A DNA stretch of 64,000 nucleotides from Candidatus Sumerlaeota bacterium (GTDB lineage Bacteria; Sumerlaeota; Sumerlaeia; JADFCW01). The translations under genes were made by a program, and so were the position numbers. Positions 1 through 64,000 of the stretch are shown in pieces. The stretch is from contig JADFCW010000002.1 in NCBI GenBank assembly GCA_017161705.1, positions 4,528 to 68,527 of the forward strand, written 5' to 3'. The notes under the pieces were generated by a model, which saw nothing but the letters and a program-made list of their open reading frames with translations, ran no database searches and was not told the origin of the DNA. Numbering within the stretch: the first letter of the stretch is position 1; each line of letters begins with the position of its first letter.

Positions 1-177
1 TTGCTGATGGCCGTAGCGCTGCGAATGTTTTTCAGCACGCCGCGCGTCGCGCCCCCGAGCGGCGGAGAGACAAAAACTCCGACAGCCCATTCCGCTGCCG
101 ATCCCATCCCAGCGGCTGGTGCGGAAACGGAAAGCACTGACCGGGCGAGCGCTGAGACCCAAAAGTAGAATTGCCCT
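1..177 (+). CDS. 3' end of an upstream ORF (partial), possibly the N-terminal half of the permease below
   Basis: Frame 1 is open from the window edge to TAG at 175-177. The translation ends in a hydrophobic LLMAVALRMFF segment followed by a polar tail. It lies 74 bp upstream of the permease-like ORF. Confidence 0.3.
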
Positions 178-250
178 TGAACGCATCATGACGCCGTCAA
201 ACGCACATTCCGCCGGCTCGGTCCCCGCCGGCCCTGCGAGGAAAGGCAAA

Positions 251-751
251 ATGGACATTTCCATTTTGATCTCGACGCTGATTTTTACTATTTTGACTGT
301 GCTTTGCATGTTAATCGCCTGGCGCCGCGCCGATGGAACATTGGGCGCCGGCCTGCAGGCGACCTGGCACATGTTCCGCGCCTCCTGGCTGCTCATTACC
401 GTGGCTTGGCTGTTTGCCGGTTATGTCGAAGTGCTGTTGCCGCGCGATTTTGTCGCTCAGTGGCTCGGACGCGAGGCCGGCTGGAAAGCCATCCTGTTGG
501 CCTGCGCAGCCGGCGCCGTCACGCCCGGCGGTCCCTATGTCGCCATGCCGATTGTCGCCGCGCTCTATCGCGCCGGCGTCGGCGAGGGCGCTCTGGTGGC
601 CTATCTCACCGCCTGGTCGCTCTATGCCTTCGGGCGTCTGCCGTTTGAAATCGGATTCATGGGCCTGCACCTGAGCATGATCCGGTTGGCTTCCGTGTGC
701 ATCTTTCCGCCACTGGCAGGGGTGATTGCAAAATTTCTGTTCGAACGTTAA
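251..751 (+). CDS. Predicted permease half-domain (YraQ/DUF318-like polytopic membrane protein)
   Basis: Hydrophobic multi-TM protein. The ATG at 251 is preceded by AGGAAAGG, whereas the track start at 119 has no RBS. The Gly/Pro-rich TM motifs (AVTPGGPYVAMPIVAAL) resemble the second half of two-repeat permeases. Confidence 0.55.
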   Translation: MDISILISTLIFTILTVLCMLIAWRRADGTLGAGLQATWHMFRASWLLITVAWLFAGYVEVLLPRDFVAQWLGREAGWKAILLACAAGAVTPGGPYVAMPIVAALYRAGVGEGALVAYLTAWSLYAFGRLPFEIGFMGLHLSMIRLASVCIFPPLAGVIAKFLFER

Positions 752-1030
752 CGCGGCAGCTAACGTGGCTTTTGGCCACAACCAAACAGATCTTCGCAAG
801 ATGGCCAGGTCTCAAGATGAAAGATTCGAAGGCGGCCGGAAAAGTCAGGGCAATCGTTTGTTTTGCAGGGAACGAATACTGCAAAAGCGGCAGCCATGCT
901 GCCGCTTTTGCCCGACAATTTTCGACGCACCAACCGTTGCCTGTGGCTACAACCCAACACGAGATGCGCAACAAAGACGCCTGCATTTTGGCCAGACCTT
1001 TAAACGAAAGAATCTAACGTGTGAACTCCA
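752..1030. repeat. Dispersed ~300 bp intergenic repeat element, copy 1 (shorter variant with a single hairpin)
   Basis: Shares conserved blocks with 8830-9135 and 22228-22530: AACGTGGCYTTYGGCYAYAACCAAA.AGAT, TCTCAAGAT.GAAA..GGCGGCCG.AAAA, GCGGCAGCCATGCTGCCGCTTTTGCCCGACAA and AACGAAAGAATCTAA. Confidence 0.7.
887..909. terminator. Bidirectional intrinsic-terminator-like hairpin (8 bp GC stem GCGGCAGC/GCTGCCGC, 3 nt loop, A-tract before and T-tract after)
   Basis: Palindrome CAAAAGCGGCAGCCATGCTGCCGCTTTTG read directly from the sequence, 136 bp after the stop of the permease-like gene. Confidence 0.5.
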
Positions 1031-1082
1031 TTCGCCACACGGATGTTCGAGAAACTAACGATAACATTTCAGGAGACCCGCC

Positions 1083-2954
1083 ATGACAAACGTGCGACTC
1101 GCAAGTCTTGCCACCATGCTTCCTTTCCTCGTCGCCGTCACGCTCACCGTTTCCGCGCCGCTGGCCCTCGCCGCCGACTGGCGCAATCTCAACAACGGCC
1201 TGCGTATTCCCAGTGAATCCGGCTACGCCGACCAGCCCTACATCGTGGTCACGCGCGACGGCAACTGGCTTTGCGTTCTGACCACCGGCAAAGGCCGCGA
1301 GGGACAGCCCGGCCAGCATGTGGTGTCCACCATCAGCACCGACAAAGGCCGCACATGGTCGCCGCTCGTGGACATCGAGCCAGCCGACGGCCCGGAGGCC
1401 TCGTGGGTCATCCCGCTGGTCATTCCAAGCGGCCGCGTCTATGCGTTCTACGACTACAATGGCGACAACGTTCACACGCTCGGCGCCAAGAAGAACATCC
1501 GCGCTGACATGCTTGGTTGGTATGTCTTCAAATACTCCGACGACAACGGCCGCACGTGGTCGAAAGAGCGCTATCGCCTGCCCGTCCGGGTCACCGCGTG
1601 CGACCGCGCCAACGACTGGCAGGGTGCCGTTCAAATTTTCTGGGGAATTGACAAGCCCAAGATCATCGGCGACTCGGTCTATTTTGCTTTCACCAAACTC
1701 GGCAAATACATCCTCGACAACGGCGAGGGCTGGCTGTTCCGCTCCGACAATATCCTCACCGAACGCGACCCCGCGAAGATTCGCTGGGAGATGCTGCCCC
1801 AAGGCGATCACGGCATTCGCGCGCCCGAGTTCGGCTCGGTGCAGGAGGAACACAACATGGTTCCGCTTTCCGGCGGTTCGCTCTATTGCGTTTATCGCAC
1901 CACAACGGGGCGCCCGTGCCACAGCTACAGCCGCGACGGCGGCCGCACCTGGAGCGTGCCCGAATATATGACCTACACGCCGGGCGGAAAGAAGATCAAG
2001 AATCCGCGGGCCTGTCCCAAACTTTGGCGCACCTCCAACGGCAAGTATCTTTTCTGGTTTCACAACAACGGCAGCCAGGGATTCAATCAGGGCGACGCGG
2101 CCGGCTCGCGAAATGTGGCGTGGCTCGCCGGCGGCATCGAAAAAGATGGCCTGATGTATTGGTCGCAGCCGGAGATCGTCCTGTATGCGCCCAACTATCT
2201 CCAAGGCCCCAGCTACCCCGATCTCATCGAGCAGGACGGCCGGTTCTGGATTTCCGAAACCCAGAAAACCGTCGCCCGCGTCCATGAAATTGACCGCTCG
2301 CTGATCGAGGGATTGTGGAGTCAGAGCGATAACCGCACGGTCGCAAAGGACGGCCTTGTGTTGGAGGCGAACGGCCGGGACCTACAATCGGGCAAGTTCA
2401 ATATGCCGCCGCTGCCGGACTTGGCCGCCGGCGGCGGCTTCACCGTCGAACTGAGCGCGGTCTTCCGCGATCTGTCGCCCGGCCAAGCCATTCTCGAAAG
2501 CCGCGGCAAGGACGGGAAAGGATTCTCGCTGGCCGCGGATACCTCCGAGACGGTGCGTTTCGAGTTCAGCGACGGAAAAACACGCGCGGCCTGGAACAGC
2601 GATCCAGGCCTGCTGGCGTCGCGTTCCCGCATGTTGCGCAATGCGTCGGCCCATCATGTCGTTGTCATCGTGGACGGCGGCCCGAAGGTTATTATGTTTG
2701 TCATTGACGGCGTTCTGTGCGACGGCGGCGACGATCCCAACCGCAAATACGGCTGGGGCCGCTTTCACCAGACTTTTTACACAAGCGCGCAAAGCGACGA
2801 AATCAAAAAGCAGGGCGAGGAAATCGGCATAGTCTCGGACGGGACGGCCGTTGCCGCAATCAATCCGCAGGCCGCCGACATCCAACTTCTTCGCATCTAC
2901 GCGCGCGCCTTGCGTGTCTCCGAAGCCGTAGCCAACAGTCGCGCGAACCGGTAA
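1083..2954 (+). CDS. Secreted BNR/Asp-box repeat glycoside hydrolase (sialidase-like) with C-terminal ConA/LamG-like domain
   Basis: Signal peptide, then three Asp-boxes (STDKGRTWS, SDDNGRTWS, SRDGGRTWS). A GGAG RBS sits upstream of the ATG. The C-terminal ~200 aa are jelly-roll-like. Confidence 0.8.
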   Translation: MTNVRLASLATMLPFLVAVTLTVSAPLALAADWRNLNNGLRIPSESGYADQPYIVVTRDGNWLCVLTTGKGREGQPGQHVVSTISTDKGRTWSPLVDIEPADGPEASWVIPLVIPSGRVYAFYDYNGDNVHTLGAKKNIRADMLGWYVFKYSDDNGRTWSKERYRLPVRVTACDRANDWQGAVQIFWGIDKPKIIGDSVYFAFTKLGKYILDNGEGWLFRSDNILTERDPAKIRWEMLPQGDHGIRAPEFGSVQEEHNMVPLSGGSLYCVYRTTTGRPCHSYSRDGGRTWSVPEYMTYTPGGKKIKNPRACPKLWRTSNGKYLFWFHNNGSQGFNQGDAAGSRNVAWLAGGIEKDGLMYWSQPEIVLYAPNYLQGPSYPDLIEQDGRFWISETQKTVARVHEIDRSLIEGLWSQSDNRTVAKDGLVLEANGRDLQSGKFNMPPLPDLAAGGGFTVELSAVFRDLSPGQAILESRGKDGKGFSLAADTSETVRFEFSDGKTRAAWNSDPGLLASRSRMLRNASAHHVVVIVDGGPKVIMFVIDGVLCDGGDDPNRKYGWGRFHQTFYTSAQSDEIKKQGEEIGIVSDGTAVAAINPQAADIQLLRIYARALRVSEAVANSRANR

Positions 2955-3235
2955 GCTGCAGCGCTCTGAGGGAGGGTGGGAAGTCAGGAGCGAAGGGCGT
3001 GGCGCTCGAACTAAACGAGGTACTTTTTCATCTGCTTAAATAGGCATTGAAGTCCAACATCTGCGGCAAGGCTTTGGCTGGCCAGACGTCGCTGCCCAGA
3101 TTCGCATGGTTGCCCTGGAGCGAGACAAAGCGGGTTGCCCTTGCAGCACTTTGGGCAAGGGCAATCAGCACGGCCAGGATCGTCCTCCGTAGACAGCGAC
3201 GGACCCGCCGCACCGTAAGCCTCTTTTTCTTTCTA

Positions 3236-4405
3236 CTAAAACTTCTGGTTTTCATCCGGACCGGGTGTAGCGTAAGCGGGATCCTTGGCCCGGATATACA
3301 CATCGCCGTCGCCAAGAGTCTTCACATCGAGCGGCACAATGGTCGTGCCGCGCGGATTGATCGTTTGCGCATTGTCGCGCAAGTCGCGGCGTTCGATGCC
3401 CTCCCGCGGAAGCGGCGGGACATTGGCGTTGAAGAAGGCCGTGCACCACCACTTGCCGTCGCGGGTCTGGAACGGTGTACCGTGGCCCAGAAAGCGGCCG
3501 ACAAAGCGTCGCGGCCCATAGGGGCCTGTGATGCGGTCGGCCGTGCAATAGTAAAGATTATACGAGCCCTTGCGAAGCCGGTCGGTGGACCACGCCGTGC
3601 CAAAGTGAACGTATTTGCCGCCGATCTTCCGCATCGTTGCGCCCTCATGGCCGATTTGCGAAATCGGCTTGCCGTCGGGGCCCGGACGGGAGCCGGCAGG
3701 ATCAATGCGGACCGGCTCCGCCGTGAACTGCGTGAAATCTGCGCCGAGCGGAGCAACAAAAGTATTGCCCCAGAGCATATACCATGTGTTGCCATCCTTG
3801 AAAAGCGACGGGTCGTGCTTGCGGCCGAGCCTGTCGCCGAGAGGATGAGTCCACGGTCCTTTCAATTCTTGGCCGGTGGTCAGGGCGAAGTTGGCCTTGT
3901 CGGCCGGGCAGTGCACGAGCGCCCAGCGGTTGCCCAGCCAGTGAAGTTCCGGTGCCCAGACCAGACTACCCGGCTCCTTATGCCAGCTGTCCTCGAGGGT
4001 GAACGGCGTGCCGAGGTAGTCCCAGGCGACAAGGTCCTTGCTGCGCCAGACTTGGACGGCGGAACCCACAATGGAGTCCTTGCCCAGGCCGATATTGTAG
4101 GGATCGGTTTTCTCGCGTGCATCGTTCGGATTCGGCGTGGTGCCGGTCAAATAGTAGAAATCGTCGGGACCGAGGATAATATACGGATCGCGAATCCAGC
4201 CTTGCTTGATATAGAGCGCGCGGTCATGGGACTTTAACCCTGCCTCAATTTCAGCACGCGGCATGGCGGGTGCAACGCCGGGCGGCAATCGGGGACCTGA
4301 GGCCTTTGCCCCGCGTGCCTCTTCAGCGAACGAGTAAAACCAGCCGGCCGTGGCCACTTCCAAGGTTGCCAGGGCGGACACCAGAAAAAAGCGACGTCGT
4401 TTCAT
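3236..4405 (-). CDS. Glycoside hydrolase family 43 (beta-xylosidase/arabinofuranosidase-like), secreted
   Basis: Start trimmed to MKRRRFFLVSALA (signal peptide) with an AGGGAG RBS. The mature N-terminus DPYIILGPDDFYYLTGT is the typical GH43 opening. Confidence 0.8.
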   Translation of the reverse strand: MKRRRFFLVSALATLEVATAGWFYSFAEEARGAKASGPRLPPGVAPAMPRAEIEAGLKSHDRALYIKQGWIRDPYIILGPDDFYYLTGTTPNPNDAREKTDPYNIGLGKDSIVGSAVQVWRSKDLVAWDYLGTPFTLEDSWHKEPGSLVWAPELHWLGNRWALVHCPADKANFALTTGQELKGPWTHPLGDRLGRKHDPSLFKDGNTWYMLWGNTFVAPLGADFTQFTAEPVRIDPAGSRPGPDGKPISQIGHEGATMRKIGGKYVHFGTAWSTDRLRKGSYNLYYCTADRITGPYGPRRFVGRFLGHGTPFQTRDGKWWCTAFFNANVPPLPREGIERRDLRDNAQTINPRGTTIVPLDVKTLGDGDVYIRAKDPAYATPGPDENQKF

Positions 4406-4752
4406 CCACGAAAACTCCCTTTCGCCGCAATGCTGTCTTCGGGCAGCTGTCAGGCAGGAAACACCCTCGATAACCTTGCCGTGCCCGGTTGCGCCACGCT
4501 GCGCAACCTGATACCGTTTGCCGCGCCGCTGCAAGGGAAATATAGCGACGCCTGGAAAAACCTATGGGAAAGATCGAGGGATTTATCCCGCAAAACTGTT
4601 ATCGGACTTGAACAGCCGAGCCCAAGCCAGTAGAAGATCGCTCGTGTTCTGCGCAACGGGCGCAGGTTCATTCTTTTGCCTGAATGGACACATTCGATCC
4701 AAACGCAACCTATCCGGACGGATGAAAACGGAAAAAACGAGAGGTAGAGTCT

Positions 4753-6267
4753 GTGAAGGCACAGCCGAAGATCGGCATTTTGATTGTGGCCTACAATGCC
4801 GAGTCCACGATTTTCAAAGTGCTCAGCCGAATTCGGCCGGCGACGTGGGAGCGGATCGCCGAGGTGTTCATCTTTGACGACTCCAGCGGCGACAAGACAT
4901 GCGACGAGGCCGAAAAATACCGCAGCGAGCCCTATGGAAACAAAATCAAAATCTTCCGCAACCAGGTCAATCTCGGCTACGGCGGCAATCAAAAACGCGG
5001 CTATCTCTATGCCATCGAGCAGGGATTCGACATTGTCGTGCTTCTGCACGGCGACGGCCAATACGCGCCCGAATACCTCGACCATCTCATTGACCCGCTG
5101 GCGGCCGGCGAGTGCGAGGCGGTTTTCGGCTCGCGCATGATGATTCGCGGCGCCGCCCGACGCGGCGGCATGCCCTTCTACAAATGGCTCGGCAACCGAA
5201 TCCTGACCGTCTTTCAGAACACGGCTCTGGGCGCCCGGATGACCGAGTATCATTCCGGCTATCGGGCCTATCATGTGCCCAGCCTCGCCAAGATTCCCTT
5301 TCTGAAGAACTCCAATGACTTTCATTTCGACAACGAGATCATCATCCAGTTTCTCGAAGCCGGCTATCGCATCAAAGAGGTTCCCATTCCCACTTACTAC
5401 GGCGACGAAATTTGCTATGTGAACGGCTTAAAGTATGCCTGGAATATCTTCCGAACCACGATTCGCTACCGTTTGCACAAGGCAGGGCTGTTTTGCTACT
5501 GCGAGCAATTTGATCTGGGAACTGGCAGCAAATACACCTTTAAGGAGAACCGGTTTTCCAGCCACAACCAGATCCTGGATGCGATTCGCCGCTCGACTGG
5601 CGAGGGCGAACTCGAAGCGCTCGATATCGGCTGCGGCGCAGGGTTCCTGGCCGCACGGATTGCGAACCTCGGCTATCGGGTCACCGGCGCGGACCTCTAT
5701 GAGAGCGAGGAAGCCCGAAAGAATTGTTGCGAGTTTTTTGTGTGCGACATCGAAAAGGAACTCGGGCGGATCGGGCCGCGGCAATTCGATGTGGCGGTCC
5801 TGGCCGACATCCTCGAACATCTTCGCAATCCGGAGGAAGTTTTGCTGCAAGTGCGGACTATGCTCAAACCGCGCGGGCGCGTGGTCGCATCCACGGCCAA
5901 CATTGCCCATTGGTCGGTGCGGCTGGGGCTTCTGTTCGGAAAGTTTGTCTATACGGAGCGCGGGATTTTGGACAAGACACATGTGCGGCTGTTCACGCGC
6001 CAGACGTTCCGCCGGCTCTTTCGCGAAGCGGGATTTCGGGTTCTGCGCACGCGCGGCTGCCCGATCCCGTTCGAATTAGTGTTTCCCCGCTGGCCGCGGC
6101 TGGCCGACTTGCTTTGCCAATTAAATATGTTGCTGGTTTATGTCTGGCCGTCGCTGTTTGCCTATCAGATCCTTATCGAAGCTGAGCCCGACGAACGCTC
6201 GCCCAGCTGGCTGTTGCGCCAGAGGCAGATTCAGTCGCCCTATCGCGAGTGGGACCGGGCGGGGTAA
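4753..6267 (+). CDS. Bifunctional glycosyltransferase family 2 / class I SAM-dependent methyltransferase fusion
   Basis: GTG start with a GAGAGG RBS. The N-terminus is a GT2 fold (ILIVAYNAE..DDSSGD..). The C-terminus carries a methyltransferase glycine loop (LDIGCGAGFLA) and an acidic motif (VLADILEH). Confidence 0.75.
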   Translation: MKAQPKIGILIVAYNAESTIFKVLSRIRPATWERIAEVFIFDDSSGDKTCDEAEKYRSEPYGNKIKIFRNQVNLGYGGNQKRGYLYAIEQGFDIVVLLHGDGQYAPEYLDHLIDPLAAGECEAVFGSRMMIRGAARRGGMPFYKWLGNRILTVFQNTALGARMTEYHSGYRAYHVPSLAKIPFLKNSNDFHFDNEIIIQFLEAGYRIKEVPIPTYYGDEICYVNGLKYAWNIFRTTIRYRLHKAGLFCYCEQFDLGTGSKYTFKENRFSSHNQILDAIRRSTGEGELEALDIGCGAGFLAARIANLGYRVTGADLYESEEARKNCCEFFVCDIEKELGRIGPRQFDVAVLADILEHLRNPEEVLLQVRTMLKPRGRVVASTANIAHWSVRLGLLFGKFVYTERGILDKTHVRLFTRQTFRRLFREAGFRVLRTRGCPIPFELVFPRWPRLADLLCQLNMLLVYVWPSLFAYQILIEAEPDERSPSWLLRQRQIQSPYREWDRAG

Positions 6268-6286
6268 AAAATCTACGCGTTCGCTT

Positions 6287-8608
6287 TCACGGCGCAAACG
6301 GCCTGTCGCCGCGCGAGGCCGCCTTCGGGTCCAGTTGGATCGTTCCCGGTTTCCACTCGCGCGCCAGCGCAATATCCTGCTCGACTTTCGCCGTCAACGC
6401 CGCGCGGTCCACAAAACCGACGCGATTGAGCAGTTGCGGTTTGTATTGCGCGTTGGCAATCGCCGCGTAGCGTTTCCAGTGCTCGAGGGCCGCTTCGAGA
6501 TGCTTGACCGCGGAATCGCGCCGGTCGGTCTTTCCCGTGGCATCAAAAAGAGCCAGGTCGGCGGCGCCGAGAATCTTCTCGCTGTAGTAAAGCCCGATGT
6601 GGGCGAACGCCTCGATGTCGCCGAGCGTCAGGCGCAGTTCCTTGTTCCCGCCCTGCAGCGGCCTGAGCCGGGCCGCGCCGGCCAGAGCCTCTTCGGCCAG
6701 CGCCCGCAGCCGGCCGGCCACTTCGATCGGCGTCATGCCGTCCATAGGCCGCTGCGCCAGAACCCGCTCTCGCCATTGCCGGATGTTCAATATGCCGCTT
6801 TCGGGCATCGTATCGCCCTCGATGAAGTGGCGCACGGTATAAAAGCCCTTGTGCCGCGGATGGCTGAGGCACGCCTCGGGCATCCAGCGAATGTCAATAT
6901 CGCCCCAAAAGAAGCGCGTGATCTGGGGGAAGATTTTCGAGGCCGCCGCCCAGGTCTTCATCAATTGATCGGCCGGCACCTCGGGAAACCGCACGGCAAT
7001 CGTTCGCTCGAACAATGCATCGGGAAGCGTCGGATCATAGCTCAGCCGTCCCCACAGCATGAAACTATACCACTGCTTCTGCATGACCAGTTGGCGCGGC
7101 GTTTCGGGCTCGCGGTCTATAAACTCGCGGCCCCAACAGTAACCGTCGGGACCCATGTAGAAACCGGCCATCTTGTCAGGGCCGGGCATGGCGCGGATGA
7201 AGCCGCGGGCAAATTCTGGGTCGCCCCAACGGAAACTGTAGATATCGTCGTTGCGCACGGTCAGCCACGTCCGTTTATCCGGCGGCAGTTCGGGCAGCAG
7301 CGATTTGATGAACGGCGGATTAGTGACGGAATACATGTGCGCGATGGCGTATTTGAAGCTGAAGTCGAACGGTCCGGGATAATCCTTCCATTCGCGCAGG
7401 ATTTCGCTTTGGCCCGTCTGATGATAGCGGTGAATCAGGCGGAATGGCCGGCCGGGTTGAAGCGCCAGAGCGTCGCGGATCCCCTCGCCGTAAGTCTTCC
7501 AAAGCCATTTTTCTTTGGAAAACTCGTCTTTGCGGTTTTGCATTCGCTCCCCGGCCGTAATGCCGATGCCGGCGAGGAGCGGATACGTGAGAACGGTCTC
7601 GCGTACGCTTTTGCGGAAGTAGTCAATCGTAATCGGATTGTCCTGCTCCCCTGTAATGCCGTGCTTGCCTTCGGCGCCCCAGACAAACATGTTCCACGTG
7701 AACCAATACACCTCGATGCCGCGGTCGCGGGCGCGCTGCATAACCTCGCGCCAGAAGCGAATTTTCTCGCCGATTGTCATCCGCTTGACAATTTCGACGT
7801 CCTTGAGCATGGCCGGCCGAACCATGTCGCTCCCGCTCCCGGAAAACGTATCGTCCAGAGGCGCGCGGGTCCGCCAGACATCGTCGAGCGCCACCTCGGG
7901 ATACTCAGGGACTTTGACCAGCGACGGGAACGGATGCAGATTCCAGAGCGTGAGCACATTATAGCGGTGGCGCGCCATTTCATCGAGAAACTCGCGCCAG
8001 AAATCCATGCTCCACATCTCCGGGATATTCGCCTGAAACGAATCGCTGCAGTCGGAGTAACTGGGCGTTCGCAGATCGAGCGGGATGTTGAACTTGATGC
8101 CGCGCCGCGCAATATAGGGCGTGTGGTCGCCGTCTTTCAGGTCGCTCAACGTCCCCAAGCGGATCGCTTCGGCCAGATCGAGCGCGCCATACATGGCGCC
8201 GACAGGGTCGGCGGCAAACACAATATAGACGGGCGCCGGGCCGCCCGTTTTTCGCAAGGAGTAGGCCTGAGCGGATTCGAAAGATGGAGTGGAAGGTATG
8301 GACAGAGCTGCGGGGAGCGGGACGGCCAGACGCTGCGCGGCGCGCTGGCACTGGCCGGAGCCGGCGGCGAGAACAAAGCACGCGCCAGCCCCGCCCGCTT
8401 TGTCGAGGTCGGCCAGATCGCGCTCGACCAGCGAGAGGTTTTGCGCCGCCAGCGCGCGCCGGATCTCCGAGGCTGCAAACTGCAAGGGCGGCATTGTTGA
8501 ATCGCAAAACAGAATCGCGTTCGAGTCTTTGACCGAAGGCGCGCTTTGGGCAAGTTCGGCAGACACTGCCAGAGCAAGCGCCATCGCAACAGGGAAAAAG
8601 CATTTCAT
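6287..8608 (-). CDS. Secreted putative glycoside hydrolase, TIM-barrel-like, family not assigned
   Basis: Start trimmed to MKCFFPVAMALALAVSA (signal peptide). Large 773 aa protein with a hydrolase-like core (NVLTLWNLHPF, YWFTWNMFVWG). The upstream 60 codons of the track ORF lack a signal peptide and an RBS. Confidence 0.6.
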   Translation of the reverse strand: MKCFFPVAMALALAVSAELAQSAPSVKDSNAILFCDSTMPPLQFAASEIRRALAAQNLSLVERDLADLDKAGGAGACFVLAAGSGQCQRAAQRLAVPLPAALSIPSTPSFESAQAYSLRKTGGPAPVYIVFAADPVGAMYGALDLAEAIRLGTLSDLKDGDHTPYIARRGIKFNIPLDLRTPSYSDCSDSFQANIPEMWSMDFWREFLDEMARHRYNVLTLWNLHPFPSLVKVPEYPEVALDDVWRTRAPLDDTFSGSGSDMVRPAMLKDVEIVKRMTIGEKIRFWREVMQRARDRGIEVYWFTWNMFVWGAEGKHGITGEQDNPITIDYFRKSVRETVLTYPLLAGIGITAGERMQNRKDEFSKEKWLWKTYGEGIRDALALQPGRPFRLIHRYHQTGQSEILREWKDYPGPFDFSFKYAIAHMYSVTNPPFIKSLLPELPPDKRTWLTVRNDDIYSFRWGDPEFARGFIRAMPGPDKMAGFYMGPDGYCWGREFIDREPETPRQLVMQKQWYSFMLWGRLSYDPTLPDALFERTIAVRFPEVPADQLMKTWAAASKIFPQITRFFWGDIDIRWMPEACLSHPRHKGFYTVRHFIEGDTMPESGILNIRQWRERVLAQRPMDGMTPIEVAGRLRALAEEALAGAARLRPLQGGNKELRLTLGDIEAFAHIGLYYSEKILGAADLALFDATGKTDRRDSAVKHLEAALEHWKRYAAIANAQYKPQLLNRVGFVDRAALTAKVEQDIALAREWKPGTIQLDPKAASRGDRPFAP

Positions 8609-8967
8609 GGGAGAAACCTTTCTGGGTGTAGTATTGGACAAACGTCCGAGCTGTTGCCGTTTCCCGTCTTTACGTTTTTCTTTCCACAGCCGGTAGGATG
8701 CTAAAGTTTGCCAATGACAGGCAGTCAAGCAAGAAATCGCTGTGCAACTCTCCGCAGGCGATGCACTGTTCTGATTCCTGCCTCCCATATCGTTATTGCA
8801 ATTTACCGAGCGTCTGACCTATCCTTGTTCTTGGATAGATCCTCCTAACGTGGCCTTCGGCTATAACCAAAAAGATTTTCGCCAGAGAGCTAGATCTCAA
8901 GATTGAAAAAGGGCGGCCGTAAAAACCAGGCCGATAGGTTGTCATGCGATGAAGCGTTACAGAAAAA

Positions 8968-8986
8968 GCGGCAGCAGGGCTGCCGC
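8968..8986 (-). terminator. Terminator-like hairpin 1 of repeat copy 2 (GCGGCAGC-AGG-GCTGCCGC), T-tract on the minus strand
   Basis: Perfect 8 bp GC stem preceded by AAAAA on the plus strand, which reads TTTTT after the hairpin on the minus strand. Confidence 0.45.
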
Positions 8987-9039
8987 TCTCCAAAGATTTT
9001 GCTCTGATCCGGCAAAGCAGAATGCTTTTGCTTTGGACT

Positions 9040-9062
9040 GCGGCAGCCATGCCGCCGCTTTT
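9040..9062 (+). terminator. Terminator-like hairpin 2 of repeat copy 2 followed by TTTTGCCCGACAA
   Basis: GCGGCAGC-CAT-GCCGCCGC stem with one mismatch, followed by TTTT. Confidence 0.45.
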
Positions 9063-9217
9063 GCCCGACAAGCTTCGACGCACCCAACGTAGCCCGGAGA
9101 TCTAACCCGACACTTGGGATGTTCTAGAAAGATGCACACAGTTGGGCTCGATCTTTTGCCAAAAAAGTATATACGCAATTGCCTTTCCATTCAAGTCAAA
9201 ACCAAGGAGGCCCTTCC

Positions 9218-10216
9218 ATGGCTACGGGGAATCGTCGGGAATGCATGATGAGCCTATTCGGGGCCGGAGCGGCCATGACAGCCGGGAAGGTTGTCGCGCC
9301 GCAGAATGCCGCCGCCCATCCGCGCCCCGAAAAGAACGCCATCTCGCTGGCGCTGTGGTCTCTGGTGCAGAGTTTTCGGGCGGGCGTCTGGAAACTCACC
9401 GACGTCGCCCAGATCGTCCGCAAAGACTTCGGCCTCGACGGCATCGAATACGTGAACCAGTTCTTCGAAAATCCTGTCGAGCCCTATCTGCGCCAACTCA
9501 ACAAGGCTGCCAGGGACAACGGCGTCCAGAACGTCCTGATCATGGTGGACAACGAGGGCGACATGGTGGCGAAGGAAAAGTCCGTGCGCATGCAGGCCGC
9601 GCTCAACCACCGTAAGTGGGTCGAGATCGCGGCAGTGCTCGGCTGCCACGCCATCCGCTGCAACGCGCGCGGCGGCGGCAACTCGATGGCCGAAGACCCC
9701 GACGCCCTCGATCGCGCCGCCGAGGCGTTCGGCGATCTGATCGAGTATGCCAAGCCGTTCAAGATCAATATCCTCATCGAAAACCACGGCGGGCTTTCGT
9801 CCGACCCGCAATGGCTGCCGGCATTGTGCAACAAAATCAACAGCCCCCATTTCGGCTTGTTGCCCGACTACGGCAACTACACGGTCGCCGACGAGGTGGC
9901 GCGAATCGAAGCCGTGCGCAAAGCCATGCCGTTCGCCAAAGGCGTCTCGGTCAAGGCCGGATGGCAGAGCGATCACACGCATCCGGGATACAGCCTCGAG
10001 GCCCTGCTCAAGGTCTCGATGGACTGCGGCTATACAGGATTCTGGGGCATTGAGTCGGGCATGCGCGACGCAGCCGGCAAGGCGGCAGCCAAAGGCAAGA
10101 TGGCAGCCAAAACCCCAACCGGCTCGCCCGACGACGTCAAAAAGCGCGACTGGCAGGCTGTGCTCTGGACCAAGGAAGTGATCGAAAAAGTGGTGTTTGG
10201 GAAAACCCGTGCGTAG
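9218..10216 (+). CDS. Sugar phosphate isomerase/epimerase (xylose isomerase-like TIM barrel), Tat-exported
   Basis: AAGGAGG RBS 7 nt upstream of the ATG. Tat-like N-terminus (NRRECMMSLFGAGAAMTAG). IENHGG-type TIM-barrel motifs. Confidence 0.75.
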   Translation: MATGNRRECMMSLFGAGAAMTAGKVVAPQNAAAHPRPEKNAISLALWSLVQSFRAGVWKLTDVAQIVRKDFGLDGIEYVNQFFENPVEPYLRQLNKAARDNGVQNVLIMVDNEGDMVAKEKSVRMQAALNHRKWVEIAAVLGCHAIRCNARGGGNSMAEDPDALDRAAEAFGDLIEYAKPFKINILIENHGGLSSDPQWLPALCNKINSPHFGLLPDYGNYTVADEVARIEAVRKAMPFAKGVSVKAGWQSDHTHPGYSLEALLKVSMDCGYTGFWGIESGMRDAAGKAAAKGKMAAKTPTGSPDDVKKRDWQAVLWTKEVIEKVVFGKTRA

Positions 10217-10332
10217 TTTATCCGTGGCAGGTCGCATCCCGAAACGCGACCAGGGCGTTTTCCCGGTTGACCGTGGGATCTTTTTTTGATAGCAGTCAGC
10301 CGGCAGTTCAAAACCCCTCAGGAGGAATGAGT

Positions 10333-10854
10333 ATGAAATGTCTTCATCGGTCCGGCTGGATTGTGCTTCCCCTGCTTCTTCTTGGTCTTTCGTGCGGCGG
10401 GGAAAAGGCGACCGAGCGCGCCATCGAACGTCAGATTGAAAAAGCCAGCGGCGGCAAAGCCAAGGTGGACCTGTCCAAGGATAAGATGACCATCAAAACC
10501 AAAGAGGGCGAGATGGCTATCTCTCAGAGCGGTGCCGTGGACATTCCCGCCGATTTTCCCAAGGACGTGCTCGTCTATAAGGGCGCGGTGGTCAAAATGG
10601 TTTTCAAACAAGATAAAGGCGTCTCCATGCTTCTTGAAACCGCTGATGACGTCAAAAAAGTCGCTCAAGCATATCAGGCCGATATGAAAGCCAACGGCTG
10701 GCAGGAGGTCGGCTCGATGCCCATGGCCGACGGAGCCACGCTCAATTACGAAAAAGGCAAGGACAACGAAAAGCGTAATGTAATCGTAGGCATCGGACGG
10801 GGCGACGACGAAGGCAAGACCCACATCACGCTTACGGTTGCCGCAGAAGAATAG
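10333..10854 (+). CDS. Small lipoprotein of unknown function
   Basis: AGGAGG RBS 7 nt upstream. Lipobox LLLLGLSCGG. Lys/Asp-rich soluble domain. Confidence 0.55.
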   Translation: MKCLHRSGWIVLPLLLLGLSCGGEKATERAIERQIEKASGGKAKVDLSKDKMTIKTKEGEMAISQSGAVDIPADFPKDVLVYKGAVVKMVFKQDKGVSMLLETADDVKKVAQAYQADMKANGWQEVGSMPMADGATLNYEKGKDNEKRNVIVGIGRGDDEGKTHITLTVAAEE

Positions 10855-11113
10855 GCCCGCGCCCTCTCAGCGCCAAATCGCTTTGCGTTCAAGACAAGTT
10901 CCACGGCAGCGCCCTTGCATCAACCAATCCTTGAGTCGGCCCGTCCGCTCGACGTAATCATCGTTTCGATCAGGAAGACGGGAACACACGGCCATGCCAA
11001 AGGTTCCGAAGAGAATTCTCGTATGACACCTGACAGTGGCGATCTGCTTCGAAGCGCAAAACCGCGAATCCGCGCGGCGATAGCTCTCATCGCTCTCCCG
11101 CCGCCATAGTGCC

Positions 11114-12064
11114 ATGCCCTCGCCTTCGGCGACAATCTCCGAGACGCGCAGCAGGCAGATTTTCATCGGCCCCGCGGGCTGGAGTTATGAGGACTGGGAG
11201 GGCGTGGTGTATCCGCCGAAACCGCCGCGCGGCTTTCTCCCGCTGGGGTTTTTGGCCCGCTACTTCAATGCGGTGGAAATCAACACAACCTTTTATCATC
11301 TCCCGCCGCCGAGCCATTGCCAGAAGTGGATTTCGGCAATCGAGCCTTTCGAGGGCTTTCTTTTCACGATCAAACTCTGGCAGGAGTTCACACACATTCG
11401 AGCAAGGCTCGATTCGGCCGCCCTCCGGCGCTGGCATGCGGCGATGGAGCCTTTTCGCCGCGCCGGACGCCTGGGCGCCGTCCTCGTTCAATTCCCCTGG
11501 TCGTTCAAGCGAACGCCGCCCAATGCCCGCTATCTCGAACAGCTGGCCGACGCCCTGGCGCCGGACCCTCTCGCCATCGAAATGCGCCACGACACCTGGA
11601 ACCATCCCGACTATCTGGCATGGCTGCGCGAGCGCGGCCTCGCTTTCTGCAACATTGATCAGCCGCAGCTCGAAGGCTGCCTGCCGCCGACGGACCATGT
11701 CACCGCGCCCATTGCCTACGCCCGCCTCCATGGCCGCAACGTCGGCAATTGGTTCCGGGAAGGCGCCGGAGTGATCGAGCGCTACAACTATCTCTACTCC
11801 AACGAGGAACTCAGCGATTGGAAGGAGCGTTTCCGCCGGCTGATCGAAAAGGCCGAGAAGGTGTTTGTCATTACCAACAATCATACCGAAGGCCGCGCCG
11901 TGGCCAACGCATTGCAAATCCGTGCGATGCTGAGCGACGCGAAAGTGGCCGCGCCGCCCTTGCTGGTTCGGCGCTATCCCCAGATTGCGGAATACGTCTC
12001 ACCGCCGCCGGACGAGGCGGAAACCTCTCCGCCGGGCGAAGCGGAACAACTGTCGCTGCTGTAG
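11114..12064 (+). CDS. DUF72 (YecE-like) family protein
   Basis: N-terminal IFIGPAGWSYEDW and NAVEINTTFYHLP match the DUF72 signature. Confidence 0.75.
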   Translation: MPSPSATISETRSRQIFIGPAGWSYEDWEGVVYPPKPPRGFLPLGFLARYFNAVEINTTFYHLPPPSHCQKWISAIEPFEGFLFTIKLWQEFTHIRARLDSAALRRWHAAMEPFRRAGRLGAVLVQFPWSFKRTPPNARYLEQLADALAPDPLAIEMRHDTWNHPDYLAWLRERGLAFCNIDQPQLEGCLPPTDHVTAPIAYARLHGRNVGNWFREGAGVIERYNYLYSNEELSDWKERFRRLIEKAEKVFVITNNHTEGRAVANALQIRAMLSDAKVAAPPLLVRRYPQIAEYVSPPPDEAETSPPGEAEQLSLL

Positions 12065-12106
12065 GGAATCCGGCATGCAAGACGGAAGAGACCGCGCTGC
12101 CGGCGC

Positions 12107-12850
12107 TTACGATGCCGGTTTGCGCAACAAGGCGACCAGACTAACGCCGAAAGGAAAATCCATCTGTCGCAGCCAGCGAGCCTCCAGATTCAGCAGTCCG
12201 ATCAGCAGCCGATTCAATTCCTGTGGAAGTCGGATGAGGTGAGTCTTGGGTTTTCCGCGCGGTTTCAACGCCCGTTGAACCAACCGGAATACAGCAATTG
12301 GCGGTAGCAGAAGTGTGATGGCCGACGTGAACCGGATGACCTGGAAGTCGCTGGTTTGGATCAGCGACCAGAAGGATGTGCGTGTATAGCGTCGCCGGTG
12401 ATGCAGCGCCTCGTCATGCTCGCTCCAAAGAAATGGATAGGCCGGAACGGTGATCAGGAGATGTCCGCCGGGCCGGCAAACTCTGGCCAGTTCGGCCAGA
12501 AGCGCCCGGTCGTCGTCTATGTGTTCGAACAGATCGAGCGCGAGCAGAAGATCGAACTGCGCGCTGCGAAACGGAAGCGTTTCGACGCGTGCACACACAA
12601 GCCGGTCGAGGCCTCGCTGGGTGCAGAACTGCATGGCCCGGGTCGAGAAATCCACGCCAACAGGCCGGCCAAACGGACGGAGGGCTTCGAGCAAAAGACC
12701 CGTGCCACAGCCGACGTCCAGCATGGCCAGCGGCCGGAGACCCAACGGTGTGTGATGTTTGAGCAGCTCGAGAACAATTTGCTTTCGGCCCTGAAACCAC
12801 CAGTAGGTGTTTTCGAGGGAATACATTCGCTCATATTCTTCGGCGCGCAT
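12107..12850 (-). CDS. Class I SAM-dependent methyltransferase
   Basis: Glycine loop [10 protein letters not shown], acidic LDLFEHI motif, GGGAGG RBS. Confidence 0.75.
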
Positions 12851-13024
12851 GAGGCCTCCCGCCCAGATGCCGTTGCCGACAATGCAACGGCCTTGGCGGC
12901 TGCGCTGTCAAGACGGCAGAAACATCTCTGCAAAAACCTCTCTGCTCGGCCTGCAAAAGAGTTGACATACATCCGGCCGATTGTGGCAAAAAAGCATAAG
13001 TTGGACTCTGAAGGGAGGAAAAAA

Positions 13025-13186
13025 ATGAAAAAATATCGCTGCACCCTCTGCGACTATATCTACGACCCGGCGGTCGGCGACCCCGAAGGGGGAATCGCTG
13101 CAGGCACCCCGTTCGAGGAAATTCCCGACAGCTGGGTGTGTCCGCTGTGCGGGGCCAGCAAAGAGGACTTCGAGCCGCTGGAATAG
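13025..13186 (+). CDS. Rubredoxin
   Basis: 53 aa with the two rubredoxin knuckles CTLCDY...CPLCG and a GGGAGG RBS. It is the only credible part of the 276 aa track ORF 12356-13186. Confidence 0.85.
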
Positions 13187-13188
13187 CG

Positions 13189-14407
<1,219 letters not shown>

Positions 14408-14502
14408 TTCGCCGCGACACAGCGATCGAAAGAAGGGTTTTCATCTCCCTCAATCGCGATGCGGGAAACCGCCCCGCTGGCTTTCTGAAAAACGCAGCAC
14501 AC

Positions 14503-14599
14503 GAAAGTGTGAACGACATGCAACCCAGTGAAGATTGAATTACCAACAGCACACTAAAGTGTGAACTACAAACGGCAAACTGAAGTTTGAACTACGAGC
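14503..14599 (-). repeat. Inverted copies (about 2 units) of the GTAGTTCA/CTTCAG repeat
   Basis: The reverse complement reads GCTCGTAGTTCAAACTTCAGTTTGCCGTTTGTAGTTCACACTTTAGTGTG..., nearly identical to the tandem unit at 53570-53673. Confidence 0.65.
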
Positions 14600-14620
14600 T
14601 TATTCCATTCGTCTGCCAAG

Positions 14621-15742
14621 CTACAGAATCAACATCGCGTCGCCGTAGCTGTAAAAACGATAGCCCGAAGCGATCGCCTCTGCATAGGCCCGCAGCACCG
14701 GCTTGCAGCCGGCAAAGGCACAAACCAGAAGCAGCAGGGACGATCTGGGCAAGTGAAAGTTGGTCACCAGCGCATCGGCCAGCCGAAACGAGTATCCCGG
14801 CGCGATTAACAACTGCGTTGTGCCGCTGCCGGCCGCCGGAAGTCCGTCGGCATCGCAGGCCGACTCCAGCACCCGCACAGAAGTGGTGCCGACGGGGATA
14901 ATCCGCCGGCCTTCGCTGCGGGCGCGGCGGATCCGCGCGGCCTCTTCCGAAGCAATGTTGTAGGCCTCTTCGTGAAGCCGGCCCGTCGCCAGGTGCTCCT
15001 CGGTCAGCGGCTGAAAGGTGCCGGGCCCGACGTGAAGCGTCACGCGGGCAAATTCGATACCGCGCGACTCGAGGTCGCGCAGCAAAGTTTCGGTAAAGTG
15101 CAAACCGGCGGTCGGGGCGGCCACCGAGCCGGGCTGTGCCGCATAGACGGTCTGATAGCGCACGCGGTCGTCGGGCGTGTCTTCCGGTGCTTCGCGGGCT
15201 TGTTTGCGGGCCTTGAGAATATAAGGCGGAAGCGGCGTGTGGCCGTAGTGCTCCAGAAGCGTCTGCCAGTCGGTGCCGCGGGTGTCGAACTCGATGATGC
15301 GCTCGCCCTTGCCCGCATAGCCGACAACTTGCGCGTCGAACTGGCCGGGGGCAATGACGAGACGGTCGCCCGTGTGCACTTTCTTTCCGGGGTGAACCAG
15401 CGCGCGCCAACGATGGACGGCCGGGTGGCCGGAATGGTCGGTCGAACCGTTTGCAGCAGAAGGGCCGCACCCGCCGATCGCAGGCGAAACCAGAAAGATT
15501 TCCACTTTGCCACCGCCCGGCAGGCGATGGGCATAAAGCCGCGCGGGGATCACCCGGCTGTCGTTGAGCACCAGCAGGTCGCCCGCGCGGAGAAACTCGC
15601 CGATGTCGCGAAATTGCCGATGGTAAATGGCGCCGGTCGCGCGGTCGAGCACCAGCAGGCGCGACTCATCGCGGCGTTCGGCCGGATGCCGCGCAATGCG
15701 GTCAGGCGGAAGATCGTAGGAGCAAACTATTGAGTTTATCAT
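14621..15742 (-). CDS. queA: S-adenosylmethionine:tRNA ribosyltransferase-isomerase
   Basis: Start trimmed to MINSIV...DLPPDRIARHP. The protein is collinear with QueA (LLVLD..., HVGPGTF, LPRS). Confidence 0.9.
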   Translation of the reverse strand: MINSIVCSYDLPPDRIARHPAERRDESRLLVLDRATGAIYHRQFRDIGEFLRAGDLLVLNDSRVIPARLYAHRLPGGGKVEIFLVSPAIGGCGPSAANGSTDHSGHPAVHRWRALVHPGKKVHTGDRLVIAPGQFDAQVVGYAGKGERIIEFDTRGTDWQTLLEHYGHTPLPPYILKARKQAREAPEDTPDDRVRYQTVYAAQPGSVAAPTAGLHFTETLLRDLESRGIEFARVTLHVGPGTFQPLTEEHLATGRLHEEAYNIASEEAARIRRARSEGRRIIPVGTTSVRVLESACDADGLPAAGSGTTQLLIAPGYSFRLADALVTNFHLPRSSLLLLVCAFAGCKPVLRAYAEAIASGYRFYSYGDAMLIL

Positions 15743-15848
15743 GCACAGGCGCGGCGCAGTCAAGATGACTCGAGCGTGGCGAATTGAGAAAGAGTTGTCA
15801 ATCGAGTCCGGATGACCAGCCCTTCTTTCACCCGGACTGTATTTTCGC

Positions 15849-17321
15849 TTGATGATGGCTGCAGAATGCGGAAAGGAAGTCGTGCGACAGAAGACAAACG
15901 CAATATCAGGAGATCAACTCGTGTATCTGGAATTCTGGGGGGCGGCGAGGTCCACAACGGGAACGTTGCATTTGCTGGAGATCAACGGCCGGCGTTTTGC
16001 GCTCGATTGCGGCCTGTTTCAAGGGCGTCGCGAGGAAACTTGGCGGCGCAACAAAGATTTCCCTTACCCGCCCGAAAGTTTCGAGGCCGTGGTGCTGTCT
16101 CATGCGCATATTGACCACAGCGGCAACCTGCCCAATCTGGCCAAACAGGGCTTTACCGGCAAAGTGTTTGCCACGTCCGCAACGGCCGACTTGTGCGAGG
16201 TAATGCTGCGCGACAGCGCACACGTGCAGGAGCAGGACATCGCCTATGTGAACAAGCAGAAAGCGAAGCGGGGCGAAAAACCGTTCAAAGTCCTCTACAC
16301 GCACGACGACGTCGAGCGCGTCCTGAGCCGGTTTGTCAGCGAATCCTATGGCCGCGCTTTTCCGGTATCCGACGGACTCGAGTGCACCTATCTGGATGCC
16401 GGCCATATTCTCGGCTCGGCGATTGTCGTCCTGGATGCCCGGGAAAATTCCGTCCGGCGGCGAATTGTCTTCACCGGCGATTTGGGCCGCCGCAATCTGC
16501 CCATTCTCCGCGACCCGGAAATTCCCGACTGGGCCGATGTTCTCATCCTCGAAAGCACCTACGGCAACCGCCGCCACGAGGACATCTCGACCTGTCAGGA
16601 CAAGTTGCGGCAGATCATCGAGCGGGTGGTCGAGCGCGGCGGCAAGATCATCGTGCCGGCGTTTGCGGTCGGGCGTTCGCAGGAGTTTGTCTATTGTCTT
16701 CATCAACTATTCAACGCAGGGCATCTGCCGCGTATTCCGATCTATGTGGACAGCCCGCTGGCTGTCCGTGCTACGGAAATCTTTCGCAGCCATCCGGAGT
16801 GCTACGACGCCGAGACGCAGGCAATGACCGACCGGCGCGATGATGCGTTTGGTTTTGCCGGCGTGCGCTATGTCGAGACGGTCGAGGAATCCAAATCGCT
16901 GAATGCGCAACCGGGGCCGTATATTATCATTTCCGCCTCGGGCATGTGCGAAGCCGGCCGCATCCTGCATCATCTCAAGAACAACATCGAAGACCCGAAG
17001 AACTGTGTGTTGGTCATTGGCTACATGGCCGAAAACACTTTGGGGCGAAAGATTGTCGAACGGCAAAGCGAGGTGAAAATCTTCGGCGAGCCGTATCAGC
17101 TGCGCGCCGAGGTGGCGATTATGAACGCCTTCAGCGCCCATGCCGATTCGGAGGAATTATTCGGCTTTGCGCAGACCCTTGCCGAGGGCGGGCGGCTCAG
17201 GCACATCTTCGTCGTCCACGGCGAGCCGGAGCGTTCCACGCCGCTGGTCGAGCGATTGCGCGCCGAACTGGGCGGGGTTCAGGTACACTATCCGGAGCGC
17301 GGAGCGCGGTATGAGCTGTGA
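15849..17321 (+). CDS. MBL-fold beta-CASP family metallo-hydrolase (RNA-metabolising, RNase J/CPSF-like)
   Basis: HAHIDHSGNLP (HxHxDH) and downstream beta-CASP region. Its stop overlaps the GTG of the next gene (GTGA). Confidence 0.75.
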   Translation: MMMAAECGKEVVRQKTNAISGDQLVYLEFWGAARSTTGTLHLLEINGRRFALDCGLFQGRREETWRRNKDFPYPPESFEAVVLSHAHIDHSGNLPNLAKQGFTGKVFATSATADLCEVMLRDSAHVQEQDIAYVNKQKAKRGEKPFKVLYTHDDVERVLSRFVSESYGRAFPVSDGLECTYLDAGHILGSAIVVLDARENSVRRRIVFTGDLGRRNLPILRDPEIPDWADVLILESTYGNRRHEDISTCQDKLRQIIERVVERGGKIIVPAFAVGRSQEFVYCLHQLFNAGHLPRIPIYVDSPLAVRATEIFRSHPECYDAETQAMTDRRDDAFGFAGVRYVETVEESKSLNAQPGPYIIISASGMCEAGRILHHLKNNIEDPKNCVLVIGYMAENTLGRKIVERQSEVKIFGEPYQLRAEVAIMNAFSAHADSEELFGFAQTLAEGGRLRHIFVVHGEPERSTPLVERLRAELGGVQVHYPERGARYEL

Positions 17322-19558
17322 ACCAACTTCAGGGTAAACACATGGTGCGGCGAACAGATATCCTCTGGTCGGTGCTGATTGGCTGTGGGGCAACACTGCT
17401 GGCGTTGGCCATAACCGACACTGCGGCGCTGTTTCAAGCCCGGGGCTTCCTGCATCAATTTCGCGGACCCACCGAGCTGAGCGAATGGATGCCGACCGTG
17501 CCGTTCATTCTGGCCGGTGTGCGGATTGTCTTGTTCCATGTATTGTTTGGATGCGCGGTAGGTGCCGCGCTGTACGCCATCGTCTGCGTGTTGGGATCGC
17601 AAAAAAACGCCGGCGGCCGGTGGGAGATCGCCCGCGCCAGTTACTATCCTGCTTTTCTTTCGGCGCTGGCGCTCGTGCTGCTCTATCTTCATGGCCGCGC
17701 AATGCTGATCTATCCGGGGCTGTTTGATTCCTCCTGGCGATGGGCCGCGCTGGCCGCTTCGCCGACGGTGGTAACCTTATATGGTGTGGCGGGGAAAGCT
17801 GCTCTGGCCATTGTGTTGGTGGCTGCCGTGAATAGGCGGCGCGCGGAAATTGCCGGATGGCTGCAACGGCGAAAACGGCCTTTGGCGGGAGCCGTCCTTC
17901 TGCTGGCGACTGTCCTTGCGGGCCGCGCATGGCTGAACCGAACGCCCAATGAGAATCGCGGGCCGAATGTGATTATTCTCGGTATGGACTCGTTGCGGCC
18001 GGACCATGTGTCGGGTTTGGGCTATGGCCGAAAGACCACGCCGAATCTCGATCGCTTTCTCGCCGAGGCGACTGTCTTCACGCACACCTTCGCTCCGCTG
18101 GCCCGCACGGGCCCTGCGTGGATCAGCATCTTGACCGGCTGCTATCCCACGCGGCACGGCCACCGCGACGACTTGCCGCCGAAAGAGGAGCGAATCCCGC
18201 CGGTCGCCAACCTCGCGCAGCACCTGAAAGGACTGGGCTATGAAACGGCATTCTTTCTGGACAATACGAACTTCATGTGGATGGAGCCGGAGATGGGCTT
18301 CGACCACATCGGCCAACCACGGCCCAACGTCGTGTGGTTCGGGATGAGTTTTCTGCCGTTTCACTTTCCGCTCTACTACTATTGCCTGAACAACCCGGCA
18401 GGATTTCTCTATGAGCCGATGCTCCGTGCCAATCAGGCGTTCTACCCGGTCTATGACTGGCGCTATTTTGCGCGCGACATTGTGCGGCGCCTGAAGCGCA
18501 TGAAAGGCAGCGAGAAGTTTTTCCTCGCCGCTCATACCTGCATCGGCCACGCACCGTTCGCCGTCCGCTATCCCTACTCGACGTACTTTTCGCCGCCGCC
18601 GCCGACCCCCTCGAATCGCTTTGTCTTCCGCTGGCCGTTCGAGCGAGTCCTATCGGAGAAGGAAATCCTCCGCCGAAGCAGGGGCCGCGAGCGCGCGCTT
18701 CTGTTTTCGCAGGAGATCAACCTCTACGACGCGCTGATGCGGCAGAGCGACGACTGGCTGGGGGCGGTGCTCGATGCCCTGCGGCGCCTCGATCTCTACG
18801 ACAACTCGCTGATTGTCGTGCTGGGCGATCACGGCGAGGATTTGTATCGCCCTGATCACGTGTACCAATACATCACATCCAGCCACGGCTTTCACGCCTG
18901 GGGCGACGATAGTTTTCGCGTGCTCATGGCCGTCAAGTTGCCCAGACCGGCCCGCCGCGTCGGCCGCGTGGACCACCTTGTCCGCTTGATAGACGTGGCG
19001 CCGACCATCCTCGACATCCTGCATCTGCCGCCGCTGCCGGATGCCGAAGGCCTCTCCCTTCGGCCCCAGATCGAAGAGCCCGCGCGCGATCCCGGCCTCA
19101 CAGCGTATCAGGAAGCGGGCCTGACGCTGCCCAGCTGGTTTATCCCCGGCCATCGGCTCTATCCGTTCGAGCACTGGGTTCTGTTTCAGTATGTGGACCC
19201 CGAATCGCTTCGCATCTATCGGAAAAAGGAGTATATGCCCGGTTTTGTGATGGCGAAAGACCGCGCGCTGCGCGAAAGCCGCTGGAAGATTGTCGCCTAT
19301 CCCATGCGCGGCGAAGGCCCGCTGCCTTTTCGCACCACTCTGCACGAGGCGGCCTCCGACCCGACCAGCCGCCTCGACGTCGCCTCGTCGCATCCGGCGG
19401 TGCTGGCAGACATGCGCGACCGCCTCGCACCCTATATCGAAGAAGACGCTCGCCGCTACGGTTTCGAATGGCGATGGATGAGCACAACCGAGACCATGAA
19501 ACTGCTGCAGGAAGAGCTTGAAAGGCACCGCAAGCAGGGGAAAGATTTATCAGACTGA
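17318..19558 (+). CDS. Membrane-anchored sulfatase-like hydrolase/transferase (alkaline-phosphatase superfamily, LTA-synthase/EptA-like architecture)
   Basis: Five to six N-terminal TM helices, then NVIILGMDSLRPDH...GCYPTRHG. The GTG at 17318 is coupled to the upstream stop. An alternative ATG is at 17342. Confidence 0.7.
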   Translation: MNQLQGKHMVRRTDILWSVLIGCGATLLALAITDTAALFQARGFLHQFRGPTELSEWMPTVPFILAGVRIVLFHVLFGCAVGAALYAIVCVLGSQKNAGGRWEIARASYYPAFLSALALVLLYLHGRAMLIYPGLFDSSWRWAALAASPTVVTLYGVAGKAALAIVLVAAVNRRRAEIAGWLQRRKRPLAGAVLLLATVLAGRAWLNRTPNENRGPNVIILGMDSLRPDHVSGLGYGRKTTPNLDRFLAEATVFTHTFAPLARTGPAWISILTGCYPTRHGHRDDLPPKEERIPPVANLAQHLKGLGYETAFFLDNTNFMWMEPEMGFDHIGQPRPNVVWFGMSFLPFHFPLYYYCLNNPAGFLYEPMLRANQAFYPVYDWRYFARDIVRRLKRMKGSEKFFLAAHTCIGHAPFAVRYPYSTYFSPPPPTPSNRFVFRWPFERVLSEKEILRRSRGRERALLFSQEINLYDALMRQSDDWLGAVLDALRRLDLYDNSLIVVLGDHGEDLYRPDHVYQYITSSHGFHAWGDDSFRVLMAVKLPRPARRVGRVDHLVRLIDVAPTILDILHLPPLPDAEGLSLRPQIEEPARDPGLTAYQEAGLTLPSWFIPGHRLYPFEHWVLFQYVDPESLRIYRKKEYMPGFVMAKDRALRESRWKIVAYPMRGEGPLPFRTTLHEAASDPTSRLDVASSHPAVLADMRDRLAPYIEEDARRYGFEWRWMSTTETMKLLQEELERHRKQGKDLSD

Positions 19559-19602
19559 TTTGGAGTCGGATGTGATCGGTATGCCGTTCATGCTACATGC
19601 AG

Positions 19603-19650
19603 AGCACACTTCAGTTTGCCGCACGTTCCCCACTCTTCAGTGCGGAACCG
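19603..19650. repeat. Solo copy of the ACTTCAGTTTGCCG motif immediately upstream of the LamG-like gene
   Basis: CACTTCAGTTTGCCGCACGTTCCCCACTCTTCAGTGCGG. A 13-mer is identical to the tandem unit at 53570 and is followed by a second CTTCAG. Lies 25-70 bp before ATG 19674. Confidence 0.4.
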
Positions 19651-19673
19651 CCGCGCAAGAAAGGAGTCGAATC

Positions 19674-20465
19674 ATGAGAATTACCTGCACTGTCTGCATC
19701 GCCCTTGTGGCTGCAACGCTGGGCGCGGGTTTGGCGCAAGCAGCCCGCGCACGTTCAGCAGCATCGGCCGAACCCGCAGCCAAAGACATGGCCCTGGCCC
19801 TGGACACCGGTGCGCATCTGGCCGGCTGGTGGAAGTTCGATGAGACCTCCGGCAAGACCGCTGCGGACGCCTCGAAGCATCGCCGCGACGGCCTGCTCGA
19901 AGGCGGACTCTCGTTTGACACCCATTCGGCACCGGGGCGAATTGGATTGGCGCTCCAGCTGGATGGAAAAGGCTGCGTTCGGATCAGCGGATTCAAGGGG
20001 ATATCCGGCACGCGCCCCCGCACCACGGCCGTGTGGATCAAGACCGATTCCCCCGCGGGCGAGATCGTCTCGTGGGGACTCGGTGATTTCGGCAAAATGT
20101 GGACGATGGGATTCATCCGGTCGCGCGTCGGCGTCACGCCCAAGGGTGGATACTATTACATGAAGATAGGGGTTCACGATAACCAATGGCATCACGTGGC
20201 TGCCGTGGTCAAGCAAGGCTCGCCGCCCAACCTTCACGACCATGTGCGGCTCTACCGCGACGGACTCCCCGCAGAAGTGGACGATATCGGACTTCTGGAC
20301 CTCTGGCCTATTGACACCGGCGAAGAAGAGGATGTAAGAATCGGTCAGAGGTTCAAAGGGCTGCTCGACGATCTTCGCATTTTTGATCGCGCCCTTTCAG
20401 ACGATGAAATCAAAGCCTTGTTCGACAGGGGAAACGATTCCAGGGAGAAAGGAAGGAAACCATGA
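19674..20465 (+). CDS. Secreted LamG/ConA-like jelly-roll domain protein
   Basis: AAGGAG RBS 7 nt upstream. Signal peptide MRITCTVCIALVAATLGAGLAQA. C-terminal LLDDLRIFDRALSDDEIKALF is typical of LamG-type domains. The stop overlaps the next start (ATGA). Confidence 0.6.
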   Translation: MRITCTVCIALVAATLGAGLAQAARARSAASAEPAAKDMALALDTGAHLAGWWKFDETSGKTAADASKHRRDGLLEGGLSFDTHSAPGRIGLALQLDGKGCVRISGFKGISGTRPRTTAVWIKTDSPAGEIVSWGLGDFGKMWTMGFIRSRVGVTPKGGYYYMKIGVHDNQWHHVAAVVKQGSPPNLHDHVRLYRDGLPAEVDDIGLLDLWPIDTGEEEDVRIGQRFKGLLDDLRIFDRALSDDEIKALFDRGNDSREKGRKP

Positions 20466-21475
20466 AAAGCCAACACGAAACCCGGCGCGAGTTTGTGCGC
20501 GACACGGCGATCGCCGCAGCCGGCCTGGTTGCAGGCCTAGCAAATCCGGCCGGCCGTAACGCCGCCGCCGCAGAACCCGCGGTCGAACCGTCGAAAATCC
20601 TCAATTACAATCCCAACATGGAATATCGCCGACTGGGCAAAACCGGCTTGATGGTTTCGGCCGTTTGCCTCGGCGGGCACTCGCGAAGCACCGATCAGCA
20701 ACGGACGGAAATTGTGACGCGCTGCATCGAGGCGGGCATCAACTATATTGATGCCTGCACCGCCGGCGAGGTCGTGCGCGATGCCAAAGCCCTCAAAGGC
20801 CGGCGCGACAAAATGTATTTGGCGCTGTCGCATTGCGCCAACGAGGTGCGCAACGAGAACTACCGCACAGCGCCCAAACTCCTGGAGTCGCTCGACGAGG
20901 TGCTCAAAGCCTCGAATCAGGACTACACCGACCTGTGGCGTATTACCTGCTTCGAGCCCGGCGGCCGGCACACCTTCGACACCTCCTGCGAGATCGTGCA
21001 GGCGTTGGAGACCGCCAAGAAACAGGGGAAAGCCCGGTTCATCGGCTTCTCGTCGCACGACCGCCGGTGGATCAAGTTTATGATCGAGTATTTCCCTTCG
21101 ATCGAGGTCGTTTGCTTTCCCTTTACGACCATGAGCAAGACCGCACCGACCGACAGTCTTTTCCCGGCGCTGAAAAAATGCGACGTGGGCGCCTTCGGCA
21201 TCAAACCGTTCGGCGCCGGCTCCCTTTTCGAGGGCAATCCGGCGGAAGATCTCAAGCGCGCGCGTTTGGCCATCCGATACATTCTCGCCACCAATACTGT
21301 GATCCCCATTCCCGGTCTCAACAGTGTGGCCGAGGTGGACAACGTCGTTCAAGCCGTGAAAGAGCGGCGCGAACTCGACGTAAAGGAAAAGGCCGAGATT
21401 CAGGAAGCCAGCGATCGCATGTGGGCCAATCTCCCGAACCATTACGCATGGTTGAGAGACTGGGAATACGTCTGA
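20462..21475 (+). CDS. Aldo/keto reductase family oxidoreductase, Tat-exported
   Basis: Tat motif TRREFVRDTAIAAAGL. AKR core (GINYIDACTAG, FIGFSSH). Confidence 0.8.
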   Translation: MKSQHETRREFVRDTAIAAAGLVAGLANPAGRNAAAAEPAVEPSKILNYNPNMEYRRLGKTGLMVSAVCLGGHSRSTDQQRTEIVTRCIEAGINYIDACTAGEVVRDAKALKGRRDKMYLALSHCANEVRNENYRTAPKLLESLDEVLKASNQDYTDLWRITCFEPGGRHTFDTSCEIVQALETAKKQGKARFIGFSSHDRRWIKFMIEYFPSIEVVCFPFTTMSKTAPTDSLFPALKKCDVGAFGIKPFGAGSLFEGNPAEDLKRARLAIRYILATNTVIPIPGLNSVAEVDNVVQAVKERRELDVKEKAEIQEASDRMWANLPNHYAWLRDWEYV

Positions 21476-21559
21476 GCCGCCGCTGACTCCGGTCAGGTCC
21501 ACAATCAACAGGCGCCAAGCGCTTTTGCCAAACTCAGTACTCGAGGAAATGGGAAACCG

Positions 21560-22126
21560 ATGAAATGCCGTTGCTTGCTGGTGATGCTCGTTGCTGCCGT
21601 TCTCGGCATGGCGTGTAAGCGGATAAAGGTCGAACAGAAGAATATCTCCGATCGGCAAGCCGCCGCGGCATTGGCGCCGGCAGCGGATGCGCCGCCTGCC
21701 GCCCAGGAGACGGCGCTAGCGAAGAACAACGATGAACCGCTGTTGCTCCTCGACAATGGGCCGGACGACAAGCCCTCTACAGGGCCGGTTGCCGATAACA
21801 GCCGCTGCCACGTCTGCCATCTGAACTTTGAGCAAGAACCCCTGGCGCTCTGGCACGCACGTGCCAATGTCAGCTGCGCACAATGCCACGGCCCGTCGGA
21901 TGCACACATTGCCGACGAGTCGTGGGCCTCGGGCGGAAACGGCACCGCTCCCGACATCATGTATTTGCCGCACCAGATCAACCCCTCGTGCATGGAATGC
22001 CACCCGAAAGAGAAGCTTGCCGCCGGCGCGCGTTGCCTTTTCGCCTCGGCACCGGACGACAAAAAAAACTGTACCGATTGCCACGGCAAACACCGCATGG
22101 CCAGCCGCCGGTGTAAATGGAAATGA
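21560..22126 (+). CDS. Tetraheme c-type cytochrome lipoprotein
   Basis: Four CxxCH motifs (CHVCH, CAQCH, CMECH, CTDCH). Lipobox LGMAC. Confidence 0.75.
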   Translation: MKCRCLLVMLVAAVLGMACKRIKVEQKNISDRQAAAALAPAADAPPAAQETALAKNNDEPLLLLDNGPDDKPSTGPVADNSRCHVCHLNFEQEPLALWHARANVSCAQCHGPSDAHIADESWASGGNGTAPDIMYLPHQINPSCMECHPKEKLAAGARCLFASAPDDKKNCTDCHGKHRMASRRCKWK

Positions 22127-22329
22127 GGCGGACCGTAAATGGGCAATTAACGCCGGAAATTCGCAACGCGAAAGCGCATGCGCATCCCGCTTGACTTTGA
22201 GTGAATTGCCGCCTGCTATCTTTTGCGTAACCCGCTTTGCCAGAGGGCTAGATCTCAAAATTGAAAAATTCCAAGGCGGCCGTAAAAGCTAGGGCAATAG
22301 GTTGTCTTGCGATGACCCCATATAGCAAA

Positions 22330-22348
22330 GCGGCAGCATGGCTGCCGC
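22330..22348. terminator. Hairpin 1 of repeat copy 3 (GCGGCAGC-ATG-GCTGCCGC)
   Basis: Perfect 8 bp GC stem. Confidence 0.4.
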
Positions 22349-22401
22349 ACTCCAAAACTTTTGGCCTGATCCGGCAAGGCGAAATGCTTCTGCTTTGGAC
22401 T

Positions 22402-22424
22402 GCGGCAGCCGTGCTGCCGCTTTT
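22402..22424 (+). terminator. Hairpin 2 of repeat copy 3 (GCGGCAGC-CGT-GCTGCCGC) followed by TTTTGCCCGACAA
   Basis: Perfect stem plus T-tract, 280 bp after the cytochrome stop and 175 bp before the PhoD-like start. Confidence 0.5.
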
Positions 22425-22597
22425 GCCCGACAAGTTCCGACGCACCGAACGTAGCCCAGAGATCTAACCCGACATGGGATGTTCTAGAAAGATGCACGCA
22501 TTTGGGCTAAATCTATAAGCGAAAGAATCTAAAAGCCATTTGCATCAAAAAAAGCCCGGAGCACCGCCAGTCTTATTTTGATGAAAGGAGCATTGTC

Positions 22598-24166
22598 ATG
22601 CCCGGAAGGAAATGTCTCGCACACGGTCTTGTCGCCTCGGTTCTCGCCGGTCTCCTGTTGTGCAACCCCTGTTTCGCCGGCAAGGCCAGGAAACCCAAAA
22701 ACACCCCTGCCACAGAGGCAACCACGGCGACAAAACTTACGCCCGAGCAGATCGAAAAGACTAAACCCACCAAAGCCGGCACACTCGAAGATAATTTGCG
22801 GCTGCTGAACCAGTGGGTCCAGCAAAGCGATCTGGTCAACCGCCTTTACACCGCCGCATACAAGGTGCTTGCGGCGAAGCTTGACGCGACGTTTATGGAT
22901 GTTGCCAACGACACCGACGTGCAGGCTATCTGCCGCGACAACGGCATCGTCCATTTCGGCGGCCCGATGTTAGGGTCGGTCACGCCGGACGGCGCGCGCG
23001 TGTGGGTGCGAACGGTTCGGCCGGCCAAAGTCGAGGTGCGCGTGACCGTGGACGGCGCCGAAAAAACCTTCGGCCCCGTCGAAAGCACGCCGGAAAGCGA
23101 TCTCAGCGCCGTCGTGCCGGTCACCGGCCTCAAACCCGGTCAGCGCTATCCCTACCGCGTGTTCGTGGACGGCAAACCGATCCCTGTTCCCGACCATGCC
23201 GCAATCACGCCTTGTCCGCGCACCGATGCACCCGGCAAAGTGCGTATTGCATTTGGCAGCTGCTATCACCGCTGGGGAATCGGTAACATGCGGCAGGCGG
23301 AGATGATCCGGCGGCGCGAGCCGGCGGCTCTCCTGCTTCTGGGCGACATCGCCGTACAGGACCGCAACAATCATGTTGGACTCCATCGCGCCGACTATCT
23401 CCAGCGCGACTTCCAGCCGGCCTGGCGCGACCTGACCGCAGCCGTTCCCGTCTTCGCCACGTGGGATGATCATGACTACTTTGACAACGACCTGTTCGGC
23501 ATTCCGAAAGGCTTCACACGCGAGGACCAGATCCGGATCTGGGAAGTGTTCCGGTGGGCATGGAACAATCCGTCCTACGGATTCGGCGACGAGCGGCGCG
23601 GCGTGTTCCTGCGCACGCGAATCGGCCCGTGCGACGTGATCATGGTAGACGGGCGTTTTTTCCGCGAAGGCCGGAAAGGCTCCTATCTGGGCGACGACCA
23701 GATGAAGTGGCTGGAAACGCAGCTGCTCGACTGCAAAGGGCCCTTTATCATTTTGTCCAACGGTACAATGTGGAGCGACTATGTGTCGGACGGAAAAGAT
23801 TCGTGGGGACGGTGGGACCCGGAAGGACGGGAGCGGCTGTTCAGCCTGATGGAGAAAAACCGGGTCGCAGGCGTCTTGATGATTTCAGGCGACCGGCACG
23901 GCGCGCGCGGGTTCCAAATCCCGCGCCCGTCCGGCTTCAATTTCTATGAATTCGAGGCAGGCAGTTTGGGCGGTCGAAGCGGCCCGCCGGTAACCATTCC
24001 CGGCGCGCCGCAGCTCTACGGGATCGCCGATACCTATGCATTCGGGGAATTCACCATTGACGCCACGGTGGCCGACCCGACCGTCGAGTTCCGGTTGATC
24101 GGCGAGGATGGAACGATTATCTATGAAACCAAATTGACACGGAGCCAGTTGACACCGCGCGGATAA
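22598..24166 (+). CDS. PhoD-like phosphatase/phosphodiesterase (calcineurin-like metallophosphoesterase)
   Basis: AAAGGAG RBS, lipoprotein-like signal, and metallophos motifs (LLGDIAV, WDDHDY, GDRHG). Confidence 0.8.
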   Translation: MPGRKCLAHGLVASVLAGLLLCNPCFAGKARKPKNTPATEATTATKLTPEQIEKTKPTKAGTLEDNLRLLNQWVQQSDLVNRLYTAAYKVLAAKLDATFMDVANDTDVQAICRDNGIVHFGGPMLGSVTPDGARVWVRTVRPAKVEVRVTVDGAEKTFGPVESTPESDLSAVVPVTGLKPGQRYPYRVFVDGKPIPVPDHAAITPCPRTDAPGKVRIAFGSCYHRWGIGNMRQAEMIRRREPAALLLLGDIAVQDRNNHVGLHRADYLQRDFQPAWRDLTAAVPVFATWDDHDYFDNDLFGIPKGFTREDQIRIWEVFRWAWNNPSYGFGDERRGVFLRTRIGPCDVIMVDGRFFREGRKGSYLGDDQMKWLETQLLDCKGPFIILSNGTMWSDYVSDGKDSWGRWDPEGRERLFSLMEKNRVAGVLMISGDRHGARGFQIPRPSGFNFYEFEAGSLGGRSGPPVTIPGAPQLYGIADTYAFGEFTIDATVADPTVEFRLIGEDGTIIYETKLTRSQLTPRG

Positions 24167-24268
24167 AGCAGTAGTTGCCCAGGACCAGACCCCTCGCGCG
24201 CGGCGAGAGAAATTTCCCTCACACGGGGCGTCAAGGTTGTTTAAAGTCCAAATGACAAAGGTGTTGAC

Positions 24269-25723
24269 ATGATATCTTCTCTCCTTTCCCGGCGCGCCTT
24301 TTTAAAAAAGGCCGCAATAGGCGGCGCGGCATTTCTTGCAGGCGGAATCCTGCACGATGGTCCAGTCGGTATGGCCGCCGCCCCGAAACGCCGCGGCATG
24401 GAACAGCCTGCTCTTGATGCCGCACGGCCTAATATCATCCTCTGCATGGCCGACGATTTGGGCTGGGGCGATGTCGGCTATAACGGCCATCCGGTGCTAA
24501 AAACTCCATGCCTCGACGAAATGTCGCAAAGCGGATTGCGATTCGATCGCTGGTATGCAGCGGCGCCGGTCTGTTCGCCCACGCGCGGCAGCTGCCTGAC
24601 TGGAAGGCATCCTTACCGCTATGGGATTTTCTCCGCCAACGTCGGCTCGATGCCGAAAGAGGAGATCACGCTGGCGGAAGCGCTCAAAACGCAGGGCTAT
24701 GTCACGGGGCATTTCGGCAAGTGGCATTTGGGAACGTTGACCCGCGACGTCAAGGATGCGCGCCGCGGCGGCAGTGGCGACGAAAACTATTCCCCGCCGT
24801 GGGACAACGGCTTCGATGTCTGTTTTTCAACCGAATGCCAGGTGCCCACCTGGGACCCGATGGTCAACCAGGTGTTCCCTTCGCGCTACTGGACGGGGCC
24901 GGGAACGTGGGCATCGGACAATCTCGAAGGCGACGACTCGCGCGTGATCATGGACCGCGCAATCCCGTTTATCCGACAGGCTGCCGCCGATCGGAAACCC
25001 TTCCTGGCGGTCATATGGTTTCACACGCCCCACGAACCCGTTCGCGCGGGAGCCGAATACCGCAAGCGATATGCCGATCAGGATAAGCCGCATCAGCATT
25101 ACTACGGCTGCATTACCGCCATGGACGAGCAGGTGGGGCGGTTGCGCAAGGAACTTCGCGCGCTGGGTATTGCCGAAAATACGCTGTTGTGGTTCAGTTC
25201 GGACAACGGGCCCGAACATAAGACCGGTCCGGGTTCGGCCGGTCCGTTTCGCGGCCGCAAACGCGACTTGCTCGAAGGCGGCGTGCGTGTGCCCGGATTG
25301 CTGGAATGGCCCGCGAAAATCAAGGCGCCGCGCACGACAGCCGTCCCCGCGTGCACGTCCGATTACTTCCCAACGGTTCTGGAGATTCTGGGTTTCAGCC
25401 TGAAAGGCCAGCCCCAGCCCCTCGATGGGATCAGTCTCCTCCCGCTGATGGAAGGAACCATGACCGAGCGGCCGCATCCGATTGCTTTCGAGTCCGGCAA
25501 CCAGAGTGCGCTAATTGATAATCGCTATAAGGTTATCTCGGTGAACGGAGGCGAAACCTTTGCCCTTTATGATATCGTCGAAGACAGCGGTGAAACCAAA
25601 GATCTTGCCGCCGCGCAACCTGAATTGCGCGACCGCATGGTGAAAACGCTCAAGCAATGGCAGGCATCGTGCAAAGACAGCCTGGCCGGCAAGGACTATC
25701 CCCGTTCTCCCGTCCCGGATTGA
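24269..25723 (+). CDS. Sulfatase (formylglycine-dependent, arylsulfatase A family), Tat signal
   Basis: RRAFLKKAAIGG. Signature CSPTRGSCLTGR, DDLGWGD, GKWHLG. Confidence 0.85.
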   Translation: MISSLLSRRAFLKKAAIGGAAFLAGGILHDGPVGMAAAPKRRGMEQPALDAARPNIILCMADDLGWGDVGYNGHPVLKTPCLDEMSQSGLRFDRWYAAAPVCSPTRGSCLTGRHPYRYGIFSANVGSMPKEEITLAEALKTQGYVTGHFGKWHLGTLTRDVKDARRGGSGDENYSPPWDNGFDVCFSTECQVPTWDPMVNQVFPSRYWTGPGTWASDNLEGDDSRVIMDRAIPFIRQAAADRKPFLAVIWFHTPHEPVRAGAEYRKRYADQDKPHQHYYGCITAMDEQVGRLRKELRALGIAENTLLWFSSDNGPEHKTGPGSAGPFRGRKRDLLEGGVRVPGLLEWPAKIKAPRTTAVPACTSDYFPTVLEILGFSLKGQPQPLDGISLLPLMEGTMTERPHPIAFESGNQSALIDNRYKVISVNGGETFALYDIVEDSGETKDLAAAQPELRDRMVKTLKQWQASCKDSLAGKDYPRSPVPD

Positions 25724-25768
25724 CGGGAGGCAGCATCATTCATTCTTGATGACAGAAAGGATCGTATC

Positions 25769-27295
25769 ATGAAAAAGCGAACCGTTTCTCGCAGCGCATT
25801 TCTGAAGCAGGCAGCTGCCGGCGGCGCCGCATTGCTCGCCGGCGCCTCGCTGCTCGACAGTGCTGTCGGCGAGGCTGCCGCGCCGAAACGCCGCACCCAG
25901 AAACAAGCGGGCTCCGATGCCGCGCGGCCCAACATTATCCTCTGCATGACCGACGACCAGGGCTGGGCCGACGTCGGCTACAACAGCGCCAACAACCCCG
26001 AACGCGACAAAGTCAAGACGCCCGTGTTGGATGAAATGGCCGCCTCCGGCATCCGGTTCGACCGCTTCTACGCCCACGCGCCCCTGTGCTCGCCCACGCG
26101 CGGCAGCGTCCTGACCGGGCGCCATCCTTTCCGCTACGGCACATTTACGCCCGGCGCGCCCTTCCGCAATCAGGAAATAACGATCGCTCAAGCCCTGAAG
26201 TCGGCCGGCTATACCACAGGCCATTTTGGCAAATGGCATCTGAACGGCGTCAGCGGCCCCGGCCAGCCCGTCCTCGGCGACGACCCGTTGAGCCCCGGTC
26301 GTTTTGGGTTCGATGAATGGTTTTCGGTCACCAACTACTTCGAGCACGACTGGACCTTCAGCCGCAAGGGCGAGCGGGTCAAAGTTCCCGGCGACGGCTC
26401 CGATGCGATCGTCTCCGAGGCCTTGCGATTCATTTCCGACGCGGTGAAAAACCAAAAACCGTTCCTCGCCGTGATCTGGTATGGAAATCCGCACGTGCCG
26501 ATCGAGCCGATACCGGAGTATCAGGAGAAAGCCGGCGGCTCGGCCTACTACGGCGAGATCTACGGCGTGGACCACAGCCTGGGAATGCTGCGCAGCGAGT
26601 TGCGGCGTCTGGGCATCGCCGACAACACCCTGATCTGGTTCACCAGCGACAACGGCGGCGTGCCCGAGTATTCCGTGGGCGGTCTGCGCGGCCGCAAAAG
26701 CACGGTCTGGGAGGGGGGGCTGCGCGTTCCCGGCATCATCGAATGGCCAGCCCGCATTCGCAAACCCATCCGGACCGACATCCCGGCCGTCAGCAGCGAT
26801 ATCTATCCCACCATTTTGGAACTGACCGGCGTCACGGTTCCCAACCAGGTCCAACCGCTGGACGGCATCAGTCTTGTCCCTCTCTTGGAAGGGCGAATGA
26901 CCGAAAGGCCCACGCCCATTGCTTTCTGGCATGGCGGCGGCGGGAAAAAAGATGCCGGCCATGCGGCACTGACCGACAACCGCTATAAGCTGCACAAACT
27001 GTCGCCCGACAAATACGAACTTTACGACCTCGTGGCGGATATGGCCGAAACCAAAGACATTGCAGCCGAGCATCCCGACGTCGTGGAGAAAATGAAAGCG
27101 ACGCTCCTGGCTTGGCAGGATTCGGTGGTCAACAGCCTCGCGGGCAACGACTATCCGGGCGGCCTGTCGCACGAGGCGGTCGCCGCCGCGGCGGAGTTTT
27201 CCCGCACCCGCTACGAGGACCTGCGCAAGGCCAAGAAAGAAGCCGAGCAGGAACCCAAGAAGGAATCCAAGGCGTCGCGCAAGAAAGCTAAATAA
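25769..27295 (+). CDS. Sulfatase (formylglycine-dependent), Tat signal, Lys-rich C-terminal tail
   Basis: SRSAFLKQAAAGG. CSPTRGSVLTGR. Paralog of the preceding gene. Confidence 0.85.
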   Translation: MKKRTVSRSAFLKQAAAGGAALLAGASLLDSAVGEAAAPKRRTQKQAGSDAARPNIILCMTDDQGWADVGYNSANNPERDKVKTPVLDEMAASGIRFDRFYAHAPLCSPTRGSVLTGRHPFRYGTFTPGAPFRNQEITIAQALKSAGYTTGHFGKWHLNGVSGPGQPVLGDDPLSPGRFGFDEWFSVTNYFEHDWTFSRKGERVKVPGDGSDAIVSEALRFISDAVKNQKPFLAVIWYGNPHVPIEPIPEYQEKAGGSAYYGEIYGVDHSLGMLRSELRRLGIADNTLIWFTSDNGGVPEYSVGGLRGRKSTVWEGGLRVPGIIEWPARIRKPIRTDIPAVSSDIYPTILELTGVTVPNQVQPLDGISLVPLLEGRMTERPTPIAFWHGGGGKKDAGHAALTDNRYKLHKLSPDKYELYDLVADMAETKDIAAEHPDVVEKMKATLLAWQDSVVNSLAGNDYPGGLSHEAVAAAAEFSRTRYEDLRKAKKEAEQEPKKESKASRKKAK

Positions 27296-27553
27296 ACCGA
27301 ATAACGGCGGTTGGACGTAAGAGGTTGGAACTGGGACCACGGAAGATCGAGACCTTCCGCCATCCGACAAGGTCTTGACCGATTCATCCATTCGGTGAGT
27401 GCAAAACCGGGCAAGCCGTCCCCGGAGGTCCTGGCTTTGCTACAATCCAACTTCTCACGTCCAACATCCATCTTCTCTTTTCAGGTTTTGGGAATTCGAA
27501 AGGTTGGCATCTGTTCGACTGACATCGCGGCCGACGCCGGAGAGGGAGTGCTT

Positions 27554-28834
27554 TTATGCAGTGAGTGGCGTTTTGATCTTGCAGACAACGGAGTGGCGGC
27601 GCGGGCTGCGGACAATCGGGAGCTCATCCACGACTTTGACCTCCACGCCGATTTGCTGGTTGAATAACTCCACGCACTTGCTGCGCATCATCGCCGACGT
27701 CCGCTCGTTGAATAGCGTAGTCGGCACCACCAGAATCTCGACTTTGCGCGGCTCGATCTGGACTAGCCGATAGGCCAGAACGTTGGTGAACTGATCGAGA
27801 ATATGTTCGATTTGCCGGGTGCCGACATACCCTCCGCCCGGCAGATGAACCGAGTGCTCAAACCGCCCGTGCACGCCCTCGAGCACCGGCCCCTGCCAGC
27901 CGCATTTGCACGGCCCTTTTTTCCAGCTGGCCACATCGCCCGTCCGATAGCGGATCAACGGCATGGTGTCATTGGCCAGACTGGTTAGGACCACCTCGCC
28001 CGGTTCGCCCGGATTGACCGGGTGGTCGTTGTGCAGAATCTCGACGTGAACCAGATCGAAATTCACGTGGAGTCCGTCGCGCGCCGGGCACTCGGCGGCG
28101 ACCGGCCCCAATTCCCACATCGTGTAAACATCCGTCGGCGGAATCCCAAACGTCTCGCGCAGCGTGTCGCGGTCGCTGGCCCGCATCACTTCTCCCCAGC
28201 TCAGGAGTAGCCGCGGCTGGAATCCCAGCGTCTTACCTTTGCGGATTTCCTGGCCGATGCGGCTGAGCGCCCACAGCGGCGCCGCCACGCAATCCGGCTT
28301 TACGCGGCTGATCACATGCAAATGCTCGAGGGTAGTCTCGGATGTGGGTACATAGTATCGCCGCCCGCGCAACATGCTGTCGAGCCATGTCGGCGGCGGC
28401 GGGGTCAGGCCTTCCGGCAGAATAGCCACGCGGTCGTGGCGGCCGGTCAGACCGTGGCCCTCGACGATGCGCCGCTCGATCAGGCGAATCGTTTCGTATT
28501 CGTCGGGGGAAAGAAAAACGCACGGCGCGGCAACTCCCGGCTCGGCCGCGGCAGCCCGCCGCCGGCACGACTCGCGCACTGTGCCGCGCGCCAGAAACGC
28601 ATCGGCTTCGCTTTGCAGATCGGCTCTCGTCGTGAACGGCAGGATGGATATATCGCGCAGTTGCCGGATATCGCGAAGTTTGATCCCATGCGAATGAAAG
28701 CGCTTTTCATAGAAAGGAACGTGCTGGGCCGCGCGCTCGATGACCTGGTGCAGACGCGACTCCGCAAATTTGGCAATCTGGCGCGCCGACCAATGCGCTC
28801 GATCGAGAATGTCTTTGGGATGGATTTTGGCCAT
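27554..28834 (-). CDS. PaaK/CapK/F390-synthetase-like adenylate-forming enzyme
   Basis: Start trimmed to MAKIHPKDI. Carries the ANL-superfamily core of PaaK-family ligases (YRTGDVASW) but is divergent from canonical PaaK. Confidence 0.6.
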   Translation of the reverse strand: MAKIHPKDILDRAHWSARQIAKFAESRLHQVIERAAQHVPFYEKRFHSHGIKLRDIRQLRDISILPFTTRADLQSEADAFLARGTVRESCRRRAAAAEPGVAAPCVFLSPDEYETIRLIERRIVEGHGLTGRHDRVAILPEGLTPPPPTWLDSMLRGRRYYVPTSETTLEHLHVISRVKPDCVAAPLWALSRIGQEIRKGKTLGFQPRLLLSWGEVMRASDRDTLRETFGIPPTDVYTMWELGPVAAECPARDGLHVNFDLVHVEILHNDHPVNPGEPGEVVLTSLANDTMPLIRYRTGDVASWKKGPCKCGWQGPVLEGVHGRFEHSVHLPGGGYVGTRQIEHILDQFTNVLAYRLVQIEPRKVEILVVPTTLFNERTSAMMRSKCVELFNQQIGVEVKVVDELPIVRSPRRHSVVCKIKTPLTA

Positions 28835-29211
28835 CGGGCTCGCTCGCCGTCGAAAATTACACCCCCTACTGCACTTCCTGCTTATGCTGTGTTTATGCCC
28901 CATCCTCCGCCGCGCCGCAAGCCTTTTCTTGCATAAAACGTTGCGTGGCGTAGGTTCGAAATGCCGGCGCTGCGATGCCGCGCCCTCTGCCACGTCGCCG
29001 CCCGGCCTATCGGTTCCAATCCCAGCGTTACCCTCTCCGCCCTCCTGAACGTTTGCAGCTTGTGTCAGTAGCCCTTGGCTATGCCAACCAGGAAGAGCGT
29101 CTCTTCGGCGACATCGGTTGGCCTTGACCCGCTCACTTGCATGGACGAACTATATGAAGGTTGATGCGGATATGCGGCAAATTTGACTCAAACGGCCGAT
29201 AGTAATCGCTC

Positions 29212-32200
29212 ATGGGAAAAGAGCCCATGTCCTGGACCGCCGCACAGCGGCGTGCAATTGAAACGCGCGGGGCCGACCTGCTCGTGGCCGCCTCGGCCGG
29301 CACGGGCAAGACCGCGGTCCTCGTCGAGCGCTGCATCCGCCTGGTAACGGATCCGATCGCCCCGATAGACCTCGATCGCCTGCTTGTGGTGACCTTCACG
29401 GAGGCGGCAGCCGCGGAAATGCGCAACCGGATCGGCGAGGCGCTGCATCGCCAGATCGCGCAGCACCCGGCGGATGCCCGGTTGCGGCGGCAGTTGATGT
29501 TGCTCGACCGCGCAATGATCTCAACGCTGCATTCCTTCGCGTTCCGCATAATTCAGGAACATTTCTTCCGCCTCGGCCTCGATCCGAATCTGGCAGTGCT
29601 GGATCCAGACGAAGCACTTCTGCTGCGCCATGAAACGCTCGACGATGTGTTCGAGGCCCTTTACACAAGCGAGAGCGAAACAGGGCAGCGGTTTGTGCGC
29701 CTGATCGAGCGCTATGGAAAGGACGGCGACGACGCGCCGGTGCGCAGCGCCGTTCTAAACCTGTGGGAGTTTCTGCGAAGTCTGCCGCGTCCGGAGCAGT
29801 GGAAGCGGCAGGTGTTGGACTCCTATCCGAAACCCGATGAAGCCCCCCCGCCTTTCGAGCGCCTTCGCCGCTGGTATGAGCCCTTTGTAGCCGCGCTGCG
29901 CGAGAACATGTTGCAGATCGAATCGGACCTCAGGGCCGCAGCGCAATGGGTCTATGATGCCGATCCCTCAACACGGGGATATACGCAATTCTTTCGAGAC
30001 GTTGCGGACGAGATGGCGAAATTGCGCGCGACGCTCCAGACCAACGGATACGACGCGTTCCACGAGGCCATCGGAAAGTGGGAATATCCGAAGTTGCGCA
30101 CAAATCCCGCCGTCGCCGACGATTTCATGCAGCAGGTGCGCGCACGGAACGACAAAATTCGCGAGGCCAAAAAGACACTTTTCAAGAACTGGTGCGTACT
30201 GTCCGGCGCGCAATGGGCAGAGACGCTGCGGGCCACACGCGCGGACGTAGAGATGATGTTCGAACTGGTCGAGCGGTTCGACGCCGCGTTTGCACGCGTC
30301 AAGCGCGAGCGCGGCGAAGTGGACTTCGGCGACCTCGAGCGGTTCTGTTTCGATTTACTGTGCGACAAGGCAGCCTCGGAAGGCGACCGCTATGCGCCGT
30401 CGGAAGTGGCGCGCAAAGAACTGCGCGATCGCTTCGAGGCGGTCCTGGTGGACGAATATCAGGATATCAATCCGCTGCAGGATGCGATCATCCGGCTGTG
30501 TGCGCGGGAAAACGATCCGCAACGGCCGCCGAACCTGTTCATGGTTGGCGATGTCAAACAGTCCATCTATCGGTTCCGGCTGGCCGAGCCGAAGTTGTTC
30601 CTGCAACGCCTGGCGGCGTTTCGCTCGGAAGGGGGCGCGGGGATCGGGCAACGCATTGACCTGTCGGAAAACCACCGAAGCCGGCCGGGGCTGCTTGCGG
30701 CGATCAATGCACTGTGCAGCCGGATCATGTCGCCCGAGGTGGGGGGAATTGTCTATGATTCGGCAGCAGAGTTACGGGGAGGATTCGATTTTCCAAAGGA
30801 AAGCAGCGGCGACATTCCGCCGCCGGTCACAGGACTGCCCGTCGAAGTTCACTTCTTCGACCGCGCGCGAGAGGAAACTATATCAGAAAGCGAGACCACT
30901 GCAGAATCGACGGAAGTTGACGAAGAAGAACCCAGGGACGGATCTGAGGCAGGGGCTTTGGCTGGTGCGGCGGTCCCGCCTGACGAACTCGAGGAAATCG
31001 AAATCGAGGCGCACTGGGTGGCCCGGCGAATCCGTGCCATGCTCAGCGGCGAGTTTTCCGTATGGGACCGCGGTGAAGGCCGTTACCGACCGGTCGCGCG
31101 CCGGGACATCGCGGTGTTGTTGCAGACGGCGGCGTATAAGGCAGCTCTATTTGTGCGGATTCTGCAGGCACACGGCATCCCTGCTTATACCGACATTCCG
31201 CCCGGGAAATTGCAGCCGGCTGAAATTCGCGACCTGTTCGCATTGCTGGAGCTGCTCGACAATCCCTGCCAGGATATTCCCCTGGCGGCAGTGCTGCGGT
31301 CGCCTCTGGTGCGCCTGAGCGAGGATGATCTGGCGCGCATCCGAATTCATCGCCGCGAGAGCAGCTTCTTTTCCGCCGCGCGCGCCTATTGTGAAAGCGG
31401 ACCGGAGGAACCTCTGCGCCGCCGGCTGGGGGAGTTTTTCGACCGCCTCGATCGCTGGCGGACTCTAGCCCGGCGCGGGCCCCTTGCACGCGCGCTCTGG
31501 GCCATCTACGACGAGACCGGTTATCTGGACTATGTCACGGCGATGGACGGCGGGGCCCAACGACGGGCCAACTTGATTGGGCTGTATGACCGGGCGCGCC
31601 AGTTCGACGAGTTCCGGCGGCGGGGCCTCGCGCGGTTCATTCAGTTTGTCCGCCAGCTGCAGGAAACCGAGAACCAGCTGGCAACACCGCCGGCTGTGTC
31701 GGAAGCCGACGACGTCGTGCGCGTGATGAGCATTCACAAGAGCAAGGGGTTGGAGTTTCCCGTGGTATTCCTGCCGGACATTGGCAAGAATTTCAATTTT
31801 CAAAATACGCGGGAGGACGTGGTTACCGATCGCGACCTTGGCGTGGCGCTGCGGGCCGTGGTGCCCCGGCGGAAAATCAAGTATCCAACGGTCGCGCACG
31901 CGGTGGCCTCGCGGCAGGTCAAGCGCGAGATTCTGGCCGAGAATATCCGCCTGCTGTACGTGGCGTTGACGCGCGCACGAGAAAAACTGGTTCTGTGCGG
32001 CTCGGTAAAGTTGGACAAAGCTTTGCAGGCATGGCGCCAATGCGCGGTTGCCGGGAACGACGGCCGGATTGCGCTGAGCCCCGGCGTTCTGGCATCCGCC
32101 CGCAGTTTTAGCGACTGGATCGGGCCGGCGCTGGCGCGTCTGGGCTGTTTGGGCGATCCAGCCCACCAGCCGCCGCCATCGGATACGTTATTCGCCGTCC

Positions 32201-33177
32201 ATTTTCATTGCGCCGAAGAGATTCAACGCTTGCAGACCAAAAACCTGGAGCGCGCGCGCGACGAGGAGACGTTGCGCAAGATTGCCGCGCTACAGCCGGT
32301 CGCTCCGCCCCCGCATGACCGCCAAGCGGTCGCGCGGATTTTCGAGCGCCTGACCTGGCAGTATGCCGCACGGCCGCTGACGCGCATTCGCGGAAAAATG
32401 TCGGTGTCCGAAATCAAACGGCGGTTCGAGACCGGGCGCGAAAGCGACGAGGCATTGAACGGGTGGGGCAGACAGGCAATAGCCCGCCGACCGGCGTTCA
32501 TGGCTGCGGGAACCGGCACGGCGCCCGTACTAACGGCCTCCGAGATTGGCACGGCCACACATACAGTGTTGCGCCATTTGGACCTATCGCAGCCGCCCGA
32601 CGAGGCAACGGTGCGCAGCCAGATAGCGCAGATTGCGGCGGAGGGAAAGCTCGCTGCCGCCGAGGCGGCGTGCGTGGATGCAGCAGCCATCGCCCGGTTT
32701 CTCCAGTCGCCGATAGGAACAGAAATTCGCGGAGCGCCCCATCGCGTGCAGCGCGAGATGCCGTTCAGCCTGGCGGTGCCGGCGGCCGAGATTGCGCGGC
32801 TGGAGAGGAGGCTGTCCAGCGAAATCAAGTCTAACGGGTCGGACGGGTCAGATGAGTCGGACAGGTCAGACAGCTCGGACCCCTCAGACAAATCCGATAG
32901 GATTTTTTGCAACGAGTGGGTCCACGTCCAGGGGATCGTGGACTGCTTGTTCGAGCGGCCGGAGGGGTTTGTGCTGTTGGACTTCAAGACCGACCGCGTC
33001 GAACGAGACACGGCCGAAACACGCGCCGCATTTTACCGTCCACAAATGGAGTTTTATGCCCGCGCGGTGGAAACGATTTTCCGCCGGCCTGTGGTCGAGC
33101 AAGTGCTTTACTTTCTTTCCTGCGGTGTGGCAGTGTCCATGCCTCCGAGGGACGGAGAGCGGTTTGGGAGATTTTAG
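29212..33177 (+). CDS. AddA-like UvrD-family helicase fused to a C-terminal PD-(D/E)xK nuclease
   Basis: Walker A AASAGTGKTAVL, UvrD helicase motifs, C-terminal nuclease motif GIVDCLFE...LLDFKTD. Acidic inserts and a DGSDESDRSDSSDPSDKSD low-complexity repeat. No addB-like gene is adjacent. Confidence 0.8.
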   Translation: MGKEPMSWTAAQRRAIETRGADLLVAASAGTGKTAVLVERCIRLVTDPIAPIDLDRLLVVTFTEAAAAEMRNRIGEALHRQIAQHPADARLRRQLMLLDRAMISTLHSFAFRIIQEHFFRLGLDPNLAVLDPDEALLLRHETLDDVFEALYTSESETGQRFVRLIERYGKDGDDAPVRSAVLNLWEFLRSLPRPEQWKRQVLDSYPKPDEAPPPFERLRRWYEPFVAALRENMLQIESDLRAAAQWVYDADPSTRGYTQFFRDVADEMAKLRATLQTNGYDAFHEAIGKWEYPKLRTNPAVADDFMQQVRARNDKIREAKKTLFKNWCVLSGAQWAETLRATRADVEMMFELVERFDAAFARVKRERGEVDFGDLERFCFDLLCDKAASEGDRYAPSEVARKELRDRFEAVLVDEYQDINPLQDAIIRLCARENDPQRPPNLFMVGDVKQSIYRFRLAEPKLFLQRLAAFRSEGGAGIGQRIDLSENHRSRPGLLAAINALCSRIMSPEVGGIVYDSAAELRGGFDFPKESSGDIPPPVTGLPVEVHFFDRAREETISESETTAESTEVDEEEPRDGSEAGALAGAAVPPDELEEIEIEAHWVARRIRAMLSGEFSVWDRGEGRYRPVARRDIAVLLQTAAYKAALFVRILQAHGIPAYTDIPPGKLQPAEIRDLFALLELLDNPCQDIPLAAVLRSPLVRLSEDDLARIRIHRRESSFFSAARAYCESGPEEPLRRRLGEFFDRLDRWRTLARRGPLARALWAIYDETGYLDYVTAMDGGAQRRANLIGLYDRARQFDEFRRRGLARFIQFVRQLQETENQLATPPAVSEADDVVRVMSIHKSKGLEFPVVFLPDIGKNFNFQNTREDVVTDRDLGVALRAVVPRRKIKYPTVAHAVASRQVKREILAENIRLLYVALTRAREKLVLCGSVKLDKALQAWRQCAVAGNDGRIALSPGVLASARSFSDWIGPALARLGCLGDPAHQPPPSDTLFAVHFHCAEEIQRLQTKNLERARDEETLRKIAALQPVAPPPHDRQAVARIFERLTWQYAARPLTRIRGKMSVSEIKRRFETGRESDEALNGWGRQAIARRPAFMAAGTGTAPVLTASEIGTATHTVLRHLDLSQPPDEATVRSQIAQIAAEGKLAAAEAACVDAAAIARFLQSPIGTEIRGAPHRVQREMPFSLAVPAAEIARLERRLSSEIKSNGSDGSDESDRSDSSDPSDKSDRIFCNEWVHVQGIVDCLFERPEGFVLLDFKTDRVERDTAETRAAFYRPQMEFYARAVETIFRRPVVEQVLYFLSCGVAVSMPPRDGERFGRF
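32848..32885 (+). repeat. Hexamer (TCGGAC/TCAGAC) tandem array inside the addA-like coding sequence, left arm of an inverted pair
   Basis: GTCAGATGAGTCGGACAGGTCAGACAGCTCGGAC encodes the Ser-Asp repeat. Confidence 0.6.
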
Positions 33178-33202
33178 GCTTTAGCCCTTGGATTCAAGTG
33201 AA

Positions 33203-33240
33203 CAAAGTCCGACCTGTCCGACTTGTCCGACTCGTCTGAC
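33203..33240 (-). repeat. Right arm of the inverted hexamer-array pair (GTCCGAC x3 to x4) in the addA-larA-like spacer
   Basis: The reverse complement GTCAGACGAGTCGGACAAGTCGGACAGGTCGGAC is about 85% identical to 32848-32885. Confidence 0.6.
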
Positions 33241-33292
33241 GCGCGTCCTTTCCCCAGAAATCCGCGCCCCAAAACCGCCGGAGGAACGATTG

Positions 33293-34600
33293 ATGAAATA
33301 CACGCTATGTTATGGCCGCGAAACCCTGACGTTGGATCTTCCCGATGATCTTTGCCGTCGGGTAATCCAGCCCAGTTTTCCGCCGGCCATTCCCGACCCG
33401 GATGCGGCCATAACGCGCTGCCTCGATGATCCGGTCGGCACACCGCCGTTGTCGAAGATTCTCGAAGGCCGACGCCGGATTGTCGTGGTCATCCCCGATG
33501 CAACCCGCGCCGGAGCCATACCTCTTTATGTCGGTCCGCTGCTTCGCTATTTACGCGCCCACGGGGTATCGCGCGAGCGCGCAACCCTGCTCTCGGCCAC
33601 AGGCGCCCACGGCCTGCACAGCGAGGCCCAGCGCGCCGCGCTGGTCGGCCCGGAAATTGCCGCCCAGTGGACCGTCGAAGACCACGACTGCGATCGGGGG
33701 AACGTCGAGATCGAGCCGCTCGACGCGGAAACACCCGTGGCCGTGGACCGCCATGCGCTGGAGGCCGACTGTCTGATTCTGGCCGGACAAATCAGTTTTC
33801 ATTACTGTGCAGGATTCGGCGGCGGGCGCAAGCTGATTGCCCCCGGGTTGTGCGGGCGCGCAACGGTTCACGCTCTCCATCGCCGGACGCTTGCCAACAT
33901 TGACGCTGACGGCAACTGGCACAGCCGCACGGGCGTCCTCCACCACAATCCGTTTCACGAGGCAATGCTGGCCGTTGCGCGGCGCGTCGGGCCGCGTTTC
34001 ACGCTCCATGCAACATTCGGTTTGGGCAACCAGCTGCTAGGGGTCGCGGCGGGCGATCTGGTCAAGGCACATGTAGCCGCCTGCCTGCAATATGCGCAGA
34101 TTTTCACCTGTCCTGTTCCCGAACGCCTGCCGTTGGTGGTGGCCTCGTGCGGCGGATGGCCGCTGGACGGCAATCTGTATCAGGCGCACAAGGCATTCGA
34201 CAACGCCTTTCGCGCCGTGCAGCGCGGGGGAACGATTCTCCTGCTGGCCGAATGCAGCGGCGGCTGGGGGCCCGAGGCGTTTGTCCGCTGGCTGGCCATT
34301 CCCACCCTGGCCGAGCATCGCCAGCGCCTGCGCGCGGAATTCCAAGTCGAAGGCCACACCACGTATGCGTTCAAATGGAAAGCCACGCAATGCCGCGTGA
34401 TTATCGTGAGCCACGTGCTGGACGAACGCATAACCGCAGGCGATGCACCCGCGTGGCTTCGCGGCGGCCCCTCGCCATTTCAGATCGAAATCGTCGGCAC
34501 AATCGGCGAAGCGCTGGAGCGGCTGGGCGCCGGCGGCCGCCGCCTGCCGTATTATCTGATGCCCAACGGCGCGGCCTGCCTGCCCGAAGTTACCGGATAG
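33293..34600 (+). CDS. LarA-like (DUF2088 / lactate racemase family) protein
   Basis: GGAGG RBS. Start trimmed to MKYTLCYGRETLTL. The N-terminal domain has a Rossmann-like IVVVIPD motif and conserved His residues typical of LarA-family 2-hydroxyacid racemases. Confidence 0.65.
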   Translation: MKYTLCYGRETLTLDLPDDLCRRVIQPSFPPAIPDPDAAITRCLDDPVGTPPLSKILEGRRRIVVVIPDATRAGAIPLYVGPLLRYLRAHGVSRERATLLSATGAHGLHSEAQRAALVGPEIAAQWTVEDHDCDRGNVEIEPLDAETPVAVDRHALEADCLILAGQISFHYCAGFGGGRKLIAPGLCGRATVHALHRRTLANIDADGNWHSRTGVLHHNPFHEAMLAVARRVGPRFTLHATFGLGNQLLGVAAGDLVKAHVAACLQYAQIFTCPVPERLPLVVASCGGWPLDGNLYQAHKAFDNAFRAVQRGGTILLLAECSGGWGPEAFVRWLAIPTLAEHRQRLRAEFQVEGHTTYAFKWKATQCRVIIVSHVLDERITAGDAPAWLRGGPSPFQIEIVGTIGEALERLGAGGRRLPYYLMPNGAACLPEVTG

Positions 34601-35906
34601 TTTCTCCTGGACGCTCATCCACGACACGTCGGGCCTTGCCCGTGAACCGCTCGAGCGATTTGGGTTCGACCAGCCGCACGTCCACATCCACGCCGAGGCC
34701 CGAACGAAGCGCTTCGCGGATTTCTTCCTCCACCGCCCGCATGTGCCCTATCTTGTCGTTGAACAGCGCTTCGGTGACCTCCACGCGCACTTCGAGGTGT
34801 TCCAGCGCTCCCCTGCGGGTGCGGACAATCTGATAGTGCGGCTGCGCATGCTCGATGTCGAGAAGGATACTTTCGATCTGCGAAGGGAAAACGTTCACTC
34901 CGCGGATGACCATCATGTCGTCGGTGCGCCCGACGACTTTGGACATCCGCGCCAGCGTTCGCCCGCAGGCGCAGGGCTCGCGCGTCACCGACGCCAGATC
35001 GCCTGTGCGGTAGCGGATCAGGGGAACCGCCTCGCGTGTCAAGGTTGTGAAAACCAGTTCGCCGACCTCGCCGTCGGCGACCGGTTCGAGCGTCTTTGGG
35101 TCGAGCACTTCCACGATATAGTGGTCTTCGGCAATGTGCATGCCGTTCTTGTACAAGCACTCATAGGAGACGCCCGGCCCGCACAGTTCGCTCAGACCGT
35201 AGTTGTCGGTGGCCACGATGCCCAGGAGCGACTCGATCTGGCGGCGGATACCTTCGCTCCAGGGCTCGCCGCCGAAAAGCCCCCATTTGAGGGCGAGCTG
35301 CCCGCGCCCGACGCCCATCTCCTGGGCCGTTTCGGCAATGTGCAGCGCGTAGGTCGGCGTGCCAATCAGAGCGGTAGTGCCGAAGTCGCGCAGGAACTGA
35401 ACCTGTCGCGGCGTATTGCCGCTGGAAATCGGCAGGACGAGGGCGCCGACCCGCTCCAGTCCGGCGTGCAGACCGAACCCGCCGGTGAACAAACCGTAGC
35501 CAAAAGAAATCTGCGCAATATCCGAGGCCGTGACTCCCGCCGCCGTAGCCAGGCGAGCGCACAGTTCCGCCCACGTGTCGAGATCGCGCCGCGTGTAGCC
35601 GACGATGGTGGACTTGCCGCGCGAGGTGCCCGACGAGCCGTGCACGCGCACCACTTCGCGCAACGGCACGGCAAACATCCCGAAGGGATAGTTGTCCATG
35701 AAATCCTGTTTGACGGTGAACGGAAGCCGGCGCAGGTCGTCCAGACCGCGAATGTCCGCGGGCCGGAGACCGGCGGCGTTCAGTCTGGCCTGGACGTAGG
35801 GCAGGTGTTCGGCCGCGCGCCGGACTTGCTCGCGGAGCAATTCGCCCTGGCGACACTCAAGCGTCGGCCGATCCACTTGTTCCCATGCAGGGTCCCAGAT
35901 AGTCAA
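34590..35906 (-). CDS. paaK: Phenylacetate-CoA ligase
   Basis: Collinear with E. coli PaaK across its full length (DNYPFGMFAVP, GSSGTSGKSTIVGYT, YGLFTGGFG). TTG start with a GGGAGAG RBS. Confidence 0.8.
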   Translation of the reverse strand: MTIWDPAWEQVDRPTLECRQGELLREQVRRAAEHLPYVQARLNAAGLRPADIRGLDDLRRLPFTVKQDFMDNYPFGMFAVPLREVVRVHGSSGTSRGKSTIVGYTRRDLDTWAELCARLATAAGVTASDIAQISFGYGLFTGGFGLHAGLERVGALVLPISSGNTPRQVQFLRDFGTTALIGTPTYALHIAETAQEMGVGRGQLALKWGLFGGEPWSEGIRRQIESLLGIVATDNYGLSELCGPGVSYECLYKNGMHIAEDHYIVEVLDPKTLEPVADGEVGELVFTTLTREAVPLIRYRTGDLASVTREPCACGRTLARMSKVVGRTDDMMVIRGVNVFPSQIESILLDIEHAQPHYQIVRTRRGALEHLEVRVEVTEALFNDKIGHMRAVEEEIREALRSGLGVDVDVRLVEPKSLERFTGKARRVVDERPGETIR

Positions 35907-36026
35907 TTCTAACTCTCCCTGAGGCGATCTTTCCCTGAACGGACGGGCGGGGAATCAGCGGGGGGATCGGACCCTGCGTCAAGGCGAATCCCCCCGATGG
36001 AGGTTACAGCCTTCAGCCCTCCCGCT

Positions 36027-37784
36027 TTAATTATCCAGGTTGCCCAGAACCCACTGGTCGAACCCGAACCAGTTCTTCGGCAGGTTCATGGCCGCCTGGC
36101 CGGCGACAACGTCTTTGGCCAGCTGCTCGTCGGCAGTCAATTTCAACTTGGCCTCGACCTTTTCGATTTTCGAGTCGGTCGAAACGTCAAAGGTCGGCGT
36201 GACGACCACCACCAGTTCGACCTCCCTCTGGCTGTTGGTTTCGCCGCCGAAGACCCAGCCGATCACCGGGAGCTTCGAAAAGAAGGGAACGCCGTTCCGC
36301 GACTTCACAGTTTCGTGGCGGGTAATGCCTGCCAACACAAACGGCTGGTCGGGGAAAACACGCACATAGGAGTCCGTGAAGCGATGCGAGATGATCGGCT
36401 GTCCCTGCGGTGTGTAGCCGTCGAAATCGGTCACATGGAGCGACAGAGCCACTTCGGCCGATTCGAGGCCCACGTAGGGCACCGCGCCGATGAACACTCC
36501 GACCGTGCCCGACTTGACGTAATTGACCACGCGGTCGTGGAACTGCGGAATGACCGCATCGCGCCGGTTGGCCGCCGCTGTTCCGATCGCTGGTTCGAGA
36601 GCCACCGACCCGGCCGCCGGTGCGTTGGGCAGCCACGTGTTCATCGGCTGGTCCACAAAGCCGGTGTTGAGATAGCGCGAGTTGTCGGGGTTGTGCTCGA
36701 TGTTGAAAGCCAGTTGCTGGTCCACGGCGGCCAATTCGCCAAGTGTGCCGCTCTTGGCCGTCAGCGTGCCGCGGTTGACCAGTCGGGCCTTCCCCTTGCT
36801 GGCGAGAAAGTCCACATAGGCTGACGTGGCTACGCCGTGAAGATTGGCCCAGCGGAAATGGCCGACATAGTCGGAGCCGGCGGCGCCGGCAAATTCAAAC
36901 AAGTCCGCGCCGGCGCTGTTCTTCCAGGTGACAAAGTCCAGTCCCAGCTTCAGATCGTTCTTCACGTTGACCTCGTAGATCGCGATGTCGAGTTTGATCT
37001 GGCTGGGTGGAATGTCGCACATTTGGCAGCCGTAAGGGAACAAGCCGTTGACAACGGCCGGTTCGCCCGTGAACTGGATGGCGTTGCCGAGGTCGTCCCA
37101 GCAGAAGGTCTCCATGGGGCTTCGGAAGAACTGGAGGAGATTGAGAAGCGGGCCGGCGTCGCGGAACTTCGGGCGGTAGTAGGCGTGCACGCGCCCGTCG
37201 TTGTTTTCGGTGACCCACTTTTCATCGAGAGCTTTGAGGGCGTTGACAACGTATTCCAATTGGAACTTGGGGCAAACGACCTGGAGAAAGTTCTCCTTCG
37301 TTTCGAAGTCCTGGAGGACGTCGGCAAAACCGCCTTCCTTGCCGCAGACGTTGCGGAAGACACCGCGCATTTCGCGCGGGTTGACATTTTTCAGCGGCAC
37401 GAGCGCGGTCACATAGTCGTTGAGCAGGCGCTTCTGATTGACCCGCAGCACTCGCACCGCGCCGGTGTCGGGACTGAGGTTGATCTGCTCGTCCTGATTG
37501 ATATAGTCGTCAATGCGGCTGTTGGTTTGGTCGGTGTTGAAGGCGCGGGTGAACTGCGGCTGGCTGGCGTTGTTGGTGATGTCCACGGGGCTGGCATCGC
37601 CCAGGCCCGGCCGCTGGTCAATGCCGGTGTCGCGGTCAATCTCACGAACGTAAACGCCCAGCCGCGGATCGAACCGGAAGGCCTTGTCCTGCTGGCGGGG
37701 CGGCCGTATGGCCACTCCGCCAGGAGCCGTGCCGGCGAGGGTCGGAAGCATCAGGATGATCAGGATTGCTTCGAGTCGTTTCAT
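36027..37784 (-). CDS. Secretin-family outer-membrane channel protein (GspD/PilQ-like), paralog 1
   Basis: AAAGGAG RBS, signal peptide, C-terminal secretin motif NGVPFFSKLPVIGWVFGG...EVELVVVVTPTF. Ends FGFDQW like its neighbour. Confidence 0.75.
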   Translation of the reverse strand: MKRLEAILIILMLPTLAGTAPGGVAIRPPRQQDKAFRFDPRLGVYVREIDRDTGIDQRPGLGDASPVDITNNASQPQFTRAFNTDQTNSRIDDYINQDEQINLSPDTGAVRVLRVNQKRLLNDYVTALVPLKNVNPREMRGVFRNVCGKEGGFADVLQDFETKENFLQVVCPKFQLEYVVNALKALDEKWVTENNDGRVHAYYRPKFRDAGPLLNLLQFFRSPMETFCWDDLGNAIQFTGEPAVVNGLFPYGCQMCDIPPSQIKLDIAIYEVNVKNDLKLGLDFVTWKNSAGADLFEFAGAAGSDYVGHFRWANLHGVATSAYVDFLASKGKARLVNRGTLTAKSGTLGELAAVDQQLAFNIEHNPDNSRYLNTGFVDQPMNTWLPNAPAAGSVALEPAIGTAAANRRDAVIPQFHDRVVNYVKSGTVGVFIGAVPYVGLESAEVALSLHVTDFDGYTPQGQPIISHRFTDSYVRVFPDQPFVLAGITRHETVKSRNGVPFFSKLPVIGWVFGGETNSQREVELVVVVTPTFDVSTDSKIEKVEAKLKLTADEQLAKDVVAGQAAMNLPKNWFGFDQWVLGNLDN

Positions 37785-37853
37785 GGTGGTTTCTCCTTTG
37801 CATGGGTGGAACCGTCTGGAAACTGCCTCACACAAGGCGCGAGGGCTGGTCTC

Positions 37854-39341
37854 TTACTGGCCGCGGTCAAAACCCCATTGGTCGAATCCAAAGGGCGTCG
37901 GCGGCATGGGAATCGGTTGCTCGCCCTTGGCTTTGGCCATGACGTCGGCATCGGCAGGCCGGACCGGACTGTCATATTTGTCTATGGTGGGCTTGATGAC
38001 ACAGACGACCATCGTTTTTTCGGCGCCGATGGTTTCACTGCCGAACGTCCAGCCCAGTACAGGGATCGAGCCCAGAATGGGAATTTTGGCCGCGTGCTTG
38101 GCCTTGCGGTCGCGGATCAATCCGCCGATGACCAGCTCCTGGCCGCTGGGCACCTGGGCGCGATTGGAGAACTGGCGCGAGGCTAAAACGGGTTCGCCGC
38201 GGCTGTCGTAGCCGACGAGAGTAACGACGCGCGCGAGAATGTCGAGGTCCACCAGCTCCAGGCTGATCACCGGCATTACATCGAGGAAGATGCCCGTGCG
38301 AACGGGATCAATGGCCAGTTGGGGCGGGGCTTGCGCCGAGACGCCCAATGTTTGAGCCGCGGCGGCCACAGCGCCGGCGGCCAGAGGCGTCAACTGCTCG
38401 GCCGTGGTGCGCGGCTGCGTTTCCCCGGTCACTTTGCGGTCGAGAACGTTGTTCTGCGTGACCCGATAAAAGAGCACGCTTTCTCCGGTGGCCACTTGCG
38501 CCGCGCGGTTGTTCATGGCCACGACTTTGGTTGCCGTGAGGACTTTCGCCTTGCCGCGTTCGACTAGGAAATCGAAGTAGGCCGAAGGATAATCCATAAA
38601 GTATCCGGAGCCGCTGTCGGTGCCGCTGTCGCGGTCTACATTGTGGATGCGCAAATACTGATAGCGGCTGCCGCCGGCAAACAGAGCGCGCCCAGGGCCG
38701 TTCTTCCATGCATGGAAGTCGAAGCCGAACCGCCCGTCGTTGGTCAGTTTGACATCATAGACGGTGACCTCGATGAGAACCTGCGGCGAAGGAACATCGG
38801 CGGCGGATAGGGCGGCGTTGGCTGCGTCGCAGCCGCTGGGCACGCCGAACAGCAGAACCGAATTCGTCTCGATGTCAGGATACAGAATGTCCTGGCTGCC
38901 CGCGTAGTAAGCGCCTAATCCCGCCAGACATTGCGCCGTGCGGTTTTTGGCCCGGTAAAGAATATATTTCGAGCCGGGGGCGCTGGTGATTTTTGGCCGG
39001 TCGAGCTCCCGAATCAGTTGCTCGTAGTAAGGCATCTGATATTCGGGCGCCGTGACCAGGATTTTTCCCTTGTTGCCGTCGGGATGAACAAATGTGTAGA
39101 TCATCCCCTCTTCCGCTTCGGCCAGAAGTTCGGGAAAGTTGATGATCTCATAGGGGTTGCAGTTGTGGACTTCGAACACTCTGCAGACATACTGATTGAC
39201 TTGGGCTTTGCTCGATGTCCGCAGCACCTTGACAACATTCTGCTTCATCGCATCCGGGGCGGGCGGGGTCAGTTCCGCCGCCGGCAACGAGAAAGCCGCA
39301 ACTGCCAGCGTGACAAGCAAGGCGACATGCTTGATGACCAT
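37854..39341 (-). CDS. Secretin-family outer-membrane channel protein, paralog 2
   Basis: GGAGGG RBS, signal peptide, canonical secretin C-terminus ELVIGGLIRDRKAKHAAKIPILGSIPVLGWTFGSE...TMVVCVIKPTI. Lies 70 bp upstream of paralog 1 on the same strand. Confidence 0.75.
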   Translation of the reverse strand: MVIKHVALLVTLAVAAFSLPAAELTPPAPDAMKQNVVKVLRTSSKAQVNQYVCRVFEVHNCNPYEIINFPELLAEAEEGMIYTFVHPDGNKGKILVTAPEYQMPYYEQLIRELDRPKITSAPGSKYILYRAKNRTAQCLAGLGAYYAGSQDILYPDIETNSVLLFGVPSGCDAANAALSAADVPSPQVLIEVTVYDVKLTNDGRFGFDFHAWKNGPGRALFAGGSRYQYLRIHNVDRDSGTDSGSGYFMDYPSAYFDFLVERGKAKVLTATKVVAMNNRAAQVATGESVLFYRVTQNNVLDRKVTGETQPRTTAEQLTPLAAGAVAAAAQTLGVSAQAPPQLAIDPVRTGIFLDVMPVISLELVDLDILARVVTLVGYDSRGEPVLASRQFSNRAQVPSGQELVIGGLIRDRKAKHAAKIPILGSIPVLGWTFGSETIGAEKTMVVCVIKPTIDKYDSPVRPADADVMAKAKGEQPIPMPPTPFGFDQWGFDRGQ

Positions 39342-39744
39342 GGTACTATTCCCTCCTGCCGTAAAGTGGCGTTTCATAACTGGACAAGTTCCGGCACGTT
39401 GAGTTTGCACGCCGGTTCAACCTTTCGGTTACCCATGCTGCGGAATCCTCCCTGATTCCGCTCCCTCCGCCTTTCCATTGCTCGATTGGATTGGCGCCGG
39501 GGCCTCAGGGGCCGGCTGTATTGACGGCGTCGGGCGGCGCGCTACCGTCGTTTTCTCAGTTTTCGTGTTTCAGCGCGCGCGGAAGCGGCCGCCGGCTCTG
39601 GAAAGAACGGGGAATGATGATCTGCACCTCGCAGACCGCCACGATCCCCTTGTCAGGTGAAACCCGAACGTGAACTTGGGAAAGTATCCCCGGACTTGAC
39701 GGAGTTCATCCCCGCTCACCTTCCCCCGAGACGATACCGTGGGC

Positions 39745-41610
39745 TTACCGCACCCCATGAAAGCATTTGTGCAGATGATCCTCGGGCATTTTCCGCGTGA
39801 TCAGCGACACCACAACGGTCGCGACCACGGCCAGAGGAAAGGCAATGACCAGCGCGTCGAGAAACCGCCAGGTTCCCTGCAGAATGAGCGAGGGATTGGG
39901 ATGGTTGAGAAAGGGGAGGAGGAGCGCGGCGAACCGGGCGTTGACCATCTGCACGCAAAACAGCCAGAACATGCTGACAAAGAATCCCACGCACATGCCG
40001 GCAATGGCGCCGGCTTTGGTGATCCAGCGAAAATACAGCCCGCCGAAATACATCGGCAGAAAAGAAGATGCACACAAACCAAAAAACAGCGCCGTCGCCG
40101 CCGGGATAATGCTGCCCGGCAATTTCACGGCCAGACCCAACGTCACCGCAATGCCCAGCACAATCCCGAATCGCGTGATCAGCACAGTGGTGCCGCGGCG
40201 CTCGCCGCCGAGAATGGTTTGCTCGTAAATATCGCGGCCCAGAGCGGTTCCAATCGTATGGAACTGCGAGCTTTGCGTAGACATGGCCGCCGACAGGAGG
40301 GTCAGAGCAAACAGCGCCACGAACCACGAGGGCAGCGCGGACGTAATGAAGGTCGGAATGACAAGGTCCGAATCGCCGCCGGCGCGCACCATGGCAATCT
40401 CGCCGCCGTGCTGGAAAAAATACACATTGGACAGCGCGCCCACGACAAACGCCACGCCGGTCATCATCAGAATGAAAATCCCCCCGGTCGGCACCGCGCG
40501 GTTCAACTCGCGGTTGCTTTTTACAGTCATGAAACGCACCACCAGCTGCGGCTGGGCCAGAACGCCGATCCCGACGCCGAGAATCACTGTCGTGACCATG
40601 AAGCACCAAAACGGCGTGTTGAACGCGGGCATATCCGTCCAGCCGCGCCAGCCCCCGCGTTGCAGCCGAGCCACGACGGCCATACTGGCCACGCCCTTGG
40701 GGTCGGTGGCGGCAATGGCGCCGAATTTCTGGAGCAACTGGTCCTCCTTTGGATTTTCCGCCAAATACTTTTTCCTGGCTTCTTCGCTCATCGGTTTGAG
40801 TTTGTCCCTGAGCGCGGCGGCGGCCAGGCCCATATCCGTCACTGACGCCAGGGTCAGCTGCTCGCCGGTCTTCTGGTTGTAGTTTTCGACAGCTTGTGCC
40901 GCGTTTGCCTCCAAGTCCGCCGGCAGCCGGGACAACGCTTCGTGGCCGGCCACAACTCCACCCAGTCTCCCATAGGAATAGAGAATCAGAATCACCATTC
41001 CGGCGAGCATGATTCCGCCCTGCAAGGCATCGGTCCACATAACCCCCTTGAGCCCGCCGGCGATCACATAGAGGGCCACAAGCACCGTGTAAATGAGCAT
41101 GGCCATTTGCAAAGCTGTGGCCAGAGTCATGGCCTGATCCATGTGAAAGGTCTTGACGATAAACGTTCCCGCGCCGCGCAGAACGGCCGAGGCATAGACA
41201 GGCATGAAGAGAAAAATAACGAGGGCGGAGAAGAACTGGATGAATTTGCTTTGATACCGCCGGCCCAGAAACTCGGGGAACGTGTGGGCGTCAAGGTTGT
41301 GGCCCATGCGCCGCGTGCGCTTGCCGAAAAACACAAAGGCCACGAAAATCCCAACGAAGATATTGAAGAATGTCAGCCACAGCAGACCCATCCCGAAGTT
41401 TGCCGCCGCCCCTCCGAAGCCTACAATGGCCGACGTGCTGATAAACGTCGCCCCATAGGACAACGCCATAACGACCGGATGAGCGCGGCGCCCCGCCACC
41501 AGATAATCCGCGGTTGTCTTAGTCTTCGTATAAGCATAAAATCCGATCCAAGCGCACGCCAGAAGATAAATCACCGTAATGATGATCAGGGTGGCGTCCT
41601 GCTCGCTCAT
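39745..41610 (-). CDS. Sodium:solute symporter family transporter (large subunit)
   Basis: 13 to 14 TM helices, SSS-family N-terminus, AGGGAGGG RBS. Confidence 0.8.
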   Translation of the reverse strand: MSEQDATLIIITVIYLLACAWIGFYAYTKTKTTADYLVAGRRAHPVVMALSYGATFISTSAIVGFGGAAANFGMGLLWLTFFNIFVGIFVAFVFFGKRTRRMGHNLDAHTFPEFLGRRYQSKFIQFFSALVIFLFMPVYASAVLRGAGTFIVKTFHMDQAMTLATALQMAMLIYTVLVALYVIAGGLKGVMWTDALQGGIMLAGMVILILYSYGRLGGVVAGHEALSRLPADLEANAAQAVENYNQKTGEQLTLASVTDMGLAAAALRDKLKPMSEEARKKYLAENPKEDQLLQKFGAIAATDPKGVASMAVVARLQRGGWRGWTDMPAFNTPFWCFMVTTVILGVGIGVLAQPQLVVRFMTVKSNRELNRAVPTGGIFILMMTGVAFVVGALSNVYFFQHGGEIAMVRAGGDSDLVIPTFITSALPSWFVALFALTLLSAAMSTQSSQFHTIGTALGRDIYEQTILGGERRGTTVLITRFGIVLGIAVTLGLAVKLPGSIIPAATALFFGLCASSFLPMYFGGLYFRWITKAGAIAGMCVGFFVSMFWLFCVQMVNARFAALLLPFLNHPNPSLILQGTWRFLDALVIAFPLAVVATVVVSLITRKMPEDHLHKCFHGVR

Positions 41611-41624
41611 GATTTTCCCTCCCT

Positions 41625-41804
41625 TTATGGTTCAAACGGTTTCTCCACTTCCTTTTCGCTCTGTCTCCACGCGACCTCCTCGCGTTTGGGCGCCTCGTCA
41701 CCGCCTCGGTTGAAGTTAACTGCGCCGTAGATCAGGCACAGCGCAGCCGAGGCCAGACACAATCCATAGGCCAAAGCCACCGACGTTCCTTCGATTCCGA
41801 ACAT
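41625..41804 (-). CDS. Putative solute:sodium symporter small subunit (DUF4212-like)
   Basis: 59 aa with a single TM helix. AAGGAG RBS. Lies 14 bp upstream of the symporter gene, an arrangement seen in known SSS two-gene pairs. Confidence 0.6.
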   Translation of the reverse strand: MFGIEGTSVALAYGLCLASAALCLIYGAVNFNRGGDEAPKREEVAWRQSEKEVEKPFEP

Positions 41805-41930
41805 GGTTTCTGCTCCTTCCCCCCACAACAGGCCGCCATCTCGGCTGCATTGCTGCCAATAACCAGGACCGCACCCCCAACCTTGCCTCAACCGTGGGGC
41901 CGCGTCCGACCAATGGGCCGGACCGTACCG

Positions 41931-43256
41931 TTACGTTTCCGGTTCGTGCTCGATATCTTCGAGCTTGCCGGCAAAGTAGGCATCGTACGCGCCCATGTCA
42001 AAGAAGCCGTGGCCGCTGAGCTCGAAAACGATCGTCTCCGGCTTGTTCTCCCTTTTGCAACGGAGCGCCTCGTTGCGCGCGACAAGAATGGCATGAGCCG
42101 ATTCGGGCGCAGGCACAATGCCTTCCGTGCGCGCAAATTGCACCGCCGCGTCGAATACGTCGGTCTGATAGACCGCCACCGGCTCGACAATCTTGTCGGC
42201 CACCAGCCGGCTGATGATCGGCGCCATGCCGTGGTAACGAAGCCCGCCGGCGTGAATGCCCGCCGGCACAAAGTTGTGGCCAAGCGTGAACATCTTCAGC
42301 AGCGGCGTCATTCCCGCCGTGTCGCCGAAATCATAGTCGAACTTCCCGCGCGTCATACTCGGGCACGCCTTCGGCTCGACGCCGAGGAACCGGATGGGCT
42401 TGCCCTCGAGCTTCTCGCCGATAAACGGCAGGATCAGCCCGCCAAAATTGCTCCCGCCGCCGCAGCAGCCAATCAGCACGTCGGCCGTTGTCCCCGCCAT
42501 CTTCAACTGCTTTTGGGTTTCCAGACCGATGACCGTCTGGTGCAACAGAACATGATTCAGAACACTGCCCAAGGAGTAGTTCACGCCGTCGTGCGTGGCC
42601 GCGTCTTCGACCGCCTCGCTGATGGCGATGCCCAGACTGCCGAGGCATCCGGGGTCTTTGGCCAGAACGGCGCGTCCGGCATTGGTTCTGTCGGTGGGGC
42701 TGGCAAACACCTCGGCGCCCCACGTATGCATCAGCGAGCGGCGATACGGTTTTTGCTGATAGCTGATCTTGACCATATAGACGGTGCACTGCAGACCGAA
42801 CTTGCAGCAGGCAAAGGACAGCGCGCTGCCCCACTGGCCGGCACCCGTCTCGGTCGAGAGGCGTTTGATTCCAGCCTTTTTGTTGTAATAAGCTTGAGCG
42901 ACGGCCGTGTTGGGTTTGTGGCTGCCGGCTGGCGACGTCCCTTCGTATTTGTAAAAGATTTTCGCCGGCGTTTCGAGCTGCGCCTCCCAGTGCGTGGCGC
43001 GGATCAGCGGTGTTGGCCGCCACAAGCTAAGAATCTCCAGAACCTCATCGGGAATAGGAATCCACCGCTCCTTGCTGACCTCCTGCTCGATCAGCGCCAT
43101 GGGGAAGATGGCCGACAGAGCTTCGGGCCCGATCGGCTGTTTGGTTGCCGGATTGAGCGGAGGGTCCACCGGGGTTGGCAGATCCGGCAGCACGTTATAC
43201 CACTGCGCAGGCATTTCGGAGACCGGCAGATAGATCGAGTCGGATTTCATCGGCAT
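41931..43256 (-). CDS. TrpB2-type tryptophan synthase beta-like PLP enzyme
   Basis: N-terminal [21 protein letters not shown] is characteristic of TrpB2. Other PLP-fold motifs support the call, including GSHKPNTA (the PLP-binding lysine) and the GGGSN loop. Confidence 0.8.
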
Positions 43257-43472
43257 TTTCAGGCATTTCCTTTCCATGTAATGATGATGGACAATAGCAT
43301 TTTCTCTCTCCCCCCGAATGGGACTCTGATAGCGCCCCATTCCAGGCACTCCTGCACATAGGCTATTGTCTTTCCAAGGGGCTAATAAACTACAGCCAAG
43401 CCGCAAGGTGAGGGATGCTTTGCGGCTTTGTCAAAAGAATTTTGCGGGAAAAGAAAGGAAGTATTTGGCGGA

Positions 43473-44834
43473 CTAGGCAGACTTTTCACGTTTATGGCGG
43501 GTGATGAAAAGAAATACAAATAGGATGACCGCTAGAACCGTCGCGACGAGAAACCCTACGGGCGCCAGCAGCGTGCCCCATAGGTGATTTGCGCGATAGA
43601 GACGGAAAACCCATTTGCCGCGAAGCGTGTCCAACTCGCGGCGGCAGGCAACCAGCTCCCTTTCCAATTCCGCAACCTGCCGCTCCCGCACATAGTCGCG
43701 AAGGGCAATCATCATTTTATTCTCACGGCGCTGCGGGCTGCGGCACCACTCGGCCAGCGGCTCGATCGTCTTGTCCCATGTCAAATTGTCCGCAACAAGC
43801 CGTCGGGCGTTTTCGCCGCGCTCGGCTGGAAGCGACGGCTGCGAAAGGATGTTTTCAATTGTTGCGCGAAGGCCGGCCCGGTCGTCCGGCGAAAGAACCC
43901 AGCCGGCCTTATACCGCGCAATCAACGGCGCAAGATCATCGTAATCCCCGTGAATGACCGGCAGGCCGCACCACAGGTAAATGACCGTTCTCGTGGGAAA
44001 CGCCAGCTCGCGCTCGGCGTTGCGCTCCATGAGATCCAGCGCTGCACCAGCGCGGCAATAGGCGTCCACCAGCTGCTCGAACGGAACAAGGCCGTTCATT
44101 TCCACGCGGGGGTCGCCGCTGAGCCGTTCGAGAATTGCTTCAAACTTGCCTCCCGAGACATCCACGGTCGGGTGGGCGCCGCCAAAAAACCGCAGGCGCC
44201 CGCGTCCTGCCGAAGCCACCGCATCGAGCAGTGTCGTCAATGCCCGCGACGGGTCCTGCCACGGCAAAAACATTCCGCCATAGACAAAGCAGGCCGGATC
44301 GCGCTCGCGCGCCGCAGGCAATTGCGGGTCGGCAGAAAAGGGAATCACGGGGCAGAGCGACGGATCGGCGACGTCAAATCCGGCTATGCCCAGAAAGGGC
44401 AGGAAGTAGAGCCGCTGCGACCGCCCGGAGCAGGTGACAAAATCGGCGCGCCGCAGCGCCGCAACCTTTTCGGCCAGGTCGCCTTCCGGCGACCGGCTGC
44501 CCCAGAATCGCCGTTCGAGCAAATGCGGGCCGGCCAGGTCAATCGCAATCGGCGCTTCGACCTCGCCCAGATCCCGCATCAATCCCCAGTGCTGCATAAC
44601 AAGAATATCCGGCGAGCGCTCGCGCACGAACTCGGTCAGCAGCGGCCGGGAGAAACACCCGATCCGGCTGCCGCCATCGCCGGCGCCGGCCGCGGCCTCT
44701 TCCGGCATGGCCAGTTCGACCGAAAAGCCCGCCGATTCGAGGCCGCGCGCAAGACCCCAGGCGCGCAGGCCCGCGCCGGTTGTAATCCTGCCGGGAAAAG
44801 GAAGCGGCTCGGTTGTAAGAACGAGAATCTTCAT
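43473..44834 (-). CDS. Glycosyltransferase family 4 (GT1 fold) with C-terminal coiled coil and TM anchor
   Basis: GT-B C-terminal domain motifs. Terminal hydrophobic helix LLAPVGFLVATVLAVILFVFLFI. Confidence 0.7.
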   Translation of the reverse strand: MKILVLTTEPLPFPGRITTGAGLRAWGLARGLESAGFSVELAMPEEAAAGAGDGGSRIGCFSRPLLTEFVRERSPDILVMQHWGLMRDLGEVEAPIAIDLAGPHLLERRFWGSRSPEGDLAEKVAALRRADFVTCSGRSQRLYFLPFLGIAGFDVADPSLCPVIPFSADPQLPAARERDPACFVYGGMFLPWQDPSRALTTLLDAVASAGRGRLRFFGGAHPTVDVSGGKFEAILERLSGDPRVEMNGLVPFEQLVDAYCRAGAALDLMERNAERELAFPTRTVIYLWCGLPVIHGDYDDLAPLIARYKAGWVLSPDDRAGLRATIENILSQPSLPAERGENARRLVADNLTWDKTIEPLAEWCRSPQRRENKMMIALRDYVRERQVAELERELVACRRELDTLRGKWVFRLYRANHLWGTLLAPVGFLVATVLAVILFVFLFITRHKREKSA

Positions 44835-44937
44835 CGCAGGTGTGAGATAAACGGGATGGACGCAATGGACACGGTGAACGGCACAGACACGCGTGTGGTT
44901 TGAAACAGCCTCGGTCTTTTGCCCCGTCCGGTTGTCC

Positions 44938-45762
44938 TCATTCTTTTCCCGTGTCCGGCTGTTTCAGGGTTTCCTTCCACTCGTTTCGCACGTTCAGTTC
45001 GGGAATTGTCTGCCACTCATTCCAGCGGTGGAGAATCCGGCTTTCGTCGTCATTGGCCGAATCGAGCCCCAGCCAGCCGATGGCTGCGTCGAGCCATTCC
45101 TGCGGGTAGGTTTCAATCTCCATGCCGAAGACAAACCAGTGCAGTTCGGCGCCGATACTCAGCGGCTGAAGCCGCCCGTCGTCCCACAGAACGCCGTTGC
45201 GCACAATGCCGCGGCGATACATCCGCGACCATGGATGCTCGATGTCGGTATAGTGGTTGCCGGCGATCATCTCGTTTTTCACGCGCGAACCGTAAAGCGG
45301 CCCGACACCGCCTTCCAGCCGCCACTCGCGCCAGATGCCGGCGCCCCGGCGATCCAAACCGACACTCTTGCCCTCGAAAAAAACCACACCCAACTGCGCC
45401 AAGACCGTCGCGCGTGCTTTGGCTCCTGCGCTGCGATAGCCGTGGGGTACATGGAACCGAACCCGCAGCAGATCGCACAGGTCCAGCGCGCGATCGAGTA
45501 AAAAACCGACGATCACCGGCCGCTCCGGATACGTGCGCTCGGGCGGTGCGGGAACGATGCCGGGATGAGTCCTCGGGCCGGCCGGCGCGGTGTCGGATGA
45601 ATCCGGTTGTACGGCTGACGGTCTCGCGGGCAAGGTGTCGGCAGGTACTTCCGCTGCGTTTGCCGACGATTGTCCGCCGGAAAGTTGAACGGCAGCAGTG
45701 ATCGAAACGGCGATGAGTGTTGCCCAAAAGTCCGCCGGCCGCACGGAAGCAATACCTTTCAT
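44938..45762 (-). CDS. Secreted hypothetical protein
   Basis: Start trimmed to MKGIASVRPADFWATLIAVSITAAV (signal peptide, GGGGAG RBS). The upstream 107 codons of the track ORF are Arg/Thr-rich antisense-like junk that overlaps the end of the sulfatase gene. Confidence 0.45.
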   Translation of the reverse strand: MKGIASVRPADFWATLIAVSITAAVQLSGGQSSANAAEVPADTLPARPSAVQPDSSDTAPAGPRTHPGIVPAPPERTYPERPVIVGFLLDRALDLCDLLRVRFHVPHGYRSAGAKARATVLAQLGVVFFEGKSVGLDRRGAGIWREWRLEGGVGPLYGSRVKNEMIAGNHYTDIEHPWSRMYRRGIVRNGVLWDDGRLQPLSIGAELHWFVFGMEIETYPQEWLDAAIGWLGLDSANDDESRILHRWNEWQTIPELNVRNEWKETLKQPDTGKE

Positions 45763-45811
45763 GTCTGCAAGTCTCCCCGTTTGGATTCGCCGCGGAACGC
45801 CCGCGACCGTT

Positions 45812-47293
45812 TTACGCGGCGCGCCGCTTCCTGCCTGCTTTCTTGGGCGCGGACTCAGGTACCGGCGCCGACGCCCCCAACGGATTGCCGTTGCGCGTTG
45901 TCGGCTCCAGTTGCGCAAAGTTGTCGCCCGTCTGCTCCATCCACTTGTCCAGCATCGCCGCGAGGCGGTCGCGTTCGTCGCGCACCGGGCCGGACGAGGG
46001 CAGGGCTGCGGCCAGATTGTTGATCTCGCCGGGGTCGTTTTCCAGATCATAGAGTTCCTCGCCGAACCGCCGATAGCGGACATATTTCCATCGCCCCGCC
46101 TGGATCATGCGAATCGGATTGGCCCAGCGCTGTTTCGAGTGATACTCGCACACCATAAACTCGCGCCATCGCTCCGGCTTTCGTCCCTCGAGCATCGGCC
46201 GCAGACTCATTCCCGCGACGCCGTCCGGAATCGGAACGCCGGACAAGTCGCAGAGCGTCGGAAGCAGGTCCACGTTGGAGACCGGCGCAGCACACGTTTG
46301 TCCGCCGGCGACGACGCCCGGCCAGCAAATGGCCAGCGGCACCTCGACCAGTTCCCGATACATGCACGGGCCCTTGAACGGCAGGCCGTGCGCGCCGCCG
46401 AGATCGCCGTGATCGGAGGTGAATACGATAATCGTGTTTTGGTCGAGGCGATGGTCGCGCATAGCATCGAGGATGCGCCCGATTTCGGCATCCACGCGCT
46501 CGACCAGATGATAATACACTTCGAGATAATTGCGCCATTCGGCGTCGCCGAAGCCTTTGGCGGCCACACCCTGGTCTTCGTCGCGATAGACGCTCTGGGG
46601 TTCGGGCTTGGTGCGCAAATCATCGCGCCGGCTCTCGGGCAACACAATGGTGCGTTTTCCTATCTCGATCTGCTTTTGAATTTTTTGAAAGCCATAGATA
46701 TCGTGAGGGTTGACAAAGGAAGCAAACATCACGAACGGCCGGCGGGGACCGCGCCGCAAATACTCAATTGCACAGTCGGCAACCAGTTTATCCTGTCCGC
46801 CCCTGGCTTCGTTGACCGTCTGGAAGCCGTGGGCCGACGGACTTCCGCCCAGATGCCATTTGCCAAAGTAAGCAGTATCATATCCGGCGGCGGAAAAGAC
46901 TTTCCCCGCCGACGGAAGGGCCGGATCCAGTGGCTTCGATCCAATGGCATCTATATTGGTAATTACCCCCGTTGTGTGCGGCCAGCGGCCGGTGAGAATC
47001 GCCCCGCGCGAGGCCGAACACTGCGGCGTGGCGCAAAACGATTGGGTGAATCGCACGCCCTGCCGGGCGATCCCGTCCATAGCCGGTGTGCGCAACGCCG
47101 GATTGCCCGCCGCCGACATCGCATCGTACCGCTGTTGATCGGTGAACAGAAAAACGATATTGGGGCGGCTGGATTTGGATGCGGGCGTGCTCTGTCCGCG
47201 CAAGGCGCCAGGGACAGAACCCGCCAAAGCAGCCCCCCCCAATTGGTGAAGAAACGTCCGCCGCGAAAGTCCAGTCTTTCGGCTCATCGTCAT
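45812..47293 (-). CDS. Sulfatase with Tat signal and a variant C-x-A-x-R active-site motif
   Basis: RRTFLHQLGGAALAG. NIVFLFTDQQRYD. Signature region reads CATPQCSASRGAILTGR, with Ala at the usual Pro position. Confidence 0.8.
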   Translation of the reverse strand: MTMSRKTGLSRRTFLHQLGGAALAGSVPGALRGQSTPASKSSRPNIVFLFTDQQRYDAMSAAGNPALRTPAMDGIARQGVRFTQSFCATPQCSASRGAILTGRWPHTTGVITNIDAIGSKPLDPALPSAGKVFSAAGYDTAYFGKWHLGGSPSAHGFQTVNEARGGQDKLVADCAIEYLRRGPRRPFVMFASFVNPHDIYGFQKIQKQIEIGKRTIVLPESRRDDLRTKPEPQSVYRDEDQGVAAKGFGDAEWRNYLEVYYHLVERVDAEIGRILDAMRDHRLDQNTIIVFTSDHGDLGGAHGLPFKGPCMYRELVEVPLAICWPGVVAGGQTCAAPVSNVDLLPTLCDLSGVPIPDGVAGMSLRPMLEGRKPERWREFMVCEYHSKQRWANPIRMIQAGRWKYVRYRRFGEELYDLENDPGEINNLAAALPSSGPVRDERDRLAAMLDKWMEQTGDNFAQLEPTTRNGNPLGASAPVPESAPKKAGRKRRAA

Positions 47294-47500
47294 TGGCCTC
47301 TCCTGCAAAGTGAATGAAACACCAACCGCTTTTGCAATTCTCCTGCAATCTGTCTTATGCGGGAGAAAACCCATCCGGCAAGCTAAATGTCGAATCGAAA
47401 AAACGGCAACAAATAATAGTTGCCGCACAGGATGCTTTCATGATACGCATTTTTTACCAGAACTGAAGTGCGAGATTATGCGAGGACCGGAGGCCGTATC

Positions 47501-48238
47501 ATGCTCAGTCACCTGTCGCTCAGCTATCGGTTGGCCGTAACCCTCTTGTTAGTCAATCTGGCGTTGGGATTGCTGTTCCTCCATGTGAAGGTGCGCGAAA
47601 CCATCGCAGTCAAAGACGAGTCGCCTGGTCTTTCCATGGACGATTTGCGCTTGCACTTTCAGGGCGACCCCACCGTCAACCGCCTGCAATTCATGATGCG
47701 CGGTCGTATGCACGATAAATTTGCGAGCCCCGACGAGATGGACGTTATTCTGGAGTGGATTGCCCAGGGCGCAACGCGCGAAGGCTATGAAAGCGATGTG
47801 GCGCCGATCCTCGCCCAACAATGTATCAGCTGTCATGGGCCCGAAGGCGAGCAATCCAGATGCCCCCTCACATCCTATGAGCAGGTGGTCCGCTATACCC
47901 AGATGTTAGACACCGGCATCTCGTATGAGACGCTGGCCGATGCTTCGCCCCTCTATTTGGTCGGTCTCGCCACCATGGCTGCGTTGATGGGCTTGGTGTT
48001 TTACGCCACCCGCTGGCGCGGTCGGTGGAAGGGCGTGCTGATCGCGTTGCCGCTGTTCTGCGCCGCCGCCAACGTATTGTCCTGGTGGTCGGCAAAACAG
48101 TCCGACTTCTTCACCTGGTTGGTTTATATGACCGGCCTGGTTTATGGCTTGGTAGTGATTGCAATGATTCTGATAACGCTAATAGACTTGTGGATTTTGG
48201 CGGAGGAAAAACCGGCCTCCCTGCCCAGCAAGTCCTAG
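47501..48238 (+). CDS. Membrane-anchored monoheme c-type cytochrome domain protein
   Basis: GGAGG RBS 7 nt before ATG 47501. N-terminal TM helix, CISCH heme motif in the periplasmic segment, two to three C-terminal TM helices. Confidence 0.55.
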   Translation: MLSHLSLSYRLAVTLLLVNLALGLLFLHVKVRETIAVKDESPGLSMDDLRLHFQGDPTVNRLQFMMRGRMHDKFASPDEMDVILEWIAQGATREGYESDVAPILAQQCISCHGPEGEQSRCPLTSYEQVVRYTQMLDTGISYETLADASPLYLVGLATMAALMGLVFYATRWRGRWKGVLIALPLFCAAANVLSWWSAKQSDFFTWLVYMTGLVYGLVVIAMILITLIDLWILAEEKPASLPSKS

Positions 48239-50346
48239 CGATTCTCCGCCGGTTCTTTCAGCGGCGCGATCCACAGACCATACGGCACGCCCGGCCGCAA
48301 TTCAAAGACCGCGTGTCGCCGGCACAGCTCGATAAACTCCAGAATGACCGTCATCGTCTTGGGGTCAAGACGCGGGTCTTGCTGAAACGGCGGATAAAAC
48401 GGCGCCAGCCGGCGCGCTTCGCGAATATCGCCCGCGGCGGCTTCGAGCAGCGGTTCGAGGCTGGGCAGAGTCCGCGGGGTGTAGGTCCCCACAATTCGCC
48501 GCAATTCAAATTCGTTCACATATAAATAATCAAAGCCCTCCTCTTGCAGCCGACCGAGCAGCTGGCTGCTCGACTCCATACCCGCCGCATAGTCTGCCAG
48601 CGGGCTGCGATCGAAAACCGAACCGACACTCACGCGGCGCTCGAAGCACCCGATCCGCGCTTCGTAGAGCAGAAAGATCCGTGCATCCGGCGTCGTGCGC
48701 TCGTTGACAAACCTCTGGCTTGCCACCACGTCGGGACCGAGCGCCCATTCCAGAACTTCCAAACGCGGGGTCGTGGAAAAAAGATGCATCGCCAACGCCG
48801 GCGCCGACGGCCCTTCCGCCGCTGTGGGAAAGCCGATCCGACCCACAGCCGACGCCGGAACTTCTCCCTTCGCCGGATTGAACAGGCCCAGAAGCGCCGT
48901 TCCGATCCACAGGACGAAAGGCGCGGCCGCGCACGCGCGCCACGGTTTGCCGCTGCCCGGAATACCCTCGATCGCCCATGCGGCAAGTGCCGCCGCTGTC
49001 GGCAGAAACACCAACATGAAGCGGTCGGGATTCTTGGGGAAAACACTATGCACCAGCAGGCCCAGCACCCATGCGACGATTAGGCAATGATAGGCCATAT
49101 CCCGACGGCGGGTCCAAAGCCCCAATCCCAGGACAGCCGCGAGCCACCAGCCCATGCCGGTCAAATTTTTCAGCACCGAGCGCCAGTAAGTCGCCTCGCC
49201 GGGATTCGTGCGGCCATGCGCCGCCATATAGAAGTCCGTCTGCTCCGGCGACCAGTTTTCGGTCGGAAACCACCTTGCCAGCAGCGGGTACACCGGATTG
49301 CCATGGTGGACGGCATTTTTGGCTGCCCATGGCCCAAAAACAACGCCAACCATCAGAAAGAAAAGAAAAAAGGAAATAACAGGTCCACTCCATCCATAAC
49401 GACCACCGCGTCCATTCTGCCCATCCCGTCCATACCCTCCCCACCCCCTCACGCATCCCGCTCCCAGCAACACCGCAGCTGCCGGAAAAACCACCAGTCC
49501 CGCCGCGGTGTATTTGCAGCAGACCGCCAGGCCCAAAAAAATCGCCCAGAGATAAAAAAATCTCTGCTCGTTCCTTTCAAACCACCGAAGCCACGCCAGC
49601 ACCGCCAGCGCCGAATACCACGCAACGCCTTGATCGTTCAGCGCATCGGCCGCTGTCTTGAGACTGATCGGATGGATCGCAAACAACAGACAGGCCAGAA
49701 GCCGCAGTGCCCGCTCTCGGCACCCGACCGCGCTGATGGCATATACGGCGGCAATGTTGGAGACATAGACGCCGAAGTTGATCCATTTGGGAACAGCCGG
49801 CAGAAGCGGATTGCCTTCCGCAAAACACCCAAGCGCATACCACATCTCGACCTCGAACGGCAGCGCGGCGTAGAACAACCGGGGAAACGCAACGATTCGC
49901 CCTTCGCGCAACCAGTGCTGAACCGCACCCAGATGATATTCGAGCACGTCGTAGTTAGCCGGCGGCGGAATCGCCCGCAAGCCCACGCAGAACACAGCAA
50001 GAGCCAGAGCAATCAGGGCGAGAACTTCGATTGGCGTTTGCGGGGTTGCCCATAGCCGCAGGCGCAGCGCAACGGTTCGGGAAAGGTATCCTGCTGTCGC
50101 CGCGAGGAGAAACAAGACCGCAAGAATCGCAAAGCCGTTCGCGCGCCAACCGCCCGCGAGTCCCAGCAGCAGCGTCGCGTGGGATAGAATCCCCATGCCG
50201 AGGCCCAGTGCAATACAGTGCAATTCCAGCGGCGTCTGGAATCGCGCACGCAAGCACTGAAGAACGAGCCGCCCGACTCCAGCCCCCGCGGCAAAAATCA
50301 CAAGGCCAACAAGGATTGCGTAGAGCGTTGGGACGAGAATGATCAT
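48235..50346 (-). CDS. Polytopic membrane glycosyltransferase-like protein (GT-C fold, ArnT/PMT-like)
   Basis: 703 aa with at least 12 TM helices and a few loops. The GT-C-like topology is a tentative reading. Confidence 0.55.
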   Translation of the reverse strand: MIILVPTLYAILVGLVIFAAGAGVGRLVLQCLRARFQTPLELHCIALGLGMGILSHATLLLGLAGGWRANGFAILAVLFLLAATAGYLSRTVALRLRLWATPQTPIEVLALIALALAVFCVGLRAIPPPANYDVLEYHLGAVQHWLREGRIVAFPRLFYAALPFEVEMWYALGCFAEGNPLLPAVPKWINFGVYVSNIAAVYAISAVGCRERALRLLACLLFAIHPISLKTAADALNDQGVAWYSALAVLAWLRWFERNEQRFFYLWAIFLGLAVCCKYTAAGLVVFPAAAVLLGAGCVRGWGGYGRDGQNGRGGRYGWSGPVISFFLFFLMVGVVFGPWAAKNAVHHGNPVYPLLARWFPTENWSPEQTDFYMAAHGRTNPGEATYWRSVLKNLTGMGWWLAAVLGLGLWTRRRDMAYHCLIVAWVLGLLVHSVFPKNPDRFMLVFLPTAAALAAWAIEGIPGSGKPWRACAAAPFVLWIGTALLGLFNPAKGEVPASAVGRIGFPTAAEGPSAPALAMHLFSTTPRLEVLEWALGPDVVASQRFVNERTTPDARIFLLYEARIGCFERRVSVGSVFDRSPLADYAAGMESSSQLLGRLQEEGFDYLYVNEFELRRIVGTYTPRTLPSLEPLLEAAAGDIREARRLAPFYPPFQQDPRLDPKTMTVILEFIELCRRHAVFELRPGVPYGLWIAPLKEPAENR

Positions 50347-50375
50347 GGATCGCCGGGGGGTTTAAAAACCTGCAG

Positions 50376-50430
50376 TTCTAACTTCACATGTCAGCAGGTT
50401 GTTTGTAGTTTCGGCTTCAGCAGGGCCGTT
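50376..50430 (+). repeat. Degenerate solo unit of the GTAGTTCA/CTTCAG repeat
   Basis: AGTTCTAACTTCACATGTCAGCAGGTTGTTTGTAGTTTCGGCTTCAGCAGG is roughly 70% identical to the 52 bp unit. Confidence 0.4.
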
Positions 50431-50658
50431 GCCTCACGGCGCGCACAAATTCTTTCGTTTAAAGATATAGCATAGCCAAGAGGCCTGTATCTTTATGGAG
50501 CATCCCATGTTTGGTTGGGGTTGGACGCCGTGCTCAGTGCGTCGAAACTTGTCGGTGCCGTATGGGTTCATCGCGCGACAAACTATGACCCCGGCCTTTA
50601 CGGGCAGCGGTCATGCGGGTCTGCATGGATCTGCGCTCCCATAGGCTCTTGCCTTGCC

Positions 50659-51213
50659 TCATTTCCCCTTCCCGACCGCCGCACGCACGCGTGATTCTGC
50701 CTCCGGCGTCCAGTAAGCGCAGTCCAGCTCAAGAAAAACCGACGTATAAGGCAGTGTCGAGTTGCTCTTGAGAACCAGCACGCGATACATCTCGCCGGCC
50801 TTGTCGAGCCTGGCCAGAATCTCCTCGTGCGGCAGCGTCTTGACGGTTCGTTTGGCAAGGATCTTGCCCAACACTTCCCGGTGCGCAGTGATTCCCGGCG
50901 CGTCGGTGGCTGAAACATGCTCGAGTTCGGCGTCGAGATAAACGACGGGTTTGACATGCGGCATTTCATCGAGCGCCTCCAGCACGCCGGCGACCAGGTC
51001 CAGATGATCCTCGCCGGTGACGAAGGTCTCGATCCCCGGGCGACTTTGCGCCGGATAGGCCGAGTCGGCGATCACAATCCAGTTTCGGTGGCCAAACAGA
51101 AACAGATCGGTCTTGAGTGCGTCCTTCCAGGGGCCGGCGGCGCATCCGGCCAGAAGAACCCCGGCGGCCAGCGCGGCAAGAACTCCCCGAATCCGGCGAT
51201 GAGCGGTTGACAT
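50659..51213 (-). CDS. RbsD/FucU-family sugar mutarotase-like lipoprotein
   Basis: Lipobox LLAGCAAG. FGHRNWIVIADSAYPAQS matches the RbsD/FucU signature. Confidence 0.6.
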   Translation of the reverse strand: MSTAHRRIRGVLAALAAGVLLAGCAAGPWKDALKTDLFLFGHRNWIVIADSAYPAQSRPGIETFVTGEDHLDLVAGVLEALDEMPHVKPVVYLDAELEHVSATDAPGITAHREVLGKILAKRTVKTLPHEEILARLDKAGEMYRVLVLKSNSTLPYTSVFLELDCAYWTPEAESRVRAAVGKGK

Positions 51214-51433
51214 ACCTCATTCCCCCTTTGTCTGTATAGAAAACGTTTCGTTTTGAAAATCCGTTGCCCTCGCGCAACCGTGAAACATTTATCACGGCAG
51301 TCCTATCACGTGGCAGCTGCCTTCTTTTTACCTAACCAATCAGCGATTTCGCGCTTGACTTGCATCCGGCCTGTTCTCAGCTTACAATGCAGCAAGATAA
51401 AAGCACGCAACGCTCATGAAAGGAACAGTGGGG

Positions 51434-53494
51434 ATGAAAAGCAAGAACATTCTGGCATTCTTGCTTCTGGCAACCGCCGCATCGGCCGCGGAGTATCATG
51501 TCTCGGTCAATGGCAGCGACAAGAACGACGGCTCGGCGGGCAGGCCGTTTCGAACGATTTCCGCCGCCGCCCATGTGGCGCAGCCTGGTGACGTGATCAC
51601 CGTGCACGAAGGTACCTATCGAGAGCGCGTCGCTCCGCCGCGCGGCGGCGCGTCGGACGACAGACGGATCGTTTATCAAGCGGCGCCGGGCGAGAAGGTC
51701 GAGATCAAAGGCTCGGAAGTCGTCAAAAACTGGGTCAAGGTCCAGGCCGACGTCTGGAAGGTGACGCTGCCCAATGCGTTCTTTGGAAAATTCAATCCCT
51801 ACAGCGACCTCATCCGCGGCGACTGGTTCAACGCCAAAGGCCGCGAGCATCACACCGGCGCGGTATATCTCAACGGCGAGTGGCTGATCGAGGCAGCCAA
51901 GCTGGACGAGGTTCTGAAACCGATGCCGGACAAGCCTGACGCGCCGCTCTGGTTCGCTCATGTGGACAAGGAGAACACCACCATCTGGGCCCAATTCAAG
52001 GGCGTCAATCCCAACGAGCATCTGGTCGAGATCAATGTGCGGCAGACTGTCTTCTATCCGGAAAAACCGGGAATTAACTACATCACCGTGCGCGGCTTTA
52101 CGATGCGCCATGCAGCCACGCCCTGGGCGCCGCCGACGGCCGAACAAATCGGCCTCATCGGCACGCATTGGAGCAAGGGCTGGGTCATCGAGAACAACGT
52201 CATCAGCCACTCGATTTGCTCGGGAATCGCCCTCGGAAAGCACGGCGACGAATTCGACAACACCTCGGCCAACACCGCCGAGGGCTACGTCAAGACCATC
52301 GAGCGAGCCCATGCCTTTTCCATCCCGTGGACCAAGGAGAACATCGGCCATCACCTCGTCCGCAACAACGTCATCTCGCACTGCGAACAGGCGGGCATCG
52401 TCGGCAGTCTCGGCGCCATTTTCAGCACGATTACCGACAACCACATCCACACCATTTGGGCCAGGCGCCTTTTCACCGGCGCCGAGATGGCCGGCATCAA
52501 ACTCCACGCCGCTATTGACGTGCTGATCAAAGGCAACCGAATCCACAACGCCGGACGCGGTCTGTGGATGGACTGGATGGCCCAGGGAACGCGCATTACG
52601 CAAAACTTGCTTTACGACAACACGACCGATGACCTGTTTGTCGAGGTGAACCACGGGCCGTTTCTGGTGGACAACAACATCTTCCTTTCGCCGATCAGCC
52701 TTAACGACATGTCCGAAGGCGGCGCCTACGCGCACAACCTTTTCGCCGGACGCATCCTGAGCCGACCCGAACTTCGACGCGACACGCCGTATCATCCAGC
52801 CCACTCGACCCTCGTCGCCGGTCTCGTCAACACCAAAGGAGGCGACAACCGCTTTTACAACAATATCTTCATCGGCCGAGCGAACGGAAAAACCGCGGAG
52901 TACGGTCTGGCCAGCTACGACCCGCGCGAGTTCCCGCTGTACACCGGCGGCAATGTCTATTACGGGAACGCCCGCCCCTATGCAAAGGAGAGCGATGCCG
53001 TGGTGGTCTCTGATGTCGAACCCAACCCTGAAGTGGTCGAGAAGGGCGAGCGCGTTGCGCTTCGATTGACCCTGGGAACATCTCCCCAAAAAGCAGCAGC
53101 AGCGCTCGTGACCACGGAAAAACTGGGCAAGGCCCGAATCCCCGGTCTCCCCTACGAAAATCCCGACGGTTCGCCCGTGCGCATTGACACCGATTACTTT
53201 GGGAAGAAACGCAACGAAACCAGACCTTCGCCCGGCCCCTTTGAAGCCCCCGCCGAAGGACGGCTCGAACTCAAGGTTTGGGAGGAAAAATCCGGACTCT
53301 TGCGCCAGAAGGGAGATTCGGAAAAGAAACGACGCGGCTTCTTCACGGCACCGGCTCTCGGAGCGGCCACAGCGGCTTCGACGGGCGGCTCAGTGGGAGC
53401 GGTCACCAAGCCGGCTCAGGGTCGCCTCACTGTTGCCAGCGTATTGGCAATTTGGGTTTCGAAAGATCAACGAATGGCTCTTCAAATCGGATAA
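51434..53494 (+). CDS. Secreted right-handed parallel beta-helix protein (pectate-lyase-like / DUF1565 type)
   Basis: Signal peptide, N-terminal YHVSVNGSDKNDGSAGRPFRTISAAAHVAQPGDVITVHEGTY, and repeated NNVIS beta-helix rungs. Confidence 0.7.
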   Translation: MKSKNILAFLLLATAASAAEYHVSVNGSDKNDGSAGRPFRTISAAAHVAQPGDVITVHEGTYRERVAPPRGGASDDRRIVYQAAPGEKVEIKGSEVVKNWVKVQADVWKVTLPNAFFGKFNPYSDLIRGDWFNAKGREHHTGAVYLNGEWLIEAAKLDEVLKPMPDKPDAPLWFAHVDKENTTIWAQFKGVNPNEHLVEINVRQTVFYPEKPGINYITVRGFTMRHAATPWAPPTAEQIGLIGTHWSKGWVIENNVISHSICSGIALGKHGDEFDNTSANTAEGYVKTIERAHAFSIPWTKENIGHHLVRNNVISHCEQAGIVGSLGAIFSTITDNHIHTIWARRLFTGAEMAGIKLHAAIDVLIKGNRIHNAGRGLWMDWMAQGTRITQNLLYDNTTDDLFVEVNHGPFLVDNNIFLSPISLNDMSEGGAYAHNLFAGRILSRPELRRDTPYHPAHSTLVAGLVNTKGGDNRFYNNIFIGRANGKTAEYGLASYDPREFPLYTGGNVYYGNARPYAKESDAVVVSDVEPNPEVVEKGERVALRLTLGTSPQKAAAALVTTEKLGKARIPGLPYENPDGSPVRIDTDYFGKKRNETRPSPGPFEAPAEGRLELKVWEEKSGLLRQKGDSEKKRRGFFTAPALGAATAASTGGSVGAVTKPAQGRLTVASVLAIWVSKDQRMALQIG

Positions 53495-53519
53495 GATGGA
53501 AGCCCAGTTCATACTGCCC

Positions 53520-53694
53520 GTAGCGAACTTCAGTTTGCCGTTCGTAGTTCACGCTTCAGCGTGTTGTATGTAGTTCAAACTTCAGTTTGCCGTTCGTAGT
53601 TCACGCTTCAGCGTGTTGTATGTAGTTCAAACTTTAGTTTGCCGCTCGTAGTTCACGCTTCAGCGTGTTGTATGTAGTTCAAACTTCAGTTTGC
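53520..53694 (+). repeat. Tandem array: 52 bp unit x about 3.4, each unit made of two 26 bp half-units
   Basis: GTAGTTCAAACTTCAGTTTGCCGTTCGTAGTTCACGCTTCAGCGTGTTGTAT repeated with 1-3 substitutions per copy. Not CRISPR, because no unique spacers separate the units. Confidence 0.85.
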
Positions 53695-53914
53695 TGGATC
53701 ATTCCCCACTTTAGCAGGGCTTCTATCTCGCGGCCGGCACAACAATATTGCCCCGCCAAAGCACAGGGGACATTCATCAAATTAAGGTTCGAACTCCAAG
53801 CGGGCGAATCTCAATATCCATAAAGTGCGGCTTGAAGCTCTGCCAAGAGTTGCTTTCACTAAAACGAAGGACAACCAGAACCAATTACCAAGAATTCCCT
53901 TAGGAGGAAGAACC

Positions 53915-55684
53915 ATGGAACGACGCAGCTTTCTGAAGACCGCCGGCCTGGCCGCCGGCGCGGTGTGGACCTTTCCTGCATCATTCCACGCCGCCCCAGC
54001 GCAAAAACCCAACATCATCATCATTATGTCCGACGACATGGGCTTTTCGGACATCGGCTGCTACGGCAGCGAAATCCAAACCCCCGCTCTCGACAGCCTC
54101 GCTGCCAACGGCGTGCGCTTTACGCAGTTTTACAACACCGCCCGCTGCTGCCCCACCCGCGCATCCCTGCTCACAGGCCTCTATCCCCACCAGGCCGCCG
54201 TCGGCCACATGATGGAAGACCGGAATCTCGACGGCTATCAGGGCGACCTTAGCCGCAACGCCGTCACCATTGCCGAGGTGCTCAAGTCTGCCGGCTACGG
54301 CACCTATGCGGTCGGCAAATGGCACGTCACCCGCTTTGCCGGCCCCGAGGGCCCCAAACACAACTGGCCGTTGCAGCGCGGCTTCGATCGCTACTACGGC
54401 ACGATCACCGGCGCCGGCAGCTTTTATGATCCGGGAACGCTCACGCGCGACAACACGATGATCTCGCCCTTTGCCGATCCGGAGTATAAGCCCAAGGTCT
54501 TTTATTACACCGACGCGATCAGCGATCACGCCGTCCGGCTCATCCAAGAGCACCGCGAGCGAACGCCCGACAAACCCTTCTTTATGTATGTGTCCTATAC
54601 CACCGCCCACTGGCCTATGCACGCGCTCGAAGAGGACATCGCCAAGTACAAGGGCAAATACGACGGCGGTTATGAACCGATCCGCCGCGCACGGTTCGAG
54701 CGCCTCAAGCAGATGGGCTTGATTGACCCCAAATGGGAACTATCGCCACAGGCGGGCAACTGGGATGAGGTCCTGAACAAGCCGTGGGAAGCCCGGTGCA
54801 TGGAAGTCTATGCCGCCATGATTGACCGAATGGACCAGGGCATCGGGCGCATCGTCGCCGAACTCAAGCGACTGAACCAGCTGGACAATACGCTGATTCT
54901 CTTTCTCGAGGACAACGGCGGCTGCGCCGAAAACACCGGTCGCAACGGCAATATGACCCGCCCCGCACAACCGACCCTGCCGCCGATTCCGCTCGATGCC
55001 ATCCGCCTCGAGGTCATTCCCAAACAGACCCGCGAAGGCTTCCCCATTATCCAGGGACAGGGCGTGATGCCCGGCCCTCCGGATACGTATATCGCCTACG
55101 GGCAAGGCTGGGCCAATGTGTCCAACACGCCGTTCCGCGAATACAAGCATTTTGTCCACGAGGGCGGAATTGCCACGCCGCTGATCGCGCACTGGCCGGC
55201 GGGCATCCGGCGCAAAGGCGAACTCGAACATCAACCGAGCCATGTGATTGATCTCATGGCAACGTGCGTGGACGTTGCGGGCGCAAAGTATCCCGCCGAA
55301 TTTGCGGGCAACAAAATCACCCCGCTCGAAGGCCGCAGTCTTCTTCCCGCCTTCCACGGCAAGCCCGTCGAGCGCGAGGCGATCTTTTGGGAGCACGAGG
55401 GCAATCGCGCCATCCGAATGGGCCGATGGAAACTGGTGGCCAAGAATCCGGGTGGACCGTGGGAACTCTATGATGTGGAAAACGACCGCACCGAAATGCA
55501 CGACCTGGCGGCGAAAGAGCCCGAGCGCCTGAAGGCCATGGTCGCCCAATGGGAAGCCTACGCCCGACGCACCAAAGCCCTCCCGTGGCCGTGGAAACCC
55601 GAATACGGCCAGCCGGCGGGGACTGCGGCGGGCGAGAAAAAGGCCGGCAAAAAGGCCGCCGGCAAAAAGAAGACAACCAAATAG
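53915..55684 (+). CDS. Sulfatase (formylglycine-dependent), Tat signal
   Basis: AGGAGG RBS. RRSFLKTAGLAAGA. IIIMSDDMGFSD. CCPTRASLLTGL. Confidence 0.85.
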   Translation: MERRSFLKTAGLAAGAVWTFPASFHAAPAQKPNIIIIMSDDMGFSDIGCYGSEIQTPALDSLAANGVRFTQFYNTARCCPTRASLLTGLYPHQAAVGHMMEDRNLDGYQGDLSRNAVTIAEVLKSAGYGTYAVGKWHVTRFAGPEGPKHNWPLQRGFDRYYGTITGAGSFYDPGTLTRDNTMISPFADPEYKPKVFYYTDAISDHAVRLIQEHRERTPDKPFFMYVSYTTAHWPMHALEEDIAKYKGKYDGGYEPIRRARFERLKQMGLIDPKWELSPQAGNWDEVLNKPWEARCMEVYAAMIDRMDQGIGRIVAELKRLNQLDNTLILFLEDNGGCAENTGRNGNMTRPAQPTLPPIPLDAIRLEVIPKQTREGFPIIQGQGVMPGPPDTYIAYGQGWANVSNTPFREYKHFVHEGGIATPLIAHWPAGIRRKGELEHQPSHVIDLMATCVDVAGAKYPAEFAGNKITPLEGRSLLPAFHGKPVEREAIFWEHEGNRAIRMGRWKLVAKNPGGPWELYDVENDRTEMHDLAAKEPERLKAMVAQWEAYARRTKALPWPWKPEYGQPAGTAAGEKKAGKKAAGKKKTTK

Positions 55685-55822
55685 CCGGCTTTGGAAGTAT
55701 CCGGTGCTAATTGAGCAAGTCGGGGAAGCAAAGGGAATAGTGCTGTTGGTGTTTTTTTTGCACGGAAGAAATGGCATAATAACGGAAATGGATTATAATC
55801 GCAAAGGCAGATTCCCTCCCTG

Positions 55823-57574
55823 TCATTTGCGGCCTTGCAGGAGATGGCCGCTTTGGGTTGGAAGAACAGCGGTTCCACCGGTAATTCCGGTCAGGTTCTC
55901 CTCCAGCACATGCCAGGCTTTTTTGGGCCGTCCCGCGCCGTCATGCACTCCAAGTGTCTGCAGATAGGCCTTGAAGCGTGCGGAATTGCCCAACTGATAA
56001 TACCGGCTAAAATCGTTCACCATCCAGTCCGGCAGGTCACACATCAGGAAGAAGTTGGCGAACTCGAACGTTCCGGGATAGGCGCGAAGGCCCTCGAGGA
56101 CGTGGGCGACGAATTGCGCCTGCGCCTGCTCGGAACTGCCGTTCAGGGGCGACGACGGATAGCCGACTTCCTGAAGGACCACGCCGGTCAGCCCCAACTC
56201 GGCGGCGATCTCCGTCATGCGTTTCATGTCGGCGGCCACGCTATCGGGCGGCCGTATGGTAAAGTCGGGATTGAGCGGATAGTAGGTGAGCGAGAGGAAA
56301 TCGGTCTGGGAAAGAATCGGGGCAAGACGTTTGCGCAGCTCGGGGTCGGCAATTCCGTCAAACGTCGCTGTGGCGCTGATTTGCACGCCGGGAATCTGAC
56401 GGCGAAACCGCTCGCGGGCGGCTCCGAACAAGGCGGCAAAAGGCGCGATTTCCTCTTTGTGGTTCTTAAAGTATACATCAATCTCGTTGCCGATACACAC
56501 GCGCCGGACACCGGCTTTCGCCAGACGCGGTGCGAGCGCATCCGCCAGGGCGAGAAGGCGTTCGCGCATTTCGTCGAAGCGGCGGCCCGATAGATCCCCC
56601 GGCGTCGAGCGGTTGTGGGTGTCGGGCGCCCGAAGCGTGAACAATTCGACCGACTGGCCGACGGCAGCCGCCCGCTCGAAATTGCCGTCCACATCGGCGA
56701 AATCCAACACGCCTTTGCGTCTTTCGATCTCGTCCCAGCGGCGGCTGACGTATTTGCCGTTGGCACCAATTTGGGCACTGAGCACCACATAATGCAGGAT
56801 ATTGTCGAGCAGCGTCTTTTGCTCGGAGGGGGTCATTCTGTTGGGCGGCTTGGAGAATACATGGGCTGCCGGGTTGTCGGAAATGCCGACGCGAACCTGG
56901 CGGGCTGTCCTGGGCGGGGCGGACAGAACGGTTTTCGGCGCAGAGGTCGGCGGCGGGGTCTCCGTGCCGCCCTGTTCCTTCTTTTCAAGCAAAAAGGCAA
57001 AAGGGCCCTCGCCGAACTGAACAAAGCCTACGCCCGGCGCCAGAGTCCAGACCATGTCGTCCCCGCCTTTGGTTGTCTCGCGAAACCGAATGCACCGGTC
57101 GAACGTGCCGGCAGGAGTTTGGACACGGAGCGCGGGGCCTTCGACTTTGATTTTGCCGATGGCATTGCTCCATGAGGCGCCGTCGGAAGCGCTTAGATCA
57201 AAGTAAAGAGTTTTGTCCGGCAGATCAGCCCGGGTGCCGCCAATGACCGCCGCCTTCATGTAGATGCGCGAGCCGTCCTTGATCAGAACCCACTCCACCG
57301 AATTCCACGGATTCGTGAACCGGATTCGGTATGCCGCATCGTCTTTCGCAACCACTTCGAGGACCACAGGTTTGTCCCGCAGGGCGGGTGCCGGGGTTCG
57401 AAGAGTCCATTTGACTCCCGGCTGCAATGGGAGGTAGTCATCGGCGGGCGCAGCGGCTGCAGCCGAAACAGAGGGTGCAGATTCACCGGCACACGCAAAC
57501 AGGCAGCAACACAGCGACGCCAGAACAATCACCGTCGCACTGCGGATGGATCGTAGGCATGATGGATTGTGCAT
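55823..57574 (-). CDS. Lipoprotein with GH5-like (clan GH-A) TIM-barrel hydrolase domain
   Basis: Lipobox LFACAG. N-terminal beta-rich domain. The C-terminal barrel carries VCIGNEIDV (the NE acid/base motif). Confidence 0.55.
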   Translation of the reverse strand: MHNPSCLRSIRSATVIVLASLCCCLFACAGESAPSVSAAAAAPADDYLPLQPGVKWTLRTPAPALRDKPVVLEVVAKDDAAYRIRFTNPWNSVEWVLIKDGSRIYMKAAVIGGTRADLPDKTLYFDLSASDGASWSNAIGKIKVEGPALRVQTPAGTFDRCIRFRETTKGGDDMVWTLAPGVGFVQFGEGPFAFLLEKKEQGGTETPPPTSAPKTVLSAPPRTARQVRVGISDNPAAHVFSKPPNRMTPSEQKTLLDNILHYVVLSAQIGANGKYVSRRWDEIERRKGVLDFADVDGNFERAAAVGQSVELFTLRAPDTHNRSTPGDLSGRRFDEMRERLLALADALAPRLAKAGVRRVCIGNEIDVYFKNHKEEIAPFAALFGAARERFRRQIPGVQISATATFDGIADPELRKRLAPILSQTDFLSLTYYPLNPDFTIRPPDSVAADMKRMTEIAAELGLTGVVLQEVGYPSSPLNGSSEQAQAQFVAHVLEGLRAYPGTFEFANFFLMCDLPDWMVNDFSRYYQLGNSARFKAYLQTLGVHDGAGRPKKAWHVLEENLTGITGGTAVLPTQSGHLLQGRK

Positions 57575-57607
57575 GATGACTCCAGTCTGGGTAACCAGGA
57601 AGTTGTC

Positions 57608-58723
57608 TCAGCCGCACGCGGCCCGCTGGTAGGCCGACAGTGTGCGCTGCGCCGTCGTGCGCCAGCTGAATTCGCCGGCCCGCGCGAGGCCTTTTTCGCG
57701 CAATTGCGCGCGAAGCGACTCGCTTGAATACAGCTCGCAAAGAGCCGCCGCCATGGCGTCAACCGATTGCGGGTCCACCAAATACGCCGCCCCGCCGGCA
57801 ATCTCCGGCAGACTCCCCAGATTCGAGGCGATCGAGGGAACGCCGCATGCCATCGCCTCCAAAAGCGGCAGGCCGAATCCTTCCCACAGCGAGGGAAAAA
57901 CAAACATCTCCGCCGCGTTATAAAGAAGGGGCAACTCTTCGTGGCGCAGGTAGCCGGCTTCGATTACGTAAGCCCGCGCGCCCAGCCGCTCGACGGCCGC
58001 GTCAATTTGCCCGGCCTGCCAGCCGCGCCGTCCGGCCAACACCAACGGCCAGTCGCAAAGACTCTCTTGTCGAAAGCGATGATACGCCTCGATCAACCGG
58101 GCGACGTTCTTGCGGGCGTCCAGCCGCCCGACAAATAGGACAAACGGCCGGCTGATTCCGCAGCGCTGTTTTGCCCATTGCCGCGCAGCCGCCTTGTCCA
58201 TCGGGTGAAATTGTTCCTCAATCCCATGATACACAACTTCCATGCGATTGGGAGAAATGCCCAGCCGTTCGGCCGTCAAATCGAGAACATTTTGCGAAAC
58301 GCACAAAATCCGCCGCGCCTTCTTCAAGCCTGTCAGCAACAGACGATTCAGCCGCGCCAGAATCAGCGGATCATAAAACTCCGGATGGTTGAACGTGCTG
58401 AAACAGTGATGCGTGAACACATACGGTTTGGGAGAGAAAGGCGGCGGGGTGAATGTGGCATGATAAAGTTCCACACCGTCCCTCGCCAAAGCCAGCGGCA
58501 GACTCAGCGGAATGCTGATCCAGCGGATAGACGGGCGCAAAATGCGGAACGAGAAATTGCCTTGATCCACACGCACCGCATCAGCGGCCTCGCGGCTGAG
58601 GCAGTAGATCCGATACGTGTTCTCGCGATCCAGTTCGGCCAGCGCGCCAATCAGCGACCGTTCATAGGTCTCCGGCCCGCCCGCCTGCCGGCCCGCCATT
58701 ACGACGAACAGACCATACCGCAT
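57608..58723 (-). CDS. Glycosyltransferase family 4
   Basis: GT-B C-terminal motif FVFPSLWEGFGLPLLEAMACGVP. GAGGTG RBS. Confidence 0.8.
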   Translation of the reverse strand: MRYGLFVVMAGRQAGGPETYERSLIGALAELDRENTYRIYCLSREAADAVRVDQGNFSFRILRPSIRWISIPLSLPLALARDGVELYHATFTPPPFSPKPYVFTHHCFSTFNHPEFYDPLILARLNRLLLTGLKKARRILCVSQNVLDLTAERLGISPNRMEVVYHGIEEQFHPMDKAAARQWAKQRCGISRPFVLFVGRLDARKNVARLIEAYHRFRQESLCDWPLVLAGRRGWQAGQIDAAVERLGARAYVIEAGYLRHEELPLLYNAAEMFVFPSLWEGFGLPLLEAMACGVPSIASNLGSLPEIAGGAAYLVDPQSVDAMAAALCELYSSESLRAQLREKGLARAGEFSWRTTAQRTLSAYQRAACG

Positions 58724-59871
58724 CCCTGCATCACCTCGACATAGGCCTCCTCGACCCGGCGGACCGCCGCGGCCAGCGAATAGTCGTTTTCGACAAAGCG
58801 GCGCGCGGCCGCCCCCAAACGCCTCCGCTCGGCCTCGCTTTCGATCAACCGCGCCACCGATTCGACAAATCCCTTCTCGTCTCCCGCCGCAGTGAGCAAA
58901 CTGTTCTCTTCATTCTTAAGCACCTCGCGAAGCCCGCCCACATCGGACGCCGCAATCGGAAGACCCACGGCCATGCCGGTCAAGATGGCCAGCGCTACGC
59001 CTTCCATCCACGACGGATGGACCTGGATGTCCGCCAGCTGCATAAGCGCCGGCAGGTCCTCGACAAAGCCGGGGAACCGGACCGTCGAGTCGAGCCCCAG
59101 CTCCGAGCACAGCCGCTTGAGGTCAGCCTCCAGCGGGCCAACGCCCAGAATGAACAGGCGAGCGTGCGGATAGCGTGAGACAATTCGCCGAAAGCTGCGC
59201 AGCAGGAAGTCGTGGGCTTTCTCCGGATAGAACCGCGCAACGTTGATCAGAAGGATCTGGTCGTCGGCAATCCCAAGAGCGCGCCGCCGCCGAAGACGCT
59301 CCTCCGCACTCCACTCCACCCAGTTGCACTCGAAGCCGCAGATCAGCAGACGCACCTTGTGCGCGGGAATTCCTAAAGCCAGTGTCTTGCGATAGGTGTC
59401 TTCACAGTGCACCGTGACGAGGTCGAACCGACGGATCACGTACTTGTCAATGCTTTGCAGGAGATTTCGTTTCCAGTCGAAATTCGACCACACGTAGCAA
59501 GTCGTCATGGTCTTGACAGGCGCCAGCCAGCGCACAACGCCCCCGACGTAATCGGCATACCAATTGTGGGTATGAAGGATATCCACATCATAGCGGCGGA
59601 TCAACCGGCGCAGAGCCCGCGCGGCGCGGAAGATCGGCTTGTGCCGGCCCCACGGGATTTTCTCCACACTAATCCCCGCCCGCTCGGCAGCCCGCACAAA
59701 CGGCTCCTCGGTCGCCCCTGGATTGGCAAAGCATGCCACGTGCACATTAAATCGCTCGCGGTTGATCTTTCGCACCCAGTTGATCAGCGCGGTTTCCACG
59801 CCTCCATAGGCCATTGTGTGAACCAAATGGAGAACAGTGATCTTGGAGTTGAGCGGGCGATTCGTTGCCAT
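58699..59871 (-). CDS. Glycosyltransferase family 4
   Basis: ITVLHLVHTMAYGGVE N-terminus. EGVALAILTGMAVGLPIAASDVGG. Start set at the ATG at 59871, since the track ORF begins at an upstream TTG. Confidence 0.7.
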   Translation of the reverse strand: MATNRPLNSKITVLHLVHTMAYGGVETALINWVRKINRERFNVHVACFANPGATEEPFVRAAERAGISVEKIPWGRHKPIFRAARALRRLIRRYDVDILHTHNWYADYVGGVVRWLAPVKTMTTCYVWSNFDWKRNLLQSIDKYVIRRFDLVTVHCEDTYRKTLALGIPAHKVRLLICGFECNWVEWSAEERLRRRRALGIADDQILLINVARFYPEKAHDFLLRSFRRIVSRYPHARLFILGVGPLEADLKRLCSELGLDSTVRFPGFVEDLPALMQLADIQVHPSWMEGVALAILTGMAVGLPIAASDVGGLREVLKNEENSLLTAAGDEKGFVESVARLIESEAERRRLGAAARRFVENDYSLAAAVRRVEEAYVEVMQGCGMVCSS

Positions 59872-59955
59872 AGAGGGGGGTCTAGGATTGGACGGTAGCA
59901 AGTCCGTTGGTCCGGCGCAGCGGGAAAAAACGCGCAGGCGGCCGGACAGGGTCGC

Positions 59956-60786
59956 TCATGGCACAAGACTCCGGTCGCACAGCACGACGCCCAGCAGCGG
60001 GACTTTCAAGGCATCGAGGGCGCGCTGCATTTCTAAAACGTCGCTGCGCGTGTGCCAGCCTTTCGCAACCACAAAAACCACTCCGTCGGCGCGGGATGCG
60101 AGAATCGCTGTATCCGGGTATTTCAACAACGGCGGAGCATCCACGATCACATAGCGATAATCGGCGCGCAACGCCTCGAGCAACCGAGCGTACTCATCGC
60201 TCAGAAGGAGCGAGAGAAAATCCACCGCCGGATTCCCGGTGGGCAGCAACGACAAGGTCGGAACGTCGGACGGAACAATCGCCTGCGCCGGTTCGGCCTG
60301 ACCCAAAAGCAAGTCCGACAGTCCTTTGACCCATCCATCGCCCGATTCCGTCTCGGAACGGCGCCGCAATACATAGCGGTTGATGGACGGGGACCGGAAA
60401 TTGGCGTCCACCAACAGGGTCTGGCCTTCTTCCATCAGCGCCAGGGCAAGCGCAATCTGAAAAGCGATGGTGCTGACGCCTTCGCGTTCGGCCGTACCGG
60501 TCAGGGCAACCACACGCTTTCCGTTTCCCAACGCCGTTTTGATCCGCACGGCCAGCGGAATGGCGTCTTCGGAAAGAGTGAATTCGCTGTGCTGCGACTG
60601 GCCGAGAATTTTCAGCATCTGGTCGCGCGAGAGAAAACCCAGCTTCCGCATCGCCAAACCGAGCAACACATGTTTGCCCTTCGACCGCTGCCGGCGCTGA
60701 TATTCCAGCGCTTCTTCCACCTGCTGCGGCGTGGCAAATCCCATGCTCACCGCATTGGCGCCGAAAGGAATACGAGGTTTTCCCAT
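59956..60786 (-). CDS. MinD/BY-kinase-like P-loop ATPase with N-terminal GspE_N-like domain and a degenerate Walker A
   Basis: The N-terminal ~60 aa resemble the T2SSE_N fold. Walker A region ALTGTAEREGVSTIA has Val where the catalytic Lys is expected. Walker B is YRYVIVDAPP. Confidence 0.6.
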   Translation of the reverse strand: MGKPRIPFGANAVSMGFATPQQVEEALEYQRRQRSKGKHVLLGLAMRKLGFLSRDQMLKILGQSQHSEFTLSEDAIPLAVRIKTALGNGKRVVALTGTAEREGVSTIAFQIALALALMEEGQTLLVDANFRSPSINRYVLRRRSETESGDGWVKGLSDLLLGQAEPAQAIVPSDVPTLSLLPTGNPAVDFLSLLLSDEYARLLEALRADYRYVIVDAPPLLKYPDTAILASRADGVVFVVAKGWHTRSDVLEMQRALDALKVPLLGVVLCDRSLVP

Positions 60787-61077
60787 TTCTCTCCGCCCGC
60801 CGGTGAGAATGGAATGAAAAACTGTCCTGTTGGAAACCTCACCAGCCCTTACTAAGCTAAATTTGAATCTTTCAGGCGCATCCGTCAATGTTTATTTCTG
60901 AAAAATACCCACAGTCGGTAAAGAAATGTACAATGCCATGGCGCTTGACAATTCGGCGAAGCTTGCGTAGCAAACCCCTTGCGCCAACGGAAAACCTGCG
61001 CCGCAAGCGCAAGCATTCCGGCAAATCGGGCGGGCGTTCGACAAGCGGCCTAGCCCCCCACAACAAGGAGAAGAACC

Positions 61078-62586
61078 ATGGCCCAATTGTCTCGGCGATA
61101 TTTCCTCGAAATGGCTCTATCCGGAGCCGCGATGTCTGCAATGCCTGCAGCACTGTCGAGTGCGGCAGCTGCCGCCGGCAAAAAGATGAATGTCCTCTTT
61201 TTTGCTGTGGACGACCTCAAACCCAACATTGGCTGCTTCGGCGATCCCATCGCTAGGACGCCTAATCTGGACCGAATCGCGGCGAAGGGGACGATTTTCA
61301 CGCGCTGCTATTGCCAGCAGGCCGTTTGCAGCCCGTCGCGCACCTCGCTCCTGACCGGCCTTCGGCCGGATTCCACCCAGGTCTATGATCTGGAGACCCA
61401 CTTCCGCGACACGATCCCCAACGTCGTCACCCTCCCCCAGCAGTTCAAAAAGCACGGCTATCATGCGCAGGGACTGAGCAAGATTTATCACGGCGGCCTC
61501 GACGACAAACAGTCGTGGTCGGTGCCCCACTGGCAACCGCAAACGCCGGGCTACGGCAAGCCGGAGAATCTCGAATTGATGAAACGCTTGTATGCGGAGA
61601 TCAAAAAGGCGGGCAAGGACCCGAAGCAGCGCCAAAACCGGCCGCGCGGGCCGGCGTGGGAAGATGCCGATGTGCCGGATAACTATTTTGCCGACGGGGC
61701 GACTGCGGATCGCGCCATCCAAGTCTTGCGCGAAATTAAAGACAAGCCATTTTTCTTTGCCGTCGGTTTTCTGAAACCGCACCTGCCGTTTGTGGCGCCA
61801 AAAAAATATTGGGACCTGTACGACCCCAAAGTGTTCAAATTCGCGGAATATCGCGAGGCGCCGAAAGACTGCCCGCCTCTGGCCATGTCGTCGTGGGGCG
61901 AACTCCGCGCCTACTACGGCATCCCGAAGCAGGGGCCGCTGTCGCCCGAACAGGAACGTTCGATGCTCCACGGCTACTACGCCGCAACCAGCTATACCGA
62001 CGCGCAGGTCGGGCGAATTCTGGACGAATTGGAAAAGCTGGGTCTGGCCGACAACACGATTGTTGTTCTCTGGGGCGACCATGGCTGGCATCTGGGCGAC
62101 CACGGCCTGTGGTGCAAGCACACCAACTTCGAGCAGGCCACGCGCTCGCCGCTTCTGATCAGCGTGCCGGGGCAAAAAACGGCCGGCAGCCGGTGCGATC
62201 GCCTGGTCGAGTTCGTGGACATCGCGCCGACGCTGATGGAACTGTGCGGCGTGCCGCCGACGGAAAACCTCGAAGGCCTGAGCTTCAAGCCGCTGATCGA
62301 GGACCCGAATCGCGCATGGAAGAAAGCGGCGTTCAGCCAATATCCGCGCGGCGGCGGCAAAGGCCAACCCGGTTATATGGGCTATTCCATGCGGACGGAT
62401 CGCTATCGCTTCACCGAATGGCGTCCGCGCAAGGACAACGGCGAAAAATTCCACGAACTGTATGACATGGAGAAAGACCCGCTGGAGACAGTGAACCTGG
62501 CGGCCAGCAAGGAAAATGCCGACCTGGTCAGGCAGCTGTCGGCGATGCTCGATGCCGGCTGGAAAGGCGCCTTGCCGCCGCGCTGA
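61078..62586 (+). CDS. Sulfatase (iduronate-2-sulfatase-like), Tat signal
   Basis: AAGGAG RBS. SRRYFLEMALSGAA. VLFFAVDDLKPNIG. CSPSRTSLLTGL. Confidence 0.85.
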   Translation: MAQLSRRYFLEMALSGAAMSAMPAALSSAAAAAGKKMNVLFFAVDDLKPNIGCFGDPIARTPNLDRIAAKGTIFTRCYCQQAVCSPSRTSLLTGLRPDSTQVYDLETHFRDTIPNVVTLPQQFKKHGYHAQGLSKIYHGGLDDKQSWSVPHWQPQTPGYGKPENLELMKRLYAEIKKAGKDPKQRQNRPRGPAWEDADVPDNYFADGATADRAIQVLREIKDKPFFFAVGFLKPHLPFVAPKKYWDLYDPKVFKFAEYREAPKDCPPLAMSSWGELRAYYGIPKQGPLSPEQERSMLHGYYAATSYTDAQVGRILDELEKLGLADNTIVVLWGDHGWHLGDHGLWCKHTNFEQATRSPLLISVPGQKTAGSRCDRLVEFVDIAPTLMELCGVPPTENLEGLSFKPLIEDPNRAWKKAAFSQYPRGGGKGQPGYMGYSMRTDRYRFTEWRPRKDNGEKFHELYDMEKDPLETVNLAASKENADLVRQLSAMLDAGWKGALPPR

Positions 62587-62665
62587 GCGCAATACGAAGT
62601 CGCGTGGGCGGGATCATGCGCGGGCGTTTTGCCCGCGAAAAAACTTGTACCAAGGAGACTGAACC

Positions 62666-63622
62666 ATGGGAAAGAAACAGGCACTAGCCGCTGTATTCCT
62701 GGCGGGGTTTCTGACGGTCTCAGGGGTCGTTTTTGGGGCAGCACCGGAGTCGAAAAAGGCTGACACGAACGCGTTTCAGGCTTTTCGCGCCGGGGAAATG
62801 AAACAGTTTATTCAGTTCCGCTCGGAACTGGCAAAGAGCAAGGAACCCCAGGGGGAACTCATCAAAAAGTTTCAAGACTTCGGCGCGAAGATGATCGAGC
62901 GGTATGAAAAATTTGCGGCCTCCCCCGAGGGCGCCCCTCATGCCATGGATGTGAAAAAAGAAGTGATCATGATTGCCGTTCAACTCCTTGACGATGGCAA
63001 GAAGGTGAAAGAGGTCATCGCCTCGGAAAAAAACCCGGACAATGCCATCGCGCTCAAGCTGCACGCCGCCAAATTGTGCGGTCAGAGCGACATGGACAAA
63101 GAAGCCAGGGAGTTGATTGACGCATTGCTGGAAGACGCAAAAGACAAGCCAGAGTTGCAAAAAGAAGTGGACGCCTTGCGGTTTCAAGTCGTCCCCCAGG
63201 GCCTGCCGTTCCCCGAATTCGCCGAGGGAACCAAAGACCTCGACGACAAGCCTATCCGAATCGCCGATTACAAAGGCAAGGTGGTGCTGGTGGATTTCTG
63301 GGCGGCCTGGTGCGGACCGTGCATGGCCGAGGCGCCGAATGTCGTGAAAGCCTACGAAAAATATCATCCAAAAGGGTTCGAGATCATCGGCATCTCGCTG
63401 GATAATTCCAAGGACAAGATGCTGGCGGCCATGAAGGAAAAAGGCATGACGTGGCGGCAGTATTTCGACGGGCTGGGCTGGAAGAGCAAAGTCGGCTCGC
63501 AATACGGTATTCATGCCATTCCAGCGACCTATCTTGTCGGGCCGGACGGCAAGATCATCGCCGGAAATGTCCGCGGAAAACGCCTGGAAGAGGAATTGGA
63601 AAAGGCGTTGGGGCAGAAGTAA
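62666..63622 (+). CDS. TlpA-like thiol-disulfide oxidoreductase (thioredoxin fold) with N-terminal helical domain
   Basis: AAGGAG RBS, signal peptide, WCGPC active site in an AhpC/TSA-like C-terminal domain. Confidence 0.8.
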   Translation: MGKKQALAAVFLAGFLTVSGVVFGAAPESKKADTNAFQAFRAGEMKQFIQFRSELAKSKEPQGELIKKFQDFGAKMIERYEKFAASPEGAPHAMDVKKEVIMIAVQLLDDGKKVKEVIASEKNPDNAIALKLHAAKLCGQSDMDKEARELIDALLEDAKDKPELQKEVDALRFQVVPQGLPFPEFAEGTKDLDDKPIRIADYKGKVVLVDFWAAWCGPCMAEAPNVVKAYEKYHPKGFEIIGISLDNSKDKMLAAMKEKGMTWRQYFDGLGWKSKVGSQYGIHAIPATYLVGPDGKIIAGNVRGKRLEEELEKALGQK

Positions 63623-63685
63623 TCCGCGCGCGTCCATATTCCTGGGGAACTCCGCACCGCGCGTGTCCGGAGGCAGGGAATACTC

Positions 63686-64000
63686 ATGGGCAAAGTCAAA
63701 AACCATCACTTCTACGTTTGCTCGCACACCCATTGGGACCGCGAGTGGTATGGCCCGTTCGAGGACTTCCGCATGCGGCTGGTCGAGCTGACCGACGAGT
63801 TGCTGGATTACCTCGAAGACGAACCGGAGTATCGTTGCTTTAACTTCGACGGGCAGGCGGTGGTGGTGCGCGACTATCTGGAGATCCGGCCGCATCGGTT
63901 GGACGACCTGCGCAAGGCCGTCACAGCAGGGCGAATTCGGATCGGGCCGTGGTATATCCTGCCCGACGAGTTTCTCGTCAGCGGCGAGTCGTTCGTCCGC
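63686..64000 (+). CDS. Glycoside hydrolase family 38 (alpha-mannosidase), 5' partial that continues beyond the window
   Basis: Hand translation gives MGKVKNHHFYVCSHTHWDREWYGPF...IGPWYILPDEFLVSGES, matching the GH38 N-terminal signature (compare E. coli MngB HMHWDREWY...IGPWY). GGAGG RBS. Absent from the ORF track because it runs off the end of the window. Confidence 0.65.
   Translation, partial: MGKVKNHHFYVCSHTHWDREWYGPFEDFRMRLVELTDELLDYLEDEPEYRCFNFDGQAVVVRDYLEIRPHRLDDLRKAVTAGRIRIGPWYILPDEFLVSGESFVR

Follow-up and report, generated by a model that had tools for sequence, protein, structure and literature searches.

A dispersed noncoding repeat of the uncultured phylum Sumerlaeota carries a 35-nt hairpin module that also occurs in phage genomes

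The extragenic palindromic units of REP/BIME elements are 20 to 40 nt long, form stem-loops, and have the conserved tetranucleotide GTAG on the 5′ side of the palindrome foot (PMC3333891). They are present at a high genome-wide copy number, in the hundreds, and have an associated RAYT (Y1/HUH transposase) gene (PMC3333891). PeSL cassettes of T4-like phages are short, conserved, composite stem-loop cassettes that are repeated in intergenic regions, and it has been proposed that they mediate modular shuffling by recombination (PMC2839356; PMC4122927). Putative mobile promoters are highly similar upstream regions that precede unrelated genes in one genome (PMC3488235), and the BOX elements of Streptococcus pneumoniae are modular, noncoding, and intergenic, with conserved end modules and a central module present from 0 to n times (PMC3049150).

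The repeat described here, of approximately 300 nt, was analyzed in a stretch of 64,000 nucleotides (the window) from the genome of a “Candidatus Sumerlaeota” bacterium. Sumerlaeota is a phylum without a cultured member and, to our knowledge, nothing is known of its repeats, terminators, or regulatory signals; this is the first repeat family and hairpin motif to be described for it. We consider it probable (roughly 60%) that the repeat is a lineage-specific, noncoding, REP/BIME-like mosaic whose hairpins can act as terminators. The evidence so far requires no new mechanism and, if the repeat is merely a REP/BIME analogue, its description is a useful annotation and no surprise.

Alignment of whole intergenic regions delimited three copies on the plus strand, c1 (positions 760 to 1017; 258 nt), c2 (8845 to 9172; 328 nt; the originally reported locus), and c3 (22236 to 22532; 297 nt). 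A preliminary description had placed three collinear segments at about these coordinates, and an 18-mer without variation, GCCGCTTTTGCCCGACAA, is found three times where 0.14 occurrences would be expected by chance. The count of three copies in 22 kb given in that description is correct for c1 to c3 but incomplete, as an nhmmer profile built from these copies and run with all filters off found a fourth, new copy, c4 (approximately 50445 to 50640, minus strand), which is more diverged and has no hairpin (E value of 2.7e-14, or 5.1e-44 after the profile was rebuilt). The nhmmer E values of the four copies in the 64-kb window range from 1e-112 to 1e-14, and neither profile nor covariance-model searches found a fifth copy in the window. 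In total, the window holds four elements, all of them intergenic, with five hairpin units: the hairpin GCGGCAGC-N3-GCTGCCGC occurs five times (0.13 expected), every time within c1 to c3. A role for GCGGCAGC as a DUS/USS-like uptake sequence was considered and rejected, since outside the elements it is found 13 times against ∼8 expected by chance in the whole window. The preliminary description had allowed for a local duplication, with neither further copies nor conserved structure; both a covarying hairpin and additional copies have now been detected, and the local-duplication reading is contradicted by a tested feature.

Every copy consists of two directly repeated arms, U and D, each of about 80 to 120 nt, around a central cassette with a variable number of hairpin units, H (none in c4, one in c1, and two each in c2 and c3). 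Each arm opens with a small hairpin, CTAACGTGGCyTTyGGCCAC-AACCAAA, and closes with a GAAAGAATCTAA-like sequence. H is a 35-nt module, CAAAAG-GCGGnnnn-loop-nnnnCCGC-ACTCCAAAG, with an 8-bp GC stem, a 3-nt loop, and the 3′ flank CACTCCAAAG. In c2, the U arm (8845 to 8960) is followed by a forward unit, H1 (8961 to 8995, plus strand; AGAAAAAGCGGCAGCAGGGCTGCCGCTCTCCAAAG; 54.6 bits with covariance model R1), a linker (8996 to 9030), an inverted unit, H2 (9031 to 9065, minus strand; 52.4 bits), which on the plus strand reads as a hairpin and then TTTTG, and the D arm (9066 to 9172). The order is the same in c3, where a 5′-truncated U arm (22236 to 22322) precedes a forward H1 (22323 to 22357, plus strand; 52.5 bits with R1), an inverted H2 (22393 to 22427, minus strand; 54.7 bits), and the D arm (22428 to 22532). 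In both copies the two units lie 37 nt apart with their tails inward and make up a 30-nt inverted repeat, 93% complementary, that folds as a single long hairpin. Near c3, positions 22127 to 22152 may represent an additional U-arm fragment.

In c1, the U arm (760 to 879) and D arm (913 to 1017), likewise placed by alignment on the plus strand, enclose a single chimeric hairpin module (880 to 912; stem, 887 to 905). Compared to c2 and c3, c1 has a clean 72-nt deletion between two GCGGCAGC repeats that leaves this one hairpin, and in c4 the junction without a cassette reads CCCATACGGCA|CCGACAAGTTTCGACGCAC (elsewhere written CCCATACGGCA|CCGACAAG). Deletion between repeated GCGGCAGC arms could have produced the differences in hairpin number (2, 1, and 0). 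Two details of the architecture proposed earlier need qualification. The hairpins, said to be perfect over 8 bp and to number one or two per copy, are perfect in four of five cases, but H2 of c2 (9040 to 9058) has one A·C stem mismatch and c4 has no hairpin. The internal direct repeats are firm in c1, where the alignment of the U and D arms has a score of 21 that is reached by 0 of 200 shuffles, but are suggestive only in c2 and c3.

For proteins encoded beside the elements, relatives at 90% identity carry the label “Candidatus Sumerlaeia bacterium” and come from the metagenome-assembled genome (MAG) GCA_026415575.1, which shares with the window a 10.8-kb syntenic block (83.5% identical); for most genes adjoining elements, no relative at ≥90% identity was found. 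This sister MAG contains two related U-H-D elements, r1 and r2, with three H units in the approximately 60 kb sampled. r1 has two H units in the opposite arrangement to those of c3, and its arms are only weakly similar to those of the window; it has the orientation of the next gene and ends 290 nt before the start codon. r2 is collinear with c1 over ∼230 alignment columns (70% identity) with the same U-H-D order, is interrupted by an assembly gap, and seems to be flanked by convergent genes. A near-identical strain is represented by a Logan contig that breaks off within the c3 homologue; together with the gap in r2, this fits a multicopy repeat.

The c3 site was the only one compared across genomes. 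A block of LamG, aldo-keto reductase, and cytochrome c genes is 84% identical between the window and the sister MAG, and this homology extends precisely to the stop codon of cytochrome c, the point at which c3 and r1 begin. In a relative with 76% identity, cytochrome c is separated from the following gene by only 87 nt, so that the site is empty. The genes 3′ of cytochrome c differ in all three genomes; the PhoD gene and two sulfatase genes that follow c3 in the window are carried in the sister MAG by two other contigs. At this one site, the position of the c3/r1 element coincides exactly with a break in gene order between relatives. Elements that lie at breaks in gene order and interrupt two assemblies are relevant to genome plasticity as well as to how well MAGs of this group are assembled. 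Other routes to comparable sites gave no result: tblastn of element-flanking proteins against the loci of relatives found no orthologues, and four PhoD orthologue loci (L056 to L059) showed neither an element nor synteny. A scan of genome_contigs with the 18-mer returned 55 loci, all of them chance matches; metagenome_contigs gave 0 matches to one element pattern and then 6 chance matches to another, and viral_contigs gave only chance matches to the arm cores.

By pairwise alignment scores, copies within a genome resemble one another (86% identity for c2 and c3, 79% for c1 with either c2 or c3, and 80% for r1 and r2). Between genomes, H is 94 to 100% identical and the arms are at most 74% identical, even though the 10.8-kb syntenic block is 83.5% identical; at the matching site the arms have evolved faster than the adjoining coding and intergenic DNA. 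Greater likeness within than between genomes points to spread or homogenization inside each genome and not to vertical conservation of a regulatory region. The family may have been spread, or kept uniform, within each genome by copy-and-paste or by recombination. Candidate means are a hairpin-recognizing enzyme of the REP/RAYT type or homologous recombination combined with replication slippage between copies.

A position at the junction of differing gene content between close relatives is a property of PeSLs, found here at the cytochrome c/c3/r1 site, the sole site compared. Unlike PeSLs, which have a recognizable early promoter and are confined to phages, c1 to c4 have no promoter that we could recognize, and U-H-D is located on a bacterial chromosome, with only H common to phages. 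BOX shares the modular plan with conserved ends. Its end modules, boxA and boxC, are complementary to each other, whereas the arms of the present element are direct repeats, and there is no sequence similarity to BOX, which belongs to another phylum.

The ends of the element also bear on the earlier suggestion that it resembles a MITE, that is, a nonautonomous DNA transposon with terminal inverted repeats whose transposase is encoded elsewhere in the genome. The element is small, noncoding, intergenic, and multicopy, has an internal inverted repeat, and is present in some relatives and absent from one, as a MITE might be, but it has no terminal inverted repeats: its ends are direct repeats, and inverted repeats are confined to the H units in its interior. 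No target-site duplication is common to the flanks of the four copies. The sequence CTAACGTG occurs at 760 to 767 and 1014 to 1021, at both ends of c1, but it is part of the repeated arm and not a target-site duplication, because c2 begins likewise. In addition, copies differ by gain or loss of internal modules, and their ends are not uniform. A classical MITE is consequently a very improbable reading.

The noncoding nature of the element was examined separately. No open reading frame (ORF) is conserved across copies, and six-frame translations of the concatenated c1 to c3 sequences found nothing at an E value of ≤10 among 5.8 billion proteins; a 95-amino-acid ORF called over r2 found itself alone in a protein search. 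One candidate peptide does exist. c2 (9022 to 9105) and c3 (22384 to 22467) encode, in the same frame and intact, the 27-amino-acid hydrophobic sequence MLLLWTAAA(M/V)(P/L)PLLPDK(L/F)RRT(Q/E)RSPEI, with a hydrophobic N terminus and a charged C terminus, starting 27 nt after the forward H unit. A small-peptide locus, for example a pair resembling a type I toxin-antitoxin system with overlapping convergent transcripts that end at the two hairpins, could have this appearance. The ORF is, however, absent from c1, c4, r1, and r2, passes through H2 and its T-tract, and has no homologue in the six-frame search, and five of the seven nucleotide differences between c2 and c3 are nonsynonymous; we find this explanation barely credible.

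The closest parallel is with the REP/BIME/REPIN elements of Proteobacteria. H is a GC-rich extragenic palindrome (35 nt, with an 8-bp stem and a 3-nt loop), it occurs in mosaics with other short motifs in which the number of units varies, its stem varies while pairing is kept, and its possible functions include those of terminators or mRNA stabilizers (PMC3333891; PMC8049555). Inverted pairs, as in BIMEs (PMC3333891), occur with tails inward in c2 and c3 and in the opposite arrangement in r1 and viral contig L094. The REP-like character suggested in the preliminary description is upheld by this 35-nt module, which is found singly and as inverted pairs in both arrangements and has a conserved structure and constant flanks. 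Differences are also evident. H has no GTAG; its flanks, CAAAAG (6 nt) and CACTCCAAAG (10 nt), are constant, and the 5′ flank read from the opposite strand, CTTTGGAGT, likewise contains no GTAG. The H stem is perfect, whereas that of REPs is imperfect. Within the 64-kb window and the sister MAG sample, host H units are seen only within the ∼300-nt element with its ∼100-nt directly repeated arms, and H is also found in phage genomes. Although H behaves like a REP, we do not classify it as one, as it is without the defining GTAG and is known from 64 kb of the source genome.

H units, single or paired, are present in eight IMG/VR contigs. The first of these were found by scanning viral contigs with the hairpin plus tail (24 specified bases, for which well under one chance match was estimated), and scans with the flanks alone and with the flanks plus closing pairs added the others. 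Seven of the eight viral loci belong to one family of related uncultured phages that are 75 to 85% identical in many segments, and the eighth is an inverted H pair on an unrelated 51-kb contig. The H pair of L094 is arranged oppositely to those of c2 and c3, as in r1. One phage contig, L074, carries a terminase gene, and apart from this terminase Pfam and PHROGs gave no function for the phage ORFs adjoining H. H is the sole sequence common to the viral contigs and the bacterial DNA, and the U and D arms were found in none of the eight contigs; no H was found in GenBank records of cultured phages. Sharing of H with phages was unexpected and, as H is common to host chromosomes and one uncultured phage family, it offers a possible sequence-based link between phage and host. 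The repeat family and a covariance model of the 35-nt H can now be used for searches across Sumerlaeota.

The conservation of H is structural as well as sequence based. In an alignment of 19 units, all extragenic, pairing is complete (100% of cells), with a covariation score of 0.165, compared to 0.067 for shuffles (reached by 0 of 500) and at most 0.054 for slid controls. Stem positions 5 and 6 show compensatory changes (C-G to G-C, A-U, and G-U; A-U to G-C), while the outer four pairs (GCGG/CCGC) and the flanks CAAAAG and CACTCCAAAG show little or no variation. Compensatory changes also distinguish two units from corresponding positions in related phages, and another double change is seen in a twentieth unit (L087, position 13115). 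H is a module in its own right, under structural constraint.

Covariation of the H stem is also compatible with a structured RNA over the whole element, either a small-RNA gene family or a cis-acting RNA of ∼300 nt, as had been suggested. Further, c3 folds are far more stable than those of shuffled sequences (z scores of −4.5 and −5.2), and RNAalifold finds some double changes in the stem GGTTGTC...GATGACC. The inverted hairpin cassette nevertheless accounts for all of the fold stability: c4, which has no hairpin, is comparable in folding to shuffled sequence (z scores of −1.5 sense and −2.35 antisense), and covariation outside H is not significant, with three or four sequences only. The arms are poorly conserved between the sister genomes, no promoter was found, and conserved sequence is present on both sides of the terminators. 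In agreement with the earlier statement that no named family could be assigned, Rfam release 15 gave 0 matches in the window at gathering score, and permissive thresholds gave only chance-level matches, the best with 18 bits against a threshold of 80. A whole-element RNA is therefore distinctly improbable.

Read as CUUUGGAGU-hairpin-UUUUG, H would be an intrinsic terminator, and the inverted pair would form a ∼100-nt hairpin, with A- and T-tracts facing outward, that would stop transcription from both sides. Such termination, with the two-sided stop, would make the element a portable boundary between transcription units and a recombination hot spot for the reshuffling of genes. Terminators readable on either strand had been proposed, and a simple scan that requires at least 5 T in 8 supports this for one strand only: in c1 to c3 the antisense side passes, but the sense side, which has only TTTTG, fails. 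Flanking of the hairpins by an A-tract and a T-tract was correctly described for the single hairpin of c1, the only one placed between A4 and T4. In c2 and c3, however, a single unit has an A-tract at one end and (A/T)(C/G)TCCAAAG at the opposite end, so that both tracts are found only around the complete inverted pair, and neither unit of r1 is followed by a good T-tract on the gene strand. In phages, at no fewer than five independent intergenic sites, the mRNA strand reads CAAAAG-hairpin-CACUCCAAAG, the orientation without a U-tract, whereas on the unrelated viral contig a reverse H in terminator orientation lies 5 nt after a stop codon. The nonterminator orientation in phages implies that termination is not the only role of H and perhaps not its main one. 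The weak sense T-tract, the hairpin-less c4, the phage orientation, and the pointing of elements to downstream genes all weaken a reading as pure terminators. The preliminary description was thus right that these are not ordinary independent terminators; they belong to a dispersed noncoding repeat family.

The gene context provides the basis for the main rival explanation. c1 lies between an ArsP-like permease gene (end at 751) and a BNR/sialidase-like gene (start at 1083), c2 between divergent genes at 6287 to 8788 (minus strand) and from 9218 (plus strand), c3 between a multiheme cytochrome c gene (end at 22126) and a PhoD-like gene (start at 22598), and c4 between an RbsD/FucU-like gene (50659 to 51213) and a PMT_2-like membrane protein gene (48235 to 50346), both on the minus strand (neighbors assigned with Pfam). 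The gene downstream of c2 encodes a xylose isomerase-like TIM-barrel enzyme with a Tat-type signal, and its divergent upstream neighbor has no assigned function. Placement after co-directional gene ends (c1, c3, and c4) and in a divergent region (c2) agrees with the earlier account, but its convergent placement does not, as no copy in the window lies between convergent genes. All four copies have the orientation of the next gene and end 47 to 110 nt 5′ of its start codon; for c1 and c3 alike the distance to the ATG is exactly 66 nt. That c1 to c4 and r1 point toward the start of the downstream gene is left unexplained by a pure terminator reading.

These observations could be explained by a portable promoter or 5′-leader cassette, residing especially in the D arm, that was copied before unrelated genes and whose hairpin insulates it from upstream read-through. 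Consistent with this, orientation and spacing are shared by c1 to c4 (and, at 290 nt, the orientation by r1), the downstream genes (BNR, TIM-barrel, PhoD, and PMT_2) are unrelated to each other, c2 has nothing to terminate between its divergent genes, and in phages H is on the mRNA strand 8 to 45 nt, or at one site 129 nt, ahead of the following start codon. Several lines of evidence nevertheless disfavor it. First, no sigma-70-like promoter was found in c1 to c4 on either strand, although the promoter rules of the host phylum may differ, and candidate −35/−10 spacings read from the sequence differ among copies. Second, r2 apparently lies between convergent genes, and the agreement in orientation has a chance probability of only (1/2)^3 at three co-directional sites. 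Third, the arms evolve faster than neighboring DNA, which is unexpected for a conserved regulatory region. The putative mobile promoters described previously differ from the present element, as U-H-D has no predicted promoter, also follows gene ends, and carries terminator-like hairpins. We regard a promoter cassette as doubtful, and the REP/BIME-like mosaic is preferred. Sigma-54, ECF-type, and Bacteroidetes-type promoters were also inspected by eye and were not conserved across copies.

The REP/BIME-like reading leaves room for a more ambitious proposal, which we hold to be unlikely: H may be the recognition hairpin of a protein, common to Sumerlaeia and phages, that reads both sequence and structure, and U-H-D elements may be mobile transcription-unit boundary cassettes that actively drive the shuffling of gene order in the phylum. 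H is also a candidate protein-binding site. The putative H-binding protein would recognize the constant flanks together with the outer 4 bp, without regard to the inner stem and the loop, and candidate readers of H include a DNA enzyme of the RAYT/HUH type, an RNA endonuclease, and an antitermination or translation factor. The window also contains a separate 26-nt repeat family, in which GTAG precedes the hairpin.

Besides the ~300-nt U-H-D element, which consists of two directly repeated arms (U and D) around zero to two copies of a 35-nt hairpin module (H), the window holds a second, unrelated repeat family built of 26-nt units in tandem. Each unit consists of GTAGTTCA followed by a 14-nt palindrome that alternates between CAAACTTCAGTTTG and CACGCTTCAGCGTG, and the array at 53526-53694 has a period of 52 nt, 3.2 copies and 97% matches. 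The family recurs in inverted orientation at 14495-14595 and as single units at 14377-14408, 19597-19640 and 50399-50430, the last adjoining c4, the minus-strand copy of the U-H-D element. The signature of bacterial palindromic intergenic repeats (REPs), GTAG immediately 5' of a small hairpin, is present in this family but missing from the H module.

The uncultured-phage contigs that bear H without arms also carry a second type of hairpin, with a stem of 5-7 bp, a loop resembling TGAAA, TAAAG or CGGAA and a 3' tail, CC(A/C)CTACAAA(A)G. It is found in L093 (about 215-875 and 3099-3130), L077 (about 4133-4164) and L087 (5985-6010), often immediately 3' of an H unit, and a single intergenic region can contain several of them. 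The tail of this second type is similar to that of H, CACT(A/C)CAAA(A)G, that of the 26-nt family, AACTACAAAC, and the sequence 3' of the small hairpin in the U and D arms, GGCCAC-AACCAAACAG. All four hairpins may belong to one superfamily.

Immediately downstream of one H site in the phages lies a gene for an 85-aa protein (L088, 145-402; L087, 13158-13412) that is 83.5% identical between the two phages and whose N-terminal segment, MGTSGW..VVVFS.GAQ.VVFLRWMHRR..., is hydrophobic. At the position expected for the ribosome-binding site of this gene stands the H tail, AAAGG(G/A)AAAC. Within the element itself, copies c2 and c3 share a 27-aa open reading frame (9022-9105 and 22384-22467), MLLLWTAAA(M/V)(P/L)PLLPDK(L/F)RRT(Q/E)RSPEI, which starts 27 nt past the forward H unit and reads through H2. 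It is missing from window copies c1 and c4 and from r1 and r2, the related elements of the sister metagenome-assembled genome (GCA_026415575.1), and is therefore probably fortuitous.

A solitary half-hairpin, GCGGCAGC, at 753-760 begins two bases past the upstream gene's stop codon, touches the left end of c1 and may be left over from a further H unit. In the sister genome, a lone piece of the arm hairpin motif, CCAACTCGGCCTTTGGACACAACCAAAAGG, lies in a 980-nt intergenic region upstream of a sulfatase orthologue (L071, 7615-7643); the remainder of the element is absent, and the fragment is probably a decayed copy.

A third repeat family directly adjoins r2 (L070, 11990-12299; contig JAOAGV010000091.1 of GCA_026415575.1), with ~128-nt units that are 91% identical and contain GCCCTGAAAGGGC hairpins. 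The 95-aa "hypothetical protein" annotated across these repeats in GenBank (N3D11_13410) is probably a spurious call.

The PhoD-like gene at 22598-24166 is 86% identical in nucleotide sequence to its counterpart in the sister genome (L059, 3812-5380), and this likeness is limited to the coding sequence, the surroundings being wholly different. The cytochrome c gene, the PhoD gene and two sulfatase genes adjoin one another in the window and are spread over three contigs in the sister genome; gene order in this region of glycan and phosphate scavenging is highly fluid. Elsewhere in the window, short tandem repeats of 9 nt and 18 nt, of the GTCGGAC/GGTCAGA types (32834-32880 and 33207-33240), form an inverted pair with a spacing of 335 nt that flanks the junction of a 1321-aa open reading frame (end, 33177) and the one following it.

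Follow-up and report, generated by a model that had tools for sequence, protein, structure and literature searches.

An addA gene in a Sumerlaeia sub-clade, very likely parted from its addB partner by rearrangement

The window, i.e. the whole 64-kb stretch of DNA that was analysed, contains at 29212-33177 on the forward strand an uninterrupted reading frame of 1321 codons plus stop (ORF list and translation), which corresponds to addA. The start codon at 29212 is backed by N-terminal conservation, the protein beginning MGKEPMSWT, compared with MAKESLKWT in its 80% identical relative. Upstream and divergently oriented lies a gene for a PaaK/DVU1553-like AMP-dependent ligase, at 27554-28993 (-), with a score below all curated cutoffs; downstream of addA, Lar_N and LarA_C domains mark a LarA-like gene. 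Both flanks are as a preliminary, sequence-only reading of this DNA had described them, and the wider surroundings are ordinary chromosomal genes, e.g. tgt, queA, and those for sulfatases and secretins. The features discussed below are as follows.

29183-29211 (+): predicted rearrangement breakpoint (tblastx synteny, DNA alignment, addB-addA-larA order at loci L002 and L004-L006)
29212-33177 (+): addA coding sequence, predicted AddA subunit of an AddAB helicase-nuclease (ORF, TIGR02785, 3U44_A, dN/dS)
29233-31995 (+): UvrD/PcrA-type SF1A helicase motor, aa 8-928 (Pfam, motif positions, homologue conservation)
29299-29313 (+): Walker A GTGKT, aa 30-34, helicase motor motif
30451-30465 (+): DEYQD, helicase motor motif
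30544-30579 (+): VGDVKQSIYRFR, helicase motor motif
30661-30684 (+): motif IV, LSENHRSR, helicase motor motif
30802-30966 (+): variable acidic linker, aa 531-585 (unaligned between residues 520 and 538 of Bacillus subtilis AddA)
31729-31770 (+): motif V, helicase motor motif
31951-31989 (+): motif VI, helicase motor motif
32530-33117 (+): RecB-family PD-(D/E)XK nuclease domain, ~aa 1107-1302 (Pfam PDDEXK_1, invariant columns, AlphaFold, Foldseek)
32830-32898 (+): Ser-Asp low-complexity loop, aa 1207-1229, SNGSDGSDESDRSDSSDPSDKSD (9-nt-period tandem repeat)
33207-33243 (+): second, reverse-complemented copy (~4 units) of the Ser-Asp repeat between addA and larA, GTCCGACNN

The description of the protein as an AddA-like fusion of a UvrD helicase and a PD-(D/E)xK nuclease, made from the GTGKT and VDCLFE/LDFKTD motifs, is borne out by profile and structural comparisons. 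The TIGR02785 (addA_Gpos) model matches it over its full length with 977.1 bits, compared with a trusted cutoff of 707.65 (E 1.4e-293), and its alignment to B. subtilis AddA (PDB 3U44_A, E 4.5e-220) runs from end to end; the two proteins are otherwise collinear, and no domains are added. Pfam assigns UvrD-helicase (2.4e-51), UvrD_C (3.9e-23) and PDDEXK_1. The helicase motifs, i.e. Walker A, DEYQD and III-VI, are all present and nearly invariant among homologues. In the nuclease domain, E1111, G1113, H1117, D1244, D1257, K1259, Y1275, Q1278 and Y1282 are invariant in an alignment of 37 sequences; the domain contains QGIVDCLFE at aa 1240-1248 and LLDFKTD at aa 1255-1261, and D1244, D1257, K1259, Q1278 and Y1282 form the catalytic D...D-x-K and QxxxY set. 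An AlphaFold model spanning aa 1001-1321 of the 1321 residues gives pLDDT >90 for the nuclease core, the top Foldseek matches of which are the AddA chains 4CEH_A, 4CEJ_A and 3U44_A.

The likeness to AddA of the B. subtilis AddAB complex (PDB 3U44, 3U4Q, 4CEH, 4CEI, 4CEJ) thus extends to domain order and to all catalytic motifs. By contrast, overall identity to the Firmicutes homologues is ~36-41%, and that of the modelled nuclease domain to B. subtilis AddA ~30%; the acidic linker, ~18 residues in B. subtilis AddA, is 55 residues long; ~8 residues at the site of the Ser-Asp-rich loop are replaced by 39; and addB does not lie next to the gene. Purifying selection acts on the gene, since dN/dS is 0.18 between it and its 80% identical orthologue in Candidatus Sumerlaeia bacterium SKW40, which is likewise unlinked from addB.

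The acidic linker contains 15 Asp/Glu and 3 Lys/Arg in its 55 residues and runs on into a conserved DELEEIEIEA. The sequence-only reading had treated it as a special insert, but an acidic segment of variable length occurs at this point in every aligned AddA homologue, those of Firmicutes included, and that of the window protein (~aa 531-599) is only ~15-35 residues longer than those of the homologues. On the alignment it is the usual variable, flexible linker of the AddA family, with no demonstrated function.

The reported lack of an adjacent addB was confirmed. A tblastn search of the whole 64-kb window with a Sumerlaeia AddB query gave a best E of 0.05, for a match lying on addA itself, and no addB remnants were found by tblastn upstream of addA, elsewhere in the window or at the corresponding locus of the 80% relative (L001). 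A simple sigma-70 scan upstream of addA, uninformative for Sumerlaeota, gave no promoter-like site, and promoter and terminator scanning around addA gave uninformative, chance-level matches.

An addB-addA operon is typical of the AddA family, not defining for it, and unlinking of the two genes is already known elsewhere. Amundsen et al. reportedly assigned, in 2008, Helicobacter pylori addA to HP1553 and addB to HP0275; HP1553 is reported to have once been taken for a lone RecB-like protein. The two H. pylori genes likewise occupy separate loci, in a different phylum, as an independent event and with proteins of the shorter, epsilonproteobacterial type. In Firmicutes, addA and addB are colocalised in 20 of 21 cases, the exception being Clostridium tetani (Rocha et al. 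2005, PMC1193525), in which, as here, the genes are at separate loci, though in another phylum and by an independent event. A genome scan with a Sumerlaeia AddB alignment, which covered one Sumerlaeia locus (SKW40) and otherwise Firmicutes and Planctomycetota, and which serves as a baseline for linkage frequency only, found no addA within 10 kb at 12 of the 75 assessable AddB loci.

Comparison with other Sumerlaeia is informative as to how the present arrangement may have arisen. In relatives with orthologous AddA proteins of 59-61% identity (L002, from JGI 3300035688, and L004-L006, from ENA and Logan), addB lies directly upstream of addA, and larA follows addA as it does in the window; AddA/AddB pairs also appear, judging by contigs of matching length, to share contigs in the cases of P0007/P0122, P0009/P0130 and P0010/P0132. 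Ancestral linkage of addB and addA in Sumerlaeia is thus observed. By contrast with these loci, where addB overlaps or abuts the addA start, unrelated DNA occupies this position in the window and in SKW40. The latter, a metagenome-assembled genome (GCA_026415575.1), is the nearest relative (AddA MCX8036549.1, 80% identity). Contig JAOAGV010000023 holds its addA-larA locus, and the 21 kb around addA (10-kb flank each side) lacks addB, whereas an intact AddB of 1235 residues (MCX8037217.1) is encoded in the middle of a different contig, JAOAGV010000046. By tblastx synteny and DNA alignment, SKW40 is collinear with the window from ~30 nt before the addA ATG through ~11 kb downstream, to about window position 40453. 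It differs in having a glycerate kinase gene, rather than the PaaK-like ligase gene, upstream of the breakpoint, and a Ser-Asp loop that is 15 residues shorter. The breakpoint site, 29183-29211, corresponds to the position of the addB 3' end in the more distant relatives. The ancestral Sumerlaeia order was most likely addB-addA-larA, and a rearrangement in the common ancestor of the window genome and SKW40, with its breakpoint at the addB/addA junction, very probably parted the two genes, leaving addA beside larA and addB elsewhere in the chromosome.

A candidate for the separated partner is P0126, an AddB of 1249 residues. It shares 82% identity with the AddB of SKW40, paralleling the 80% identity of the AddA proteins, and no other AddB exceeds 66%. 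The Walker A motif, four Fe-S cysteines and nuclease D...DxK residues are present in P0126 and are all invariant, and it scores 818 bits against addB_Gpos (E 1e-245). P0126 and the window AddA (P0001) are both NCBI-only entries absent from the gene index, in which a control NCBI-only protein, P0134, is present; given this shared and unusual status in the databases, P0126 is very probably the AddB of the window genome itself. The suggestion that AddA works with an unlinked partner is supported by this match and by the SKW40 arrangement. All Sumerlaeia AddB proteins, including those encoded next to addA, fall slightly under the addB_Gpos curated cutoff (804-862 compared with 903.7 bits), and the SKW40 protein is named at NCBI only as 'PD-(D/E)XK nuclease family protein'.

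Taken together, the comparisons make it highly likely that the window gene encodes a canonical, full-length AddA of an uncultured Sumerlaeia (BRC1) bacterium, and that addB has been separated from it and moved elsewhere in the genome, not lost. The two subunits presumably still assemble into one enzyme. By homology with B. subtilis AddAB, AddA would be the sole active SF1A 3'-to-5' motor and would also cut the 3' strand, while AddB would contribute a Chi-scanning, inactive helicase-like domain, an Fe-S cluster and the nuclease for the 5' strand; jointly they would resect double-strand breaks and produce a 3' tail for RecA.

The sequence-only reading had raised the prospect of a single-chain end-resection enzyme, i.e. 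an AddA that, after loss of its operon partner, functions alone or with a partner other than AddB. The lack of addB within 64 kb is compatible with this, as is the evidence that addA has its own expression signals, which is evident because the neighbouring gene is divergently transcribed. Such a role is, however, very improbable, given that SKW40, with the same unlinked addA, retains a full-length addB, that the lineage-matched P0126 has all catalytic and Fe-S residues, and that the window protein passes the AddA equivalog cutoff and has no extra domains in an otherwise collinear alignment with B. subtilis AddA. It is still less likely that addA is a pseudogenising remnant, decaying since the operon was disrupted. 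A broken operon and a low-complexity repeat expansion within the nuclease domain might be expected of such a remnant, but the frame is uninterrupted, the motifs are all intact, the dN/dS value comes from two orthologues that are both unlinked, and the Ser-Asp repeat loop varies also in relatives in which the genes are linked.

There is only the slightest chance that the protein is a defence helicase-nuclease, e.g. one like GajB of Gabija or another UvrD-nuclease immune effector, as had also been proposed. PADLOC GajB models do match it, with E-values of up to 1e-32, but the matches are partial and confined to generic UvrD motor segments (e.g. aa 8-133 and 351-498), and their E-values are ~260 orders of magnitude weaker than that of the full-length AddA match at 1e-293. 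Neither neighbour of addA matches any PADLOC model, no GajA, other defence partner or mobile-element genes were seen near addA, and the orthologues in relatives belong to addB-addA operons; a defence role is effectively refuted. An equally minute probability attaches to RecB of a RecBCD complex, or AdnA or AdnB of AdnAB, with partners encoded elsewhere. These enzymes have a domain architecture in common with AddA, and the TIGR00609 recB model gives a match at 1e-65; that match, however, reaches 222.5 bits against a cutoff of 696.05, NF008128 reaches 110 against 1697, the match to RecB chains in the PDB is confined to aa 358-504 (E ~1e-24, compared with 1e-220 for AddA), and the fold resembles the AdnA and AdnB structures only distantly (E >1e-3). 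In the profile comparison that the sequence-only reading had called for, addA_Gpos passes its cutoff, whereas the recB, addA_alphas, pcrA and uvrD models all fall far under their own and the PADLOC matches fall short.

The locus is best read as a split operon; neither a solo enzyme nor a defence role fits it. That an addA gene has no addB beside it does not point to a novel resection enzyme of a single chain or to a defence system, which removes a false lead, and a Sumerlaeia sub-clade becomes one more lineage where addB and addA, normally kept in a tight operon, have been split. The overall importance is little; the case is a caution for context-based annotation and for pipelines, given the generic NCBI name of the SKW40 AddB and scores just under the addB_Gpos cutoff.

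The Ser-Asp repeat was correctly recognised in the sequence-only reading, but it is not placed immediately before the nuclease domain; rather it lies within it, in a loop that follows the invariant REMPF strand (aa 1181-1185) and precedes catalytic motif II (D1244); at the repeat the pLDDT of the AlphaFold model drops to 62-68. Tandem Repeats Finder reports 5.2 copies of a period of 9 at 32834-32880. The loop differs in length and sequence among relatives: it is missing in P0003, P0008, P0009 and P0010, and P0002 has a shorter form. Judged from these patterns, the segment arose through 9-nt repeat expansion and forms a flexible loop, with no demonstrated function; like the acidic linker, it is variable sequence rather than a functional addition.

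That the repeat and its inverted copy constitute a functional element, and, separately, that uncoupling of addA from addB permits independent regulation of the subunits, are very improbable proposals. The repeat pair might, for example, form a long-range mRNA stem affecting addA 3'-end stability or larA expression; alternatively, a contingency locus prone to recombination or slippage might alter a surface loop of the nuclease. The copy at 33207-33243 and the segment at 32844-32880 form a 37-nt inverted repeat (I1), the arms of which are 86% complementary and 326 nt apart. The repeat pattern has 6 matches, all at these two sites, compared with 0.46 expected. The predicted minimum-free-energy RNA fold pairs the two arms (z = -5.7), and the 80% relative retains weaker versions of both the Ser-Asp repeat and its reverse-complement copy.

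The 1321-aa protein of this locus is an ordinary AddA; the gene of its partner subunit has very probably moved to another place in the genome. As the sequence-only reading had it, a PaaK-like ligase gene lies upstream and a LarA-like gene downstream.

27554-28993, minus strand: AMP-dependent ligase of the PaaK/DVU1553 type, upstream of addA, under all curated cutoffs
29212-33177, plus strand: addA, an uninterrupted ORF of 1321 aa (ORF list and translation)
32834-32898: 9-nt tandem repeat encoding the AddA Ser-Asp loop
33188-34600: LarA-like gene (nickel-pincer racemase family), downstream of addA, under equivalog cutoffs

The predicted combination of a UvrD-type helicase with a PD-(D/E)xK nuclease is borne out by the ORF, the Pfam domains and the quoted motifs. 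Pfam places UvrD-helicase at aa 8-466 (E 2.4e-51), with UvrD_C and UvrD_C_2 also matched, and PDDEXK_1 at C-terminal aa 1107-1302; GTGKT lies at aa 30-34, QGIVDCLFE at aa 1240-1248 and LLDFKTD at aa 1255-1261. SKW40, a metagenome-assembled genome and the closest relative, shares the ATG at 29212 (MGKEPMSWT in the window, MAKESLKWT in SKW40) but not the one that follows at 29227. Across a 37-sequence alignment, the helicase motifs are nearly invariant, and E1111, G1113, H1117, D1244, D1257, K1259, Y1275, Q1278 and Y1282 of the nuclease are invariant.

The profile comparison that the sequence-only reading had proposed gives 977 bits (E 1.4e-293) on NCBIfam TIGR02785 addA_Gpos, passing the curated equivalog cutoff of 707.65. 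A standard RecB, which would have displaced the AddA assignment, is rejected by the recB model (222 bits vs a cutoff of 696), and matches to PDB RecB chains are confined to aa 358-504 (~1e-24). The addA_alphas model falls far short (255 vs 861), as do the pcrA, uvrD and rep models of their own cutoffs. In the PDB, B. subtilis AddA ranks first (3U44_A plus four other entries, E 4.5e-220), aligned over aa 6-530, 586-1194 and 1234-1305, and a Foldseek search with an AlphaFold model of aa 1001-1321 (mean pLDDT 81, nuclease core >90) puts AddA chains at the top (4CEH_A, 4CEJ_A, 4CEI_A and 3U44_A). The suggestion of a defence-type helicase-nuclease is not supported, PADLOC yielding only partial GajB/UvrD motor matches (1e-32 or weaker) and no defence model being matched by either neighbour of addA.

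The two low-complexity segments, which had been described as inserts, are best taken as flexible linkers or loops on the protein surface. The acidic segment is the unaligned part between B. subtilis AddA residues 520 and 538, a position at which all aligned AddA homologues, those of Firmicutes among them, show an acidic linker of variable length that ends in a conserved ELE.IE.EA; the version in the window is simply longer. The Ser-Asp stretch (aa 1207-1229) is not placed immediately before the nuclease domain, as had been supposed, but inside it, between the REMPFSLAV strand and motif II, where pLDDT drops to 62-68. It is encoded by a tandem repeat of 9-nt period and is a product of repeat expansion; in other Sumerlaeia the same loop carries unrelated insertions of various lengths, or none, and the SKW40 version is shorter.

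A tblastn search with a Sumerlaeia AddB found no AddB in the 64-kb window, the sequence-only reading having seen none next to addA, the best hit (E 0.05) being a paralogous region of addA itself. A homologue search returned a protein identical to the window AddA (P0001), encoded on a 71,419-nt NCBI contig that lacks annotation, followed at 80% identity by that of SKW40 (P0002), named 'helicase-exonuclease AddAB subunit AddA [Candidatus Sumerlaeia bacterium]'. In relatives at 59% (locus L002) and 61% (loci L004-L006) identity the order is addB-addA-larA, and the end of addB meets or overlaps the start of addA. SKW40 contig JAOAGV010000023 (GCA_026415575.1) carries addA-larA without addB in the 21 kb around addA, as does the window. 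Collinearity between the two starts ~30 nt before the addA ATG and extends to ~40453 in the window, with unrelated sequence ahead of it; this puts the breakpoint exactly at the old addB/addA junction.

With the L002 AddB as query, the SKW40 AddB (P0128, MCX8037217.1) was recovered under the NCBI name 'PD-(D/E)XK nuclease family protein' only. Its gene is in the interior of contig JAOAGV010000046 of that assembly, with ilvBNC and a hypothetical gene on one side and further unrelated genes on the other. SKW40 thus has both AddAB subunits, intact, at unlinked loci. Of the earlier proposals for an end-resection enzyme, the one with an unlinked partner is accordingly supported, and the single-chain version is not. 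The window/SKW40 divergence postdates the addA/addB split, and dN/dS between the two addA genes is 0.18 (dN 0.119, dS 0.64), so the unlinked addA has been under purifying selection since these lineages diverged.

The same query found P0126 (1249 aa, encoded on a 9,760-nt NCBI contig), which is very probably the AddB of the window genome, judging from its identity, uniqueness, intact motifs and database status. P0126 and the SKW40 AddB share 82% identity, cf. 80% between the two AddA proteins, and no other AddB is >66% identical to either. Its Walker A motif, Fe-S cysteines (C880, C1204, C1207, C1213) and nuclease D1026...D1042-x-K1044 are invariant in the Sumerlaeia AddB alignment. P0126 and P0001 are alike NCBI-only and missing from the gene-position index, in which a control, the likewise NCBI-only and unnamed protein P0134, and both SKW40 proteins are present. 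On addB_Gpos (TIGR02773) P0126 scores 818 bits (E 1e-245), slightly under the cutoff of 903.7, as does an operon-linked Sumerlaeia AddB (862 bits). The Sumerlaeia AddB proteins P0121, P0126 and P0128 all fall at 804-862 bits, which would explain the generic name of the SKW40 protein; such scores could make automated annotation appear to show no AddB in this phylum.

The unlinked arrangement is uncommon, yet has precedent. Colocalised addAB was reported in 20 of 21 Firmicutes, C. tetani excepted, and in 13 of 13 proteobacteria (Rocha et al. 2005, PMC1193525). A GTDB scan returned 80 AddB loci, 75 of them assessable, i.e. with enough downstream sequence: addA is directly downstream in 63, and 12 have no addA within 10 kb, namely several Desulfosporosinus species (L009, L014, L016-L018, L021, L023, L025, L040), two Pirellulales (L008, L078) and SKW40. 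Other Desulfosporosinus species have adjacent addB-addA (L010, L012, L015, L020, L022, L041, L042, L055), and this mixed linkage could stem from a lone AddB paralogue or from operon splits that recurred in the genus. Amundsen et al. are said to have described in 2008 unlinked addA (HP1553) and addB (HP0275) in H. pylori, where HP1553 was reportedly once taken for a lone RecB-like protein.

A LarA-like gene is directly 3' of addA in every Sumerlaeia locus examined, addB linked or not (SKW40 L001, 14030-15340; L002, 13978-15288; L004, 9614-10921). The homologues have 435-436 aa and similarity starts at ~33290 in the window; the true start of the window's gene is probably downstream of the TTG at 33188. 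The addA-larA pair is flanked by two paralogous PaaK/F390-synthetase-like AMP-dependent ligases, at 27554-28993 and 34590-35906, both on the minus strand; the downstream one is kept in SKW40 (~92% translated identity), and the upstream one occurs only in the DNA that the window has beyond the breakpoint. Elsewhere the window holds ordinary chromosomal genes (tgt, queA, a beta-CASP RNase, sulfatases, secretins, a solute symporter).

The addA-larA spacer holds, at 33207-33243, a reverse-complement copy (~4 units) of the Ser-Asp 9-nt repeat, GTCCGACNN. This copy and 32844-32880 are the arms of a 37-nt inverted repeat (86% complementarity, 326 nt between the arms), and the predicted minimum-free-energy RNA fold pairs them (z = -5.7). 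Allowing one mismatch, TCGGACNNNTCGGAC has 6 matches in the window (0.46 expected), all at these two sites. SKW40 carries both arms, shorter and weaker (L001 13611-13640 and 13956-13985), and the spacer copy may be a trace of template switching that gave rise to the Ser-Asp insert. The spacer of the 59% relative (L002 13885-13978) has a different short tandem repeat, of TGAAAC-type units; the addA-larA spacer therefore tends to gather short repeats in several lineages.

Follow-up and report, generated by a model that had tools for sequence, protein, structure and literature searches.

Two arrays of one 9-bp unit, the first within the coding sequence of addA and the second, in inverted orientation, in the spacer between addA and a larA-like gene, are probably ordinary minisatellites and not a genetic switch. 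The arrays were found in the window, which is the whole 64-kb stretch of DNA that was analysed, and both are present at the same sites in the closest relative, a Candidatus Sumerlaeia MAG (L001) whose AddA is 80% identical. The features of the locus to which the text refers are as follows.

29212-33177, + strand: addA, encoding helicase-nuclease subunit A; 1321 codons with a TAG stop at 33175-33177 (Pfam, homologues)
32829-32898, + strand: coding 9-nt array; 8 units of the GTCRGAC+NN type (sequence, Tandem Repeats Finder, translation)
32844-32880, + strand: 5' arm of the strongest short-range inverted repeat; 37 nt with 86% complementarity to 33207-33243
32899-33174, + strand: segment between the arrays; last 92 addA codons with nuclease motifs II and III (GIVD ... 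DFKTD)
33207-33240, + strand: intergenic 9-nt array; 4 units of GTCYGAC+YN, inverted relative to the coding array
33280-33285, + strand: GGAGGA ribosome-binding site of the larA-like gene (sequence); conserved in L001 and outside the array pairing
33293-34600, + strand: larA-like gene of the nickel-pincer racemase family (Pfam Lar_N, LarA_C)

Tandem Repeats Finder gave a period of 9 nt at both arrays (5.2 and 3.8 copies), and the same head-to-tail repeat family was also called by a separate repeat search of the window. The unit consists of a 7-nt palindromic core, GTCNGAC, followed by a 2-nt spacer, and one unit corresponds to one X-Ser-Asp tripeptide. A preliminary description of this DNA had taken the unit for a hexanucleotide, which the 9-nt period contradicts, and it had located both arrays nearly correctly while giving the coding one as 32848-32885, which falls short of its actual extent. 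Its reading of the encoded peptide as ...SDESDRSDSSD... was accurate, as was its statement that the units preserve the reading frame, since each is 9 nt long, a multiple of 3, and the addA ORF is intact with the array in place. In the 64-kb window the two-unit pattern GTCYGAYNNGTCYGAY, with at most one mismatch allowed, has 7 matches compared with 0.29 expected (0/100 shuffles), and a four-fold GTC-N6 periodic pattern has 5 matches compared with 0.01 expected; all of these fall in the two arrays. The proposed check for the same array elsewhere showed none beyond these two places in the window. The word GTCCGAC was considered as a Chi-like over-represented word and rejected, as it occurs 13 times with 9.4 occurrences expected. 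The intergenic array starts 30 nt past the addA stop codon, and 52 nt separate its end from the larA ATG. In the window as well as in L001, its X-Ser-Asp frame matches the phase of addA, for which the chance is 1/3.

The addA product contains the Pfam domains UvrD-helicase, UvrD_C and PDDEXK_1, its homologues carry the name AddA, and the assignment also follows from a match to 3U44 chain A, with a C-terminal PD-(D/E)XK nuclease that has the catalytic D, D and K. The coding array specifies K-S-N and then G/G/E/R/S/P/K-S-D, i.e., (X-S-D)x7, at AddA residues 1209-1229. These residues belong to a loop that separates nuclease motif I (EMPFSLA) from motif II (VQGIVD) and is about 40 aa long, compared with 8 aa in Bacillus subtilis AddA (3U44). 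Alignment of AddA homologues indicates that the length of this loop varies and that the insertion is lineage-specific, and among the 120 best AddA homologues a run of at least three consecutive (X-[ST]-[DE]) motifs occurs in the window's own protein only. The loop is coil with a pLDDT of ~60-72 in an AF2 model, while the segment enclosed by the arrays has a high-confidence fold in the model and includes the invariant residues G250, D253, D266 and K268 (fragment numbering).

Each array in L001 has 3 degenerate units, so that the unit counts in this between-species comparison are 7-8 in the window versus 3 in L001 for the coding array and 4 versus 3 for the intergenic array. The preliminary description had anticipated changes in copy number, and the difference between the two available genomes fits slippage that alters the length of the acidic linker alone. 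The synteny of addA and larA is kept in L001, L122, L124, L125, L126 and L127, and the arrays are restricted to a single lineage, given that the arrays and the complementarity between loop and spacer are both absent from five addA-larA loci of more distant Sumerlaeia. When same-strand partners of the loop-coding segment were ranked, the spacer came first in the window and L001 versus ranks 53-893 in these five loci. Two of these five carry other repeats at the same permissive sites, both unrelated to the 9-mer: a heptamer, CCGCAAN, is present five times in the AddA loop of L127, and another, CTGAAAC, is present five times at the end of addA and in the spacer of L124. Further intergenic short arrays occur in these genomes. 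Two metagenome scans for strain variation, one protein-based and the other using an exact conserved 25-mer, gave no matches, and neither did exact-protein look-ups of the window's LarA and AddA. A search for LarA homologues returned nothing above 65% identity apart from the window's own protein.

Slipped-strand mispairing presumably lengthens and shortens the arrays, both of which would occupy sites where added sequence is tolerated. Slippage in the coding array would extend or trim a flexible surface loop of the AddA PD-(D/E)XK nuclease domain by entire X-Ser-Asp tripeptides and leave the catalytic motifs untouched. The second array lies in the non-coding addA-larA spacer, where changes in its length may likewise be neutral. 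The closeness of the arrays (~330 bp) and the lack of any other copy in the window suggest that they have a common local origin, which might have been an inverted duplication or a template switch in an ancestor of both array-bearing genomes. Four observations speak against a plain-minisatellite interpretation. The sole copies in 64 kb lie ~330 bp apart, for which a rough estimate that assumes random placement gives a chance of ~0.01. The arrays have outlasted the divergence represented by 80% AddA identity, a longer persistence than non-coding repeats free of selection would be expected to show. In both species the spacer array is the best pairing partner of the loop-coding RNA, and the greater length and regularity of both arrays in the window, as compared with L001, hint at coupled dynamics. 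With two genomes for comparison, some selection on pairing is conceivable.

The preliminary description had emphasized that the arrays form an inverted pair with arms about 85% identical, and this was borne out by the 37-nt alignment. The arms of this alignment are 326 nt apart and constitute the top inverted repeat within 1 kb across the whole 64-kb window. They contain 5 mismatches and their longest perfect match is 10 nt; aligned in direct orientation they match at ~63%, as opposed to 86% when inverted. Part of this inverted similarity is intrinsic to the palindromic core. Because GTCNGAC is its own reverse complement except for the centre base, any two arrays of this kind are at least ~67% complementary, and because the core reads as an X-S-D-type repeat on either strand, arrays in opposite orientations are automatically complementary. 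Complementarity past the array edges is at the genomic background level (z=-0.9 in the window and -0.1 in L001). Extended complementarity was rejected: it appeared significant against mononucleotide shuffles (window; alignment p ~0.016) but was ordinary against the real genomic background.

The spacer between the genes (33178-33292) contains no sigma-70 promoter-like site and no G+C-rich hairpin followed by a T run as in an intrinsic terminator, and no promoter-like hexamers flank the array. Rfam 15 covariance models had no match at E<=1 in the region 32000-34000, and no array-associated Rfam match was obtained in 18 other array-carrying loci. Two coding explanations for the spacer array were considered and set aside. 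A minus-strand ORF of 89 aa that ends in ...SDESDKSDRSD covers the array, but its frame is not kept in L001 and it has no Pfam match. The possibility that the array is a remnant of an AddA C-terminal tail was not supported, given that TAG and TGA codons intervene in both genomes.

It is possible, though unlikely, that the two arrays pair in an addA-larA transcript to form a functional duplex, a helix of ~35-40 bp that would close a loop of ~330 nt. A double-strand-specific RNase would process the transcript at this helix, or else the helix would be a stabiliser or insulator by which larA expression is uncoupled from addA. Since the gap has neither a recognizable promoter nor a terminator and the synteny of the gene pair is conserved, co-transcription of addA and larA is plausible. 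Both predicted folds of the window, minimum-free-energy and centroid, contain the helix (dG -208.5 kcal/mol, z=-5.07), as does the minimum-free-energy fold of L001, and the rank of the spacer array as best partner of the loop-coding segment in both genomes is in keeping with such a helix. The L001 fold, however, is no better than those of shuffled sequences (z=-1.67), and the L001 arms are ~77% complementary with a gap and were not reported by an inverted-repeat search. The compensatory-change check of the helix drew on two sequences, whose repeat registers can be shifted. Predicted pairing ends where the arrays end, the larA ribosome-binding site is outside the helix and the 5' arm is in a translated region; in addition, the unit counts of the two arms differ independently, the helix corresponds to no Rfam family and the five other Sumerlaeia loci with the addA-larA pair show no pairing of this kind. 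The mRNA stem put forward in the preliminary description was recovered as a prediction in both species, but it is weaker in L001 and absent from the other five loci. With the arrays taken as minisatellites, the predicted duplex would be a by-product of their arrangement and not a selected device.

Another reading holds that the arrays are operator-like sites, in which a protein would bind cooperatively to the tandem GTCNGAC boxes and control larA, much as MetJ binds tandem met boxes or the omega repressor binds heptad arrays, with the copy in addA as a second site or a decoy. The palindromic core does occur in head-to-tail copies just upstream of the larA-like gene, and GTCNGAC-type non-coding arrays are found in intergenic DNA of other phyla, e.g., in Lentisphaerae SIG83 and Prevotella ihumii, with spacers that, as in the window, are biased to TT, CT and CC. 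Control by such a protein is nevertheless distinctly unlikely, as there is a single upstream site of this type in 64 kb, no regulator gene lies next to it, the array is missing from relatives in which larA is arranged in the same way and the L001 copy is degenerate. A genome scan for GTCNGAC-type arrays yielded at least 120 loci in many phyla, about a quarter of them clearly non-coding, but arrays of control units in IMG/VR contigs are about as frequent (at least 120 loci for CTCYGAC, 114 for CTCRGAC and 62 for the mirrored GACYGTC), and recurrence across phyla therefore does not point to a binding protein in common. The idea that the arrays form a special family across phyla was accordingly rejected, as their abundance alone is not special. 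Neither the array sequence nor nonamer repeats yielded anything relevant in full-text literature searches. The more elaborate proposal that the inverted pair is a selected, slippage-tuned RNA device and that the non-coding GTCYGAC-YT nonamer arrays of Sumerlaeota, Lentisphaerota, Verrucomicrobiota and Bacteroidota represent an undescribed functional repeat class is very improbable. Least credible, to the point of near exclusion, is a switch based on the inversion or deletion suggested in the preliminary description, in which the inverted arms would recombine, the segment with the nuclease motifs would be inverted or lost and the AddA nuclease would be turned off and on. The inverted arms do flank the last 92 codons of addA, but efficient RecA-dependent exchange needs roughly 20-30 bp and the longest uninterrupted identity of the arms is 10 nt. 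The neighbouring genes encode sulfatases, PhoD, an AMP-binding enzyme, secretins and a symporter, and no gene for an invertase, integrase or other recombinase is among them or among the neighbours in L001. Both genomes have the same orientation and an intact addA, although two genomes make this a weak test, and the outcome of an inversion would simply be the loss of a conserved repair gene whose catalytic residues in the enclosed segment are invariant.

If the arrays are minisatellites, as seems probable, they matter little as things stand, but they illustrate that a surface loop beside a nuclease active site can be extended by a slippage-prone tri-codon repeat without harm to the gene, and that a palindromic core in a repeat gives rise to spurious-looking 'inverted repeat' architectures. 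An (X-S-D)n array in which the X codon ends in G reads X-S-D on both strands, and inverted copies of such arrays should therefore not be over-interpreted. Short tandem arrays appear to be abundant at permissive sites in genomes of Candidatus Sumerlaeia, and these can mislead motif and structure scans. Were the RNA device real, it would be a processing or stability element whose strength is tuned by slippage in either arm, and functional pairing would make the addA insert an unusual case of a coding low-complexity sequence that doubles as the arm of a regulatory helix.

Several known systems share features with the addA-larA locus. REP and BIME elements are likewise intergenic, often located at gene ends and sometimes arranged as inverted pairs, and the RNA stems that they can form influence how stable the upstream mRNA is. 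A REP is one imperfect palindrome of 20-40 nt, occurs in many copies and is linked to RAYT transposases, whereas the elements described here are tandem 9-mers in only two arrays in 64 kb, one of them coding. The Prevotella ihumii element is nearer to REP than is the addA-larA locus. The predicted duplex of at least 35 bp, formed by segments ~330 nt apart in one transcript, resembles the duplexes in mRNA and pre-rRNA that are cut by RNase III, but it is predicted from sequence only and confined to two genomes. Phase-variable contingency loci also have slippage-prone tandem repeats within or upstream of a gene, but their units measure 1-7 nt and act by frameshifting or by altering promoter spacing; on/off switching of addA is not expected because the 9-nt unit keeps the frame. 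The short tandemly repeated repetitive (STRR) heptamer arrays of cyanobacteria, and comparable lineage-specific repeats between genes, are short head-to-tail intergenic units scattered over the genome, and related lineages carry different units, as do the Sumerlaeia with heptamers in L124, L127 and L001, but the unit here is 9 nt long with a palindromic core, is from a different phylum and has one copy inside a gene. Coding minisatellites, or variable-number tandem repeats, are also known from other bacterial genes. In the Ser-Asp region of the staphylococcal Sdr/Clf proteins, one such case, the unit is an 18-nt (SD)3 repeat in the stalk of a surface adhesin, in contrast to the 9-nt X-S-D unit, present in only 3-8 copies, in the loop of a cytoplasmic repair nuclease. 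As in AddA, however, the Sdr/Clf units are in-frame tandem repeats that encode a flexible, low-complexity segment rich in Ser and Asp, and their copy number changes between relatives, presumably through slipped-strand mispairing.

Two tandem arrays of a 9-nt unit lie in opposite orientation near the end of addA, and we consider it rather probable that both are ordinary minisatellites whose ability to pair is incidental. The features of the region are as follows.

29212-33177, plus strand: addA, 1321 codons, with its 3' end in the region (Pfam UvrD-helicase, UvrD_C and PDDEXK_1)
32829-32898: coding array inside addA, eight 9-nt units
115 nt between the end of addA and the larA ATG: addA-larA spacer
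33207-33240: spacer array (GTCCGAC-CT, GTCCGAC-TT, GTCCGAC-TC, GTCTGAC)
33293: ATG of the larA-like gene, with a GGAGGA ribosome-binding site ahead of the start

The unit of both arrays is a 7-nt core, GTC-N-GAC, which is palindromic except for its centre base, followed by two bases. The coding array reads GTCTAAC-GG, GTCGGAC-GG, GTCAGAT-GA, GTCGGAC-AG, GTCAGAC-AG, CTCGGAC-CC, CTCAGAC-AA, ATCCGAT and is translated as K-S-N followed by G/G/E/R/S/P/K-S-D. At the centre base the coding array has a purine and the spacer array a pyrimidine, and it is this difference that makes the two mutually inverted. The arrays noticed in the preliminary description are real, though the hexanucleotide unit assigned to them was wrong and the coding array is longer than was stated.

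The closest relative of the window AddA is P0002 (80% identical), from the Candidatus Sumerlaeia bacterium MAG GCA_026415575; all AddA homologues beyond P0002 and the window's own protein are at most 61% identical. In the locus of this relative, L001, addA and larA are arranged as in the window, and both arrays are present at matching positions in a shorter and more degenerate form. Its coding array is GGG-TTG-GAC, AGG-TCA-GAC, AAG-TTG-GAC (G-L-D, R-S-D, K-L-D) and its spacer array is ATCCGAC-CC, ATCTGAC-CT, GCCCGAC. The coding array has 7-8 units in the window versus three in L001, and the spacer array four versus three. Copy-number slippage, which had been raised from the window alone, thus finds support in differing unit counts at both sites, in a comparison of the only two genomes that carry this feature. 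Metagenome scans, exact-protein look-ups and a LarA homologue search yielded no additional close relatives. The gene addB is not adjacent to addA in the window (27554-33177) or in L001 (9212-13927), and the window has no ORF of more than 900 aa besides addA; in Sumerlaeia loci that are more distantly related (L122, L124, L126 and L127), addB is directly upstream of addA.

Within AddA, homologue alignment shows the X-S-D run to be inserted after nuclease motif I (EMPFSLA) and before motif II (VQGIVDC...DFKTD), in a loop that varies in length and sequence among Sumerlaeia AddA proteins. The loop comprises 8 aa in the solved B. subtilis AddA (3U44 chain A, residues 1141-1149) and about 40 aa in the window protein. 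An AlphaFold2 model covering the C-terminal 330 residues (mean pLDDT 83) has the insert as coil, with block pLDDT values of about 60-72, flanked by elements at 90 or above. The catalytic Asp, Asp and Lys residues show no variation. A run of at least three X-[ST]-[DE] units is confined, within the 120 best AddA homologues, to the window's own protein. The X-S-D run is a lineage-specific low-complexity insertion tolerated by AddA.

The spacer array is non-coding. None of the ORFs that cover it keeps its frame between the window and L001, and TAG and then TGA separate addA from its X-S-D frame in both genomes. This frame matches the phase of addA in both (window 33175-33243; L001 13925-13984), which has a one in three chance of occurring. 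The spacer array has no Rfam match, and a scan of the spacer found no sigma-70-like promoter and no intrinsic terminator.

The best inverted alignment of the arrays (32844-32880 with 33207-33243) spans 37 nt at 86% complementarity, with 326 nt between the arms, and the pair ranks first among inverted repeats within 1 kb across the whole window. Matches to a two-unit pattern are confined to the two array sites (7 observed versus 0.29 expected; none in 100 shuffles), as are those to a four-fold GTC-N6 pattern (5 versus 0.01 expected), and the single heptamer is not over-represented outside the arrays in the window (13 versus 9.4 expected). We estimate a probability of roughly 0.01 that the only two copies in 64 kb would fall about 330 bp apart by random placement. 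Since the core is its own reverse complement, however, a complementarity of at least about two-thirds is built into any pair of such arrays, and the arms still align at about 63% in direct orientation. Moreover, (NNG)(TCN)(GAC) encodes X-Ser-Asp on either strand, and orientation therefore comes down to the third base of the Ser codon.

The arrays could instead pair in the transcript as a functional RNA duplex. RNA from 32815-33300 (486 nt) is predicted to fold at -208.5 kcal/mol (z=-5.07) with an array-array helix in both the minimum-free-energy and centroid structures, and the helix is also predicted for L001. When each locus is scanned for same-strand partners of the loop-coding segment, the spacer array ranks first in both genomes. 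The L001 fold, however, is no better than shuffles (z=-1.67), complementarity between its arms reaches only about 77% and includes a gap, and the repeat finder reports no inverted repeat there. Complementarity in the flanks just beyond the arrays is at genomic background (z=-0.9 in the window and -0.1 in L001); its apparent significance against shuffles was lost with the genomic-background control. Five more distantly related Sumerlaeia loci that have the addA-larA pair (L122, L124, L125, L126 and L127) lack loop/spacer complementarity (ranks 53-893). Pairing potential thus resides in the arrays alone, in the sole lineage carrying them. The long-range mRNA stem proposed earlier is predicted in both genomes, but two inverted arrays would predictably give such a stem; it shows no sign of selection, and a functional duplex appears unlikely. 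Operator-like arrays are, in our judgement, somewhat less likely again. Inversion or deletion of the nuclease segment, also proposed from the repeat arrangement, is not supported, and an inversion switch is very improbable. Homologous exchange needs identity well above 10 consecutive bases; the arms, with five mismatches over 37 nt, share at most 10. The neighbouring genes include no recombinase (they encode sulfatases, a PhoD phosphatase, an AMP-binding enzyme, two secretins and a symporter), the orientation is identical in the window and L001, and the 92 codons between the arrays hold the catalytic motifs.

The minisatellite reading is favored because the corresponding permissive sites of other lineages are occupied by unrelated tandem repeats, and the window has several further intergenic ones. 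These genomes evidently acquire short tandem arrays readily at any place that can accommodate additional sequence. Heptamers occur as CCGCAAN x5 within the equivalent AddA loop of L127 (5690-5738) and as CTGAAAC x5 at the addA end and spacer of L124 (7868-7916); GGATGAR x4 and the 9-mer GTCCAYCTT x6 lie upstream of a sulfatase gene in L001 (2745-2856). A 26-nt-unit family, TGAACTAC-N6-CAAACTGAAG, forms two intergenic arrays in the window, at 14495-14595 (plus strand) and 53526-53694 (minus strand), in opposite orientation and 39 kb apart (8 matches versus 0.02 expected). Two alternating unit variants give it a 52-nt super-period (3.2 copies, 97% matches at 53526).

Scanning a single genome from each species for runs of three GTCYGAC-NN units gave at least 120 loci, and the matches listed include Bacteroidota, Verrucomicrobiota, Lentisphaerota, Actinomycetota, Myxococcota, Armatimonadota, Acidobacteriota and others, as well as the sister Sumerlaeia MAG, in which an array on a different contig encodes SSDPSDASDPS. 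An X-S-D frame of at least 200 aa is open in 59 of the 134 arrays among the matches listed; in 34, mostly from Bacteroidota, Verrucomicrobiota and Lentisphaerota, both X-S-D frames are closed or shorter than 80 aa. In IMG/VR contigs, GTCYGAC gave at least 120 loci, and the controls CTCYGAC, CTCRGAC and mirrored GACYGTC gave at least 120, 114 and 62, respectively. The genome matches had hinted at a special family, but the controls show three-unit 9-mer arrays of such composition to be generally common, and the recurrence of GTCYGAC is therefore not evidence for shared function. The array sequence was not found in the searchable literature.

The Lentisphaerae MAG SIG83 (L055, 690-1650; also L007, L023, L097 and L118) has a non-coding element of about 250-350 nt, without an Rfam match, that is repeated several times in tandem and across several contigs; in each copy, a conserved 45-nt head (TTGATGGCAACGG...GGCGTGGCGCTWGT) is followed by (GTCTGACYT)x4-5 and then by AAGATGGG... 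In the Verrucomicrobia MAG WAS_Bin_30, very long GTCCGACTT arrays (L061, 9-285, 31 units; L075, 5402-5563, 12 + 6) adjoin another short tandem repeat (GGTGCCCGACACCACCC...). Prevotella ihumii has a palindromic intergenic element (L071, 2720-2835; L018, 1062-1165) in which terminal inverted repeats, AACCCAAATC...GATTTGGGTT, surround a GTCRGAC array and, immediately after it, a GTCYGAC array. Together these parts form a long hairpin, and in L071 the element adjoins a terminator-like hairpin. The window itself has two copies (8964-9062 and 22327-22423) of a palindromic element of about 100 nt, laid out as AAAGCGGCAGC..GCTGCCGC..CCAAA / TTTGG..GCGGCAGCC..GCCGCTTT with arms of 30-32 nt that are 88-93% complementary. 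The P. ihumii element resembles a REP element, and that of the window a REP or MITE element.

What the first reader, a model, noticed from the sequence alone, without database searches (positions are those of the whole stretch)
36027..39341. Two tandem secretin paralogs with a shared FGFDQW C-terminus and no adjacent secretion ATPase, pilins or inner-membrane platform
Both proteins have signal peptides and canonical secretin C-domains, but only about 585 and 495 aa. They are 70 bp apart on the same strand and differ strongly in their N-terminal halves. Nothing typical of T2SS, T4P, T3SS or Tad machinery is encoded within 10 kb on either side. The neighbours are paaK, a symporter and trpB2. A heteromeric or alternating secretin channel, or a secretin pair dedicated to an unlinked system, would be unusual. 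A polysaccharide or large-enzyme export system in a glycan-degrading bacterium is one possible role.
Basis: partly seen in the sequence, partly recalled or inferred. Interest (0 to 1): 0.6.

Follow-up and report, generated by a model that had tools for sequence, protein, structure and literature searches.

The report
Conserved orphan two-secretin gene cassette
Two neighbouring genes for outer-membrane "secretin" pore proteins are real, and they belong to an undescribed gene pair kept strictly together in at least three bacterial phyla, with no secretion motor nearby, which suggests a pore built from two different secretins.

Summary
Window 37854-39341 (-) encodes a 495-aa secretin (SecA-type). 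Window 36027-37784 (-) encodes a 585-aa secretin (SecB-type). They lie 69 bp apart, are 26% identical, and both end in FGFDQW. The window comes from a Sumerlaeota (BRC1) MAG.

The pair is ancient. Across the 81 sequences examined (80 loci plus the window; Sumerlaeota, Planctomycetota and, more distantly, Lentisphaerota), every A gene with enough downstream DNA is followed by a B gene. A and B form two clean clades. Their divergences track each other (r = 0.91). Cassettes duplicate only as whole units.

A dedicated lipoprotein gene precedes the pair in 63 of those 81 sequences, but not in the window's clade.

Both secretins have only N2/N3-like domains plus the secretin domain. They have no N0, N1 or S domain.

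GspE/GspF homologues lie within 10 kb in only one locus, which is the chance level. Nine loci embed the cassette next to pst phosphate-transporter genes, several in a full phoB-phoR-cassette-pstSCAB operon. The window links it to an SSF symporter and PaaK.

The best reading is a two-subunit secretin complex that serves PilB/PilC machines encoded elsewhere. A stand-alone uptake channel remains possible. This is a new variant of a known kind.

The parts
37854..39341 (-). SecA-type secretin gene (495 aa). It has a signal peptide, two N-domains (aa 50-113 and 125-181), a secretin domain (aa 187-454), a short C-terminal helix and an FGFDQW tail.
   Evidence: Translation. Pfam Secretin 2.9e-26 and a weak Secretin_N hit. 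AF2 model. Foldseek top hits are GspD and InvG. hhalign aligns aa 96-458 with E. coli GspD 241-598.
36027..37784 (-). SecB-type secretin gene (585 aa). It has a signal peptide, a disordered N-terminal extension (aa 20-117), two N-domains (aa 124-186 and 199-256), a secretin domain (aa 262-533), C-terminal helices and an FGFDQW tail.
   Evidence: Translation. Pfam Secretin 7.8e-18. AF2 model. hhalign aligns aa 128-537 with E. coli GspD 194-598.
37785..37853 (-). 69-bp spacer between SecA and SecB. No terminator-like site on the minus strand lies in it, so the two genes are probably co-transcribed.
   Evidence: Coordinates. Terminator scan. A-B gaps in related loci, measured between maximal ORFs, are mostly -4 to 112 bp.
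37872..37889 (-). C-terminal FGFDQW motif of SecA (aa 485-490).
   Evidence: The motif [FWY]G[FY]DQW[LIV][LF]D is present in most A proteins.
36051..36068 (-). C-terminal FGFDQW motif of SecB (aa 573-578).
   Evidence: The motif is nearly universal in B proteins (G574 and D576 invariant; F575 and W578 at least 90% conserved).
37476..37526 (-). Family-wide conserved SecB N-terminal motif TNSRIDDYINQDEQINL (aa 87-103). It sits in a predicted disordered segment just before the first N-domain.
   Evidence: Alignment A2 shows S89, Y94, Q97 and N102 invariant. pLDDT is below 50.
37641..37694 (-). SecB extension motif QQDKAFRFDPRLGVYVRE (aa 31-48). It occurs only in the lipoprotein-less clade that includes the window, and it weakly resembles the C-terminal KAYFVNPYLGxVRKE motif of the cassette lipoprotein.
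   Evidence: Alignment A2 columns 60-130. hhalign against the lipoprotein profile gives E = 0.13, probability 0.5%, which is not significant.
39342..39744 (-). 403-bp intergenic region upstream of SecA. It holds no lipoprotein gene, unlike most related loci. A GGAGG ribosome-binding site precedes the SecA ATG.
   Evidence: Sequence. tblastn with three lipoprotein homologues finds nothing credible in the window.
39745..41610 (-). Sodium:solute symporter (SSF) gene, same strand, directly upstream of SecA. A small (about 59-aa) accessory membrane-protein ORF lies within 41625-41891.
   Evidence: Pfam SSF 5.9e-47. Small ORF. The same order PALP - Symport_access - SSF - A - B occurs in L001.
41931..43406 (-). 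TrpB2-like PLP enzyme gene at the head of the same-strand gene string.
   Evidence: Pfam PALP 1e-36.
34590..35906 (-). PaaK-like aryl-acetate-CoA ligase gene, same strand, 120 bp downstream of SecB.
   Evidence: Pfam AMP-binding_C_2 2e-31. PaaK-like genes lie within 3.5 kb of the cassette in 8 sequences from three lineages.

Best explanation
SHOWN. The two genes are intact, selected secretin genes. They are one instance of an ancient, self-contained outer-membrane gene cassette. The gene order is always the short secretin A followed by the longer secretin B, and a dedicated lipoprotein gene usually comes first. The cassette occurs in Sumerlaeota and Planctomycetota, and a more distant two-secretin form occurs in Lentisphaerota.

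A and B split before these lineages diverged. They have kept their order, diverge in parallel, and are duplicated only as a unit. Several genomes hold two or three deeply diverged cassettes.

Both proteins consist of two N2/N3-type ring domains plus the secretin barrel. They lack the N0 domain that canonical GspD and PilQ use to dock on the inner-membrane platform.

INFERRED. A and B assemble into a single outer-membrane secretin complex, either as a mixed ring or as two associated rings. The shared C-terminal GFDQWLLD tail and the lipoprotein (a beta-sandwich plus a PepSY-like domain) act in targeting or stabilisation, as S-domains and pilotins do in known secretins. In the window's clade the lipoprotein gene is not adjacent.

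INFERRED. The complex is the outer-membrane gate for type-IV-filament-type machines (PilB/PilC sets) that these genomes encode in multiple copies elsewhere. Individual cassettes are wired into particular regulons: Pho/pst in several Planctomycetota and Sumerlaeota, and an amino-acid uptake and arylacetate cluster in the window.
For: Secretin identity comes from Pfam, a PDB profile search, the AF2 models, Foldseek and hhalign.

Pairing: in all 80 fetched loci, every A gene with enough downstream DNA is followed by a B gene on the same strand.

The NJ tree has clade A with 67 sequences, all in position 1, and clade B with 60 sequences, all in position 2. The Lentisphaerota pairs form a separate clade with its own position-1/position-2 split.

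Pairwise divergences of A and B correlate (Pearson r = 0.91). Cassettes within the same genome are 33-44% identical in both A and B. dN/dS is 0.04-0.05.

The lipoprotein family was found in 63 of the 81 sequences examined (80 loci plus the window). It has an invariant lipobox Cys and no Pfam or PDB match beyond weak beta-sandwich and PepSY hits.

On missing motors, GspE/GspF homologues lie within 10 kb in only one locus, and none are in the window. No T2SSE, T2SSF or pilin family appears in the neighbour census.

Unlinked motors do exist. The 16 Sumerlaeota MAGs carry 1-8 pilB, 1-7 pilC, 0-7 'gspD' and 0-2 'pilQ', with gspC = 0 in all (PMC8092238 supplement).

The C-terminal motif is conserved in B, in most A, and in the second Lentisphaerota secretin.
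Against: No physical evidence shows that A and B interact. No multimer prediction could be run.

As far as I know, all structurally characterised secretin rings are homo-oligomers, so a hetero-complex would be unprecedented.

The lack of N0 argues against canonical docking to a PilP/GspC-type platform.

The recurrent position between phoBR and pstSCAB, and next to SSF or Liv-type importers, fits an uptake-channel role at least as well.

The window's clade lacks the adjacent lipoprotein, so that protein is either dispensable or encoded elsewhere.
Confidence: 0.45

Rival explanations
1. Stand-alone uptake channel. The A/B complex, with or without the lipoprotein, is a motor-independent gated outer-membrane conduit. 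It has been co-opted for import of nutrients: phosphate-containing polymers or DNA in the pst-linked cassettes, and peptides or amino acids in the SSF/Liv/PaaK-linked ones. Functionally it sits where OprP/OprO or PhoE porins sit in proteobacterial pho clusters.
For: The cassette lies between phoB-phoR(PnpS-like) and pstS-pstC-pstA-pstB on one strand in several loci, and nine loci carry pst genes downstream (L028, L032, L033, L041, L044, L045, L050, L053, L071). NCBIfam places PstS, PstC, PstA and PstB above their curated cut-offs.

The window and L001 have SSF symporter - A - B on the same strand. L002 has a Liv-type ABC importer - PaaK - lipoprotein - A - B.

The downstream census is dominated by ABC-importer parts. 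There is no linked ATPase or platform in all but one locus and no N0 domain. Genomes hold several deeply diverged cassettes, as with specialised porins or receptors.
Against: No secretin is known to act as a dedicated, motor-free nutrient channel, and an ungated pore of secretin width would breach the outer-membrane barrier.

Most cassettes (about 85%) have heterogeneous, unrelated neighbours. The pst-linked loci may descend from a single ancestral arrangement.

Anammox planctomycetes already encode OprP-type phosphoporins (PMC3422733). Pho control could equally drive secretion, as with the Pho-regulated Hxc T2SS of P. aeruginosa (my own knowledge).
Confidence: 0.25
2. Two independent homo-oligomeric secretins. 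A and B each form their own ring and serve two different unlinked machines, for example a T4P-like and a T2SS-like system. They are kept adjacent only for co-regulation.
For: All solved secretin rings are homo-oligomers (one search list; my own knowledge). Sumerlaeota genomes carry many PilB/PilC sets. A and B differ in their N-terminal extension and conserved motifs.
Against: Independent channels would not be expected to keep strict 1:1 pairing and order in every locus where both could be seen, to diverge in lock-step (r = 0.91), and to duplicate only as pairs. Both also share the same special C-terminal tail.
Confidence: 0.15
3. Polysaccharide or slime (or large glycan-degrading enzyme) export pore. 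This would be analogous to the secretin 'nozzles' reported for cyanobacterial and myxobacterial slime secretion.
For: Secretins have been implicated in the secretion of non-protein polymers (PMC12475490). The window is rich in sulfatases, glycosidases and glycosyltransferases.
Against: Glycan-related genes are not conserved next to the cassette in other genomes. None appears among the recurring neighbour clusters, and only two glycosyltransferase hits appear in the upstream census. No Wza/Wzc, synthase or T2SS genes are linked.
Confidence: 0.1
4. Remnant of an integrated filamentous phage, with pIV-type export secretins.
For: The size (about 500 aa) and the absence of a T2SS are reminiscent of inovirus pIV. 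Distant pIV-like hits exist in IMG/VR.
Against: The viral hits are only 21-23% identical and partial. No Zot/pI ATPase, coat or replication genes are nearby. The pair is vertically conserved with housekeeping neighbours across phyla. GC content is uniform across the region.
Confidence: 0.02

Closest known systems
T2SS secretin GspD (PulD/EpsD/XcpQ)
   Same: It is the best sequence, profile and fold match. N2/N3-type ring domains plus the complete secretin barrel align with E. coli GspD 194/241-598. An amphipathic helical loop motif (IPxLGxIPxLGxxFG) is present.
   Different: There is no N0 or N1 domain and no S-domain. TIGR02517 scores (116 and 65 bits) are far below the 351-bit cut-off. No gspC-O genes are nearby. 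Two obligatorily paired paralogues replace a single gene.
Tad secretin RcpA/CpaC with its lipoprotein pilotin TadD, and the T4b secretins BfpB/TcpC
   Same: These are small (about 450-550 aa) secretins without a canonical N0, and they work with a dedicated outer-membrane lipoprotein or partner. One distant homologue in the SecA search carries a source annotation as CpaC (P0111).
   Different: No tad, bfp or tcp genes are linked. The partner lipoprotein here is a beta-sandwich plus PepSY-like protein, not a TPR protein. RcpA (8odn) and BfpB (9u5s) are among the weakest PDB matches. A and B themselves are not lipoproteins.
T4aP secretin PilQ in a pilMNOPQ operon
   Same: It shares the secretin domain. 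Sumerlaeota are reported to encode T4P components in all MAGs (PMC8092238).
   Different: There are no AMIN or N0 domains and no pilMNOP neighbours. A canonical pilM-N-O-P-Q-pilB-pilT-pilC operon with a 911-aa PilQ looks entirely different (L082).
Phosphate-selective porins OprP/OprO (and PhoE) encoded next to pst/pho genes
   Same: The genomic position is the same: an outer-membrane protein gene set between phoBR and pstSCAB. This is an analogy of position only.
   Different: The fold and family are unrelated (16-stranded trimeric porins against multimeric secretins). No functional data exist for the cassette.
Pho-regulated Hxc type II secretion system of Pseudomonas aeruginosa (my own knowledge)
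   Same: It is a secretin-containing system under phosphate-starvation control.
   Different: Hxc is a complete T2SS gene cluster with one (lipo)secretin. Here only the outer-membrane components are present.

Membership tests
Secretin superfamily (Pfam PF00263) | C-terminal secretin domain scoring above the Pfam gathering threshold | tested here: met
   SecA 92.5 bits and SecB 65.1 bits against a cut-off of 27.5. hhalign probability 98.9% and 98.5% to E. coli GspD. Foldseek E = 1e-17 to GspD and InvG.
Secretin superfamily | Sec signal peptide plus at least one N3-type ring domain immediately before the secretin domain | tested here: met
   Signal peptides are visible in the translations. Beta-alpha-beta-beta-alpha domains occur at SecA 125-181 and SecB 199-256.
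T2SS secretin GspD (TIGR02517 equivalog) | Whole-protein score above the NCBIfam cut-off | tested here: not met
   116.4 and 64.8 bits against a cut-off of 351.35.
T2SS secretin GspD | N0 (STN-like) and N1 domains that dock GspC | tested here: not met
   Alignment with E. coli GspD begins at GspD residues 241 (SecA) and 194 (SecB). Only about 27 mature residues precede the first N-domain of SecA. No STN Pfam hit was found.
T2SS secretin GspD | Encoded with gspC/E/F/G-M genes | tested here: not met
   None in the 64-kb window. GspE/F homologues occur in only one of the fetched loci.
T4aP secretin PilQ (TIGR02515) | Score above cut-off, AMIN/N0 domains and pilMNOP neighbours | tested here: not met
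   55.9 and 42.3 bits against a cut-off of 284. No AMIN or STN hits. No PilM/N/O families in the neighbour census. Compare the canonical operon in L082.
T3SS secretin SctC (TIGR02516) | Score above cut-off and an injectisome gene context | tested here: not met
   76.8 and 39.4 bits against a cut-off of 238. No T3SS genes are nearby.
Tad secretin RcpA/CpaC | N-terminal T2SS-T3SS_pil_N/BON-like domain and a tad (cpaB-F, tadZABC) context with a TPR pilotin | tested here: not met
   No such Pfam hit at E <= 1. No TadA-type ATPase was detected with GspE as query in the loci. The partner lipoprotein is not TPR.
Inovirus pIV export secretin | Located in a filamentous-phage genome with pI/Zot ATPase and coat genes | tested here: not met
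   IMG/VR holds only 21-23% identical partial matches. No phage genes flank the pair.
Hetero-oligomeric secretin complex (proposed here; no established family) | Physical co-assembly of A and B in one ring or complex | not testable with these tools
   Only genomic inference is available: strict pairing, co-divergence and duplication as a unit. No multimer prediction tool was available.
Secretin-pilotin pair | A small outer-membrane lipoprotein binding the secretin C-terminal S-domain | tested here: inconclusive
   A dedicated lipoprotein with an invariant lipobox Cys precedes the pair in 63 of the 81 sequences examined. It is about 270 aa and unrelated to known pilotins, and it is absent next to the window's pair. 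The conserved GFDQWLLD tail could be its docking site, but that is untested.

The most novel reading that the evidence does not exclude
The A/B pair, with its lipoprotein, forms a hetero-oligomeric secretin channel that works without any inner-membrane motor. It would act as a regulated outer-membrane uptake gate. Different cassette paralogues would be dedicated to different nutrient regulons, for example Pho/pst for phosphate polymers or DNA and SSF/Liv/PaaK clusters for peptides or amino acids. In Sumerlaeota, Planctomycetota and Lentisphaerota this would be a secretin lineage converted from export to import.
Probability: 0.2. Interest if true: 0.85.

Novelty: new variant of a known kind. 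Interest (0 to 1): 0.62.

Why it matters
Secretins are the universal outer-membrane gates of type II and type III secretion, type IV pili, Tad pili and filamentous-phage export. In every characterised case they are rings of a single protein encoded with, or clearly assignable to, an ATPase-driven machine.

A two-secretin module that is strictly conserved across phyla, lacks the platform-docking N0 domain, has its own novel lipoprotein, and is repeatedly placed inside phosphate-uptake operons would mean one of two things. Either it is the first heteromeric secretin architecture, or it is a secretin used independently of a motor.

It would also give a concrete molecular handle on how poorly understood, mostly uncultured lineages move large molecules across their outer membranes. 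These lineages include Sumerlaeota, Phycisphaerae, anammox Brocadiia and Lentisphaerota, and the mechanism of macromolecule uptake in Planctomycetota is described in the literature as unknown (PMC11131199).

Tried and rejected
1. Exact look-up of the window's SecA (and P0001) in the contig index returned 'not on record'. The source was instead inferred from the 96%-identical Ca. Sumerlaeia SKW40 proteins.

2. A weak tblastn hit of one lipoprotein homologue to window 47700-47831 (E = 0.002) was rejected. That ORF is a polytopic membrane protein with a CxxCH motif and is not a lipoprotein.

3. The 766-aa ORF next to the only GspE/F-containing locus (L020) was tested as a possible canonical secretin. 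It has no Pfam hit.

4. I tried to show that Sumerlaeota T4P operons have their own PilQ. P0169 sits in a canonical pilMNOPQ-pilBTC operon, but neither the cluster look-up nor my last homologue search gave a taxon. This test failed.

I therefore could not ask whether the lipoprotein ever occurs without the secretins.

6. Pfam and PDB searches of the lipoprotein gave only weak arrestin-C, MG2 and PepSY hits.

7. Literature searches for tandem, heteromeric or orphan secretins, and for secretins in Sumerlaeota, Planctomycetes or anammox bacteria, found no description of this cassette. The library covers open-access papers only.

8. The phage-origin reading was rejected.

9. No tRNA or Rfam element is in the window.

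10. The promoter and terminator scan gave nothing decisive.


Full report
**What is in the window**

Two long ORFs lie on the minus strand at 37854-39410 and 36027-37835. With the starts supported by a GGAGG ribosome-binding site and by database homologues, they encode a 495-aa protein (SecA-type, 37854-39341) and a 585-aa protein (SecB-type, 36027-37784), 69 bp apart.

Both proteins have cleavable, non-lipoprotein signal peptides. Both pass the Pfam Secretin threshold. Both score far below the curated cut-offs of every named secretin subfamily in NCBIfam: GspD, PilQ, MshL, SctC and HofQ.

They are 26% identical over about 490 residues (E = 3e-44), and both end with ...FGFDQW....

Scanning all plausible ORFs of the 64-kb window with Pfam found no secretion ATPase, platform, pilin or injectisome gene. 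tblastn with the E. coli Gsp proteins and a prepilin-motif scan also found nothing.

**Source and relatives**

SecA and SecB are 96% identical to adjacent proteins of a Candidatus Sumerlaeia MAG, SKW40. The window therefore comes from a Sumerlaeota (BRC1) genome.

A profile scan of one genome per GTDB species found 212 relatives and returned 75 loci. They come from Sumerlaeota, from Planctomycetota (Phycisphaerae, Brocadiia and others) and, at 25-28% identity, from Lentisphaerota. Five further loci came from contig look-ups.

**The pair is a conserved unit**

An all-ORF BLAST of the 80 loci shows that every SecA-type gene with enough downstream sequence is immediately followed, on the same strand, by a SecB-type gene. 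The gaps, measured between maximal ORFs, are mostly -4 to 112 bp.

In a neighbour-joining tree rooted with E. coli GspD, the 67 position-1 proteins form one clade and the 60 position-2 proteins form the sister clade. The Lentisphaerota pairs form a separate clade with its own position-1/position-2 split.

Pairwise divergences of A and B across 60 cassettes correlate with r = 0.91. Cassettes from the same genome are only 33-44% identical to each other, in A and B alike. At least nine assemblies in the list hold two or three cassettes. Cassettes therefore duplicated long ago and only as whole units.

Against the 96% relative, dN/dS is 0.036 for A and 0.054 for B.

**A third component**

In 63 of the 81 sequences examined (80 loci plus the window), a homologous ORF of about 250-330 aa sits directly upstream of SecA. 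It has a signal peptide with an invariant lipobox cysteine, a beta-sandwich-like N-terminal half and a PepSY-like C-terminal half. It has no significant Pfam family and no solved relative.

This gene is absent next to the pair in the window and in its close relatives L001 and L006. It is also absent next to the second cassette of SKW40 (L066).

In exactly the window's clade, SecB carries an extra N-terminal segment of about 60 residues. Its motif QQDKAFRFDPRLGVYVRE resembles the lipoprotein's C-terminal KAYFVNPYLGxVRKE motif, but not significantly (hhalign E = 0.13).

**Architecture**

The AF2 monomer models have mean pLDDT of 68 and 59. They show, after the signal peptide, two beta-alpha-beta-beta-alpha ring domains, a full secretin barrel with the amphipathic helical loop, and a short helical C-terminus. 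SecB additionally has a disordered N-terminal extension of about 95 residues that contains the family-wide motif TNSRIDDYxNQDEQINL.

Profile alignment places SecA 96-458 on E. coli GspD 241-598 and SecB 128-537 on GspD 194-598. That corresponds to N2/N3 plus the secretin domain. There is no counterpart of N0 or N1 and no S-domain. From established knowledge, N0 is the domain that contacts GspC or PilP.

The closest solved sequences and folds are T2SS GspD proteins, followed by InvG and PilQ. RcpA, pIV and BfpB match more weakly.

The C-terminal tail [FWY]G[FY]DQW[LIV][LF]D is nearly universal in B, present in most A, and recognisable (LGFEQFGLD) in the second Lentisphaerota secretin.

**Context across genomes**

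phmmer with E. coli GspC-O against every ORF of the 80 loci found GspE/GspF homologues in a single locus, L020, on the opposite strand. Roughly one such hit is expected by chance for about 1.5 Mb of flanks.

Prepilin-like hits are sporadic. From my own knowledge, prepilin-type proteins are numerous in these phyla, so sporadic hits are unremarkable.

Most immediate neighbours are unrelated housekeeping genes (157 singleton clusters). Three themes recur:

- **Pho/pst.** PhoB-like and PhoR/PnpS-like two-component genes lie upstream, and pstS-pstC-pstA-pstB lie downstream on the same strand. Nine loci, mainly from Planctomycetota with at least two from Sumerlaeota, carry the downstream pst genes, and several carry both halves. 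PstS, PstC, PstA and PstB score above the NCBIfam cut-offs.
- **Other importers.** The SSF symporter with its small accessory subunit lies upstream in the window, L001 and L006. A Liv-type ABC importer lies upstream in L002.
- **Arylacetate genes.** PaaK-like ligases, ACT proteins and IorA occur next to the pair in the window clade, L002, L021, L065 and Lentisphaerota.

A Pfam census of 220 flanking ORFs gave two-component domains upstream (8 members) and ABC-importer parts downstream (BPD_transp_1 in 7, PBP_like_2 in 5). No T2SSE, T2SSF, pilin or PilMNO families appeared in the lists.

**Partners elsewhere**

I could not read whole genomes. A published KEGG table for 16 Sumerlaeota MAGs shows gspC = 0 in all and gspE = 0 in 10 of 16. 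It shows 'gspD' at 0-7, 'pilQ' at 0-2, pilB at 1-8 and pilC at 1-7 per genome (PMC8092238 supplement).

Canonical T2SSs are therefore mostly absent. Many PilB/PilC sets exist that could use an unlinked outer-membrane gate.

My attempt to show that a canonical pilMNOPQ operon (L082) belongs to this phylum failed, because no taxon label was available.

**Interpretation**

It is shown that the finding is one copy of an ancient, self-contained outer-membrane cassette: (lipoprotein)-SecA-SecB.

The most economical inference from obligate pairing, fixed order, co-divergence, duplication as a unit and the shared special C-terminus is that A and B act in one complex. As far as I know, every structurally characterised secretin ring is a homo-oligomer, so this would be a new architecture.

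I rate the following as most likely (0.45): a two-subunit secretin complex that serves type-IV-filament-type machines encoded elsewhere, with individual cassettes placed under specific regulons.

The main rival (0.25) is a motor-independent channel used in nutrient uptake. The pho/pst embedding, the importer adjacency, the missing N0 and the multiple diverged paralogues per genome suggest it. Against it stand the lack of any precedent and the heterogeneous context of most cassettes.

Two independent homo-oligomeric secretins (0.15), a glycan or slime export pore (0.10; compare PMC12475490) and a phage remnant (0.02) are less likely.

**Novelty**

I found no description of this cassette in the searchable literature. 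It belongs to the secretin superfamily but fails the defining features of the GspD, PilQ, SctC, RcpA and pIV subfamilies. I classify it as a new variant of a known kind.

The window's copy is atypical only in lacking the adjacent lipoprotein gene.

Noticed in passing
window 37641-37694 (-), SecB aa 31-48: The SecB N-terminal extension exists only in the clade whose cassettes lack the lipoprotein gene. Its motif QQDKAFRFDPRLGVYVRE resembles the lipoprotein's conserved C-terminal motif (for example PQKAYFVNPYLGVVRKE). hhalign gives E = 0.13, which is not significant. It could be a transferred docking strand or a coincidence.
   Followed up: partly
window 17318-19558, 24269-25723, 25769-27295 (+), 45812-47428 (-), 53825-55684, 61078-62586: Six sulfatase genes lie in 64 kb, alongside GH43, BNR/sialidase-like, GH120-like beta-helix and several glycosyltransferase genes. 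This Sumerlaeota lineage looks specialised in sulfated glycans, although none of these genes is conserved next to the secretin cassette elsewhere.
   Followed up: partly
window 25736-27391 (-) vs 25769-27295 (+); 41850-43361 (+) vs 41931-43406 (-); 45698-47317 (+) vs 45812-47428 (-): Antisense 'shadow' ORFs are as long as, or longer than, the true genes. Only one strand of each pair has Pfam hits. A longest-ORF gene caller would mis-annotate these in this 60% GC genome.
   Followed up: yes
window 47468-48238 (+): A 256-aa polytopic membrane protein has a single CxxCH haem-binding-type motif (CISCHG) in a loop and no Pfam family.
   Followed up: no
window 6287-8788 (-), 55823-57574 (-), 20537-21658 (-): Three large ORFs (833, 583 and 373 aa) with coding-like GC3 have no Pfam match.
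   Followed up: no
window 27554-28993 (-) and 34590-35906 (-): Two PaaK-like AMP-binding ligase paralogues lie within 8 kb, flanking an AddA-like 1321-aa UvrD/PD-(D/E)XK helicase-nuclease (29212-33177) and a LarA-like gene (33188-34600).
   Followed up: no
L074-L080 (Lentisphaerota), about 8200-11400 in each locus: These loci carry a distant two-secretin tandem without the lipoprotein, flanked by a PaaK-like ligase (upstream) and an IorA-like indolepyruvate oxidoreductase subunit (downstream). Only the second secretin carries the GFEQFGLD tail.
   Followed up: partly
L082 1-16900: A canonical pilM-N-O-P-Q-pilB-pilT-pilC operon of unknown taxon is preceded by an array of four Roadblock/LC7 and two PatA_N genes. 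This is an unusual regulatory neighbourhood for a T4P operon.
   Followed up: no
L028, L041, L044, L045, L050, L071 (about 5-17 kb in each locus): The cassette sits inside a single-strand phoB - phoR - lipoprotein - SecA - SecB - pstS - pstC - pstA - pstB string, in both Planctomycetota and Sumerlaeota.
   Followed up: yes
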